DNA of 61,292 nucleotides, counting the filler. It is 8 parts of 8 records of this genome, joined end to end, with 100 filler letters (N's around TTAATTAATTAA, not from the genome) between each part and the next. Parts side by side here need not be neighbours in the genome. Positions count along the whole stretch, not along the records: positions 54,928 to 61,292 come from SRR7504441_705; 7 more parts are not named here. One strand, 5' to 3'. The position numbers were made by a program, and so were the translations under genes. Of the stretch, positions 1 to 61,292 are shown in pieces (position 1 is the first letter of the stretch; each line of letters starts with the position of its first letter). The notes beneath the pieces are model-generated. The model saw only the letters and a list, made by a program, of their open reading frames with translations, searched no databases and was not told the DNA's origin.

Positions 1-22
1 GCCTTGACCCGAGCTGTGCTAG

Positions 23-370
23 GGCAATCCCTTTTTACCAGTTTTGAATAACCAAGTAAACCACAAGGACGCTTCACGGTTTAAGGAGAACTTCCTCCGG
101 CTAGAGCATGCTGCTTTCTTTGGTGGCATGGAAGATGACATAGTCAAGCCCTGGCAATCTTCAATTTGGGGGTACTACCGTGTCAACAGTACCATGGACA
201 TCGTTCCAATGCGCCAGCAGCCCATCTTCACTGAGGACCTATTTGGGCTCAAGACACTAAGCGACAAGCGCAAGCTGTCTGTTGTTACAGTCAGGAACAT
301 CCATCATCTAAAATGGAACTACAACAAGGTGTTCTTTGATGATTACATGGCACCACTGCTCACCTCGTAA
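23..370 (+). CDS. Palmitoyl-protein thioesterase (PPT1/PPT2 family), last exon only
   Basis: GNPFLPVLNN...FKENFLRL...GGMEDDIVKPWQSSIWGYY...FTEDLFGLKTL...NIHH matches the PPT C-terminus with its catalytic D and H regions. Acceptor AG at 21-22; 5' part lies outside the window. Confidence 0.85.
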   Translation, partial: GNPFLPVLNNQVNHKDASRFKENFLRLEHAAFFGGMEDDIVKPWQSSIWGYYRVNSTMDIVPMRQQPIFTEDLFGLKTLSDKRKLSVVTVRNIHHLKWNYNKVFFDDYMAPLLTS

Positions 371-378
371 TGCCCTGC

Positions 379-436
379 CAATCCCACGTCGTCAATGATA
401 TCTATTCTTTAGGCTGTGCAATCCCACGTCGTCAAT
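379..436. repeat. 18-bp direct repeat CAATCCCACGTCGTCAAT (379-396, 419-436), period 40
   Basis: Read directly in the 3' intergenic region. Confidence 0.9.
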
Positions 437-556
437 TTTACCTACGAGATTAATATTATTGATGTACTGAGGTACTCGTAGGTAAAATCATGATTGTATT
501 CTGGACATTGCACCCCATTGCAAGCATGTAATATTACATGTAATCTACGAGTGTAT

Positions 557-3496
557 CTACAACTCGATCGAGACCGTATCCTCTTGTGCACTCACTAGCA
601 CGGTCGGCCCGATCCCTTCAGTCACCCGCGAGATCATCGTGATATACTCCTCCGACCGGCGCTTATCCGATGCACTGCTCGCCTGTGACAGACGTGGGCT
701 GACCTCAAACTCATCAGGCAGAGGCAACAGCGGCAGCATCGACACTGCAGTCATATCCGACGAGGCCGCTACGAGGTCGTGCACCAGCTCCCCGAGCACT
801 GCGAGCCCTGATGGCGAGTCCACCAGCCCAGTGAGCAGCCGATTCGGCGCGGCCTCTGGCACTGCGAGCTTGGCTTCCCTCTGGAGCCGGTGGAGCAGCT
901 CTGGGGCATCCCAGGCCAGCACAAACACCTGCAGGCCGGTCAGGACCCAGACCAGACGGCGCCATTTGCCTGAATCTGTGCGGTGAGTCTGGTGTCCCGG
1001 ATCACCTTCTGATGCAGCTCGGCGTACCTGCTGGCGGTGTTTTGCAGCGATGCGTCGTCCTGTTCGATGATGGAACAGACCCGGATGTACGTGTTGGTCC
1101 TCCAGAAGCTCACGGTGGAGAGCAGGTGTGCCAGCTGCAGCTGGAGCGTGAGCGTGTTTGTATCGCCCCAAGGCAGGTGCCACACGTCTATCCGGCACTT
1201 GCCATGCGCTGCAGCCTCCTCGATCAACTCCTTGTCGAGCTCGCCAAAGTTTCGGAGCACCAGAAGGTTCCGGCGGCAGGCGCAGATGTCTACGAGCATC
1301 CCCACGTAGTCCCCGCAGTCCACTGGCATCTCTCTGTCGAGCTCCTCAGAGTAACTGCTCCCAAACTCGATCGCAGCGTGCGCGGTCGTCCGCTGCGACC
1401 GCGGGGAGTAGATAGAATTAGTCCTTGAGGACCTTGTACTCCCGGGCGTGTCCCGCCAGAATCCGAGCACTACAGTGTTGGCCTTGAGCCCGCCCAGTCC
1501 GGCCGCGAGCATCAAGTTAGTCACCCCCAGCCGGAGCGTCGGGGCCACCAACTGCTCAACGAATGCCTTGAACTTGGTCTCGTCCAGGAACCGCTGCCAG
1601 TCAGCCCGTCGCTTGCTGACCTGGACCATGCCAGCCGAGTCGACCCACCCCTTTTGCCCGCCGAGCACCACGTCACCAATGATGAACAGCCCGCCCTTCT
1701 TGAGATTGTTCACAAAGTCGAGTAAGTTCACGCGCCTGCGAGCGTGCTCGGGCGGCACAGCGCGGGACTGGCGGACCTGGCGGGGGAATCGACTAGGCAC
1801 AGGAACTGCGGGCGCCAGAACTTGACAGACTGCTTCCGGGCATCAAGCTTCAGAAGAAACTTGCGCACCTGCCCGGCCGGTCACGCCGCTGGGTGTAGAG
1901 GTAGAGTACCTGGTGGAAGATGAGGGACTGGGAGACATCACCCCAGTCGGTGTGCGGGGCGTTGTGGTGGATCTGAATGGCCAGATACAGAAAGACCAGC
2001 ATCGCAATCAGTGTGGCGATCCACTTAAGATAGAACATGAGCCCGAGACAGACGCACCCACCAAGCAGCGCAGTGTGCCAGGAGAAGAACCGGAACCGCG
2101 GCCGGAAGTTGGGGTGGCCGCAGACCCGGTGCACGAAGGTGGCAAAGTTGGTGGTCGCGTACGTGAGCAGAAAGAACATAGTCAGGATCGGCGCAATCAG
2201 GTCAATTGATCCGATCATCAGAACGCCCTGTGTGATCAGCAAGCAGAAGAGCAGCGCCCGGACCGGCTCGCCCCGCCATGTGGGTTTGAACAGCGAGAGT
2301 GGCAGCAGCTGGTCTGAGGCTAGCGCCTGGAGCAATCGGCATCCAGACTGGAGAGAGGCGAGCGCGGACGATGTGGTGCTGGCTATTATTCCGGCTATCA
2401 GCCCGGGCGGCCACCAGCACACCCGGGCCAGCACGTAGTAGTCGTTCTTCAGAGTCTCCCGGGGCACGCAGGTGGCCAGTGCCAGCACCACCGTGATGTA
2501 CGTGGCGAGCGATGCGAATATTGCCGAGAGCTCGCCTCGCGGGATCGAGAGCTCGGGCCTCCGGAGCACTCCGGACATATTAGTCCCGGCCATGATGCCG
2601 GTCATGGCCGGGAAGATGATCCCAAACACCTGGGCGAACCCGAACCCGTCATCGTACGCCGGCTGCATGTTGCTCCGGAGCGTGGCCCAGGAGGGGCCTC
2701 CAAAGCTGAGTGTTTGGCCGTTGTGCTCATACTCAAACGGTGCCCGGGTGAACAGGGCGCTCAGCGCGTAGCCGATGGCGCCCATCTGTACCAGAAAGAC
2801 GAACAGCGCGCACCGCGAGTAGAGTTTGGTGCCCACCACTGCGACGATCCCTTCGACCAGCAGCACGCCGGATGCGAGGCCCACGCTCAGCCAGTACTTG
2901 GAGTGCTGCCAGTCGAGCAGCTGCGGGCTGAGCATTACCTCCGAGAAGCCTTGCAGGTAGAACGCGGCCCCCACCGTGTTGGCCGCGAAGAAGACGCACC
3001 CAATCGCCCCGCCCAGCTCAGGGCCCACCGACCGGCTCACCAGGTAGTAGGTCCCCCCCGCGGCGATTTTGCCATTGGTGGCCATCGCCGACAGTGAGAG
3101 CACCGTGAGCAGCGCCATCCCCCCACCGAGCGCAAACATCCCGAGCAGGTGCCCCACCCCGGCCTGGCCGACCGCCCACCCGAGCCGTTCGAACAAGATC
3201 AGCCCGATTATGGAGAGCATGCACGGCACAAACACTCCGAGCACCGTACCCAGCCCAGACCGTTCCACCGGTGGCCGCCAGGAGCGCGCCACATACCGCG
3301 GGTCCCGCTCCCTCGAGAGGTGGCGGGTCACTTCCTCAGGGGCGATCCGGCTCGGGATCTCGGGGGAGGACGGGTTGGAGCCAAGCGAGCATCCGGAACC
3401 GGCCGAGTCGGCCCGGCCTTCGAGCGAGCCCTTGCGGCACAGGTCCGGCGGGTCCGCATCCGGCTTGGCCAGCAGGTGCGACTCCCCGGAGTCCAT
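557..3496 (-). CDS. SLC12A9: Cation-chloride cotransporter, SLC12A9-like
   Basis: [85 protein letters not shown]. Introns 1869-1909 and 1736-1776 (GT-AG) and 929-969 (GC-AG). Confidence 0.9.
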
Positions 3497-3630
3497 CTTA
3501 TCACCCTGCCGGTGTCACTGATCGGCCATGCTGAGTGCCGTTTGAGTTGAGTTTCGTTTGAGGGAGCCACCGGCAGCAGACGGGCGGCCTCATGAGGGCC
3601 TGAGGGCCCCTGCGCGTGGCGGGACGTCGA

Positions 3631-6501
3631 ATGGACGACGATCCCGGGTTCGCAGTGGCGGCCCGGGTGCTGCCCAGCCGAATCCGGTCGGCCCTGTGCT
3701 CCGGGCGGCTCTCGGAAATCGACGCGGCCACCGCTGCGGCCGAGCGCACTTACTGTCGGTTCCCGGAGCGCCAGCCGCCGCTGGTCGAGCGGCTGCGGGC
3801 GGACATGGCGCGGATCCGGTCGCTGCTGCTCGGGCGGGCCCGCCGGGCGCTCCGGGAGGAGCTGCGCCGACGGGGCGGGTGCGGGCAGCGCCACGACAGA
3901 CTTGAGGCGCTCGGAGCAATAGCGGTGGCCGCCCGGGCGAGCCCGCAGGGGATGACAGCGGGCAGGTCGAGGGGGGAGTGGGGCCGAACGTGGCCTCGCT
4001 GGCCGGGCAGGCCCGACGGGCGCTGGAAACCGAGCTGGCGGACGAGCTGGCGCGGGTGGTGGCGGCGGGGGCGGGCGAGCCGGTCGCGCGGCACGATGCG
4101 ATCCTGGCCGAGCCTCGGGTGGACCCGGCGGTGCGGGTGCTAGCTGAGGCGAGCCGGGCGGAGGTACGTCCCTGGCACGGCCGGCGGGAGCGCGGGCAGG
4201 TGCTGGAAGCGCTTGATGGGCATCCGAGCGTGGCAGCGGCGCTCTCCGGGCTGGCCGAGCGGCTCGAGGGCGTGCTGGAGCGGGCCGATCCGTTGGAACA
4301 CCAGCGGGTGGTCGAGCGGATGGCCGGGCTGCAGCGGCTGGCTCTGCCGGCTGGTTCGGTCCCCGCTGAGTTTGTTCAAGCCATCAGGAGGGTCAAGCGG
4401 TACCGGCTGCCTCGGAGCCGCTCACTGGTGGGCAGAGCACACGCTCGGCTGGAGGCTGAGGCAACGGCCGAGCTGGCAGGGCGCGTGGCTGAAGAGAGCC
4501 GGGCGCGCGGCTGGTTGTTGAACGAGATGAAGGATCCAGTGGCCCGGCTCTCTGCGGAGATAGGCATGCTGCAGGTACTCACCCGCCCACCCTGCGAGCT
4601 GCGCGGTGGCACCTTGGGCCGTGCTGTGTGGTGCACGTGCCCAGGCCGTCATATGATAGCGCTAGAGTCAGCCACCGCCGGCATTGCACTCAGCCCGCCG
4701 TGGAGGCCTTTGTTCAGGTTTCCGTACACTAGCATTGTGTACCGAGAAGTATTCTTAGGCCGAGATCCTTTCACCCGCACCCACGCTGATCACTAGTGCC
4801 AGGTGGTCCAGGGGCAAGGTCAGCTCTCCGCCAAGGCCAAGCTGCTATGCGAGGAGAGGCTTTGGGCGGCGCGGGAGGCACTGGCTGGCATCACTCCCGC
4901 TGAGCCGCTATGCAGGAGCTGGGGGACGAGGAGGCTACTCGGGCGCTGCTCAGGCACACTGACGAGTACCACAGCCTGTTGGAAGCGCAGGATCCGCAAC
5001 TCAATCCGAAAGAGAGAATATCGCGCGTGGTTGAGAGCGCTGAAGCGAGCGAAGAGGCCAAGCAGCTGGCAAGGGACGAGCTCGAACTGGCTTGGGCCGG
5101 GCACTGGGCGAGTGAGGCGGAGGAGGCGCTTGCCAAGGGGCTCGAGTCGGAGCTCGACCTGGCGCGGAGTAGGATACAGCAGTTCTACATGCAGCACTCG
5201 CTGGTTCCGGTCGAGGTCGAGCACAAACTTAACGGAAGTTCTAACAGACTTTTCAGGTCGAGCACCAACTCGAGCGGATCGTGCGGGTGCTCATGCAGAT
5301 CAGGCGCTGCCAGATTGCCGCGGCCGGTCTGATCGGCGCGCAGCGTGGGGCAAGGGACCGCCGAACGGAGCAAGCCGCTGCAGGCGCTGGGAAAGGCCGT
5401 TGCTGCTGGCCTGGAGGCAGCAGGGCGGGCGGGAGTTGGCAGCGCGGAGCTGGAGCAGGTGGGCTGAGCGCTGGTCGTGCTTAGCCGGGGGCAGGTTGTA
5501 GCGGACTGCCTGAGCGACCAGTGCCGCGCAGGCCAGGCACCGGGCCAGCTGCGAGGCTTGCTGGACAATGCTGCAAGGCGACCTGATAGGGAGCAGCGTA
5601 GCACGGTAGCCTCCTGTTGTTCCGTTGGCTGAGCTTGGTGACAGGTGCAGGCACCAGTAGAGGCCGTGGCGGTGTCAGATGGGACCCAGAAAGTAGAAAC
5701 TGAGCAGCGGCCCAGTGTTGAGATTAGCAAGGGCCCCGATTCAGCAACGCTCCCAGCCAACACTGCAGAGGCGCTCAGTGGATGGCAGGACTTGGAGCCA
5801 GCTGCCAGTCAGCTGCCCGCTACTGTGTCGCGTGGCCGCAGCTCACCAGCAGCCGAAGCTGCCCCGAGTGTAGCCAAGGCCGGATACCAGCCGACTGGGC
5901 TTCTCTGGCTCACAGGCCCGGCGACCCCGAGCATTTGGCCGTACACTAGCTGCTGGTATCAAGTAGAGGACTGGGAGCTGCGCTGTGAGGCGCTGGTGGA
6001 TGAATTGGACGTATCGAGTGTATTCGGGGGAGGCTTCCCGCAGTGCAGCGACGGCACTGCTGGGTCGAGCACGGTGGATCCACCATCAGAGTGCAATGTT
6101 GCGCTGGTGCGGCAGCTGTGGCAGTGCACGCGCGACTCGGAGGCGTTGGAGCAGGTGCGTGGTTTGATCGAGCAGCGGGCCGATCTGGGGTGTATTCACA
6201 TGGCTCAGGCTGAGAGCTCAACGCTGGGCAAGTGGCGGTGTGGGCTCCGGCCCTTGCACATCGCTGCGGCCAAGGGGTTTGCGAACACTGTGAAGTTAAT
6301 GCTCGATGCAAAGGCAGAGCCAGACCAGGCGAGCGACGGTGGCGAGACGGCACTCACAATTGCAGCACTCACTGGCCGACCATCGTTGGTCAGACAGCTT
6401 CTTGAGCGGGGGAGTGACGTGCATGCAGCCAACCTTGTCGGCCGGACTGCTCTGCATCAAGCCGCAACTAGGCTGGGCCTGACGCGCGGCACTGAGATCC
6501 C
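3631..6501 (+). CDS. Multi-exon helical protein with ankyrin repeats at the 3' end; truncated at contig edge
   Basis: Ankyrin motifs GLRPLHIAAAKG, GETALTIAALTG and GRTALHQAA near 6240-6470. Upstream ORFs can be joined by short introns (3925-3965, 4878-4915), but joins at 4575-4802 and 5230-5650 are uncertain, so this could be two genes. Confidence 0.5.
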
Positions 6502-6601
6502 NNNNNNNNNNNNNNNNNNNNNNNNNNNNNNNNNNNNNNNNNNNNTTAATTAATTAANNNNNNNNNNNNNNNNNNNNNNNNNNNNNNNNNNNNNNNNNNN
6601 N
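6502..6601. other. Artificial contig linker (N-TTAATTAATTAA-N, stops in all six frames)
   Basis: Same 100-nt linker at 12902-13001, 17361-17460, 35130-35229, 38926-39025, 46204-46303 and 54828-54927. Confidence 0.98.
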
Positions 6602-9600
6602 CCCGGGCAGCTTAAATTAGACTTTGACCACCTCTCGTTCGAACTAGACCTGCGCGGCTTCAAGCTGGAGGTCCGCCCCGGCCGGATTGGGGCTCGAGCC
6701 CCGGGCAGGTCGGGCCGCCCACAAATGAGCTGCACGACTGGTGGGGGCGATACCGCAAGCTCGATCCTCAGGTGGATAGCCCAGGCTGCAGCCTGTTGAG
6801 GGCGGGCAGCTGGTGATCAAACGAGACAGTGAGATGGAGGAGAACGGGGGGGACGGGGCGCCCACCGCCAAGGTGCGGCTGATCATCAAGTTCCAGCGGA
6901 AATGGCTCGTGTACCTGAGCTTCAAGTCGATCCAGGTCCGGATGGGGACTCAAAGGATAATTGGGCTGTCCAAACCGCTCGAGGGCGGGGACGAGCTGGT
7001 GCGGCTGAGCTTTACCAACATGGACAGCCACTTTTGCAACCAGAATCAGCTGGAAACCGATTTTATGAAAATGAAGAACGCTCTGATCCGCCCCGACCTG
7101 AAAACGGTGCGCCAAGCCCAGGCCTAGGCCGATCCGGTGCGGGTTAGGAGTTCAAGGACAACCTGACTGTGAAGATGGACGTGTCGCTCCAGTTCATGCT
7201 CCTGCACTTGGAGATGCTCCAGGCCGTGTCGTATCTGATTGACAACCTGCCGTCCGAAGCCACAGGAGACACCAAAGCCCAGCTCAAGCGCAGTGAGGCT
7301 GTTAAATCAGCGCGCGAGTCGGAGGATAGGGTTGCAGCGGAGGAAGCCATCAGACTCGCGGACATGAAGCCCGAGGAGGTGCTCGCCGAGCTGAAGGAGA
7401 TGCCGCCTGAAGTTCAGGCCGCCGTGCGTGCCAAGATGCTGCCCAACGAGCGCGCCAAGATTGAGAGGTTTGAACTGGCTAAGAAGCAAGAGTCGCAGGA
7501 GATCTACCCGGAGCTGGTGGCCCCGGCGAGCTCCGTCCCGAGCAGCTACGAGTACAAGGTCAAGTACAGTCCGTTGAACACGACTCTGGCAGTGGCAGCC
7601 AAGTCAGATCCGGAGGTGCTCGGCCTGATGCGAGCGCGCAGCGATAGGCACAAGGCTGACGATAAGCTCTCCGACAAGCTGACCAGCGAGGTGCGCTCCC
7701 ATTACAGGACCAGGCTGCTCCCGAACCAGAACTGCGTGCACTTGACTTTTGACCTCGAAGACACTTATCTGATCGACAGAATCGAGCTCTGCAACCCTGC
7801 AGAAATGCCGTCAGAGAATACCAGGCATGTGTCGATTTTTTTGGCCGAGCAGCTGACTAATGACGAATCGATGATGAATCAAATCTATGAGAAGCAAGAA
7901 ATCTATATAGGGAAACCACAAAAGTTCGAACCACAAACACAACAAAGGACGCAATTCGTGAGAATCGTGCTGTGGGGGGAGCCAGGGCGCGAGGTGGGCT
8001 TGTACTACGTTCGGATTCAGGGAAAATTGTTTGGAACCGGCAAGACAACTGGAATCTGTTGCGAGATCGCGTCGCCGGAGATGGTGCTACCGGCCGTGGA
8101 GCGAGATCCTGAATCTGGCAAGATCCTGAACCCAACCCAAGAGGTGGACTGTATTGTGTGGTCCCCAGGGACAGTCCGCCTAGACAATTACGGCACGTTT
8201 GTCAAGCGGTTCAAGGAATACACGGATCAAGCAAGCGAGGAGGACAGGCTGCAGCATGGAGAGCAAGAAAACAAGGAGCTGCAGAAGATGCACAAGCACA
8301 AGGGTTCGTTCACAGTGAGCGTCACATCCACTGCAGCAGAAGCCACCAGTGCAGACACGCCCATAGGCTGGATCACCACAGGCAAGTGGGTGAAAATTAA
8401 GGGGGGAAATGTATGCAGCTGGGAGCCCGACATGTTTGTTCACAACTGTCGTGACAGCAAGCACCTTGATGAAGACCACTTTGCTGATGCCGCTGATATC
8501 AGCGAAGTGGTCTACATGAAGGCGCCAGCTGACACAATTTCGCGCGTTAAGCTATTTGCAAGAATCATCCCGCGCCAATCGTCATTCAAGCTTGAAACGC
8601 TCATGCTGCCTCGCAAATCGTCAATGGTACTCCGATTCAACCAGGCAGACTTGGACAAATTCTTGAAAACCTTACTGACAATCCAACAAGCAGTCAACGA
8701 CGACAAGAGCATCAAAGACCTTTACAAGAGAATACAAGGCCATGAGCTGAATGGGAATTTTATGGATTTTTTCGGAGACAATGCCCAAAAGTTCAAGGAA
8801 TGGGCGCTCAAGGACATCAACAGCTTGGAGAAGGAGAACTTTGTGAGCCTCAACGTCTCACTGCGACACGCAGTGCAGTTCATATTCATCTCCAACTTCA
8901 TAGCTGCAGTGGAAGCAGCTGAGCCGGTTGATGTAACCCTCCAAAGAGGCGAGATCCTGGTCGAGTTCCCCCGAATGGATGGCCAGCTGCCCTACAGGTG
9001 CCACACCGCCATACTACTACACTAAACTAACTACTATAGTAGCGTACTATGGATGGCCTACAGGTGCCACGCGGCTCCCGGCTTAGATAGAGCGACCGTT
9101 GACAGCTCTGGGGCAGGAGCTGCGAGCCAGATTTGTCCCTGGAGCTCACCCAGTTGAACAAGCTGTTTTCGAATGGGCTTCTCGAAATGGCCAAGCTCCA
9201 TGACGAGGAAGAACTCTCCGGGCCCCGGTTCGATCTGTGGAAAAAGGTTCGAGCGAGAGAGGAGCAAGCTCCGGCGGCAGCAAGGCACGTGGCTTCTATG
9301 CTCAGGAAGCAGATCGAACTGATGAAGGAGGAGATACTCGGGAAGACGACTCGATCGGCTGACGAGAAGAAAGTGTACGGGCGAGTATCCGACATTGCCT
9401 GGCTGCAGAAGCAGTTACGGTTTGCAGAGCAGCACTCGTGTGTGATCCGGCTGATGGCTGTCTCACATGGCACAGAGGCGAGCAAGAAAGCTGGCAAATG
9501 TCACGTGACATACAATAAAAATGGCCGAGGCGACGCGCTCGTTAATTTGCCGTCTCTTAGAGTGAACTGTCAGATGGAGGGAGAAACCAACTTTGACTTT

Positions 9601-12548
9601 GACCTGCCGGAGATACTGTATCACAAGGGCAGCGAGGCTATCATGTTCAAGACAGCACAGATTTCGATTACCTCGAGTGTGATTCTTGACACAATCGAGC
9701 AGTGGTGCGTGGTCCAGTTGGACCCGGAGGTCGATTTGGTCGAATACAAGCTCAACCCCAAACCTGACCAGTCGACAGTGCTGGTCAAACTGGGCGACCA
9801 GAAGGATTTCCTCCAGAATACGCTAAACCTGTTCAGAGCCAACAAAGTGGAGGGGCAAGGCCAGTCGGTTGTGGACATATCTTGGACAACCACCGGGATC
9901 GCGTACCTTAAAGATGCGCTGGCTGCAATAGGCTATGCTCTGTCTGACGGCGGCGTGAAGGCAGAGGTCACTGCAGAGCCGCCTAAGCCTTTTCATTATG
10001 AGATCACTGGCCTGGATCGGACCAAGCTTGAGATCAACAATCTGCAGCCGTCGCTCGGGCTGTTCAATAGGAGCGGTGTCACGCTCGGAATATCAAAGTA
10101 CCGCACCCTGGATGGCGGCTGCTGGAACACGTGCAAGCTCTTTATCTTTGGCCTCTTCTTCCTGATCGGGCTCGATCTGTTCCCAGCCATCTTTGCAGGT
10201 ATCGTGTTCATGTATGCCTCAGTCGATTGTGACGAGGGCGATGTTAGATGCCCATCGCGCATCACTGCGCTCACGTCTGGCCTGATGGTGGTCCTAATCC
10301 TCATCTTCCTGGCTCCAGCAGGGCTGCATGCGTTGGCAGGGTTCACCTCTCGCGTCTACGGGCTGGTTGCCGGGTATCTGTGCATTGTGGTGTTTGCGTT
10401 CAAGTCGGAGGAAGGGTTTAATTGGATCTGGACTCTGTTCGAAGCACCAGACGCGGAATCGATTCTCAATTTCCTCACAATATGGATTTGCTTGTTCTGC
10501 ACTCTGCTCTCGTTTTGGAACATAGATGGCTCGTTCGGGTATGCTCGAGGCTCAGTCAGACCTCCGGAGTATCACAACACCCAAATCCTTCAATTGATTG
10601 GATATTCGCTCGGAGTGCTTGGCATGATGATAGTGATCGCGCTTGGGGTCGAGAATACGATAAGGAACGACGCACTCTTCGATCCTGTGCCGACCTGTGG
10701 CTCTGCGCAAGATACAGACCCAAATGCTCCATGCAAGCCGGACGAAAATGGGTTCTGGCCAACTTTCTGGGGAGGCGTGATCATGATGTGTGTAGCCGCG
10801 TTGATAGGGCTCAGGACGCTCGGCAGACAAGTTGCGCTCGCTGGGACGATCACCAAGATGCAGCGCGAGAAGCCTCTGCACCAGAGGCCGTTCAAGGCCC
10901 AAATGAAGCACGAGTCCGAGCCCGGGCACCTGGCGCCGCACAAGGTCTTCCTCACACAGGCCGGGCTGCGGTCCAAGAACGTGGACGGCTCTTCGATCTT
11001 CCGGATGCTCATATTAGCCGCGTTCGTGATCTGCGCGATTTCGTTCTGGATTTGGGACGGAATTGAACTGGAATGGTGCGTCAAGAGAGCAGAATTGCCT
11101 GGGACCAACGTGACCAGGGACACCAGCCGCAACTTTATGGTGTTTGGGTGGTTGGTTGTCGGCTGGCTGCTCGCGTTCATGGTGCGTGCGCGGGCTTAGC
11201 TGGTGTCGAGCCTGTGGCAGATCGGGCTGCTGGCACTGTGTGTGTCACAACTGCGGCTGCGCAAGCGACAGAAATACCTGTACGAACAGGCGCTGGAGGA
11301 TGCGGCAAACCATTCAATCAGCACCGAGGCAACAGGCGCGGCTGGTGCGTCTGAGCCGGGTGCAGGCGCTCAAGATTCCGGACACGGAGGACTCGCCGGA
11401 GTGGGACGAATTCCTGGAAAAGCACTGCACCATCATCAAGAACGTGCCGGCCAAGATCGGGGACCAGGAGCTGAGCGAGCTCAAGAATCAGCTTAAGAAA
11501 GCCTTCCTCGATCATAAGAACCGCGAGCCGCCGAAAGATGGGTCTCAAGATCTGGAGAAGCGTCCGAACCCATTGGCATCATCCGGTGGACGGGTCTCCG
11601 CTGACGAGGACGAGCCTCTTCCAGACGAGCAAGTCGATTTCCAGGAACGCCCGAGCCCGAGGGCGCAGCAGTACGAGGCGGACGACACCGGCACCGAGCA
11701 AGGCCGGCGGCTAACTTCAGGGGGTGAGCTGATACTTGATCTTGACTTGACGGATGGTGCAGTTCGCAGGCGGAAAAATTTCAAACAGCCGACCTCCCAG
11801 CGGCAAGCCCGAGAGAGCGGATATGGTGCGATGGGCAGTGGCGAGCCGGCAGCCAGCCTGGCTGCTGATCGTGACTCGGACGAGGAAGACGAGCTCAAGG
11901 ACATTCGGGAGGAGCAAAGAGAAAAGCAGATTGAAGTGGCCAAGCAAGAGAAGCAAGACATTGAGGTGTACCCTGGCTACAAGCTCAGCTGGGATTGGGA
12001 GTGCGAGAAGGAAGGGAACGACGTCATCTTCCAGATTCATCTATTGAACGGGCGAGGCGAGCGGATCTCTAATCACGACAATAGCAAGCTCTCTCGCAAG
12101 CTGCCGGCCACCAAGCAGGAAGGACACAGGGTGAGGCGGGACCAGGGCGAGTACAGCTTCAACAAATGGGCCGAGAGCAGGCCGGAGCTTAGGGATGTGC
12201 AAACGCTGCGGTTTGTGTTTGATAACTCGTTCTCGTGGTGCGCCGGGCCATGCCTGGCATCTAATTAATTAGTCGAAACAGGTATGCGTGGAAAAATGTG
12301 AAGCTGCACTGGCACACAGGTGAGCATGGCTCGGCCCTGAGCTCTTTTAAGTTGCATGCGACTAATTGCTGTGCTGTGCAGAGAAAGACCACGGTGCTTC
12401 GCCGCGGAGCACAGTATTTTCAGATTTTGGCGACATCCCGCCCGAGATGCAAGACATACCGATGGATGCGTTCGCAGATGTGGCTGAAGATGAGGAGATA
12501 CCCATGGACGAAATAGTCACCGTACCTGACGAAATACGTCATGTATGA
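6602..12548 (+). CDS. Very large protein, 5'-truncated: beta-rich N-terminal region, discoidin/galactose-binding-like domain, multi-pass TM region, C-terminal GOLD domain
   Basis: ORFs 6813, 7169, 9133, 11203, 11144 and 12366 join through short introns (e.g. 7107-7147, 8998-9116, 11182-11220, 11329-11365). HLTFDLEDTYLIDRIEL..QFVRIVLWG..VGLYYVRIQG is discoidin-like. Many hydrophobic helices at 10130-11250. LSWDWECE..DVIF..LRFVFDNSFSW|YAWKNV is GOLD-like. Confidence 0.65.
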
Positions 12549-13001
12549 GATGCTCGTGGTATTAGTTAGTACTTAGTAGCTGGGACCATAGGTACAGCCA
12601 TTAACAGCCATGGTTATTGAAGTACCGGCTTAGTCAGTCTTAATTGAGCATTAATTTTAGTAATTCGGTTGCGTGCTAATGATCGAAGTTGCCAATTTGA
12701 TTTATATCTTTTTTAATCTACCGTGGTCTTCTCAATCTCTGCGCGTCTCCAGCTCTGCTATTATATTTCGCTATTTGGTCATTGACTAGAGTGCTGGTCC
12801 TGGCTGAACTTCAGTGGGGCTCGTCAGTGCCGTCTCGGGCGTCTCCATGGCCACCGCCACACGCTCGATCTCGATCTCCTCAGTGGTGCCGTCCACTGAC
12901 ANNNNNNNNNNNNNNNNNNNNNNNNNNNNNNNNNNNNNNNNNNNNTTAATTAATTAANNNNNNNNNNNNNNNNNNNNNNNNNNNNNNNNNNNNNNNNNNN
13001 N

Positions 13002-15113
13002 GAGACTGCTCTCACATCGTGCATCACCACCGAACCGTCAAGCCCAACTGTGAACACCATAGTCTCACAGTTTGAGACACATAGCGCAGAGACAGGCTGC
13101 GAATGTACCCAGTGCTCCTCAAACTCCCCTGAGATAGGATAGGTATACACTCTCAGCGAACCGTTCTTGCATCCGGCGTAAAGGCTCTTCTCTGATCTTG
13201 CAAGCCGCATGCAAAGAATCACCGTGTCCTGCTCCAGTTCGACAAGCACCTTGCTCCCCTCGTAGACCCTAAGCATTTTGTCCATCCCAGAACATACCAT
13301 TCTTCCATCTTTGTCTGCCACCACTGCGTTGTAGTTGCACGCCTTGAGCACGCCGCCGGCGTTCATCTGCATCGCGCCGTCCCGGACTTGCCATTGGTGC
13401 ACTCCGCCATCCATCCCAGCCGAATACAGCATGTGGTCCCGTTGCGAGAAGTGGAGCGCCTTGACCCTGGCTGAGTGACCTCGCATGTTGAAGACAGGCT
13501 CAGCAGAGTACGTATCAAACAGCTGGATATTGTTATTATGTGCCGCTGCAAACATATGACCCCCAACCGCAAATACACAGCATCGGCAATTTTTGATCGG
13601 ATACTCGCGAGCTGGCTTCATATCGTCTTGCGTCACTGTGAGAAGCCGGAGTTTGTCTGAGAATCCAACAAGGAGATAGAACGAACTTGGGTGGAACGAG
13701 AGCGAGAGCACCTCTTCTGGGAACTCTTTGGCCTGCACCAGCAGTCGCTCCTGGTAGTCCCACACCCGCACTGTCCGGTCAAGAGAGCTGGTGGCCAGCA
13801 GTGGCCGCTGACTGCAAACGTCAACATCAGTGATCTCGCCGCCGTGCAGCATCGGCCTGCCACCCGTTGCTCAGCCCATGAGGCCAGACCCTTAATCGCA
13901 CCCTAGTCCGCCGCAGTTGATGAGCTCGCCCTCCTTGCAGAATTCAATGTTGACAAATGGGAGTAGGAACAGCTGGCCAACTCCACCTGGCCGATCCACG
14001 GAGAGCAGCAGGTTCTCCGAGTTCGGCGAGATACACATGCTGGCGACCCGTGTCTCGGGGCTGCTAAATTGCTCAACCTGGACGCACGAGGTCTGGCAGT
14101 AGTACTCCAGCCGCTCTGTCGACCGCTGGTATACTCTGACCAGCCCTTCAGCGCAGCTGCACACAAAGCCCCGCTTGTACGGTACAATCCTGGACACTGC
14201 CCGCTTCGGGCCTTCCGGGACCGAGAGCGGCACTCGGAACTCGTGGCCCTCGAACAGCAGCAGCTGCCCGTCCGCCGTGCCCACCACACACCGCTCACCA
14301 GGCAACCAGCAGTGAGACAGCGCCTCAGCGCCGCTCTCTGGCGGCGGGCCTGCTGCCGGCTTCCAGGTCTTGTCCCCGGCGTGTTTGACGAAACTGAGGC
14401 ACCCAGAGCCCACCACGGCCGCCGCCTGCGGGTCCCAAGGGCAGACGGACGCCTCGTGGACCACAAGCTCCTCCTGGGCCACAGAGCCAGTGCACACCAG
14501 TTGGCCTTTCTCCCATTGCCAGAGCATCAGCGTCCTGCCCCGGCCCGATCAGGCGTGTGTGTGAGCGGGACGCACCAGTCCGGGGCGCCAGTCTGGACCA
14601 GGAGCAGTCTGTGGTCCTGAGAAAAGCTCAAACTGATGCACCTGCCCGGCAAGCCTGAGCCCCAGCCCGACCCAGCGGCGCACTCGGTGGCCACAACGTC
14701 CGGCAGACCGAGCAGACGGCGCCGCTTGAGCGTAGCCAACTCGTAAACCTAGCCCCGGATTGCGGATGGCTGCCGGTGGGCCAGTCACCGAGACGCTCGG
14801 CCGCTCGCCTCGCTCGGCCACCGCCACGTACTTGAGCGTGGGAGGTACCGCCATGGCTGAAATCCCACCGCTCTTCTCGGTGGTGGTGCCTGGGCTCCGC
14901 TCGGCCGGCCGCAGCGGCTGCAGCGCCACCGGCGATGAATCGCTGCGAGTTTTGCTCGGGGTGGTGGATCACCAGGCTGTTGCCCACCGGGAAGACGACC
15001 TGTGGAGCCCCGGTGAGCGACGCCGGCCGGGCAGCCACCTGCGCGTCGTCCACGTACGCTACCCCGCCCGTCACCCCGGGCCGCAGCCCGAACGCGTGGC
15101 GAAGGCAGAGCAT
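13002..15113 (-). CDS. CFAP57: Cilia- and flagella-associated protein 57 (WDR65), 3'-truncated
   Basis: HAFGL..VFPVGNSLVIH..SQRFI..KYVAVAERGERP..QTGAPDW|TLMLWQWEK..LHGGEITDVDVC..SFHPSSFYLLVGFSDKLRL. Six 39-45 nt GT-AG introns. Confidence 0.9.
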
Positions 15114-15167
15114 CGCGTCCCGGTGGTGCCCTTGCAGGCCGAATGATGTGTAAAAATAGGAACGCGG

Positions 15168-15185
15168 CAACGGACTTATAACGGA
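15168..15185. promoter_or_regulatory. Two YAACGGA (Myb-type) motifs in the CFAP57/CTL divergent promoter
   Basis: CAACGGA 15168-15174 and TAACGGA 15179-15185. The same heptamer recurs in six other 5' intergenic regions (see findings). Confidence 0.5.
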
Positions 15186-15276
15186 AGCAGCAAAGCACCC
15201 CATTGTCGCCGGAAGAGGCTCTAGAGCGCTCAGAGCAAGCATTGGGACCGGAAGCGAGGAGAGACCGTACACCCTG

Positions 15277-16981
15277 ATGGCCGCCTCAACAGAGCACCAG
15301 CCGCTGCACCCGTTGCCGCAGGGCGGGGGCGGCCAATTCAACCAGATCACCCACCGGCCTCCCGCGGTGTCATACAAGGACTGGCCATACGCCTTGGCCT
15401 TCGCGCTCAACTTTGCGGCCCTGATCGGGGCCGGGGCCGCCTTCTACAGGCCGCTTGACCAGATCGACCAGGACGACGCAAAGTTCATCGACAAGGCCGT
15501 CCTGCTCGGGGCTGGGGCCGCCATGTGCGCCGCGGTCGGGTTCGCGGTCTGCTGGTTCATGATGGTCAAAACCTGCCCCAAGCAGCTGATCTGGGCCGGC
15601 CTGATCTTCTCGGTGCTCTCGATGGTCGCCGCCACCGGCTGGGCCTTCTACGCCGGCCAGCTCTGGCTCGGGCTCTTCTTCGGACTGTTCACCGCGCTCC
15701 AGATCTGGTACATCTATTGGTAAGCCCCGGTCAACCCCCGCGGATGAATCCGGGCAGGGTCCGGCACCGGATACAGCTCGCGGTCACGATGGTCAAGGTT
15801 TCCGTTGAGGTTGGGCAGCGGTACTATGGGATCTTTGTCTGCGCCGGCAGCTGGATCTTGGTGTCGCTGATCACACTCGCGATCTGGCTCGGCTCTGCCG
15901 TCTTTACTTTCTACGAGGTCCGGCAAGTGCAGCAAGCATCGGACGGGGCTCTGTACGGGCTCATGTGCTATTACGTGCTCAGCCTGTACTGGATTGTGTA
16001 CGTCAATATGTACGTGCTCCTCCCCCCAGAGAGGCCTTGGTCTCATCCGGCGGCCAGGTACATTGTTCACTGCGTCGCCTCCGGAGTGTTTGGGCACTGG
16101 TACTTTCAGACTCGTGAGGACGACCCTGGGACGCTCGCAGCTCCGGCCACATTCGGATCGCTCTCTCGGGCGACCACTACGTCATTCGGCAGCGTTTGCT
16201 TTGGGGCGCTGATCATTGCCGTCATAGAGCTGCTCGAAACAATGGCCAGGCAAGCTCAGCGCGAGGCAGACAGCTGCGCGGCCCAGTTTGTGGCTTGCTG
16301 CATCCGGTGCATCATTCAGTGCATCGGTGACATCCTCAGGTGTCTGAGCGTGCCTTGCTCCTGCTGACCGCTGCTAGGTTCATCAACCGGTACGCCTTCA
16401 CGATCGTGGCGATTTATGGCGATGGCTACTGTGACGCGGTCAAGCTCACGATGGACGTTCTTTCCATGAACGGTTTTGAAGCGATCATCAATGACGATCT
16501 CGTGGGGACCTTCCTGGGACTCGGGGCCCTTGTGGGCGCCCTGGTCTCTGCTGGCGTGGGCGTGCTGGTAGCTCACGCGGAAGGTGCGAGCACCGACGGG
16601 ATGATAATCGTCGGAGTGGTCGGGGTGTTGATGGGGCTGAACATTGTCGGGGTGGTTTCGAGCTCGATCATCTCATGTGTCACCTCCTTCTGGGTCTGCT
16701 TCGCCCTCGACCCAGCGGTGTATGCTCAAACCAAGCCGGCTCACCACGCGGTCCTGATGGATGCACTCGCCCGCCGGTGGGGCGACTTGCCTTCTGTCCC
16801 GTGCTACGCCTACGTCCAGTCCACATGTGGACCACACGACTACCAGCCGACCCAGCCCTACGGAGGTGGCCAAGTCTATGCTGCGCCACACCAGGACGCG
16901 CCGCCGCCACCACCGCCTCCGCCTCCAGCTTACAGCACACACAAGCCAGCCGGCGATTACAACCAATATGGACAACCTTGA
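15277..16981 (+). CDS. Choline transporter-like (CTL/SLC44, PNS1 family) membrane protein
   Basis: YKDWPYALAF, RIQLAV, TTTSFGSVCFGALIIA, INRYAFTIVAIYG, EAIINDDL. About three short introns; Pro-rich tail. Confidence 0.88.
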
Positions 16982-17100
16982 GATTCCAGACTTGGGTCGC
17001 GAAAGCGGCTTTACAATGCGCCTCCTGTACGCCTCCTGAAACGTTATCCCTTCTCCTCTTCAAGAGCCCGCAATGACATGGCAATGAGTCCAGACAGAAT

Positions 17101-17157
17101 ATAGACAGTATTGATTATTAGCAGCGTGAATTTTTGATAGACAGTATTGATTATTAG
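17101..17157. repeat. 21-bp direct repeat ATAGACAGTATTGATTATTAG (17101-17121, 17137-17157), period 36
   Basis: Read directly in AT-rich intergenic DNA. Confidence 0.9.
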
Positions 17158-17525
17158 TACGAGCGAGCATTGACAAGTGGCATGATCGTTTAAATCAAAT
17201 CTGTCCATGTCCTTGACGAATGAATACCGAATGACGTCGTGAATCCAGTAGAATCCATTCAATCCATTCAAGTATTACTAATCTTGTAGTTCACCGCTTT
17301 CCGCATGTACTCGTACTGTGCCAGCAGCCTATATTTTCCATAAAAGTGTCAGAACTTTAANNNNNNNNNNNNNNNNNNNNNNNNNNNNNNNNNNNNNNNN
17401 NNNNTTAATTAATTAANNNNNNNNNNNNNNNNNNNNNNNNNNNNNNNNNNNNNNNNNNNNCACCAGAATCAACAGCATAAACAAATTGCCCGGAATCTGC
17501 ACTGAGACCGAGTCTCCGGAGAGTA

Positions 17526-18026
17526 ATGGAGCCTGCTATGCTTATGATCGTGGTTGCTGCGGTGGCTGTGCTGGCGGTCGCGTACTTTGTGCTGGGGCGG
17601 CCGCAGCCCAAGCTCGAGCTCCACGGGTACCAGATCGACTTCCTCTCCTCGCTGGCCGAGCAGAACGGCACCACCCCCGCCGGGGCGCTCCAGTCGATCA
17701 TCGACCGCGCCCAGGCCGACCCGGCGATCAAGGGCCAGATCTTCGACGGGTTCCACTGCATCCACTGCGGGTCGGTCTCCCCGGCCGATTGGATTGCCAC
17801 CCGCAAGGGCAAGAAAGATCCGTACGCGCTCTCGCTCTCAGGGTCGGCGATCAGTTTCCTGAGCTCGCCCCTGCTGGTCAAGGTGGAGAAGCTGGGCGAC
17901 CCCCCGACCAAGCAAGTGGTGGACGCCCCGCTCCGGGCCGACGCCTCCAAGGCCGCTCGCTGCTGCGTCGACTGGGCCATCAAGAACCACGGCGCGCTGG
18001 CCGATGGCGCACCCAAGCCGGAATGA
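17526..18026 (+). CDS. Hypothetical 166-aa protein with N-terminal TM anchor and CxxC
   Basis: Clean ATG-TGA ORF with strongly G/C-ending codons; hydrophobic N-terminus; CIHC motif. Confidence 0.7.
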   Translation: MEPAMLMIVVAAVAVLAVAYFVLGRPQPKLELHGYQIDFLSSLAEQNGTTPAGALQSIIDRAQADPAIKGQIFDGFHCIHCGSVSPADWIATRKGKKDPYALSLSGSAISFLSSPLLVKVEKLGDPPTKQVVDAPLRADASKAARCCVDWAIKNHGALADGAPKPE

Positions 18027-18393
18027 GGTTTGAACCGGACTGGCACTCGGGGCTCGTGTGCGAGCCCGGTGGCGCCCCCGCCCCCTTGTTCGCTGGAGTG
18101 CCTCCCTTTGTGACCATCTTCAAGGATGTGTTGCCCCAGGATAATTACGATTTATACGTGATATGAATTTTCTATGATTATCATGAATGCAACTATTGAG
18201 CCTAATTGAGCCGTCTCTTGCTCCGCGACCTAGTCAGCGTTAATCTGTGTGAAATGAAGGGCACGATGAGCAACCCAATGTTGATGTACAAGAGCGTCTA
18301 TTATCAATTTAATGACGTCTAAACTGTGTTTTAACTTTAGCCGGCATATGGCCGGCAAGTTTGAAGCCCGTACAATCTTGGAGAAGCCTGGGG

Positions 18394-19305
18394 ATGCGTC
18401 AGTGCCACTGGGCGTTGCTGCTGGCGGCGGGGCTGCCAGAGGTGTCTGGGTACACTCGCTTCTGGATCAACTACACGCACAGCTACGAGCAGGACCTGCA
18501 GTTCGCCCGGGTCTGCTACACCGGCTGCCTCAAGGCGGCTGGCCCCAAACTGACCGAGCAGCACTCGCACGAGTGCTGGGGCCAGTGCACCGCCCGCAGC
18601 TACGCGGGCGGCCGCCGGATATTCAAGCTGAGCGGGTTGTGGTACTTCAAGCGGCTCCAGTTGGGGCCATTTAGCCTGGTCGAGCCGGCCAGCTGCCTGC
18701 TGTCGGCCGCGCACATCCCGGTGACACTGCTCGGGATCGGCCGGTTGTGGAGGGCCCCGCCGGCCGAGCGGGCGGTCTGGTGCTGGTCGCAGTACCTCGG
18801 GGTGATGTGTGCCGGGCTGGTGGCCTGGATCCTCTCGGCGCTCCACCACGGGTCGCACCTGGGTTGGGCCACCCAGCTCGACTATTTCGGGGCGCTGCTC
18901 TACCTGAGCGCCCTGGCCAGCACCGCGGTCGGGCGGGCGCTCCGGCTCCGGACTGGGCTGGTGTTTGGGGGTGGACTGGCCGGCTGGGGGCTGCGGTGCT
19001 GCTCGATGCAGTTGTGGGGGTTTGAATATGGCTCAAACATGGCCTTGTGCGTGTGCCTGCTGGCCGTGCACACTGCCGGCTGGTGCTGGGTGGCCCGAAG
19101 CCACCCGAACGGCCGGGCGATCGTGGGACTGACTGTGGGGCTGGCCGGGTGCGGGCTGCTGGAGATTTTTGACTTCCCGCCCTGGTGGGGCGTGCTGGAC
19201 GCGCACTCGCTCTGGCACAGCAGCACCCCGGCCGTCACGCTGCTGTGGCAGCTGCTGGTAGTCGAGAAGGACCTCAGACTGCTCGCCAAGAGCAAGCAAA
19301 TCTGA
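18394..19305 (+). CDS. PGAP3: Post-GPI attachment to proteins factor 3 (Per1)
   Basis: GLWYFKR..EPASCLLS..WILSALHH..LDYF..YGSNM..LEIFDFPP..LDAHSLWH. Confidence 0.88.
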   Translation: MRQCHWALLLAAGLPEVSGYTRFWINYTHSYEQDLQFARVCYTGCLKAAGPKLTEQHSHECWGQCTARSYAGGRRIFKLSGLWYFKRLQLGPFSLVEPASCLLSAAHIPVTLLGIGRLWRAPPAERAVWCWSQYLGVMCAGLVAWILSALHHGSHLGWATQLDYFGALLYLSALASTAVGRALRLRTGLVFGGGLAGWGLRCCSMQLWGFEYGSNMALCVCLLAVHTAGWCWVARSHPNGRAIVGLTVGLAGCGLLEIFDFPPWWGVLDAHSLWHSSTPAVTLLWQLLVVEKDLRLLAKSKQI

Positions 19306-19535
19306 TCCTGCCAATCATGCGATAAGTAAACTTGTCTCCTTCGGGTACTGCTCTAGAAGCAAGCTTAGAATTGAGTCGTAATTATGCTTGTATGTACGGT
19401 AGATTTCAACGCCGCTACGCGTGCACGCTCGATGTAGATAGGGCACAGGAGGGCTATCACCCTTTAATCCATTCCGATTATTTCCGCTGCTTACCGTAGA
19501 TCTCTAACGCGGTAACAGAACGCCATAAAAAGCCG

Positions 19536-20147
19536 ATGGGAGCGAGTTGCTGTCGAGGCAAGGCAGCCGTCGTGACGCCTGAGGCGACATCTGCGGGGTC
19601 CGAGCCGCGGCTGTCTATGCGGCGCCGGCAGCGGAGCTCGGATGGGCTGGTGTGGCACGTGCAGGTGGTCCGCGGCCCGGTCAAGCCGCGGCAGCCCAGG
19701 CCGGAGTTGGACCCCTCACAGTTCCAGCCGAAGCGCGAGGGCGACACCTGGGTGATCGCCGGGATGGTGGGCGGCTGGGCAGGACTGCGCGACCTGCGCT
19801 GTCTGGCAGTGACCGCCAAGCAGGGCCAGGGGCCGGTCTGCCGACTGTGGGAAGCCCCCTCGGCCCAGGCGCCGGCGCTGCCGCTGGGGACCCCGGGCAT
19901 GTGCCACTGCACGGCCGAGCAGCTAGTCCGATACCTGCTGAACTACAACAAGCGGCACAGTCAATACCACGAACAGCTGGCCAACTGCCAAACATTCGCG
20001 GCAGACCTGTTTGGCTTTCTGTCCGGCAAGGGGCCCGGGGTGCCTGTGCCGGGCAATGCCGGTAACTTGAGCTTCTTCCAACCGTATCATCTCATTTGTC
20101 GGCCGTTGTACAAGCCAAGGCCATATCTTTTCTTGTACAACCCTTAA
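19536..20147 (+). CDS. Putative permuted papain-like (PPPDE-like) protein with acylation-type N-terminus
   Basis: YHEQLANCQTFAADL resembles the Y..L..NC..F catalytic-Cys motif; N-terminus MGASCC. Confidence 0.45.
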   Translation: MGASCCRGKAAVVTPEATSAGSEPRLSMRRRQRSSDGLVWHVQVVRGPVKPRQPRPELDPSQFQPKREGDTWVIAGMVGGWAGLRDLRCLAVTAKQGQGPVCRLWEAPSAQAPALPLGTPGMCHCTAEQLVRYLLNYNKRHSQYHEQLANCQTFAADLFGFLSGKGPGVPVPGNAGNLSFFQPYHLICRPLYKPRPYLFLYNP

Positions 20148-20470
20148 ACAATAATTGATTGTACATGACCATGATAATCATCGATGGCGAACTAAACCCC
20201 AGCTGTGTGTGATTTCCAACAGACATTGAAGCGTTTAAAATTCGACCGCGACACCAGGGTAACTGGACACCACCAAGGTGAATAATCAATCGTTGTGCAC
20301 TGAGGCCTATACACGCTATTCACTAGACGCCTGTTTATTTTTCACAACGGAACTCATCACTCCGTAAAAATACACAGACCATTTGGTGCAAGGGGTGCCC
20401 GCCGCAGCCCGCGTGGGCCCGGCGGTGGATGGCTGCCCAGCGCTAGCGGAGATGCACGCAGTGCTGTAGG

Positions 20471-23400
20471 ATGTCCCCGGAGGAGGTGGGTCCCCCAGAC
20501 CGGCTGCATGAGCTGCCGGAGGAGCTCGGGCTGGAGCAAGAGGTGCTGGCTGCCTTCGACACGCTGGACGACCTGGGACGAGGCGTCATCTCCCGGCAGC
20601 ACGTGGACGTGATCCTCAGACTGTTTGGGATGCGACCGAGGCCGCTGCAGACGCCGGAGGAGGTGTTTGCAGCGTACTCGGACCAGACCGTGGCCGACGC
20701 AGTCCTGGACGTGACTGGGACGGTTGGAAGCATCAGCCGCGATAGCGTGCTGCATTTTTTCCAGCTCGACCCCGTGGCGAGGGAGTCCACCCCACGGTTT
20801 GCGCTGCTGCGGCGGCTTTACACAGTCATGGCTGGTGACGAGGGAACTCCACTGCTCCTGCGCGACGCTCAGCGCCTTTTTCGCGTCATGGTGCAGTATG
20901 GCTGTCTGCTGGGCTCATTGCTTTGCTGCCAGGGCTTCCAGGCTGAACTGTCCGACTTTGCTTTGTACACTGGGATTGAGATCCCTGACAACAATACAGG
21001 GCTGTTCCACGATACGGTGAGCCCTGGTAATGGCACCTGGCCGATGGGTTGTCAGAGCGAATCGGACGAGCGAGCGTCAATAGCTAGGAAGATAGCAATG
21101 AAACAGCGAGCATCGGTACTCCTGTGCTATCCATGCTGTGCTGTACTGTGCTGTCATCTCAAGTTTGCGCTCTCAGGTGCTGTTGAACGAAGGGCATTCA
21201 GATGGACTTGACAATGCTACTAAGACCGCACTGCACGGTCTGATGACTAGTGACGGGGACCCTGAAGAGGACTGTATTGTTGATGGTCTGATGGCGTCGA
21301 TGGCCAGCGAAGCTCTTATTGCTGAAATTATGGTCGCAGCCAGTGGGACACAGGTAGCGTCTGCTGTTCTGTGAGATTGTAATGAGTCGTGGTGCAGCAA
21401 CGTGCGGGTCGACTCAAGCTTGCATACCTTCTTAGAACTGATGCTGGAGTTCAGGACAAGCTTGGGCTGTTAAACTGCTTGGTGACAATTGAAATTATGG
21501 CCCAAACAATTTGCACAAGAGGCGAAGGCGAATTTATTACGGATACGGAATTCAAAAAGGTTTATGCCGAAGCAGTCGAGGCTATCGAAATTGCTCTGGT
21601 ACTGCTGGATATTTCGCAGGTACTGAGCGTGTTTTGCAGGTAACGTGCGACGGCTCACTGGAGAGCAATGAGATTGATGCAAGCGACGGCTCACTGGAGA
21701 ACAACGAATTCAATGAAGATAAATTGGAAGACTGGGTGACTGTCATCGCCCCACCAGGTGAACCCAAAGTGAATGTACCTAATCTGATACAACGCGTGCA
21801 GATGAGGGTGCAGTTGAGGAGGAAGACGAGGATGATGTTAATAGCATAATCCAAGAAATGCCATTTGAGTTGACGAATGGCGACGAGGACCCTGAGACTA
21901 CTTTCTCAGTCCAGCGAACGTCTCGACCCACACAAAGTGGCCAAGCGACTCAGAGATCTAGACGGGGCAGTGTTGCTCAGCGACGCACTCAGAGACGAGG
22001 CAGCGTTGCTGGTCTTGTGCGAAGAGGTAGTGTTTCTGAGCGGCATCACAAAGCTAAGCAAAGTGTCAAAGGCCAATGGGCCGAGCGTCGCTCTAGCTTT
22101 GTTTCTGTTATCTCGGATCAAGGAGCCCACGAGACCAAGAGCCGTCGTCGGTCCCTCATCAAAAGGCTACAAGCATCCAGAATCCAGGCAGCTCAATTGG
22201 CCATGGACAAATGCAAGATCGATTTTGGCGAGTGGCTACAACTATACAGTTCAGTGTCGTTCAAGCCACAAGAGGGAAGGACCCGAGGTTTGGTGACTTC
22301 AAGATGGGATGGTCAAATGAGTGCTGCAAAGTGCAAGCGCGTGTTGGTAATGATTGATCGTCTTTACTTTCTCGCATGCAGTGACGATGGAGAACTCACT
22401 GTGCAATCTTTGCATGCTGCTCTCATACGTTTTGTGGGCGGCATTCACGTAAATGAATCGTCTGCGCACCGGTCCAGTCAGCGGGATCTCAATAGGCTCA
22501 AGATCTTTTATTATCGATTTGCTACTGGTAGCACGGCAAACCTGCAAACCTTTGTTCGCATGTTGGGTTCAGATGAAGACGATAATGTGCCAGGCCAACT
22601 TGTTGAGTTTGTTCGTAAAATTAGGACTCTCTGTGCAGCATATGAGCTCTTTGACCAGGACGGCGGTGGAACTATTGATTCCGAGGAATTCGGTGCCACG
22701 ATGACCAAGCTGTTTCGGTGGCGGCCGACCCGCTACGAAACAGAGAAGATGATGGCCATGGCTCTTGGGCTGAAGCACGAAACCTGTGATGAAATTGACT
22801 GGGGCGGCTTCGTCCGAATGATGACGCTACGGCACTCCGGAATTGTTGCCGAAAGGCTCACGCAAATAGCTGACTCGATTGCTCGCTTGTCGGGGCTGTT
22901 TGACTGTTTCAGCACAGAAGCTCCTGGTTATGCGGTACTCGATTTTGCAATCAGCAGTCAAGACTTTGCACAGGTTATCAGTGCGACTGGTCAGCAGTAC
23001 TCGGATCAGGAACTTCAGCATATGCTCGACAGAATCAGGAAACGAAGTGCCGAAATATGTGGTGTGCCTGTACCCGATGTTGAGGCCGATGTGACTGAGA
23101 TCAGCTTTGCGTGCTTCGTCAACATGCTCACGGATACAGACTCTCAAGAAAAGCAACGTGTGGAGCTGGCACTTACAGAAGCAAGGCTCCTCTTTGAGCT
23201 CTACGCAACAGGAGAGGAAAACGAAGATAAATTGATTTCAGTGTCAGATATAGCTCGGTTCATCTCAGCGTTATGTGGATGTAAACAATTTGAAGTAATT
23301 CGTGAATTGGTTGACATGCTTGACGCCAGGCCTGATACAAGATTGAGTTTTCCACAATTTGTTGCAGTGATGACTGGTTCAGCTGCCGAGTGCCAGGATC

Positions 23401-26400
23401 TGATCTGGAGTCGTATGCGAGAGCTTAGGAATGTTTACTCTTTGTTTGATTTTGATCATTCGGGAGCTGTAGATCTTCAGGAATTTGCATCAATTTTGAA
23501 GAGATTTGGTGGCGTCGAAGCGCATAAGATCGATGAGTCCGTCTGTGCTTTCGACTTGGACGGTAATGGCTTGCTCGACTTCGCTGAGTTCACAGAAATG
23601 ATGTTAAAAGGCGACGACCGCATTGTGTCGCATGTGACCGGTCATGTGGACATGCTAAAAGAGCTCTATTCCGTGGTCCAGGTAAACCAAAGCAACTCAA
23701 AGTCCGCTCCTTCTGCACAAAGCACCGTGGCCCAAGCACTGGTGATAATCAGCGGCTTATCAAAGGCTGAGGCGGAGGCGACGGCCACTGGTATCTGCAA
23801 CGACAAAGAGGAACTTGACTTGCAGGAATTCGTCAGGCTAATGATCACAACAGAAGTCCAGCAGGAGTGCACCCGTTTCAAGCGGTGTTTGAGTGACCTG
23901 CGTCAGGCTTTCAATGTGTTTGAGCAAGATGGGCTAGCAGTAATCAAAGAGAAGGAGCTCAAAGTGACTTTGCAATTGCTCGGAATTGAGCTCAATGATA
24001 ACGACATCAGAGACATGATAGACTCCGTCGACAGCGATAGATCTGATGGCAGCTTAAGCTTTGGGGAATATGTTAATCTGGCATTACCGCTGGTTTTACG
24101 CTATCGGGCAGATATGTTCAAAGACGAAGTCGACATCCAGTCCCGAGCAAATAAGATCCGTGAGGATTTTGCCTCGCTGTCTACAAAGTCTACAGTTCCC
24201 TTGTTCAGCAACAGGCAACAGCTAGACGGGTTTATGAGAACTGAGCCTCCAAAGTGGACAAAAGAGATGGCTGAACGTATTGCGGACTTCTTGACAGACA
24301 GCTGTGGGAATCCTGTCATCAAACGACTGGATCGGGAAACTTGCATCAAATTTTGCCAACAGGCTCGTCTCGTCCGAGCAGCTCCTGACTGCCGTATCGT
24401 TGAAGAAGACCAGCCTCACCAACTTTTAAAGTATATGCTTGTGGTCGTGAAAGGCCATATCGAAATACATCTTCCAGAAGGGATGCTAGCCACTACTCCG
24501 CGCCACGAAGTGTGGACCGCAGTTCAGCAGTTTTTGGCATTAATGACAAGTCGCCTGAAGCATTCTCTGAGTCTGTGGTCAAGCTTTGCTTGTGCTCCTG
24601 CCAAGATCAGAGGCAGGATCGGAATCTTGCACAGAATGATGGCGGAGACGATTCAAGAAGTTGACATCATGTTGTCTGAGGCTATAGAGATTGTAGAGAT
24701 GACTGAAATGTTTGATATTTGGTGCAAGCCCGCAGTTATTTCGAAAGGCATCCGCGTCCTCACAAAGTTACAGGTGATGATAGAGGCTAGTGATGAGTGT
24801 CAAGAGCAGTGTGCAACGGTGCGCCTCTGGCTGATTACTAGACCTCACCTCCACAATGCATCTAGCATGTCAGCCATCGCGAGTGTTCTGGATAGCTTGA
24901 CGACGCTCCTCCTCGACCTTCGACTCTGGAAGGCGTCTCTGGAACCCATTTTTGGGAAAGGAGATACAAAAGCTCCCATGCATGAGAGCTCAAAGGAGCG
25001 AAAGGATGCCTCGGGCAGCCTGCTGCTCAAGAATGTGAAGCAAGTGGGTACAATACTTCAGGGCCAGGCTTTAGGTCTGTCGAGCTTGCTAAGCGTGAAA
25101 TATGGGATGGATCTGGATCATCACAGCAAATCAAGCAATTCCTGCACGGCGGTGGCAGGCCTAGGGGATACCAGTGGGACAGGGACTCTGATGCTTGCAT
25201 TCAACCGAGATGGCCTGATCAAGATACTTTCGGAAGCACCTGCAAAATTCATAATCTCGCTCAAGCCGTTTGAATGGCTCGATTCGGATTCCCGGGCTTG
25301 GAAAAAACTGGCCATGGCCTGCACCCCTGGAAAATATAGATTTGGTGAGGTTGTTGTACGAGCCGGCCAGCGCGCTTCCAGTGTTCTCTTGCTGGCCAAA
25401 GGCCAACTTAAGATTCTCGCTCCTGGGAGCTCTGGTGCTGGCGTGGAACCTCATCAAAACGGGCCGTCTTGCCGTGATACCATCTCGATCGTCGTGGCAC
25501 CTGCAATTGTTGACATGGTACAGAAAGATGTTGCTGGGAAGCAATGCCAGCAATACACCATGATTGCAGATGCTTCTCACCTAGAGGCTTGGTGGATGCC
25601 CCGGCTCCTCTTTGATCGATTTTCTAGCGGTAAGAAGGAGCTGCGAAGCTCAATGGAGTGGCAAAGTCAGGTATGCACTGAACAAATTGGCCTCATAGAA
25701 AATAATCTAGAGCTTCTAGAGTTGACATCATCGGGAAAGAACGAAAAGCTCAATCTGGAGCTTCAGGCAATTGAAGAGAAGGAAAACGAGATAGACACGA
25801 ATCTCGACCAGCTTGATCACCTCGATTCAGCACGAGCGGAAATTTCAATCCACTATCGACGCGAGGGCACCAGCAATGAAATGGACATTCATAAAGTAGT
25901 GGTTGATGTCTGTAAGGACGCATCCAGGCACTTCTCTTTGTCAGAATCGGGCAAGTACGCTGATACTAAGTGCGCCCGTGAACACCAGATGCAAAAGCTC
26001 CGCCGGGCAGCAGACCCACCGGCTGCTCCCTATGTCCCAGTTCAGCCCAACCTAGTGGCGCCTCCACCAAACATAGGTGAGCCCCCATTGGCTATTCTCC
26101 AACCAAAGGAGCGGTACAGACTGCGACAAGAGCCGCTTCATGCCCGATTTGATCACATGGTCCGGAGTCCTCGACGCCATGCGCTCTCAAAAGCCAGTGC
26201 AAATCGATTTGTACTGCAGCAATCCCAGGAACAGCGACCAGTTGTTCAGCGATCCGCCGTTCATGGCGCAGCAACACCTGACTTCATCCATGACTTCATC
26301 GATAATGTAAAGCAGAATGGATCGTTGAAGAGCCGCTTCAATCGGTCAGTTATGAATCTTGCAAACAAAATCAAGCAGATTGAGCGAAAGGCCACAAAAG

Positions 26401-26857
26401 CTGCAGGCTTGCCATTTTCCGAATGTCCGCTGGCACTGCTGAAGTCGCATCTGAAAACCATGGACGAAAAGATTGCACCCAAGAGGATAGGTCGAATTGT
26501 GAAGCAAGCTTCTGGTGTACTTGCCCGATTCCGACCGACCAAGCCCAGAGATCCCAAGGGCCCAAATTCATCCAAACGCGGGAGACCTAGCCAGACATTT
26601 GTGCAGCCCTTGATTCGCCCTGGAGTGATGAGGGCTGCTCTGGGGATTCAAAATATCTATCTTGGGGATGAAGGGCCGGCCACAGCTCGAACAGCTCAGG
26701 TAGGCTTGATTATTGCTCTTACACTATCAAATCATCGTGTACTCACTCGTGTTTGCAGGAGGAATCGACATTCATCACGGCAATGAATACTGTAGACTTG
26801 CCAAGTATCTCTCAACCACAAACTGCGAGGCCGTCCTTCAATGTTCACCGTTCTTGA
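20471..26857 (+). CDS. Giant multi-EF-hand protein with two cyclic-nucleotide-binding-like domains
   Basis: EF loops DQDGGGTIDSEE, DFDHSGAVDLQE and DLDGNGLLDFAE. CNB-like YMLVVVKGHIEI..VGTILQGQALG and FGEVVVRAGQRASSVLLLAKGQLKI. Six 5' introns join ORFs 20471, 21138, 21389, 21511 and 21858; one 3' intron near 26700-26758. Confidence 0.75.
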
Positions 26858-27142
26858 TCAATCATTATCCATACTCATACTTTGGTCAGCTGATTTAGAG
26901 CGCTTGTACTTACGGTACGAGCATAGTAGTCATCGATCTCAATACTCGTGACCGCTTTCAAATATAGCTTTCAAAATTGATTTTACTCGTATACCGCTTT
27001 GTAGATCCTTCCCTAAGTGGACAGTAGTGGTACAGAAGTGGTGTGTACATGTAAAGGTAATAAACTGATTACTTGCCACACGGCACTTATCGCTCATGAT
27101 CACAGATCTAACGTATAACGGTAGATCTAACTGACGCTCATC

Positions 27143-27949
27143 ATGTCGGGAAAGGAGTGGGAGGAGCGGGGCAAGGCGACCCTGGCCAAGCTGCGGGAGG
27201 ACATGGATGGCCGGTACGGGGCCAAAGCACGGGAGGCTCGTCGTCAGGCCCGCGCCAGCAGCCCTGCGCAGCAGCGGCAGCCGGTGGCTGCGCTGTTCGG
27301 AATCTCGGGCGCCGACCCGGACGACACCACGGCCAGCCCGACTAGAGTCCGACGGACCATGCGGTCGCAGCAGCTGCTGGAGGAGTACCAGCGTGAGCAG
27401 GCCCGGGTGGTCTCTAAAGCCACGCCGGGCTTCTCGGTGGAGTGCACCCCGAGCCCGGCCCGGAGCGTGAGCCCGCCAAGGGCCGAGCGGCCGGACGAGA
27501 AGATCGAGTGCCTAGTCGACCGAGGATTCTACAACCCGTATGAGGACTCAGCGCCCGCTCCGGCCGCGCTCCAGCCGGCGCCCACCCCAGCAGCGCCGGC
27601 TGAGCCGGAGAGCGAGCCTCTGGTGAGCAACTACGGCTGGCTGTCTGCGCCGGCTAGTACGCACGTGGTGCCAGTGGCCAGACCGGTGGCGCCGATGGTG
27701 CCGATGGTGCCGGTGATCCCGGTGGTCGAGGCGATGGAGGCCGGCTATCCAGCTGGCAGTCAAGCGTACCAGGCGTATGCTGACAGCCCAGCGAATTACG
27801 ATCCTGGCACAGGCGCACCGGTGCTGCCGGCTGCATGGCGCTCGCAGGCACCGGTGGGCTCATTTCATAGCTTGGTGGGCATCGAGCGCGACCTCAACCT
27901 GCTCCAGAGCTCGCGGGCGGTCGACCGGAGATGGCAGGCATACTATTAG
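27143..27949 (+). CDS. Hypothetical Pro/Ala-rich protein
   Basis: 268-aa ATG-TAG ORF between AT-rich intergenic flanks; no recognisable domain. Confidence 0.65.
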   Translation: MSGKEWEERGKATLAKLREDMDGRYGAKAREARRQARASSPAQQRQPVAALFGISGADPDDTTASPTRVRRTMRSQQLLEEYQREQARVVSKATPGFSVECTPSPARSVSPPRAERPDEKIECLVDRGFYNPYEDSAPAPAALQPAPTPAAPAEPESEPLVSNYGWLSAPASTHVVPVARPVAPMVPMVPVIPVVEAMEAGYPAGSQAYQAYADSPANYDPGTGAPVLPAAWRSQAPVGSFHSLVGIERDLNLLQSSRAVDRRWQAYY

Positions 27950-28077
27950 CTGGCCAACGTTTGTGGCTTAGTTGGATCGAGGTGTAAAATACGTATACAG
28001 TAGCTCGACTCGAATTTAATGCATGACTCCACGCCGCTTCCGTCCAGTCGGGTCAGTTCTATCGTCCTAGTCGTTAA

Positions 28078-28722
28078 TTAAAGCGTGTCGGCCTTCATCG
28101 GCTCTAGCCCTCTGTCTGCCGGGCTGTGCCTCCTGCCCTCCACCGGCCTCCAGCCCGCGGGTGCCTCCACCTGCCCTTGCTCCAGCCGCCCCGCCCAAAG
28201 CCGCACCGCCCCCACCGGCGGCGGTGGCTGGGCTGGCGCCCCCACCACCAAATCCAGCTCCAGCCTCTCCTCCTGCCCAGCGTTCCACCCCGGCACCCGC
28301 AGCCGGGCGCCTCCTCGGTCGCGGCGGTGCAGCAGAACAGCGCGCATCCGGCCACGCTCACCCCGGCGAAGATCAGCTGGCTGCCGGTGAGCGGCTCCGG
28401 CGGGCCGGGCACCGTGAGCAGGCTGGCCGAGTAGACCCCCGCCGTCAGGTCGTGGTGCGCGAAAGCCAGCCACATGGCGAAGCTGGCCAGCGCGAGCAGC
28501 CCGAACAGGATGGTCAGCCGGCGCTGCCCCCCGCTCGGCCGCGGCCGGTGCTCGGGGCGCCGTGAACTGCCGGTCGGCCAGGCAGGCGCAGCACCGGTCC
28601 GGTGGGTCCGCCAGCGGCTGCCCGACCACTGGCGGACCAAATTGTGGCGGAACAGCCGCCGGCTCGGCCATAGGCGGGACAGCCGCCGGCTCGGCCAAAG
28701 GCGGGGCAGCCGGCTCGGCCAT
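28078..28722 (-). CDS. Small two-TM protein with N-terminal AEPAA(V)PP repeats, multi-exon
   Basis: Spliced reading CCACLADRQFT|RRLTILFGLLALASFAMW..LIFAGVSVAGCALFCC; three near-identical short repeats at 28645-28722. Confidence 0.55.
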   Translation of the reverse strand: MAEPAAPPLAEPAAVPPMAEPAAVPPQFGPPVVGQPLADPPDRCCACLADRQFTAPRAPAAAERGAAPADHPVRAARAGQLRHVAGFRAPRPDGGGLLGQPAHGARPAGAAHRQPADLRRGERGRMRAVLLHRRDRGGARLRVPGWNAGQEERLELDLVVGAPAQPPPPVGAVRLWAGRLEQGQVEAPAGWRPVEGRRHSPADRGLEPMKADTL

Positions 28723-29159
28723 AGGCGTGTCTTTTGTCCGTTATTACCGTCGCTGGGCCCTAACCCTGGCCCGCGTCTTGCGGACTCTTGGGGGTGAGTC
28801 AGTTGGCAGCGAGTTCATAGAGATAGTCCCCCAGGTCGGAGCCGCGGTGACGGCTTTTGTCGCCGTGGCCTGCCTGGATCACGGGCTTCTGGGGTCGGGC
28901 TAGACGTTTGACACCCCGTCTGGTGGCAAGCGGTCGCGGACTATTTGGCGCAGCATCTGATAGCTCCCCCTTGTGCATTCTGATGGCGTCGCGGCAGTTC
29001 AGACGTGTGTCCCTTGCCAGCGTTGCCTTGTGGAGGACCCCAGCGCCCTCTTGGTGGCGACAAGGCCACTCAAGACTTGTCGCTCTAGATTCTGGATGCC
29101 CAGCTCGAGCAGCTCAGAGCCTTGATCATGATTTTGAGCAACAACAACAAACCGAAATC

Positions 29160-30841
29160 ATGGTGAGTAGCAGTTTGCGCGGAGGGCTTAGCTGGGCGGG
29201 CGCAGGAGTACCTGGAGCTGGCCGAGGCAATCCGGCCGAGCAAGTGGAACAAGCTGCGCGGGGTGCTCAAGGGCTCCGGTGCGCTCCGGGGTATCCTCAA
29301 CAAGCGGCCGGGGTACGGTGCGACCGACGACCACTCCGAGATCGAGCTCAAGCCGATCGACCCGGAGGCCGCCGAGCCGGCCGAGCAGGCGGCCTCGGCA
29401 CGGTCTAAAGGGATGAAGCAGCTGTTCTCGTTGCTCAAGCTGGCGCTCCCGGTGGCGCTGGGGATGGCCGCCCAGAAGTTCATGATGAACACCACCTCAG
29501 CCGTGGTGGCCAGGCTCGGGTCCAAGATCCTGGCCGGGGTGGTGCTCGGGGTGGCGCTCACCGACATGTGCGGCGACCTGATCTACGGGCTGCTCGCCCC
29601 GCTCTGCTCGCTGGTGTCCGAGGCGATCGGGTCCGGGCAGGGCCGGATGGCCGGGCATTGGCTCCAGCTCACCTTCCTGATCGTGGCGGTGCTCTCCACC
29701 CCGATCGTGCTGCTCTTCTGGTTTGGCACCGGCCCGATCGTGTCGCACCTGACCCCGGACCCGGACGTCGTGGAGGTGGCCATTGAGGTAAATCACTTGC
29801 TGATCCCGGGGCTGTGCACGCTTTGGCTGTACACGGCGATGCGGCTCTACGTGCACGGGCTCAAGCTGGTGACCGGCACCACGATCGCCGGGCTGGCCGC
29901 CGTGTTCTGCAACATCCTGATGGTGCACGTGCTGGTGGAGGGGGTACCTGCCATAGGGTTTGGAGGTATCGGGATCGCAGGCGCCGCTTGGGCGATCAAC
30001 ATCTCGTTCGTGGTGCAGTTTGCCGTGTGCTATGTGTGCACTTTCATGTGCTCCGAGCAGTTTGCGCAGTACGACGCGTGGCAGGGCTGGGACAGCGAGG
30101 CGTTCGGGATGGACCGGATCGTCACTTTCAGCAAGCTGGGCGTGCCTCTGGCGGTGGCTGGCTGCGCGGAGGCATGGGGGAATCGGCTTCTGACCATGGC
30201 CAGCGGGATGCTCGGGCCGACTGCCACCGCGGCGTACAACATCGGCACCGTGTACCGCGGGATGTTGCTCTCTATCTTCTCCGGGTTCGGGGTGGCCATT
30301 CAGGTGCAGGTAGCAGAGAAGCTGGGCAGAGCCAAGCCCGAGGGCGCCCGGCTGGCCTTTGGGGCGGTCCACTTGTTCGTGGTGGCCCTGTGCGCGGCGA
30401 TGACTTTCGGCACATTCGTGTGCCGGACGCAGATTGCCAAGATGTATGCGGATGTGCGTAGATTTGGCCGGCTGGCGTGAGGCTTGTGTGCTGCAGGAGG
30501 AGGAGCTGGTGACCACCATATCCGAGCTGCTCCCGCTGGTGTGCATCGACTTCGTCTTCTCCACCTTCGCCTCCACCTTCAAGCACACGCTGATAGGGCT
30601 GGCGCAAGCCAAGACGGTGGTGAGGGCCCAGATGTTCTCGACCTGGCTGGTCCAGCTGCCTCTGTCGGTCCACCTCGGGTTGTATTCGAACTGGACTTCC
30701 GGCGTGTTCGGGTTTGTGTGGGGCAGCGCATGCGCCAACGCGGTCTGCTGTGCGCTGTTCGGATATGCGCTCTTTTCTGCCGATTGGCAGCAACTGAGTG
30801 ATGAGGCTGTGCAACGCTCTCGGCTTGGCAGCAAAGCGTAG
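29160..30841 (+). CDS. MATE-family transporter
   Basis: LLKLALPV, RLGSKILAG, LVSEAIG, GIAGAAWA, KLGVP..EAW, VAEKLGRAKPEGAR. ATG-only first exon (intron 29163-29205); second intron near 30454-30496. Confidence 0.88.
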
Positions 30842-30951
30842 TCTTAAACGACTTTTGTTGCTTGGACGGTACTTGCTCATGATTAATACAATCATGATTG
30901 TATGTACTCGTACAATTAAACTATAATTTAATAATCGTAATAATCATGATC

Positions 30952-33118
30952 TCATAACAAGTGGTGGGTGATGTCGCTCAAAATCTCTTCAATAGCAGCA
31001 TGAGCATCGGGCAACCAGCCGCCTAGGCTCCAAAACCCATGCGGCAACGTCCAAAACACTTTGAGACTCGCCGACGCGCCGGCATTGACCAGCGTTTCAC
31101 GGAAATCCACGGCGTCATCTAGCAGGATGTCCAAGCCTCCGGCATAGATGAGCGTCCTGGGGAACATCTTGAGCACCTCGGGGTCGGCAAACACGGGCGA
31201 AAGGCCCGGGTCCCGAATGTCCCTCTTCCCACAATACGCGTCCGCGCAAGAACTGACGATGCCATACGCGAGCATCGGGTCACAAAAGTTGAGCACGCGC
31301 GAAGGCGAGGGCGACATTGACAGATTGCATGTCGGATAGCCAAGCACCAGCGCGTCCGGCTGGGGCATGTCCGGGCTGACCACCAGCCGGAGCATCATGC
31401 TGGTCAGGATGTTGCCGCCGGCGCTCTCACCCACCAGCAACAGCTTGGACGGGCGGAACCCAAGGCCTCCGTGCACCAGCCAGCGGTAGTAGCACTCCAT
31501 GTGGTCCACAGGCTGCGGGTAGGGGCAGTCGGGCGCCAGTCCGTACTCCGGCACCACAAACACCGCCCCGGACTCCTGGACCGCCCGCCCGATGAACGGG
31601 AAGTCCATGGTCAGCAGGCTCACACAAAATCCGCCCCCGTGACAGTAGAGCACCGCAGGCGGCCCAACCGGCAGCGATCGCTCTGCTGTGAGTGGAGCCT
31701 CGTCCGACCCAGCGGCCAGGTATTGAAGGTGCGGCGGCAGCGGAGGCGGGGCCGAGCGCACGTTGATGTGCGGCGAGCGCGGCTCGGGCGAGAAGACGTA
31801 CCCGTTCACCCCGAGCAGGCTGGTCCGGGCGAGCACCCGGACCGGCATCATCCGGATCATCAGCCACCGGATCAGCGGGTTGCTCAGCAGCTGAGACCCC
31901 GATTTGACTAGTCCTGCCAGGCCCGCTCACCGGCCGGCCGGTCGGGGGCGCACCGATGTCGATCTTGGCCCGCACCCCGGTCGCGTAGCTCGCTGTCTTC
32001 CGCGGCCCGCTCGCGAGGAAGTACGCCACCATCACAGGCGTGAGAGCCGCCGCCATCAGCCGGTTGCCGGCCGCAAGCGCCCAGGCCACGCCGCAGCCGG
32101 CGAAGAGTGTGTTGATCCCCCACTTGAGCAGGCAGATCCTCGTGTTGGCCTCCCAGAGCGGCAGGTACGGGTAGGTCGGGTACGGCACCTTCTCCAGACT
32201 CTCCCGGGTGATAGACTTGTGCGACGAGTCTCCGGTGCTCGGCTCGGCCACCAGCGAGAGTGAGTCGGCCGTGCAGCGCAGCTTGGCTTCCTGCACCGCG
32301 TCCATCACCAGCGTGAACAGCCGCGAGAGCAGCTGCAGCTGCGCGGTGCACGCCCGAATCCGCGACATCCGGAGCCAGCGCGTCCACCAGCGCCAGACCG
32401 CTAGCCCCGCGATGCACAGCCATACCCGCCGAAGCAGCCCGGGCGGGAGCGGGAGCGTTGCACGGAACATGGACCACTGGCCCCAAGCGTCAGTCGCCCG
32501 CCTCACCAGACTCCTGCTCAGCCGCCACGGCCCATTCGCGAGCACTAGCCCCGTGAGCCCCACCCCGACCACAGCCCGGGCCGCGTCCTTGTAAGAGGCA
32601 TACAGGATCTGCGACTCCACTTCGCTCACTGTCCGGTGGGTCTGCCGGAGCGCCACACGCAGGTTCTCGAGCAGCGCCCGCGCCCCGCCGCTGAGCAGCG
32701 ACGTGTGGATGTCGTTGGACTGGGTGGCCTGGGCTAGCGCGCCCTGGAGTTGGCAGCCGTCGGCCACCGCCCCGGCCAGCCCGGCGATCGACTTGAGGCT
32801 GCGCAGCCCGCTTCGCTTCCGGACCAGCGCCGTGCTCACGAAGTTGAACAGCTGGCGCTCAAGCACGGCTAGGGTCATGGACAGGTCGCGCATGTCGTGC
32901 GGCGCGTTGATCCCGGTGGTTTTGGCGATGGCCGTCTTGATGGTCAGGATACACTCGGAGCACACCGAGTCGAGCGCGTCCAGCAGGTCGGTCTCCTCCG
33001 GGCGGACTGGGCTGCTCCCGAGCGCCAGGGCCACCCGGCGCCGGCTCCGGTTCCGCCGGCTCAGGCTCTCCTGTAGCGACGGCGTCATTTGCAGCGACGG
33101 CGAGCTCATCCCGCTCAT
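30952..33118 (-). CDS. Hormone-sensitive-lipase-family alpha/beta hydrolase with long N-terminal extension
   Basis: HGGGF, YGLAP, GESAGGN, SPSR, DILLDD, LPHGF; one 40-nt intron joins ORFs 31427-33118 and 30952-31860. Confidence 0.88.
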
Positions 33119-33228
33119 CGCGTCTTGGACTTTGATTCGACTGATGAATAGAGTCTAATAACGGACAAGCACCGCCTACAGTCGTAGCGCGGATTGTCGA
33201 TCGAGGCCGCCGACGTACGAACCGCGGT

Positions 33229-34404
33229 ATGGTGCTCCTTGCAGCTCTGCTCCTGAGCACTGCCTCGTTGGCCACGGCCAAAGTCCCGCTCCTGAACAGC
33301 TCGTCATCAAAGGAACTTTGGTCTTTCCCTGTCATTAACGGAGGCACGCCCATTCTGAACAGCAAGCAGAACATCCTTTTCTTCACTGGGGCGGACATGA
33401 AGACGAACGTCAATCACGGGACGATGTACGCGCTCGATGCGCTTTCCGGCCAAGTACTTTGGAGCCTCGATTCCGGCGACATGGTGTACTCAAAGCCGAC
33501 CCTCAACGAGGCCGAGGACACCGTCTACTTTGGATCATACAACAAGAAGCTGTACGCGCTGAACGCCCAGACTGGGGCGACGAGGTGGGTCTTCGTCGCC
33601 TCGGACAAGGGCAGCCCAACCGGCGCTGCGTTCCGAGGGTGCCAGCCTATTGTGCACGGCGGCGCGGTATTCGCCCACAGCTGGAACGGGCTCGTCTACA
33701 GCCTTCAGGCCGACACGGGAAAGATGAACTGGCAGTTCGACTCGCACTGGCCGCCCAGCGGCTTCTCGCTTGCGCTTTTTGCAGACGCCTCTCTCCTCTA
33801 CGTGGCAGGCGGCGAGTACCTATTTGCCCTAGATGCCGCCTCTGGTGCGCTGCGGTGGAAGTACCTCTTGCCGCAGGGTTCGCGCGGGAAGGGCAGCACA
33901 ATTCAAGGGCGCCCCGCCGTCGCCCAGGCAGGCACGGTGTGCGTCGCGCACTCTGGAACTGGGATCGACGTCCAGCCCGGGCTCAAGGGCATCGACGGCG
34001 AAACAGGCGCCCTTCTTTGGGAGGTCACCACTTCGAGTTGGCCGCCCCGGGGTGGCCCCACCCTCTCGAGTGACGGCGGTGTGGCCTTTGCCGCGCTTGA
34101 AAATTCGGTCTGGGCTCTTAACACTACATCCGGAACCAAGATCTGGGCCTCGCCCAACACAAAGGAGAAGATTTCGAGCGAGACGGTCATTGGCCCGAAC
34201 CGCGGCACGGTCTTTGTTGGCACACTGGACGAGCATATCGTCGGATTTGCGACGCAGACGGGAGCACAGGCGAGTGACTACCAGCCGCCCTGGTTCAAGC
34301 AAAAGTCCAAGATCACCACGGGCGAGGTCACAGACACACACGCATTTTACGTAACGTCTGGGGTGACTCTTCAAACCGATCTTCTGCATTGCATTAGTCT
34401 TTAG
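33229..34404 (+). CDS. Secreted PQQ-like (BamB-type) beta-propeller protein, intronless
   Basis: Signal peptide; repeated LYAL[DN]AxTGxxxW blades. Confidence 0.85.
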   Translation: MVLLAALLLSTASLATAKVPLLNSSSSKELWSFPVINGGTPILNSKQNILFFTGADMKTNVNHGTMYALDALSGQVLWSLDSGDMVYSKPTLNEAEDTVYFGSYNKKLYALNAQTGATRWVFVASDKGSPTGAAFRGCQPIVHGGAVFAHSWNGLVYSLQADTGKMNWQFDSHWPPSGFSLALFADASLLYVAGGEYLFALDAASGALRWKYLLPQGSRGKGSTIQGRPAVAQAGTVCVAHSGTGIDVQPGLKGIDGETGALLWEVTTSSWPPRGGPTLSSDGGVAFAALENSVWALNTTSGTKIWASPNTKEKISSETVIGPNRGTVFVGTLDEHIVGFATQTGAQASDYQPPWFKQKSKITTGEVTDTHAFYVTSGVTLQTDLLHCISL

Positions 34405-34507
34405 GCTTTGCTTAAAAAAATCGCTTTGCTACACGTACCTCGTACGCGTTGATCTCGCAGTATACACGTCGACACGTATAATACATATTGCTTCAGTTTG
34501 TTCTTTA

Positions 34508-35071
34508 TTGGGCCAGCCCACCCAATGCGACCAGGCGCATGCCAGGCCTCGAAACTTGCCTGTGTTTGCCGGAGTGATTGGCGTGCTGATGTGTAACGAT
34601 GATTTGCATGTGGCTCAAAAGATGCAACGAGCGGGCCTCAAGCCGCTCAATCTCAAGGAACGGGAGCTACTGTGCGCCCTGGCCACCTTGCACCTCCCGT
34701 GGCTGCACTGCAAGCCTGCCGCTCTACCACAGAGCCTAATCCAGGCACTCAGCCGCCAATTCAGCCACCTGGAACTTGTTCATTTTTCGCTCAACGGGGC
34801 CGACGATGTCGTCAAGTACCGCAAATGGCGCTTCAAAGGGCACCAGATTGCGTTCGGCCGGAGTGGGTACACCCAGATCATGATCGAGAGGGCGCTCGAG
34901 GCAGGCACGGACTTGGACGAGGGCGTGTTCGTTGTAGGCCCGGAGTTGCCCGAATTCTCTTCTACTGAGGCGAGGAATGCAATCACTGCGGGCGACGAGG
35001 AAGCGGCGGCCTTACTCCTCGACCCGGGTGTGATAGCATGGCACCAAAAACGCAAGTTTTTGTACTATTAA
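34508..35071 (+). CDS. NMNAT/cytidylyltransferase-like C-terminal part; apparently 5'-truncated, possible pseudogene
   Basis: ERELLC, NGAD, GRSG and SSTEARNAI..LLDPGVIAW resemble HIGH-family nucleotidyltransferases. No HxGH motif; first in-frame ATG only at 34589. Confidence 0.5.
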   Translation: MGQPTQCDQAHARPRNLPVFAGVIGVLMCNDDLHVAQKMQRAGLKPLNLKERELLCALATLHLPWLHCKPAALPQSLIQALSRQFSHLELVHFSLNGADDVVKYRKWRFKGHQIAFGRSGYTQIMIERALEAGTDLDEGVFVVGPELPEFSSTEARNAITAGDEEAAALLLDPGVIAWHQKRKFLYY

Positions 35072-35229
35072 AGCACTTGTAACATTTGGATACAATTGTG
35101 TGTACTAGTAATCAATCTCCTATAGCGCGNNNNNNNNNNNNNNNNNNNNNNNNNNNNNNNNNNNNNNNNNNNNTTAATTAATTAANNNNNNNNNNNNNNN
35201 NNNNNNNNNNNNNNNNNNNNNNNNNNNNN

Positions 35230-36012
35230 CGGGGCCCGCATCTCCCATCTGCTCCGGGCTCTGCTCTCCCCTGGAGACGATTACACCGAAGTATTGGCTA
35301 CAGGCACAGCCTTTCGTGGTTGCTTTCCGGGTTGCCAGGCCCTGGAGCATACCAACCGTGAACAGCCCTCCAGCACGGCGCTGCACCGAGCTTTGGCCTT
35401 GCGTTTCCTGGCTGGCGCCTGGCTGGCCTCGACCTGCACCGGCGACTGTGTGCTCTGGGCCGGGCCGACGGCGCCGCCATCCTCAGTCTGGCCCGCTGTC
35501 CGGAGTGGTCAGTCCGACCCCCCCCCCTCCCGCACCGGGCCTGCTCGTCAGAAGCTGCCGGACCAGCAGCTCGGTCCAGCCGGCCCGGCCCGGTCCGTCC
35601 TGGGGCAGCTCGAACTGGTAAGGGTCGGCGCCGTCCTGGTCGGCCGCCCGCACCAGCAGAGAGCCGCCCGTCTGCCCCCGGCTCAGGGCTCCCCCGGCCG
35701 GCCGGCCACCCGCTCGGCGAGCCAGTCGGCCGATCTGAGGGCGGCGGCCAGCTCGGCGGTGAACCCGGGCCAGTCGGCCACGTCACCGCCGTAAAGGTCC
35801 CGGTGGATGCCATCCAGCCGGCTGCGGCTCAGTCGGGCCGCCCAGTGCGCCTCGGCGCTGAAGTTGAGCAGGGCGAGCTGGAGGCAGTCCGACCCCTCCG
35901 ACCCCGGGTCTCCGAGCACAGGCCCCGCGTACAGCAGCGCCTCGTGCTCGCCTTCCCGCACGAACCGGTACACTGGTGCTCCAAACAGCTCGACCAACCC
36001 GGAGCTTGCCAT
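35230..36012 (-). CDS. Hypothetical multi-exon protein; XRCC4/XLF/PAXX/SAS-6-like head domain (tentative)
   Basis: LQLALLNFSAEAHWAARLSRSRLDGIH..FTAELAAAL..YQFEL pattern followed by a disordered basic tail; 3' end uncertain. Confidence 0.35.
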
Positions 36013-36198
36013 AGTCAACGGAATTTTCGCAGCTTCATTCGAGCAGGAGCCGGGCTGGAAGGCGGGGCTCGGGGCGCGCGCGGGTAGTAAGCGAGGCTAG
36101 TTGAGGGGCCGAGGGGGCGCTGGGCTCGCGTGCTGAGAGTTGGCCGAACGCGGCCTGGTGCGGCTCGGGAGATCTGAACCGGGCGGGAGGCGGACGCG

Positions 36199-37279
36199 AT
36201 GAACAACCGGCTGAGCGAGTTCCGGAAGCTGATGCGGGAGGAGAAGAACGAGTACAAAGAGGCGGGCAAGCCGGTGCTGACCGTGCACACGGGCGGGGAC
36301 ACGGAGGATGTGGTGGTGGACGTGGACGGCCAGCCGAAGGAGGGGTTCGATAACGAGGACCTGGAGGTGTTTTACGGGCTCATCTCTCAGATCAAACTCA
36401 ACTGCTACAAGCTGCGCCAGAAGACCAAGGACTACGAGACGGGCGCGGAGACGGCGCTGGCGGTGATGGGCCGGGACAAGATCACAAAGAAGCAGGAGGC
36501 GCTCAATCAGATCCAGGAGGAGGCCGCGTCAGTCATCCACAGCACCAAGGACGTGTTTGATAAAATCAACGACATGTGCCAGGAGCGTAGCATTGACATG
36601 TCGCCCGAAAAGCTCGACGACCCGAACATGGATTTTGACCGGCCCGAGGACAGGATGATTGTGTCGGCCAAGGTCGCGGCCTCGAAGAATTGGTACGATG
36701 CAGTCCAGGAGTACACAGAGTGCGACATGCGCTTCTCAAAGCAGTTCCGAGAGCTGTACAAGCGGCAGTACAAGGAGCTCAACGGCAAGGATCCGACCGA
36801 CGAGGAGCTGGACGAGAAGGCCGGCCGCCGGGCTGATGTGTTTGAGGCAGAGTATGAGGAGGTGAGCCGGCGGCCAGCGCGCTGCTGACTGGGCACCAGG
36901 CAATGGAGTCGCTGGCGGATAAGCGATTTGCGCAGAGCACGTATTTCAATGCGCGGCACAAGGAGGAGCTGGTGAACCAGATCTATGAGGCCCAGCTCGA
37001 GAATCGGGAGCTCTGGGCAAGCCTCGGGCTGGCGATTGAACACCACGGCGAAATCCTAAACAATATATACGCCAACGTCGAAAAGGCGTCGGCGTATGTG
37101 CAGGACGGGAACAAGAATCTGGCAGAGGTCACCGCTTGGCCTGCGAATCGCTGACTTGTGGTCGTGCACAGGTTTCAAGCTTGAAATCCTCGTCAAACAA
37201 GTGCCGCTGTTTTGTTCTGATGGGCCTGGTGGCTATCGCTGCAGCCGTTATTATTCCTGTCATAATGGCTACTGGGTAA
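36199..37279 (+). CDS. Syntaxin (Qa-SNARE)
   Basis: MNNRLSEF N-peptide, Habc-like helices, SNARE motif ARHKE..GEILNNIYANVEKASAYV, C-terminal TM. Introns 36862-36899 and near 37128-37171. Confidence 0.85.
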
Positions 37280-37723
37280 TCCATCGGCCCGATTGCGATG
37301 ACTATGTCCTCACGAGTGTGCTTTCATTGCCGATATTTAGTGTGTCAGAGTAGGTACCGGTCGCATTATTTTCAAGACAATTGTCATTGAACAATTCTTA
37401 AGCTTTTTGGGGGCCCGTCCGGGCCCGTGTTATCTAGCTATCGCCGCATACGTCTTCAAAGGATGTTATTTGAAATTTTGAATGCGGCGAAACGCTCACT
37501 CGTCCTCGTACGAGCATGAAGACTAATGAAATACTAATTAACTTTACGACTTTATTGTTATTTAGCCCGAGCATGATTCGCGCGGCCCTATCGACCGGTA
37601 GTACTCAATAGTACCGGTCAAGAAAGCGTGCCCCACATGGCCTGTTGAGGCCTGACGCCTGCGCCAGGCCTGAGCGGCGCGGTTTAAAGCACCTCTCCTG
37701 GTTACGAACGACAGTTCCACAAC

Positions 37724-38759
37724 ATGGTGCGACGCTCGTGCGGGTGCGAGATCTCAGCGGTGCGTGTGACAGGGTTGCGGTGGATCCAAAGACGAGAAGG
37801 AGGTAGGGAAGCCGGTCGAGAAGCAGGCTGCTCCACCAGCTGCCAAGCCGGCGGACAAGGCGCCGGAGCCAGTCGCCAAAGCGGGCCCGGCGCCAGTGGC
37901 GTGGGCCGGAGAGGACCTGACCAACATGATGAAGGACTACTTCACGCGGTACGACCTGGACGGGTCCGGGACGATCAACACGACGGAGGAGCTCAAGCAG
38001 CTCTGCACCAACCTGGTGGTCAAGCTCGAGCTGGACATGGACGTCGCGGCGATCGATACGCTGGTCAATCAAGCTGAGACCATGGGGCTAATTAACCAGG
38101 ATTTCAACTTCGAGGAGTTCAAGAACTGGTTCATCGCCAAGAAGAACTTCGCGGCCCACCCGTCGTGGAAGGCCACCGACATTGACGAGGAGGACGAGGG
38201 CGAGCCCGAGGGGCGCTGGCTGTACCGTGGGACATACACCTGCACGGTCACCTCTGAGGGCGAGGGCGAGTTCGAACCGCACACGTTCGACTTCATGATG
38301 CTGTACGAGGATAAGGACATGGGTAAGCTCGTGACGCGCGTCTACAATGATGAGAACCTGGGCGCTGAGGAGATGAAGCCACAGGTGCCAGGCGGCAAGC
38401 CCGAGTACGCGTACAAGGGGCTGCACACCATCGCTGGAAGCATCGATCACGTGAGTGGGCCTGGCTGGCAGCATCTGAGTGTGCCGGGCAGACCAAGAAG
38501 GAAATCGAGTTCACCAAGAGCTATGACGTTGACATGAATAAGGACACCAAGGAGCCGATCCTCGTCTTCAAGGGCAAGGAGGACGGCCACTACACCAAGA
38601 TCGCAGGCAGCTGGGAGGACACCGAGACCGACCCGGCGGCGCAGGCTATCCGCACTCAACTGAAGATGGGCACTAAAGGGACTTTCAGCATGGTGCGTGG
38701 CCGACCCAGTGACAGCCACTCACCCGTGCGGACAGGTGAAGAAGGAGAAGAGCAACTGA
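37724..38759 (+). CDS. EF-hand protein with MGCGGS dual-acylation N-terminus
   Basis: ATG|intron 37727-37772|GGT TGC GGT gives MGCGGSK; EF loop DLDGSGTINTTEE; two further short introns. Confidence 0.8.
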
Positions 38760-38901
38760 TGGATGTCGGTGGATCACTCCATGGGAAGCAGACTCTGGCG
38801 ATAGCTGAATAGGACATCGCCCTCGTGCTCTCGAAAAAGTTTTGGCACACAAACTCTAGTTAATTTCATTATACATCGGCTCTAGGCTTGGAACTTTAGC
38901 T

Positions 38902-38925
38902 AGATCGGAAGAGCACACGTCTGAA
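38902..38925 (+). other. Illumina TruSeq adapter remnant
   Basis: AGATCGGAAGAGCACACGTCTGAA at the contig end. Confidence 0.97.
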
Positions 38926-39205
38926 NNNNNNNNNNNNNNNNNNNNNNNNNNNNNNNNNNNNNNNNNNNNTTAATTAATTAANNNNNNNNNNNNNNNNNNN
39001 NNNNNNNNNNNNNNNNNNNNNNNNNCTCTTGCTTGGCCTCCACAAGGAACTCATCCGTGCTGAGGGGGTGTTCCCCCTCTGAACTGATCATAAGCGTCAT
39101 GAGTGCCTCAGTGGACTAAGATAAAGAAAGAGCTACGGTAGTGTATAAACTAAGACTTACCATGCATGGACATAATCACATAGCGCCGCATTTATTTGAT
39201 TGGAG

Positions 39206-40531
39206 TCATCTAGCGTGGCTATGCTTTGCGGGTGGGCTGGATTTGGGCTCTATGAGCCAATACTTGCCGAACAACAACACGAGCAACCGAGTGACGCCCT
39301 GCGCCAACAAGCTGTATATCCAATTCCAACAAGCGAACGCGCACACGCAGATCACGCACGCGGCAAGCACCAACCGGGTGTCAAAGATCATCATCGGCAT
39401 CAGGGCAATCACGGTGAGCGTGCCGCCGCCTACAATCACCAGCCTGCCGATCTCCTTGCCCACCAGGTGCAAGTAGTCATCCCGTGTGATCGCCCGACCG
39501 TCGTCCGAGTCAACTGACACGGCGTACCGAGACAGGTTGACCATCGCACGCACCAGGTGGACCAGAGACTGGATCAGCACTGGCACGCTAGTGAACAAAT
39601 GGTAGCCCAGCACAGCTCCGACCGGGTAGTGCGGGCACAGGCGGCCGTAGCAGAGCACGCCTACCCTGTAGAGGAAGACAATCCCAACCAACGAGATGAC
39701 GGACCTGAAAGTGTTCCAAGCAACGTACGAAACTTGCGGTGAGTGCCACTGCTTCTTAATGATTTGATTTGTTGAGTGCTCACAGTTGCGTGAGAACACA
39801 TTAAATGTGGGGTGCTGCTGTTGGAACCGGAGTGCTCGGGCCACGATCGTGTCGCGCTCCTGCTCGGTGGGCGGGCAGGGCTCGACCAACTTGAATATGT
39901 GCGGCATGTCACTGTAGTCACAGAGCGGTACGATGTTGTAACTGCACTTATCCATAAAGAAGTTAATAATCCCGGTGAGTCCCGTCCCTGTCGGACCGAG
40001 CACAGTCTCGTATGCGCACTGGGGGGTGCTCGAGTACTCGATGAGGCAGGCGAAGTCGCCGTCGGCGCGCCGGGGCACTCCCTTTTGATCCACATAGGCC
40101 ACATCGTCGATCATCAGAAAGTGGTGGTACAATCTAAACAGCTCCCAGCTGCCTAGCTTGCTCAGCATCGTGTCGAATCCGGGTGAGACCGTCCGAATCA
40201 GGTTGAGAGGGATCAAGCAGTGGTCGCCCCGACGGAGTAGACCCACCGCGTGCACTTCCCGAATCACCGCTTGATCGTCCACGTACAGGATGGGCGGGCA
40301 CACCGGCCGGCCCAAGTCGGCGGCCGACCACTCTGTCCGTTGGTCAGGCTTGAACGCGAACGAGAACGAGACCACCGGCAGTCGGCGGCCGTCTGCTGTG
40401 CGGTGAGAGACCACCGACGAACCACGGACTGGCCCCAGCGGCAGCCAGCTGACCAGCCGGCGCCAGGCGCTCCAGGCCAGACCGAGCCCGCCCCGGGAGG
40501 CCGGGAGCGCCCGGTGTCTATTCAGCACCAT
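39206..40531 (-). CDS. LRAT/PLAAT-like (NC-domain) protein with C-terminal TM helices, intronless
   Basis: LRRGDH, YHHF, IVARA..FNVFSRNCEH, SPQV; hydrophobic C-terminus. Confidence 0.75.
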   Translation of the reverse strand: MVLNRHRALPASRGGLGLAWSAWRRLVSWLPLGPVRGSSVVSHRTADGRRLPVVSFSFAFKPDQRTEWSAADLGRPVCPPILYVDDQAVIREVHAVGLLRRGDHCLIPLNLIRTVSPGFDTMLSKLGSWELFRLYHHFLMIDDVAYVDQKGVPRRADGDFACLIEYSSTPQCAYETVLGPTGTGLTGIINFFMDKCSYNIVPLCDYSDMPHIFKLVEPCPPTEQERDTIVARALRFQQQHPTFNVFSRNCEHSTNQIIKKQWHSPQVSYVAWNTFRSVISLVGIVFLYRVGVLCYGRLCPHYPVGAVLGYHLFTSVPVLIQSLVHLVRAMVNLSRYAVSVDSDDGRAITRDDYLHLVGKEIGRLVIVGGGTLTVIALMPMMIFDTRLVLAACVICVCAFACWNWIYSLLAQGVTRLLVLLFGKYWLIEPKSSPPAKHSHAR

Positions 40532-40605
40532 TGTGCACGCGTGCCTGAGAACGTGGGCGTCACCGGGGGCTAGTAACGGAAATTCGACATCTCATCAAAG
40601 CTCCA

Positions 40606-41772
40606 ATGGTCACCAAGCTGACTCTGGTGTGCTCGGCCGTCTTGGCGGTGGGGGCTGTCCACGGAGCTCGTCTGAGCTTCGGCGGGCCGGTGCCACTCCC
40701 GCACGGCGGCAAGATGTCCAACACGCTGGACCTTTACCCGGCCGGGGTGGCCAGCAACGGACAGAGCTCGGTGGACGGAGGCCGGAGCTACCAGAAGCTG
40801 CAGTTCAACCTGAGCCGTTACGACGCCTGGACCAGCTTCGCCAGCTACACCGACCCGACCACCAAGGCCCGCTGGGCCCACAGCTTCGGCGCCCCCGGGG
40901 AGGTGCTGGTGCCGGCACCGAACGCGACCAGCTTCGGGTCTACCAACGGCACCCACTCGTTCCAGTTCAAGGCAGGTCAGCTGGTCCGGACTGCCGGGCC
41001 CAACGTCTCGTTCTCCGGTCTGCCGGCCTCGCCGTGCGGCCCGTGGACGCCATACGCCTCGGGGCATGTGCAACTCCCGAGTGGGCTCCACCTGCAGACC
41101 GGGATGTGGCGCACATGCTCCCCCGCGAGCAACAACATTGGGATCTTCGGGTCCAAAGACGGGTACGAGTACGAGTTCATAGCCTACGTGGCCCGGTCGG
41201 CGGACGTCCCCTCGAGCAGCGAGGGCCCCAACGAACATGACCTCGCACTGCTGCCCGACGGGAGACTGCTGGTGGTGTTCCGGACGGGAGCCGGCGACGG
41301 CCGTGGCCAGTACGAGCCTTACATGCGGACCGTCTCGAGTGACGGTGGGAAGACCTGGTCCAAACCGCAGCCGATCATGGACACGGATGGGCACTACGCT
41401 GGGTGCGCTCGGCCTCATCTTCTCCAGCTTGGGAGTAACACTCTGCTCTCAGGCGGCCGTATGATGATGGGTCGGGACTACAGCCGCAGCTTCAGCATCT
41501 GGCTCTCGCAGGACTCGGGCCTCACATGGCAACGGTTCGACGGGAGCTACCAGCACAACCTGAACGCCCATCTGACCCACGCACCGCTCTGGCCGGCAGA
41601 TTGCAACAGAACAGGCTGGCGGTTCCAGTACACCAGCGGGTACGTTGGGCTGGTCAGGGTGGGCGAGGCGTCGGCGGCGGTGTTGTACGACTTGATGATT
41701 GCGCCCCCGGAGGAGAAGCTCGGGCACAACCCGGCGTTTAGCTTCTCGATGCGGATTGACGTTGTTCCGTGA
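40606..41772 (+). CDS. Secreted BNR/Asp-box (sialidase-like) beta-propeller protein, intronless
   Basis: Signal peptide; Asp-boxes SSDGGKTW and SQDSGLTW; NEHDLALLPDGRLLVVFR; ARPHL; TSGY. Confidence 0.8.
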   Translation: MVTKLTLVCSAVLAVGAVHGARLSFGGPVPLPHGGKMSNTLDLYPAGVASNGQSSVDGGRSYQKLQFNLSRYDAWTSFASYTDPTTKARWAHSFGAPGEVLVPAPNATSFGSTNGTHSFQFKAGQLVRTAGPNVSFSGLPASPCGPWTPYASGHVQLPSGLHLQTGMWRTCSPASNNIGIFGSKDGYEYEFIAYVARSADVPSSSEGPNEHDLALLPDGRLLVVFRTGAGDGRGQYEPYMRTVSSDGGKTWSKPQPIMDTDGHYAGCARPHLLQLGSNTLLSGGRMMMGRDYSRSFSIWLSQDSGLTWQRFDGSYQHNLNAHLTHAPLWPADCNRTGWRFQYTSGYVGLVRVGEASAAVLYDLMIAPPEEKLGHNPAFSFSMRIDVVP

Positions 41773-41958
41773 TGACACAAGGCATAGTCCATTTATTTAC
41801 TCTAGTGCTCATCGGCGGTACATCGGCGGGTAATCCGCGTGATGAGATTGCTTGCAAGTCAACTTTCTATATGATCATGTGGTGAGACCGCTCAAAAGAA
41901 GGGAAATCAGATCAAAATCCAATAACATGCTTGTTCAAACTGGTCATGCCTAAACTCA

Positions 41959-44900
41959 TTATTGATCTGTGCTCGAACTAGATGCTTGTACGGTTGCTTT
42001 GCGTCGCTTGTTTTCCTTTTGGATCAACTCGTTGACTTGCGTGAACAAGGCCTTGGTTTTCTTGTCGAACCCCCCGGCACACTGGTACACTCGGAAAGAG
42101 AACTGTGCGGCATCGTTCAGCAGCTTGCTCACAAAGTGAGGCATCTCAATCACGCCAATATTCTGCTCGCCCCAGCGGTTGGCAAGAGCCAGGGCCAGTG
42201 TGCACGCTCTCGAGGCAAGCACGACCGTGGATCGCGCCACCTTGTCCACAAGCGGTACATCCAAGTGAATTCTGGCAGCTTCGAACTTAGCCTGATCAGC
42301 CTCCCTGCCGGCGGTGACACTCAACCACGCCCTGCCAAACTATGCTCACCGGTTGCGCTTGAGTGGCTCTAGCCACTGCATGATCGAGTCCATCAACGCT
42401 CCGAGCTTGACCATCTCAGCGGGCGCCTCCAGCTGCTCGCTAGGCCAACTGCCAACGCCCACTCAGCCACTCGCTAGAGCTATTAGCGACCTGCTGATCT
42501 TCTCAGTCAGATCTGACAGCGCACGGTGCCGCTTGATGGCTATGTTCATGCACTCGACCTTGCTGTGCGGCCAGCTGTCGATTGCTCGCAACACTTCGCC
42601 CTCGCGCTCCCCAAACGGCTCGAGCTGCCTCTCCACCCGTCGCCACATCCTCAGAATCGCCGCGTGCTCACGCCCGTCGAATTCCACAATTTCCTGCGCA
42701 AGATCTCGCAACCTCGCGCCGTACTTGTCAACGTCTGCATTGACCTGTGCAAAGAACTTGGATTTGCCTTTAAGCTCATCCGTTATGCTCTGAGGCTCAG
42801 CCGGCTCGGCCCCTGGACTCAGTCCGCTTGCTCGTCGCGACTGTCTGCTCGCGTTTGGCGACCCTTGCAGCTGTCGCATCATGGCCAGCACGCCTGCATC
42901 TCGCGAAATGTCATCTTCAGCCCCCAAATCGAGCGGACTGTCGTTCTTGCCGCGGGTTGGCGGGCCTTTCCCCTTGCCGCCTTTGCTGCCCTTACCGCCA
43001 CGAGGCACAAAGCTCTTTGCCGCTGCTGAGCTCGAGGCGCTCGTTGGCACCGGGGCGCAAAGCGCCGCTGCCTGGCTACCCTTGGCCGCTCTATGCTGCT
43101 TGCCCGAGCTGACCTTTGGCACATCGCGGCTCCCCAATTTCTGCCCCCTCGTCAGCTGAAAGCCGTCAGGCATGGGATACCTGCTTGAGCTCGCTCACCA
43201 TATCGTTCACCGGTTTCATTTTGGCCTGCGCCCCGCCGTCAGCCGCACAGGCACACAAAGCCTGCACCTGCTTCGCTGATTCAGCTCGGGCGTCGGCTTC
43301 TTTCCTGGCAGCTCGCGAGGCTGATTGGCTGGCCTCTGGTTGTGGGGGCTGTGGGGGTGGGACTTGTACAAGATTGGGCATGGCCTGGTCATCGCCGGGG
43401 CTGTCCGGCATCGTGCTGGAATCCTCAGTGTACGGCTCGTGGATCCTTGCTTCCAGCTCCTCAGCCTGCTTCTGGAGCGCCTTCCGCTGCTTCCTGGGCA
43501 GCGCCAGCATCTGTCTCTGCAACTCGAACAGCTGGGTTTGCAACTCCTTCAAGCGCGCTTCAGCTCGCTCCTCGGCGGTCAACGCGACCGGCTGCTCTTC
43601 CTCCTCGACATATCCCAACTTCTGCACCGCACACCCGGTCATCAGCAGGTTCTGGACCTGCTCAGCTGATAACTGTTTTGGGATCCCTCTGAGGTCTCGC
43701 TCAGCTAGCCGCCGCTGCTCGCCTAGAACGTTGTGCTTGTCCATCAGCTGCCGCTCGATTATGGCCAAATCGGTTGGCTCGAGCTCGCCCTTGATCACCA
43801 CCAGCTCCGCCACTATGTTCACACAGCCATCCCCAAACTCGTTCCCGGATGTCGCACCAAGCACCAGCCCGTCCAGCGGAGCGTCCCCCACATCCCCAAT
43901 CCCCGCCAGGGCGCCGTCCACACGGAGCCATGACCGGTCCCCGTTGAACCCGCAGCAGAGCACATGAGGGGCCCCCGCCGTGCAGTCCGCCCATAGACCC
44001 TTCCGGTTGGGCCAGCGTTGAGCCTCCGGCGGGGTGGGGAGCGGCCAGCGCCGCTCGGGCTTGCCGGGCCCGTCGTTCGCCCAGGCGCAGGCCTCACAGC
44101 AGTCGAAATCGCACGCGCTGCAGCCGCGCATCCTGGTGCCGATCGGGCAGGGGTCCAGCTCACACACGTCGCACTTGACTAGCTGGCGGCACAGCGCGGG
44201 GTGCAGCACCACAAACGGCTCGAGCAAGTGACCGGCCGCGCAGGTCGGCCTGACGGGGGTGTTCGTTTTGGCCGGGGGCGACGGCAGGGGCTGCGCAAGC
44301 ATGCATACGCCAGGCTGAGGAGCTTTGTTCCTCCGCATGTACAATGGATCTGTGGGCCGGGGTTCGCTGAAGCTGATCTGCACCCGCGAGTCCTGACTGG
44401 AGAGCAGCGGGCCGGTTGCCTGCTCGTCCGCACTGGCCACTAGCACTATCGTGAACGGCTGCTCAATCGGCTGACTGGTTCTGCTCATGATTGGCGCCGG
44501 ACTGGCCATCCCACTCTCCCTACACATCAGCGCCACGACCGGCGCCCCAGCCCGCCACGGGCTGGGCTGGAGCACCGGGCACCCGCCGGCCAGTGGCTCG
44601 AATACGCCTGCCAGCGGCCTCGGCCGGGCCGCAGGGTCCACCCGACTGAACCGGCGGTCTCGTGAGGACAGCACCGCTTGACCCAGGAACGCCCCAGCCT
44701 GCGCGTCCGTCTGGGGCCGCCAGGCCCACACCGGCGGCCCGTCATCCCCATGCGGCCCAAGTGCGGTGTCGGCAGCCGGGTCCCACCAGGTCGTGCGGCG
44801 GTCTGCCAGCACTCTGGCGGCTACAGGCAACGCCACCAATGCCCACTGGGAACAGACAGAGGCCAGCCGACTCCCAAACGCCAGGCTGCCGGCCCATCGC

Positions 44901-45166
44901 ACCAGCGGGCCGATCCAGTCCGCCGGCGGGGCCGGGAGCCGGCCTGCGAGCAGCGGATTCGGGGCCTCTTGGGGCCAGTCCGCCAGCTCGAGCATCGCGG
45001 CCACTTGGCTGTCGTACAGCTGGGCAGCCTCATCCAATTCGAGGTCGAGCGCCGCATCCAGCTCGTCCCCGGCGGTGCTAGAGCCCGCGCCCATCACCGC
45101 ATGCACCGCCATAGCCTCCACGGCCCTCTCCTCGGCCGTGGTGAGGGCGATCTCCAGGGTCTTCAT
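41959..45166 (-). CDS. Multidomain protein: F-box-like / LamG-like with inserted Zn finger / coiled coil / CHUP1 C-terminal domain
   Basis: ORFs 43166-45199, 42463-43173 and 41959-42324 join through GT-AG introns (43141-43180 and two at 42300-42490). C-terminus ELKGKSKFFAQVNADV..EVLRAIDSWPHSK..QFSFRVYQCAGGFD. Confidence 0.75.
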
Positions 45167-45226
45167 CGCACCAAAGTGAACACTTCCTGAATTTTTCACC
45201 GAGAGAGGTCAAGGTCAACCCGCCAC

Positions 45227-45814
45227 ATGAAGCACGGCGGGTCGACGGCCGCCTCTGGGCGGGTGCGCTGCCTCGTCCAGCACCTGTGCGGCGCCCCACG
45301 GTGCCCCCGCCCCGCTTGCGCCCGGTGCGAGCACGCTGTCTGGGCAGACTCGCAACGCAGAAGCTCTGGCTGGCCGCAAAGGAGGGCAATGCCGACGAGG
45401 TGCGGGCCTGCCTGCGAGTCGTCCCAGCCCGGGCGCAGGCCAAGCTCCGGCTGGAGATGGGCGGCTCGCCGGTCTGGGCGGATCCCGAATTCTTCGACTA
45501 CACTCCGCTGCACATGGCCGCGGCGGCCGGGCACACCGAGCTATGCCGGCTGCTGATTGCGGCCGGGGCGGCGGTTGATCCCCGTTCGGAGAGTCACGAG
45601 ACCCCGCTGATCATGGCCGCCAGGGCCGGGTGGGCGCACCGCTCCTTCCGCTGGTGAGCGCCGTGCGGGCAGGCACAAGCCCTGTGTGGAGCTGCTGCTA
45701 GAGAAGGGGGCCGACCGCGAGGCCCGTACAAACTACAAGCCGCCGATGGCCAAGAGCGCGCAGGAGTACATAGACCAGATGGAACTGGCCATCGCTGAGC
45801 AGAGCTGCCACTGA
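45227..45814 (+). CDS. Small ankyrin-repeat protein
   Basis: LWLAAKEGN, YTPLHMAAAAGH, ETPLIMAARAG|HKPCVELLLEKGAD; short introns. Confidence 0.8.
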
Positions 45815-46303
45815 GTCTGGGCTGTCTGATGTGGGCGCAGCTCTGGGCTACATTTGTTGAATTGCTTTACACAGCGCGCTTTCGATATATACTTGTAAAT
45901 AATTATGAAATAATTATGATGTCGCAGTCTACGTACGTACAATCATCTACCTCTAATTTCCCTTTTGTGCACGTGCTGGCGTCACTCCGTACCGACCATC
46001 TGTAGCAACCTCCATACGAAGTGGGAGTAAGTCGCAATCTCACAGAGTGCCGTCCGTCCGTCCGTCCGTATACGTACGAGACAAGTCATAGTACGAAGGT
46101 TCGTCTTCTGTATTAAGTGATCGAAACCGAGCCCACGGCGTCGGAGGCGTTATGCATAAGTACTCAGCGCGTGGGCGATCGGCATGTCGGCTCTAGCCTC
46201 CTCNNNNNNNNNNNNNNNNNNNNNNNNNNNNNNNNNNNNNNNNNNNNTTAATTAATTAANNNNNNNNNNNNNNNNNNNNNNNNNNNNNNNNNNNNNNNNN
46301 NNN

Positions 46304-46432
46304 GGCCACTGCCTCGAGCACCTGTGGGTCCTCCTGACTGACCGCAAAGTGCTGCTGGGGCTCCTCCTGGCTCTCTGTCGGTCCCGAGTCGCCCCACAGG
46401 TCCACCGAGTCCTCCCTGGAGTCCTCCGCCAT
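46304..46432 (-). CDS. 5' fragment of an unknown gene divergent from SMC6
   Basis: MAEDSREDSVDLWG... open to the contig edge. Confidence 0.45.
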
Positions 46433-46496
46433 GATGCGACCTTCGAGGCTGCAGCGCGGCAATGGGTTTGAACGAGGGTCGCTGAGGGAGGCGCGG

Positions 46497-49400
46497 ATGG
46501 AGCAGTCGCCGTCGGAGCAGCAGCAGCAGCAGCGGTTGCCGGCGGTGGAGCAGCAGTGCGACTCTGACGAGGCGGCGGACGGGAGCGAGTGCGGCGTGAT
46601 CGAGCACGTCTATCTGGAGAACTTCAGGATCCACGAGAAGCTGAACGTGGACCTCAACCCCAACATCAACTTTGTGGTGGGCGACAACGGCTCCGGCAAG
46701 AGCTCGATCCTGTCGGCCATCTCGGTGGCGCTGTGCGGGCGGACCAAGGCCACTGGGCAGGGCTCAACGCTCAAAGACCTGGTTCGGTGGGGGGCGAAGT
46801 GCGCTGCCCGCGAGGCGGGACCGAGGCGCGGGCAGGACCGCCAAGATCGTGCTCCAGATCCGGAACGTGGGCGCCGACGCCTTCCGGAAGGAGGCGTATG
46901 GGGACAGTATCAGTGCGCTGGCCGGCGGCCTGCGGCGGCTGAGCTGGGCTGGCAGCCATCGAGCGCAAGATCGGCACCACCAACTCGTTCGAGCTGAAGA
47001 GCCGTAACGGTGACGTGCACGTGACTGGCTGTGCTGAGCGCTGCGGCTGTCAGGGCAGAAAGTCACGCCAGCAAACAACAGGAGCACCAAGGAGGAAGTG
47101 CAGGCAATCGTAGAGCAGTTTAACATCCAGGTCGAGAATCCGATGATGATCATGACCCAGGTCTCACCCAGCGAGCCAGGCAGCGCTGAGCGGTCAGTGG
47201 CAGGAGAAGCAGAAGGTGTTCATCACTGCGACGCCCCGAATGCTCTTTGAGTTCTTCAACGAGGCGACTCAGCTGCGTGACATCGAGTCCGACTATCGAG
47301 TTATCGAGCAGGACATTCAAGAGGTGCCATCCCCTGTGCGGCGCTGTGTCGATCCGGCGCAGATCGAGCTGGCGAATCAGAAGACGGTCGATGAAGACCT
47401 GCCAAAGGCGCAGGATCAGTACGACAGGGCAGCGCGAGAGTACGAGAGTGTGAGGGGCTTGATGGGAGATCAAGAAAAGGTGGGCGGCTGCAGCTGTGCC
47501 GGCCGACCTTCTGGTGCAGGTGAAGGAGAAAAAATGTCAGTTGGCCTGGAAGCTGCTGTGGGAGGAGGAGCGCAAACTTGCAAAGGAAATCGAGGTAGAT
47601 GGCTGGCTTCTGGCGGCCCGAGTGACGTGCGGCAGACGCTCGAGAAGATGGACCAGCTCAAGCTGCAGTTCAAGGGCAAGGAGGAGGCGGTCTCTACTCA
47701 GATCGAGCAGCTGGAGCGCGAGGTGACCGAGGCCGAGGCCGAGTTTAGCAACGTCGAAGCAATGGCCGAAGATGACCTCAAGGAGGTCGAGGCGATGGAG
47801 GAAAATATCAAGCTGGCTACCAAGGAGCTCAAGACTGCCGAGAAAGAAGCCAAATCTTATGGCAAGGAGGTCAAGTCGAAGCGGAACGAGATCAGGCGTT
47901 GCAACAAGATGATAACCGAACTGACTGAAGATACCAATCCGCGGGCCAAAGAGATGCAAGCACTGCAGGCATGCCTGCTGGTTTGAAAGCCCGGCTAACT
48001 TGGGGCTTGCAGGATGAGGAGAACGAGTTGAGGCCGAAGTTTGAGGAGCAGCGAGCGCTGAGGGAGCAGTCTGGTAGGGAACAGGTGCAACTGAGCAAGG
48101 AAATTGAGGAATTGAAGCAAGCCATCGTGAGATCCAATAATGAAACAAGAGAATATGGTAACGAGTTAAAGGAACGCCACATGGAGATCGAGCGGAATAA
48201 GCAGGCCGCAGACAACGAGGTTTTGAGGTTCTTTATCGGAGCAGACCCTGGGAGGATCAGAAGACTGATGCAGGCAATTGAAAGTGATCGGCGATGGATA
48301 AAAACACCTGTGGGACCAATAGGCGTCAATGTCAAGCTGCGGACTGGTTGTGAAAAGCATGCGTTGGCAGTCGAAAACTGTATTTCATCAGTTCTGCGGA
48401 GCTTTGTTTGTGATAACCCGCAAGACAAGGAGCTTCTGTTTAAGATTCTAAAGCAGCACAAATTCGAGCGCACTCAAGTGATCACCTCTAGCTTCACCGC
48501 CAGGCACCGGACGCAGCGACCACCCAGCAGGGGCATCACCACAGTAGAAGATGTCCTCGACATCTCCAATGACGCAGCTTTCAATGTTCTGGTCGATTTC
48601 ACAAAAATCGAGAGCAACGTTGTGGCACAAAACTGGGAGGAGGCGGAAAGACTGGTCAAAAACGATAAGAAAATTATGAGGGCGTGGGCCCCAGACGGCC
48701 AGGCGATAACATTCCGGCACGGTTCAACAGCTTTCAGCCCGCCCAACATAAAGGATCGCCGTGCATGCCTTTTGACGGGAAGCTCAACCGAAAGGCTTGC
48801 TCAAGCTGAAGCGGACATGAAGTGGGTGACAGACAAGATCAGCCGTTTACAAGCATTGTGCCAAGAGGACAAACAAATGCTGGCCCAGAAGACCGAGGCA
48901 CACAACCAAGCCAGAGCCACATATAGCTCTGTCCACCGGGCTTATGAAGGCATGCAATCACGGCTGAGAGAAATTATGTTGATAGTGCAGGAGATTAAAG
49001 ACGAGATACAGGCAAAGGCGGGTGCACAGGAGAGTGGGAGGATAGAGGCTGCTGAGGCTCAGATTCAGGAGCTCAAGGAAGAGATTACACGCCTGGAAGA
49101 GGCGCAAGAAACAGCCAATGCGAAAGTGCGCCTCAAGCAGGAGGCGAAAGCCGAACTTGTGCAGCGGAAGGAAGCCCGACTCAATGAGGTATTTGAAATG
49201 ATGGATCAGAGGGGTAGCGAAGCACTCCAAAAAAAGATTTCAGAAAAGAAAAGCGAGATTGACGCCAAGAATCGATACCTGAAAGGCGAGCTACTCAAGA
49301 AAAGCCGCGATTTAGAAGCAAGCAGCAACGATAAGCAAGAATCCTTGCAGGCGCTGAAAGATAAAGTTGAAAAGAACAAGGTGGGTGTCAGAAGAATGGC

Positions 49401-50184
49401 TGACGCTTCCAGACTTCCCCAGTACGAGGAGCGCCCTGCTGACCTGGATGATTATAAGTCGTCTAAAGAGATTTGGATACAGATAACGGCATTGGAGAAA
49501 CGGATCGATGCGCAGAGGGATCGTGGGGTGGACACTCGTAAGATTGAATCAACTTACCGCTCAAAGAAGCAAGCGCTGGAGAGCATGGAGAGGAAACGAG
49601 ACAAGCAGGTGAGACTATTGGAAGGTTTCAAGGATGATCTGAAAAATAGGCAGAGAAAGCAGAAGGAATTCCGTAAACAGATCAAAGATTTACTGGAGAA
49701 GAAGTTTAGGAAGTACATGAAAAAGCGCAATCACAAAGGAAAAGTGCTCATTGACTTTAAAGAGGAAACACTTAAATTCGATGTGACGGTCGCTGGCAAC
49801 AAGGCCGTGGAGAACAAGGAGACTGAGAGTCAGCCATCGAAGAAGAAGCGCAAAATAGGTACAGATACAAAGACCCTCAGTGGAGGCGAGCGAGCCTTCA
49901 CCACCCTGGCATTCTTGCTTGCCCTTGGCGAGGCCATGGAGTGTCCAGTACGAGCTATGGATGAATTCGACTGTTTCATGGATGCTGCCAACAGAAACGT
50001 GTCTATCAGAGAACTTATTACCTTCGCAAAAATGCAAAGTAATAGGCAATTCCTGTTTCTTACTCCGCTGAGCATGACATCAGACATCAATGCTCTAGCT
50101 GGTGACCCAATGGTCCAAATTCTCTCACTCGGCGCCACTTCAAGCCGAGGTCGTGCGAGGAACACCACCCAGGACACTGGCTGA
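46497..50184 (+). CDS. SMC6: Structural maintenance of chromosomes protein 6
   Basis: LENF..H, Walker A GDNGSGKS, FNIQVENP..MTQ, hinge PVGPIG, LSGGERAFTT..AMDEFDCFMD. Eight 37-44 nt introns, all before 48012. Confidence 0.95.
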
Positions 50185-50576
50185 AGAGCAACGATGCAAG
50201 TTCCACATGGAATTTTGCTGCAGTTTCCGGCCATGACTGTATGCACAACTCGTACTAATTTTCGGCTCTAGAGCTCGTGCAGTCTCCCATGAGAGCAGCG
50301 TGCGTACATCAGGTTCATCATGAATCGATTAATGCTTTGGTTTTCATTTCTGGTTGGTTCGTTGTGCGAGTAACTATCCATTTACAATTCGTGTAAATCC
50401 GTGTACTCCGTAAAATGAAATAGGATAGATCTTTGTAAACGAGGTACCACAAGCTTACAATTTAATATAGATATCAATGATTTAATTTTTGGTCAGTACT
50501 CAGAAATGAATTAAGAAATGAATATATTTGCAGTGTATTATCAATTAATTATCAATGACTCAAATAGTTACTACAA

Positions 50577-52135
50577 TCATGTCGATGCGGCCATGCACTG
50601 AGTCTCGTAGGGCTCGACTTTGCCGGCGAACGTGACGTGTACCCGAGGATGAGCAAGACTAGCGCTCACTTCAGGCTTGCTCTCGCCTGCTTCGCTCAGC
50701 TGAGCTTCGGGCTGGTCTGAGGTCTCCGGTTCGGCGGCTCCCGGCTGCCCGAGGTTGGCTTGGTCAAGAGCGCTGCATGCTACAGCTTTGATCACCTGTC
50801 TGGCCCTCGGCTTGCCCAGCCAGCTGGGTCACCGGCAGCTCCTGCTCGCCGTTGACAGCCGTCGCTAGGGTGACTGAGCCGTTGGTTAGCTGGGCCAGCT
50901 GGGTCGGCTTGGTGCTCGGCTTGTTGTTGAGCCGGAGCCTCTTGGTGCCGGCCTTCTTCCAGTTGTGCATCGAGCCAAACTCCCATTGGAAGTCGAGCAG
51001 GTCAAGCCGCTCGATCTGCTCTTGGGTGATCTTGTACTTGCTCTCCCCGCGCCGCGACTTGCGCCGCTTGTACACCCACCGGCCGAGCTCCGGGTCGTCG
51101 TTGTACCGGCGGGGCACGTTGGCGTGTCCGTGCACCTGGTGGAACTTGGTTACTAACCCTAAAGTGTGCGTGCACCTGGTGGAACTCTGTCAGCCGTTGG
51201 TACATGGCCTCCCAGTGCTGCTGCTTCTGGCACGGGTCCCACTCGAACTGGAGCTCCTCGAGCATCCCCACCTAATCCGGCTCAAGATCCAGCCAGCCCG
51301 GCAGCGCACGTGCTCTGGAGTGATCTTATACGGCCCGGTGCCCCGCCTGGCTTGCCGCTGCGTCTGGACCCAGGTGCCGAGCCTCGGGTAGACCGTGTAC
51401 CGCCGGGGCACGTTGCAGTGCTGGTGCTTGGCGTGGAACTCGCGCAGCAGCTCTGCCCACCGGCTCCGGTGGGAGGGCTGGGCTAAGCCACCGAACATGT
51501 CGTTCCAAGTCGGCTCGAGCTCGTTGGGCGACCAGACGAATCCGAGCGAGTCGAGCTTGTCGACGTGCTCCTGGCTGATCTTGTTTTTGCCCCTGCCCGC
51601 CCGCTCCGCCCGGCCCGCCCGGCCCGCCACCGGCCTCGTCGCGCCTGTCGCTGTGTGTGCACCTGCCGCCTCTGAGCAGGCCGGCGGGTCTGGACCCACC
51701 CAGATCCCGAGCGCCGAATCCGACCGATAGCGCTGGGTGACGTTGCAGTGCTTGTGCTTGTCCTGGAAGGCGATCAGCCGCTCGAACATCTCGTCCCAGC
51801 TCGCCTGCCCCCGGCTCCCCCCGGCCCGGCGGCCGGCCCACCTTGCCGGCCCTCTCGAGCTCGCCCCCGTGCCGCCGGGCCACCGCGAGCAGGGCCAGCC
51901 CGCCCTCTTGGTCGTCCGACTCCGGGTCCGATCCGTCCGACCGGCCCGGCTCGTCCAGCTGCATCGAGAGCAGCGCCCCGGCCGACTGCTCCTCCTGCTG
52001 CTCCAGCTTGCGCTTCCGGGGCGAGCCGGGCGAGTCGACGGTCGGGGCCACCTGCGCGAAGTGCGCGAGCAAGTCCGGCACCGCTATCTTCTCCTCCGTC
52101 ATAGGCTCTCCTGCCAGGCTCCCGCCGTCCTCCAT
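50577..52135 (-). CDS. Helicase-associated (HA) repeat protein, three HA domains
   Basis: Three W..M+..L..F...H.H.NV...Y.....LG.WV...R...I....++.L..L.F.W units; several short introns; exact 3' end uncertain. Confidence 0.8.
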
Positions 52136-52213
52136 GTGGGGCCCCTGGAGCAATTCTGCAAACCTCTCGGGTCCCTCAATCCCAACGACCTTCCGTTGAA
52201 ATCGGGCACCGAA

Positions 52214-54801
52214 ATGCTTGAGCCGGAGGAGGTCGACGACGATCCGCTAGGCGCGCCGCTTTGCAGTGGCGACGCGTGTGAGCCGGAGCAGCCCCGGGAG
52301 GATCCGGGGCGCCGGCGCAACGCGAGCCTGTGGAGCGATCTGGGCGGGACCGACCTGGTCACGGCCAGCAACCAGACCAGCGCCCCGCTGCCCCCAGCCC
52401 CGCTGCCCCCGGCCCCGGCCCCGGCCCCAGTCTCGGCCCCAGTCTCAGCCCCGGCCCCGGCCCCAGTCCCGGCCCCGCTGCCGCCCGAGCCGGACGAGTC
52501 GCTCAAGTTCCTGCTGGCCGGCGAGCGGCCGATGTACGGGTGCCCAGTCGCCGGGGGCCGGCCGAGCCGGGGACAGCGGCCCATGCAGCCGGCACCTGCG
52601 GCGGCGGCTGCTGCGCGGGCAGCTGTGGGTGACCAACTTCCGGCTGCTCTGGCGGCCGGTCGAAGAGGCGCGCAGCCTGGGAATCTCGGTCCCGCTGCTG
52701 GCGGTGCACCGGCTGGCGATGCTCGGGCCCGCCCCGCAGGCCGAGCAGGACGAGATGGTGGTGGCTGTCTACACCAAATACAACGCTCGGTGCCGCGCCC
52801 GGCGGCCGGCTCACCGGGGGGCAGCAAATCGGTCCAGCTGGAGCTGACGGAGAGCGTGATCGAGCTGATTCAGAGCTGGTGCCTGCTGGGGCCTGGGCCG
52901 GCCGAGCCCCGGCAGCACCCAGCTGGGGCACCCGCACCAGTTCCTGTTTGAGCACTTTGCGAGCACCCCAGTCCGAGCCGTTTGCCACTGTTGGCTGACC
53001 GGCCCCCGCAGGTGGAGCAGCTGGTGCAGCAGGGGCACGATGGGTGGCAGACCGGCAGCCCGCTCGACGACTTCCGGCGGTGCGGGCTGGCTGCTCCCCT
53101 GGGGCGAGAGGGTGCGCAGGCAAGGGGTGGCCAACCTGAACTCGGTCTGGAGATTGTCCGAAGCGAACAAGGAGTACCAGATATGCGCGAGCTACCCTGA
53201 GGCGATCTTCGTGCCCAAGGCGATCTCGGACGAGCAGCTGCGCGAGGTGGCCGGCTTCCGCTCGTCCGGCCGGCTGCCCTGCCTGTGCTGGAAGAATAAG
53301 CACGGATTCGCCACCATCTCCCGCTGCTCGCAGCCGATGATCGGAGCGTTCCAGAAGGCACTCTCGCGGGCCGGTAGGCTGACTGTGTGGCAGGCGTGCG
53401 AGGCAGACCAGCAGCTGCTCCGGGAGATCGGCCGGACCAACGTGCTGCTCGGGCTGTGCTTTAAACATCTGGGCCAGGTGATCAACGAGGTCCTGCAGAT
53501 CTTTGACTGCCGGCCCAAAGTGAATGCGCGCGCCAACATGATGGCCGGCAAGGGATACGAGCGCGGGGAGCACTACAGGTGCAGCCCGGCCTGGCGCGCT
53601 CAGACGGGCCCAGCCACATCAACATCGAGTTCCTGGACATAGAGAACATCCACGTGATGCGCGACTCGCTCGCCAAGCTGCTCCAGGTGCTGGGAGCCAC
53701 AGGGGCAGCTTGAGTGCGGGCAGGTGCTCGAGGCAGACTTCTCCGAGCTGCACTGCAAGAAGAGCTTTCTGCAGGCCGTCGACGAATCCGGCTGGATGAA
53801 TCACGTCAAGGCGGTGCTCGCGGGCGCGGCTCGCGTGTGCGCGCTGGTGACGGACCCAGACGACCAGAGGCAGCTCGGGCCGGCGGCTGGGCCGAGTGCG
53901 GGGCAGGTCGGTGCTGGTGCACTGCTCGGACGGCTGGGACCGTACCCCGCAGGCGCAGCCAGTCGGGTCCCCGGGGCAGCTGAGTGGGTGTGCAGCTCAC
54001 CTCTCTGGCGATGCTGATGGCCGACTCGCACTACCGGACAATCGACGGATTCATCCAGCTGTTCGAGTACCAGTGGGTCGGGTTTGGGCACCAATTCCCG
54101 ACTCGGATCGGCAACTCGTGCCTGCACAGGTCGCGCCCAGTGCCGGTGCAGGCTGACTGGGCGCGGCAGTCAGGAGTTTGGGATCAAGTTTAAGCCGGAC
54201 CAGGTCTGCCAGTTGCTGCTTCAGGGTTAGAAATAGGATCAGGTCTCGCCGGTCTTCGTCCAGTACATCGAGTGCGTCTGGCAGCTGATGATGCAGGCGT
54301 GCCCCCATCCATCCAAGACTGACCGATCGCAGAACCACGGCGCGTTTGAGTTCAACACGCTGTTGCTGCTGCTGATCCTCGAGCGGCTCACCAGCGGACA
54401 GTACGGCTCGTTCATGTTTGGGAGCGAGCAACAGCAGCACAAGGCCCGGCCGGAGGGAGGCTGCCGTGCTCAGGGCTGGGCAGGTACAGGCTCACTCGAG
54501 TTGTCACTCGGCCTGGACAGACGTGCTCCAGGATAGAGCCAAATTCACCAACCGGCTCTACAATCCAGCTGCTTCGGGCCGGCTGGAGCCGAATCTGTCG
54601 CGACTCAAAATTTTCGAGGTGTATTACCTCCGGGGTTCTCAATTGTACGAACCAAACAATAGCTTCATGGCGCTCGAAACAGCGCTAGGTGAAGCGCGCA
54701 CAGCGCAAGCGACAATCGAACAAGAAGCTGAACAGGCTCCGTTTGCATTGCCTGCTGTACCTGCGGCTTGCAAACCAAAGAAAACGCAAATCGGATTGTA
54801 G
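52214..54801 (+). CDS. Myotubularin-related phosphoinositide phosphatase (active, with GRAM domain)
   Basis: [70 protein letters not shown]. About 15 introns of 35-43 nt. Confidence 0.93.
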
Positions 54802-54927
54802 ATGCCTAGTAATATTCAATAAAGCTCNNNNNNNNNNNNNNNNNNNNNNNNNNNNNNNNNNNNNNNNNNNNTTAATTAATTAANNNNNNNNNNNNNNNNN
54901 NNNNNNNNNNNNNNNNNNNNNNNNNNN

Positions 54928-57900
54928 CTCGTCAGCGGGCCACCGGAGCAGATACGTGCACGAGTTGCAGCTTCAAAGGATCCTAACATGTTCAAGACTT
55001 TGATGAGTGTGGACAAGCTACTACGCTCTCGGCCAAGCAACTTTGGGGATTGCGTGGTCTTTGCCAGACGGAAGTTTGACAAGTGGTTTACAGCTCGAGT
55101 TGCAAAGCTGCTTGTCGCTCATCCAGCGGACGAGCTCGAGACCTACAAGACTAGCGATGGTACACTTGCCAAGAGGCCGTTCTGGTCTTTACCTCGGCGA
55201 CTCCCATGCCCCACTGACTTTGATCCAGCGAATTCAGCACACGTCGACTTTTGCGAGGCGCTTGCGATGCTTCATGCTCGCTTCTGGAAGCTCAGCGACC
55301 CAATTATGGACAAATCGTCCGAACGGCGACAGTGTGTGAGTGCCGTCGCGGCTGGATGCGAATCAGTGGTCCCTCAAGATGTGGTTGTCACGAGCGAAGA
55401 GGCAAAGAAATACCAAGACGGAGTCTCGGCTGCAGACTTGAAAAAGGCTGAGGAGGCTAAATTGGACGTTGGGCAATTTGATGGGCTTGCTGATCGAGTA
55501 TGTACCGCTCTTGAGGAGGCACAAGCGGCGGGCCAGCCGCTCGATTTGTTCGAGGACGAATTCGAAAAGGACGATGATGCAAACTTCCACATCGCGTTCA
55601 TCACCGCGGCTTCAAACCTGAGAGCCGTGGGTTATGGTATTCCAGCTGAATCCTTCTTCAAAACGAAGCTTGTAGCTGGCAAGATTATACCTGCAATTGC
55701 AACCACTACATCCATAGTGAGTGCTCTTGTCTGCATCGAGCTGTTGAAGATAGTCCAGAAGGCACCAAAGAGCAGCCTGAAGAATGCATTTGTCAACCTT
55801 GCCTTGCCCCTAGTTTGCCTGACTGAGCCAATGCCTCCGGTCCAAAAGCAGCTTATCAGCGCCATTGATGATAGTTTGCTTGACTCAAAACTGACCTTCA
55901 CTGCGTGGGACGTATGGCATGTGCCTCTGGGTCGCACTGTGACCCTTGGGCGGCTGTTGGAATACTTCAAGTCGCATTATGGCCTCATCCTCTGGTCGGT
56001 ATTCTATGCTGGGGTTCAAATCGTGGACGGTGCAGGGCGCCTTCAGATGGCTAGTACCACTGGTGCGGCGCTCAAGGTTGCAGAGCAGGAGCTGATGCCA
56101 CTGCTTAAGAGACCGCTGATCGAACTGATTGAGCATGGATGCGCTGTGACGCTGGATGAGGTCGACTCAGTCGATCTGAACGTGAGTTTCAGGGCTCCAA
56201 TCAGCCCAGATGGCATACCTGTCAAAGAGGTGCCCAAGGTGCGACTGGGCTTGTCAGGTGAAGACGTCGTGGTCGGACTCACCGAACGCTGTGCGGAACT
56301 GGAAGCACAGCTTGCAGCAATGGCTTTGGCCGGTTGCGCCGTGCAGCGAGACACTGACGGATTGAAGCTCCGGGTAGATCCGTGCCAGGCCGAGAGCATC
56401 GCAGTGTACTGCCTTGCAAATGAGACTGCCCTGTGTGACATCGCCATGGTCAAACCCGAAGGCAACGAACCAGTCATTGAGCTGAAGGATGGCGAGGTGA
56501 CACTTTCGCATCCAATGGCGATATTGCAGCACTGTGCGCATTTGAGCACCTCGTCGTGGTACCCCATGCCGGGGACTATAGAACGTGCAAGGTGCGATGA
56601 AGCCTTGTGGTGGGCCTGGACCACGCTATATCCGATCATTGTGCCTTTATTGAAGACACGGCCTCCAGAGCCTGATGTGCTTTGTCCCTCGTTCTTTGTG
56701 ACAGGGGCTGGGGTCGAAAAGGCGAGCCCACCTGCGCTCGCTGTGAAGCTGAGAATTTTCTCAGGTTAATGGCACCTATGTACAGTCCAACGAGCTAAAG
56801 GATGGGGTACCCTACTATAAAAACACTAGCAACACTGCCATCATGACCAGGTACAAGATGAACAGCGGGACACGGTGCGCATTTTGAAATCATCCCAGCT
56901 CATTGTGGGGCAAGGTATTGGTACCTGACTGAGTCGACTCTGTTGCACAAGAAGGAGGGAGACTACTATCGGATCAAATCGAGCGCTGATACACCGCCTT
57001 GCAATGATGAGCAATGGTGTCTGGAGGACTGTCCTGATGCGAAACTGCCGGCGCCTGTTGTTTTGAGGTGATTAGCAGTTCCTTTGTTTATTCTTAGTGT
57101 GCTAATATTCTTGGAATATGAGACTCTAGACCTATGTTGACCCTTGACCACAGCTCGAGTCCACAAATCTGGAAGGTCCAGTTTCCCCAGGGAGTCAATG
57201 TTCGGCAAAGTCCATCTTTGAAGGCAAAGAAGGCTGGACCAAAGCTCGCTTGCAATCAATACGTGATGCTCACTGAGGTGCGGTCCGAGAACAAGGAATG
57301 GGCTCTCCTTGACCGCGAGTTCATGGACAAGGTTGGGGATAGGCTGGGCTGGACCCCGTTTGCGAAAGAGTGTGAGCTGTGGCTTCGTCTGAAGTCGCCA
57401 GAGAAAGACTTTGTGATGCCTGGTGACGATGGGCCTGCAATGGCTGATCTTGGTGAGGAGCCTGACCTTCCAGAACTGGAACCCTCGGTTGTTATACAGT
57501 TTCAGGAGAAGATCATACCCGAGCTCAAGTCTCGACTCGAGAAACAGAAGGGCGGGCTGATACTTGGTAGGCAACCGTGTATAGCAGACCTGGCAATTGG
57601 GCTGCCTTTGGCTCTGTGCTGCTTACAGAGACCGCGAAGCGCAGTCTGGACAGCTGATATGGTGCAATACTGCCGTCGACTGCGTCGAAGGCTTCCCCAG
57701 TGGCCGAAATATATGAATGCAATTGAAGTCGAGTATGGTGGCTTCAACTTGTCGCTGCAGTACATGAGTGACACTGGTTCGTTGTGGCTTCCCAATTACG
57801 CGTCCCTTGGCCACCTCAGGGTGGCTCTTAGATCGAAATTCTCCTTGCGTGATACCGCGATGCTGCTCAAAGTCGGTGGAGGCACTGCCCTTGACGGCGA

Positions 57901-60900
57901 GTCGTTCCAAATCACTGAAGTGGGTCCAGACCAGGCAGATCAAACGAGCCTTGTGGAACTCGGCGTTTCCAACCGTGATGGTGTACGTGTTCTCATTGCG
58001 CCTATTGAAGGCGCCGTGTCTGAGGACTATGAGGGCGATGCTCCCGTACTTGGACGGGCAATGAGCCACATGGCAGACGATACCCCAGAAAGCGCCTTGC
58101 AGCGCACCTACACGCAGCACATGATGGAAGAGGTTCCGCAAATAGTCAAGATCGACATGGACCAGGCTGGACATGTCTTCTATCCATTCAGGGATGACGA
58201 ACCTCGAAATGATGCGCGAATAGAGCAGGACATCAGCTACTTGGTCAAGGGACTACCCAAAACTGGGCTCTCTGGTGGCGCTATGTTTGTTGCTCGTGAC
58301 TTGCACCGCCAGCACTATGTTAAGGCGATGCTCATTGGCCCTTCAGACACACCCTATGAAAACGGCTGTTTCGAGTTCGACATCTGTATGCCACCAGAAT
58401 ATCCCGACGTGCCTCCCAAGGTCCAGCTCGTCACCACAGGACGTGGCGCCGTTCGCTTCAATGCTAACATGTACGGACCAAGGGCTGGCTGGAAGAGGCT
58501 AATGAAGTTTATGTCAGGTATCCCAATGGCAAAGTTTGCTTATCCCTACTTGGTACCCACTACAATGGGGCACCGTGGGACAAAGAAAATTCGACACTGC
58601 TCCAAGTGATCCAGTCAATCGCATGGTGCATCATGATAGGCAACGAGGTTCCTGGGAAGCCTTGGTTCAACGAGCCTGGTGTCCCAAGCCTGGGTTTCAC
58701 CCGTCGCTGACCGAATGACAGGCTATGCCGACGATTATGAGCATTCACACCAGCTTAGCTCGCTTGCAGAGGCCCTGAGCAATTGCTATGATCGTGAAAT
58801 TAGGCGATGCAACATCAAGATCTGTATGATTGACATGATCCGGAAGCCGCCCCTTGGATTTGAGCTGGCTGTAAGCGAGCACTTCAGCAAGAAAGGCGAC
58901 CAGATCATTGATCTAGTGAAGAAGTGGGAACAAGAGGAGATGCAATCAGAAGAGGAAATGGTCGTGCAGCTTGAGGACCAGATGAACTCGGCCACCTCGA
59001 GTCAAGAAATGGAAACGGTTCGTTCCAGGCTGGATGCACACTTGTCCCAACTACTCGAAAAAGCCCAATGCAAGATTGCCGAGCGAGACATGGCAAGGGC
59101 TCAAGAACAGGAGGAGCAGTTTATGATGTCACGGCAGGTATCTTTCTATCTAGGGGCAGGCTCTTCTGCAAACCTAGAAGGTGCTGCACCTGTCGATGAA
59201 GACGATCCAATCTCCGCTGGTGCGAAACCAGTGCCTAGCTGGCGAGAGCACTACTGGACTGAGGGCGAAAAAATGGAGCTCGACATTCGACATTATGATC
59301 AGTACTCACCTGGCGGTTTGTTTGCCATAGCAAAGTCCAAATCCTCGATGGTTAAGGAGCTTCTCGATTTCCCCAAATCCGGCATGGCAATCTGCCAGAT
59401 AAATGGTGAGTGGACCATCCACATCGAGGAAATAAACCAGGTCCGCGAGTTGGCCCGCACCACGCAGCGGCCTCTCACCCTTGCTTTTTGCAATATTGAA
59501 GAAGTATCAGCAATCAATGATCTGCCAGAGGTCAAGGAGAAGGTAGCTATTGAGGAGTCACTCACTCAAGTAAGGCAGCTCGAAAGCCTCAAGAGGAAGC
59601 TTTCGCAGCGCATCGAAGCAGCACTAGAGGCCGAAGCAAAAACAGACGAGGAAGAATTGAATCATCTTCGCCAGCGCGTCAAAGGTCTGCGGGCTATTTG
59701 TGAGAAATATGGAGTGGACCACAGAGCAGTATTCGATGAACTTGTGAGGGCTGCGTCGGACAAGGATGATGCGACTGCTGTGACAGCAGGAGACCGCCAC
59801 CAATGGGATGTCAAGCGACAAGAAATGTTGGCCGCTTTGAAGCAGATGGATTTGTACCCTACAGTTGTGCTTGAAGCTGTGCTCGATGGGCTGGGAGTGG
59901 CCAGTAACGACCTCGACTCGGTGCTGGCTGTGATCACAGATTCGTCGTTTGCACCACATGACTGGTTGGCTAGACGCGCTGAGCAGGAGCATCTGCAGGC
60001 CCTCCCAGCCTCGCTGGTAGTCGAAGAGTGGCGGTGTGCCGACGGTGCCATTCTCCCGCTCGAGAGCTGGTCAATTTACCCCGATGGCCATTCGGTCCTT
60101 CGTCATGCAACCAAGGAGGAAATCGTCGAGCGGGTGAGTTGACTGTGTGGCTCTGTGCTGAGATGTGGCTGGTTAGATTCGGCTCAAGTGGAGTCCCTTA
60201 GAAGATGCCATTTGCTCTGTGAAGCAGCTGTTGGCAGTTCTGGCTGCGCCATGCACCCAGTGGGAATATGCTAGCTTCAGCAGCTCGTATTGGCAGCGGT
60301 TTCCGGAGAAAACATGCGCTGAGCTTGAGGCTGCTACCTTGTTTGGAAAGACAAATGTGCGAGTCACCACACAGGACGGAAATCAATACTATGCCGATCT
60401 GGATCAAATGAGAATGAATAACCTCAATCCTGGCATGGGCCACCAATCAAGCAACCAGCAGTGGTAACCAAATCGCCAACTCCGCGGGCCGATGGCTCAG
60501 TGTGCTGGCTGCAGGTACATTCGCAACCGTGATCTCTCTGCCAAGCTGTCGTCTCTTATTGTGCGGGCTGGCCTCCACATCGAGTCACTCCAGGGTTTGT
60601 TGAATGAGCTTCAGGCAGCACTTTCAAAACACAAAAAATACGCTGACAGGTTATAGCACATTTCTGCTAGGACGCAAGCCCTCTGACAGTGAGCGCAGGA
60701 GCGTGGTTCGAGATATTGATCAGAGTGCCAACTATGACGAGACTGCGTTGGCGATGACCAAGACTGCTCAAGAGGACTTCTCCATTCTTCAAGTTGAGGC
60801 TGAACTAAAGGATCCCAATGTCAAAACAGCCAATGAGTGGCTGGCTGGACTCCCGAAGGCTCCGTTCGTGGGAAACAAGACTCAAGTGTGCATGGAAGGT

Positions 60901-61137
60901 GGGTACGGCTTTGGCGGCAAAGCCAATGTTTCCAAAATTGACAGCAAGAAAGTCTTTGAAACAGTTGTGAGCAGCCAAGGTCCTTTCATCACCCACGCAA
61001 TCACAACTACTCAACTTCGTCAAGAACTTGAGGACCTTATTCACCGCCTCCAGGCTGGAGAGGATGTTACTGTCAAAAGTGACGAGTTGACCGTGAACCC
61101 TCGTTTCGACGGCGATGGCGGCCAGAGTGATTACTAA
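54928..61137 (+). CDS. E1-GST-UBL-E2-PDZ-UBA-WWE fusion protein (single-chain ubiquitin-activating/conjugating enzyme), 5'-truncated
   Basis: E1: FWSLPRRLP, FEKDDDANFH..ASNLRA..YGI..AGKIIPAIATTT. E2: LIGPSDTPYENGCFEFD..RFNANM|YPNGKVCLSLLGT (Cys at 58537-58539). Introns 56722-56764, 56875-56914, 57068-57129, 58471-58517, 58679-58721, 60134-60176, 60464-60514 and 60650-60698 give one stop-free frame of 1,943 codons. Confidence 0.8.
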
Positions 61138-61292
61138 GTGATTGGATCTGGGTTGGATCTACTTTAACGATCTGACCCACTCCACCCTAGCTCTAGATCT
61201 CCTCATACAGTAGTCCATACAGTAGTCATACTGCGTAATAGACAGACATTGATAGATAGTATTCAAGGTTTCCCATTGTTTATTGGGGGCAC

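Follow-up and report, generated by a model that had tools for sequence, protein, structure and literature searches.

Positions 54928-61137 (+) of the window, by which we mean the whole 61,292-nt stretch of DNA that was analysed, are the 3' two-thirds or more of one intron-bearing gene from the nuclear genome of an aquatic microbial eukaryote. The whole product, about 2,600 aa long, reads as a single chain in which an E1 part is followed by a GST-like region, a BIRC6-class E2, a linker, a WWE domain and a tail, and we consider it fairly probable that the chain charges itself by transfer from the E1 to its own UBC domain and then ligates directly. Eukaryotic ubiquitylation is taught as the work of three separate enzymes, with E2/E3 hybrids also known. 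We found no description of a eukaryotic E1-E2 fusion in the portion of the literature searched, and within that scope the statement of the sequence-only reading that no characterised eukaryotic equivalent is known holds.

Gene structure

The window consists of 8 contigs joined through seven 100-nt linkers (N44-TTAATTAATTAA-N44). The contig that carries the gene opens mid-gene after one of these linkers, and the N-terminal half of the E1 with its catalytic Cys therefore lies outside the window. In the numbering of P0271, a protein from another organism, the missing 5' part amounts to ~688 aa, and tblastn with P0271 found no match to the E1 N-half anywhere in the window. Nine exons and eight GT-AG introns yield a protein of 1,943 aa with 0 internal stops. 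The splicing proposed from the letters alone (eight introns of 40-62 nt, ~1,943 aa in one frame) coincides with this model, including its end point. The segments are as follows, with identities and flanking residues given against P0001 or its longer isoform P0271.

54828-54927, no strand: artificial linker N44-TTAATTAATTAA-N44, joining two contigs directly 5' of the gene part
54928-56712 (+): exon 1, 5' truncated; 56% identity to P0001 689-1287
56713-56764 (+): intron 1, 52 nt, GT-AG; donor ambiguous
56765-56874 (+): exon 2; 62% identity to P0001 1285-1323
56875-56914 (+): intron 2, 40 nt, GT-AG; contiguous in P0271, 14/24 flanking residues identical
56915-57067 (+): exon 3; 50% identity to P0001 1321-1378
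57068-57129 (+): intron 3, 62 nt, GT-AG; frame continues
57130-58470 (+): exon 4; SH3-like insert, GST C-half, possible ubiquitin-like module, pre-E2 motif and UBC N-half
58471-58517 (+): intron 4, 47 nt, GT-AG, within the UBC domain; 23/24 flanking residues identical to P0271
58518-58678 (+): exon 5, with the UBC active site; the catalytic Cys is encoded at 58537-58539
58679-58721 (+): intron 5, 43 nt, GT-AG; 20/24 flanking residues identical to P0271
58722-60133 (+): exon 6; the C-part of the UBC with its BIRC6-type extension ends at about 58927 and is followed by a long helical linker
60134-60176 (+): intron 6, 43 nt, GTGAGT...AG; 15/24 flanking residues identical to P0271
60177-60463 (+): exon 7, with the WWE domain at 60258-60434; 60% identity to P0001 2064-2159
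60464-60514 (+): intron 7, 51 nt, GT-AG; 16/24 flanking residues identical to P0271
60515-60649 (+): exon 8, short helical segment, from alignment to P0271
60650-60689 (+): intron 8, 40 nt, GT-AG; junction weakly conserved, 6/24 flanking residues identical to P0271
60690-61137 (+): exon 9, conserved C-terminal tail ending in the stop TAA 61135-61137; 60790-61098 has 58% identity to P0271 2228-2339

The spliced protein is contiguous with respect to P0271 at five of the eight junctions (introns 2, 4, 5, 6 and 7), where 14-23 of 24 flanking residues are identical. Intron 1 has five phase-0 donor candidates, every one of them in frame; the alternatives to the donor listed are 56722 (a GC donor, giving 43 nt), 56743 (22 nt), 56698 and 56677. 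The GC donor scores best against P0271 (4552 vs 4533) and gives a junction equal in length to that of P0271. Directly after intron 3, P0271 is without the 103 aa that open exon 4.

An in-frame TAA (60465-60467) sits inside intron 7 and is removed by splicing, and P0271 runs uninterrupted across this site (...EEQW followed directly by YIRQRDL...). A gene end at this TAA, based on P0001 stopping 6 aa further on, was rejected; the C-terminal end of P0001 is an adapter-derived peptide, and P0271 extends into exons 8 and 9. The transcript-derived Trinity ORFs used as guides share such adapter-derived ends. A search of RNA libraries returned one contig from one run (share 0.06), covering 58042-58642 with 5 mismatches in 601 nt. 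This contig retains intron 4 and covers nothing else, and is therefore uninformative on splicing or on the E1/E2 junction; it may be DNA or pre-mRNA.

Domain composition

The domains and motifs recognised as far as the UBC N-half are listed below.

54943-55668 (+): SCCH domain
to about 55812 (+): end of the second adenylation part, in exon 1
55906-56253 (+): UFD-like segment ending VPKVRLGL (56230-56253), a weak Pfam match; a helical linker follows
56383-56670 (+): GST N-part and helix alpha4, from PDB phmmer
exon 2 (first half) and exon 3 (second half) (+): beta-rich insert in the GST fold; no Pfam family
57131-57439 (+): SH3-like insert, Pfam-matched part 57191-57310; SH3_3 below cut-off
57440-57760 (+): GST C-half, from weak PDB matches and the Atlas GST_C clan
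about 57761-58010 (+): possible ubiquitin-like module, as read from the letters alone
exon 4, before the UBC domain (+): family-specific pre-E2 motif
from about 58217 (+): UBC domain, N-half, Pfam UQ_con

The first 613 aa (54928-56766) form an open frame without interruption, which leads from the SCCH through VPKVRLGL into GST-like sequence. The SCCH matches Pfam PF10585 with 144 bits (E 9.7e-42, profile positions 33-254 of 254). The UFD (PF09358) reaches 16.1 bits against a cut-off of 25 (E 0.018), with only profile positions 1-33 matched; it scores 18 bits in P0001 and 26 bits over profile positions 1-91 in P0002. The VPKVRLGL end resembles the ends of proteins that carry the E2 before the E1 (E2→E1, below). 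The sequence-only reading of a C-terminal E1 half is thus borne out for the SCCH, the adenylation end, VPKVRLGL and the stop-free run into the GST, while its UFD stays under the cut-off.

The E1 of the ortholog P0271 comprises pseudo-dimeric adenylation domains, FCCH, 4HB, SCCH and UFD, with the ATP motif GSGAIGCE, DNxxAR and the catalytic Cys in PVCT. The corresponding motifs are GAGAIGCE, DNxxAR and PYCT in P0004, and P0002 has GSGAIGCE and keeps the Cys, but as PVCI instead of PxCT. Judged by sequence, the E1 part is of the single-chain UBA1/UBA6 type, with an active site that is intact in relatives. Its best PDB matches are S. pombe Uba1 (150.0 bits), UBA6 (149.5 bits) and human UBA1 (143.6 bits), and the P0271 E1 scores 600 bits with UBA1 vs 584 with UBA6. 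Because the Uba1 and UBA6 scores tie, the analogy with the animal UBA6-BIRC6 pair is not carried over to the E1 of the window's lineage.

Downstream of the E1, all 16 PDB phmmer matches of the GST N-part at E<=10 are GSTs (best 5.9e-5, GST positions 23-121), and Pfam gives no GST_N match. For the GST C-half, GSTs make up 2/2 and 3/4 of the PDB matches at sub-significant E-values (0.38-1.5), and the language-model match in Atlas assigns it to the GST_C clan (0.93), the ten best family matches all belonging to one clan. The SH3-like insert matches SH3_3 below the Pfam cut-off in the window (E 0.065) and at 1.9e-4 in the relative P0122. An AlphaFold2 model of P0271 residues 1120-1560 from a 7-row alignment (mean pLDDT 40.5, pTM 0.26) is too poor to judge packing. 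The region appears to be a GST-like fold with beta-rich and SH3-like inserts between its two halves, an assignment that is weakly supported for the GST C-half and the SH3-like part. Exon 4 had been read as SH3-like, GST-C, ubiquitin-like and E2 sequence; the E2 is confirmed, the GST-C and SH3-like assignments remain weak, and the ubiquitin-like module found no Pfam match in the window.

The E2 is recognisable on exon 4 alone, where UQ_con (PF00179, cut-off 27 bits) scores 38.3 bits (E 1.2e-9). Removal of intron 4 restores the active site RFNANMYPNGKVCLSLLGT with its catalytic Cys, as anticipated from the letters in the claim of an intact E2 motif; at the site where relatives show NPN, the window has NAN. 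The best PDB match of the UBC N-half is BIRC6 (65.9 bits), followed by UBE2Z (50.2 bits). The P0271 UBC matches BIRC6 at 134 bits (aligned BIRC6 UBC residues 79-277), UBE2O at 88 and UBE2Z at 86. A C-terminal extension after NEPG, WFNEPGYADDYE, runs on across intron 5. By these matches the E2 part is of the BIRC6/UBE2O/UBE2Z class, in line with the earlier assignment to the BIRC6/UBE2Z/UBE2O class.

The helical linker of exon 6 carries about 170 aa that P0271 does not have; it matched no Pfam family at E<0.04, and the P0001 linker region as query retrieved P0001 alone. The WWE domain, overlooked in the sequence-only reading, scores 32.1 bits with Pfam PF02825, whose gathering score is 21.1 (E 1.6e-7). 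The exon 9 tail matched no Pfam family, and a likeness of the P0002 tail to it, noticed by eye, was not confirmed by tblastn.

Related fusion proteins

P0271 (transcript-derived, 2,345 aa) is collinear with all nine exons and includes a whole E1 with ATP motif and catalytic Cys; its residues 689-2339 are identical to the window protein in 965 of 1,627 aligned columns (59%). More distant proteins of the same order (E1→E2) are P0002, P0004 and P0128, the last two with both parts in single ORFs, and there are thus at least four other E1→E2 sequences, all from environmental eukaryotes. In a search with the E2 region, 10 of 19 matches carry both ThiF and UQ_con. The remaining fused proteins (P0278-P0283, P0287 and P0288) put the E2 before the E1 in 8 of 8 cases. 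Every fused protein that spans the regions concerned retains the ATP motif, DNxxAR and both Cys residues, that of the E1 and that of the E2. The collinear P0271, the further E1→E2 proteins and the reverse-order proteins together indicate that the fusion is real and recurrent, and its recurrence in at least four E1→E2 and eight E2→E1 sequences makes this a small family and not a singleton.

The E2→E1 proteins combine the same two enzyme families as the window protein and keep all catalytic motifs, but they have the UBC at the N-terminus and the UFD as the last domain; P0278, P0279, P0280 and P0287 also have no GST or WWE by Pfam. The E1 of P0279 scores 741 bits with human UBA6 vs 684 with UBA1, and its UBC scores 256 bits with BIRC6. 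In the E1 tree, which contains no named UBA6, the long-branched E1→E2 group is placed next to the UBA6-like P0003, outside a clade formed by 33 unfused E1s. The E2→E1 set also falls outside that clade, joining the window's group at a support of 41, and forms a clade of its own (SH-aLRT 100). This separate, well-supported clade suggests that the E2→E1 proteins probably arose as an independent fusion.

An exhaustive search of representatives returned chiefly fragments and plain E2s. Metagenome scans yielded no relatives of the E1 part and a single 1.1-kb locus (L002) with the pre-E2 motif. Scans of viral contigs turned up a plain E1 on a single contig of a giant-virus MAG (L001), and no match to P0287 as query.

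Alternative explanations

An artefact, either a chimeric assembly or two neighbouring genes merged, is hardly credible here. The window is a concatenation of contigs and the guide ORFs have adapter-derived ends; against this, the point of joining falls within a single contig and a single unbroken 613-aa frame, the domain order recurs in a separately made assembly with 59% identity and again in more distant assemblies, and no adapter-derived peptide was found inside P0271. The chimera and two-gene objections raised against the reading at the outset are answered by the independently assembled, collinear P0271, together with P0002, P0004 and P0128. That the two GST halves flank the intron-rich junction had been taken to argue against two adjacent genes, and the collinear P0271 transcript ORF agrees. 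A related and also quite improbable explanation is that the locus also or mainly makes separate products, an E1-GST protein ending at 56767-56769 with intron 1 retained, and an E2-WWE protein starting from ATG 57134. It would fit the in-frame stop that follows exon 1 if intron 1 is kept, the ATG at the start of exon 4, and the RNA record, in which the one contig found does not cover the junction. The first 103 aa of exon 4, being absent from P0271, also mark the junction as evolutionarily plastic. However, the GST fold is split across this junction, all five intron 1 donors stay in frame, the ortholog transcript reads straight through, and P0004 and P0128 hold the E1 and E2 parts in single ORFs.

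A weightier objection accepts the fusion without a one-chain ubiquitin relay, such that one of the two parts would act as a scaffold or be a pseudo-enzyme, the modifier would be a ubiquitin-like protein other than ubiquitin, or a general UBA6-like E1 of the cell, serving free E2s, would simply have a UBC appended. The UFD that is degenerate by Pfam in both the window and P0001, the NAN of the window E2, the PVCI of P0002, the long branches of the E1→E2 group and an E1 equidistant from UBA1 and UBA6 all speak for it. We nevertheless think it unlikely, as no fused protein covering the four catalytic motifs has lost any of them, and independent fusion in two orders would be difficult to account for if the catalytic parts did not cooperate.

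Proposed mechanism and significance

In the favoured self-charging chain, the E1 part would adenylate ubiquitin or a close relative and take it onto its own Cys. The thioester would then pass to the UBC tethered in the same chain, and not to a free E2 recruited via the UFD. GSTs commonly dimerise, and if the GST-like fold does so, the thioester could be passed to the other chain of the dimer. The loaded UBC would probably modify substrates directly, without an E3, because BIRC6 and UBE2O, the animal members of its E2 class, ligate in this way. WWE domains of animal ubiquitin ligases bind iso-ADP-ribose, which makes the WWE domain the best candidate for selecting ADP-ribosylated targets. A role in defence or stress signalling, as once suggested for this protein, is not supported.

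The occurrence of fusions in opposite orders speaks for selection that favours a dedicated pair of E1 and E2, as UBA6 and BIRC6 form in animals. A broader picture, about which we are more doubtful than confident, is that a whole cascade is held in one eukaryotic chain, with transfer in cis or in trans within a dimer and targets picked by the WWE, and that an exclusive pairing of a non-UBA1 E1 with BIRC6-class E2s is ancient, predates animals and was fused at least twice.

The protein would represent a compact single-gene ubiquitin-ligating module, and its WWE domain hints that ubiquitylation in protists is linked to ADP-ribosylation. As natural covalently tethered E1-E2 complexes, such proteins would be usable for the study of transthiolation. 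The fusions may also be a 'Rosetta stone' for the dedicated pairing of an E1 with an E2, which structural studies of UBA6-BIRC6 are now addressing (PMC12999496, PMC13623948).

Comparison with known systems

Predicted ascomycete UBA1-GST proteins (for example P0019 and P0098) resemble the window protein in having a GST directly after the E1 UFD, and at least 23 among the 120 matches listed combine UBA1 and GST. In contrast to the window protein, their E1 is a canonical UBA1 whose UFD is strong (110 bits), their GST is omega-like and unsplit, and an E2 is absent; they may be merged gene models.

The only E1-E2 fusion that we found described in the literature is of the bacterial Cap2/Bil type. 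CBASS Cap2 and the related Bil systems have an adenylating E1 together with an E2 in one chain, as does the window protein. Cap2 is without SCCH, FCCH and UFD and conjugates a cyclase, not ubiquitin; set against it, the window protein has its E1 before its E2. The PADLOC Cap2 'E1-E2' models gave 0 matches on two window pieces, and on P0271 they matched the Rossmann parts only (profile positions about 270-490).

UBE2O and UBE2Z belong to the same UBC class as the window E2, score lower than BIRC6 and are not fused to an E1. UBE2O is a hybrid that needs no E3, and both BIRC6 and UBE2O ligate without an E3, according to one report (PMC12818219). A further parallel is animal UBA6 with the giant E2/E3 hybrid BIRC6/BRUCE, a pair that shares the E1 type and the UBC class with the window family; according to the structural reports, BIRC6 is charged specifically by UBA6, its one dedicated E1, and its UBC binds the UFD tightly (PMC12999496, PMC13623948). 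The E1 of the window's lineage is not demonstrably UBA6, as the P0271 scores indicate. Further, the window protein differs from BIRC6 in its additional GST-like, SH3-like and WWE modules, and no BIR domain was found by Pfam in five ORF pieces (E<=0.01), six window pieces (E<=1) or P0271. UBA6 and BIRC6/BRUCE are separate proteins in animals, whereas the window family joins the two parts in one polypeptide.

Composition of the window

Seven identical 100-nt linkers (N44-TTAATTAATTAA-N44) interrupt the window, which is therefore a concatenation of eight contigs, and the G+C of its stretches ranges from 0.49 to 0.70. The contig carrying the fusion gene opens mid-reading frame. The remaining contigs hold ordinary eukaryote-like genes, including an amino-acid permease, a 1,667-aa EF-hand protein, a MatE transporter and an SMC-hinge protein. 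One frame on another contig contains the motif CSDGWDRT, presumably a myotubularin phosphatase active site, and is among the other frames listed here.

Features of the window
6502-6601: linker
12902-13001: linker
17361-17460: linker
35130-35229: linker
38926-39025: linker
46204-46303: linker
54828-54927: linker
1853-3514 (-): other frame
21783-26783 (+): other frame
29167-30477 (+): other frame
47929-50181 (+): other frame
53851-54156 (+): other frame
54928-61292: fusion-gene contig, last of the eight

Gene structure and splicing

The frame at 54928-56766 is open over 613 codons. A splice model guided by the best database relative places eight GT-AG introns (52, 40, 62, 47, 43, 43, 51 and 40 nt for introns 1 to 8) and gives a spliced frame of 1,943 codons with zero internal stops and a TAA terminator at 61135-61137, matching exactly the length and end point proposed in the sequence-only reading. 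Five phase-0 donor candidates exist for intron 1 (GT at 56713, 56743, 56698 and 56677, and GC at 56722), all of which keep the frame, and the best fit to the relative is the GC-AG, 43-nt version. Intron 4 lies inside the UBC (E2) domain, and the E2 active site RFNANMYPNGKVCLSLLGT arises only once this intron is removed.

Intron 7 takes out an in-frame TAA. A gene end at this codon was considered and rejected, since P0001, the guide protein, is truncated at that point by a terminal peptide that we take to be derived from a sequencing adapter; exons 8 and 9 are covered by its longer isoform, P0271. Transcriptome ORFs labelled 'complete' (P0001, P0272 and P0002) end or begin in the peptides LSLIHI and DVYKRQ; we assume these to be translated sequencing adapter, and the ends of the three proteins are thus artificial. 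In the only public RNA run found, from an aquatic metatranscriptome library, a single 603-nt contig matches 58042-58642 (5 mismatches in 601 nt, 99%). This contig keeps intron 4, with two of its mismatches inside the intron, and may represent DNA or pre-mRNA.

Evidence for a single gene

An E1 frame followed by an E2 frame could also reflect an assembly chimera or a pair of neighbouring genes. P0271, a 2,345-aa ORF from the transcriptome assembly of another organism, follows the spliced model collinearly throughout residues 689-2339 (965 of 1,627 aligned columns identical), is contiguous across the junctions of introns 2, 4, 5, 6 and 7 (14-23 of 24 flanking residues identical) and has no adapter-derived peptide inside it. 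The same order recurs in P0002 (34% identity; E1, UFD at 26 bits, UBX-like match, UQ_con, WWE) and in P0004, a single 1,408-aa ORF on a metagenome contig (E1, weak GST_N match, GST C-half-like stretch, pre-E2 segment), and P0128 has its SCCH at residues 10-165 and UQ_con at 928-1017. Because P0271 is collinear and these three relatives share the order, both a chimera and two neighbouring genes are very unlikely. In all likelihood the fusion gene is one real fused gene, as had been argued from the sequence alone.

The E1 part

The frame at 54928-56766 contains an E1 second catalytic cysteine half (SCCH; PF10585, E 9.7e-42) and continues beyond VPKVRLGL, the E1 end motif (56230-56253), with the frame still open. 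Among solved structures its matches are E1s of the UBA1/UBA6 type, at 150 bits with S. pombe Uba1, 149.5 with human UBA6, 143.6 with human UBA1 and 107 with UBA7. A whole E1 is present in P0271 (two ThiF repeats, FCCH, 4HB, SCCH and a weak UFD), with the ATP motif GSGAIGCE, DNVKAR and the catalytic Cys in PVCT; it scores 600 bits with human UBA1 and 584 with UBA6, values at which the two assignments are not separable.

A quick maximum-likelihood phylogeny covering 46 E1s (SH-aLRT support) was built without an outgroup or a named UBA6; two rows were less than half filled, including the window's own, four lay on long branches and 12 deviated in composition. In this tree, one clade (support 99) unites 33 of 34 unfused E1s, and outside it lies the window's group (five rows, support 88), together with the reverse-order fusions (seven rows, support 100) and the unfused P0003, which is clearly UBA6-like (993 bits with UBA6 vs 878). 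The node linking the two fusion groups has a support of only 41.

The GST-like junction region

The sequence-only reading had proposed a GST fold split by the junction. Its N-part held up: all 16 PDB matches at E<=10 for the 172 residues after VPKVRLGL are glutathione transferases (best 5.9e-5), aligned to GST positions 23-121, i.e. the second half of the thioredoxin-like domain and helix alpha4. The C-part (57440-57760) is weaker, as GSTs account for both PDB matches when it is searched alone (E 1.1-1.5) and for three of four when it is searched as a small family profile (E 0.38). These matches cover GST positions 103-161, continuing from where the N-part alignment stops. In language-model features, the C-part adjoins Glutaredoxin2_C/GST_C clusters at 0.93, its ten best families belonging to one clan, and the N-part reaches only 0.79, a lead. 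An AlphaFold2 model of the orthologous junction region has a pLDDT of 40.5, too low to judge how the two GST halves would pack.

Two modules lie between the halves, one beta-rich and familyless (exons 2-3) and one SH3-like. The latter, 103 aa at the start of exon 4, is absent from P0271; its SH3_3 match has E 0.065 in the window and 1.9e-4 in the relative P0122. A ubiquitin-like module suggested earlier has zero Pfam matches in the window, and the UBX-like match of P0002 at this module is near-threshold only.

Canonical UBA1 with a GST was observed in 23 of 120 long E1s among the matches listed, mostly named ascomycete proteins. The GST comes after the UFD in the two scanned (P0019 and P0098), and such proteins could be real fusions or merged gene models.

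The E2 part and WWE domain

Exon-sized frames downstream of the E1 part encode a UBC domain (PF00179, E 1.2e-9) and, further downstream, a WWE domain (PF02825, E 1.6e-7) that the first reading lacked. The N-half of the window's UBC scores 65.9 bits with BIRC6 and 50.2 with UBE2Z, and the P0271 UBC 134 with BIRC6, 88 with UBE2O and 86 with UBE2Z. By sequence score, the UBC part thus has BIRC6 as its nearest match, ahead of UBE2O and UBE2Z, all three being members of the class named at the outset. Pfam scans of the fusion protein in pieces and of P0271 found no BIR domain, and the fusion protein is therefore not a BIRC6 ortholog.

Among relatives of the window's E2, P0123, P0125-P0127 and P0130 have two or three UBCs of its class per chain. 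P0121 and P0124 have, right before the conserved pre-E2 motif KIDMDQAGHVF, a CPVC...H...H zinc-finger-like motif that is missing from the window protein (58040-58110). The giant P0284 and P0285 (3,753 and 3,845 aa) combine a BIRC6-class UBC with bacterial-type SH3 and SUMO-like/ubiquitin-like domains, resembling the types suspected in the window's linker. P0271 lacks ~170 aa of the post-E2 linker (at 59200-59500); part of this stretch looks PDZ-like by eye, and no Pfam family matches there.

Fusions in reverse order

The E2-region search returned 19 proteins, 10 of which have ThiF and UQ_con together. Eight of these, all uncharacterised (P0278-P0283, P0287 and P0288), have the UBC at the N-terminus and the E1 at the C-terminus, ending at the UFD, and all eight keep the ATP motif, E1 Cys and E2 Cys. 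In P0279, the E1 scores 741 bits with UBA6 vs 684 with UBA1, and the best E2 match is the BIRC6 UBC (256 bits). The two fusion orders and two well-separated clades suggest that the same two families were fused independently at least twice. A stand-alone E1, sharing ~30% identity with the P0279 E1 part, occurs on a giant-virus MAG contig in IMG/VR (L001:7654-10290).

Proposed mechanism

Because an E1 and a BIRC6-class E2 are covalently fused, a self-charging ligase is the simplest reading, and one that we hold somewhat more probable than not. Ubiquitin activated by the E1 part would be handed over to the tethered UBC, either in cis or, should the GST-like fold dimerise, in trans, and the loaded UBC would modify targets directly. 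WWE domains bind ADP-ribose, and that of the fusion protein is the leading candidate for choosing targets via this ligand. A UFD this weak could reflect relaxed selection on recruiting an E2 after one became tethered, or equally a degenerate E1. In animals, UBA6 is the specific E1 that charges BIRC6, whose UBC binds tightly to the UFD (PMC12999496; PMC13623948), and BIRC6 and UBE2O ligate without an E3 (PMC12818219). Of the original interpretation, the fusion itself is borne out by the collinear P0271 and the same-order relatives, and the suggested role in defence or stress signalling found no support.

Comparison with known systems

None of the papers listed in our literature searches describes a eukaryotic ubiquitin E1-E2 fusion; the one E1-E2 fusion found in them is bacterial Cap2, and in one search every paper listed concerns bacterial systems or cites such work. 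A 2025 E1 enzyme review treats fusions of E1 with E2 as prokaryotic enzymes, with Cap2 as an example (PMC12355090), and the accessible main text of a ubiquitin-system architecture survey, its supplementary figure apart, does not mention a ThiF+UQ_con protein (PMC4327156). None of the PADLOC models of Cap2 hits the window pieces, and their matches to P0271 are confined to the Rossmann fold that both have in common, so the likeness to Cap2 is, as judged from these comparisons, convergence and not membership. Within the literature searched, the fusion apparently represents an undescribed family, small but not a singleton, and holds genuine interest for the ubiquitin field.
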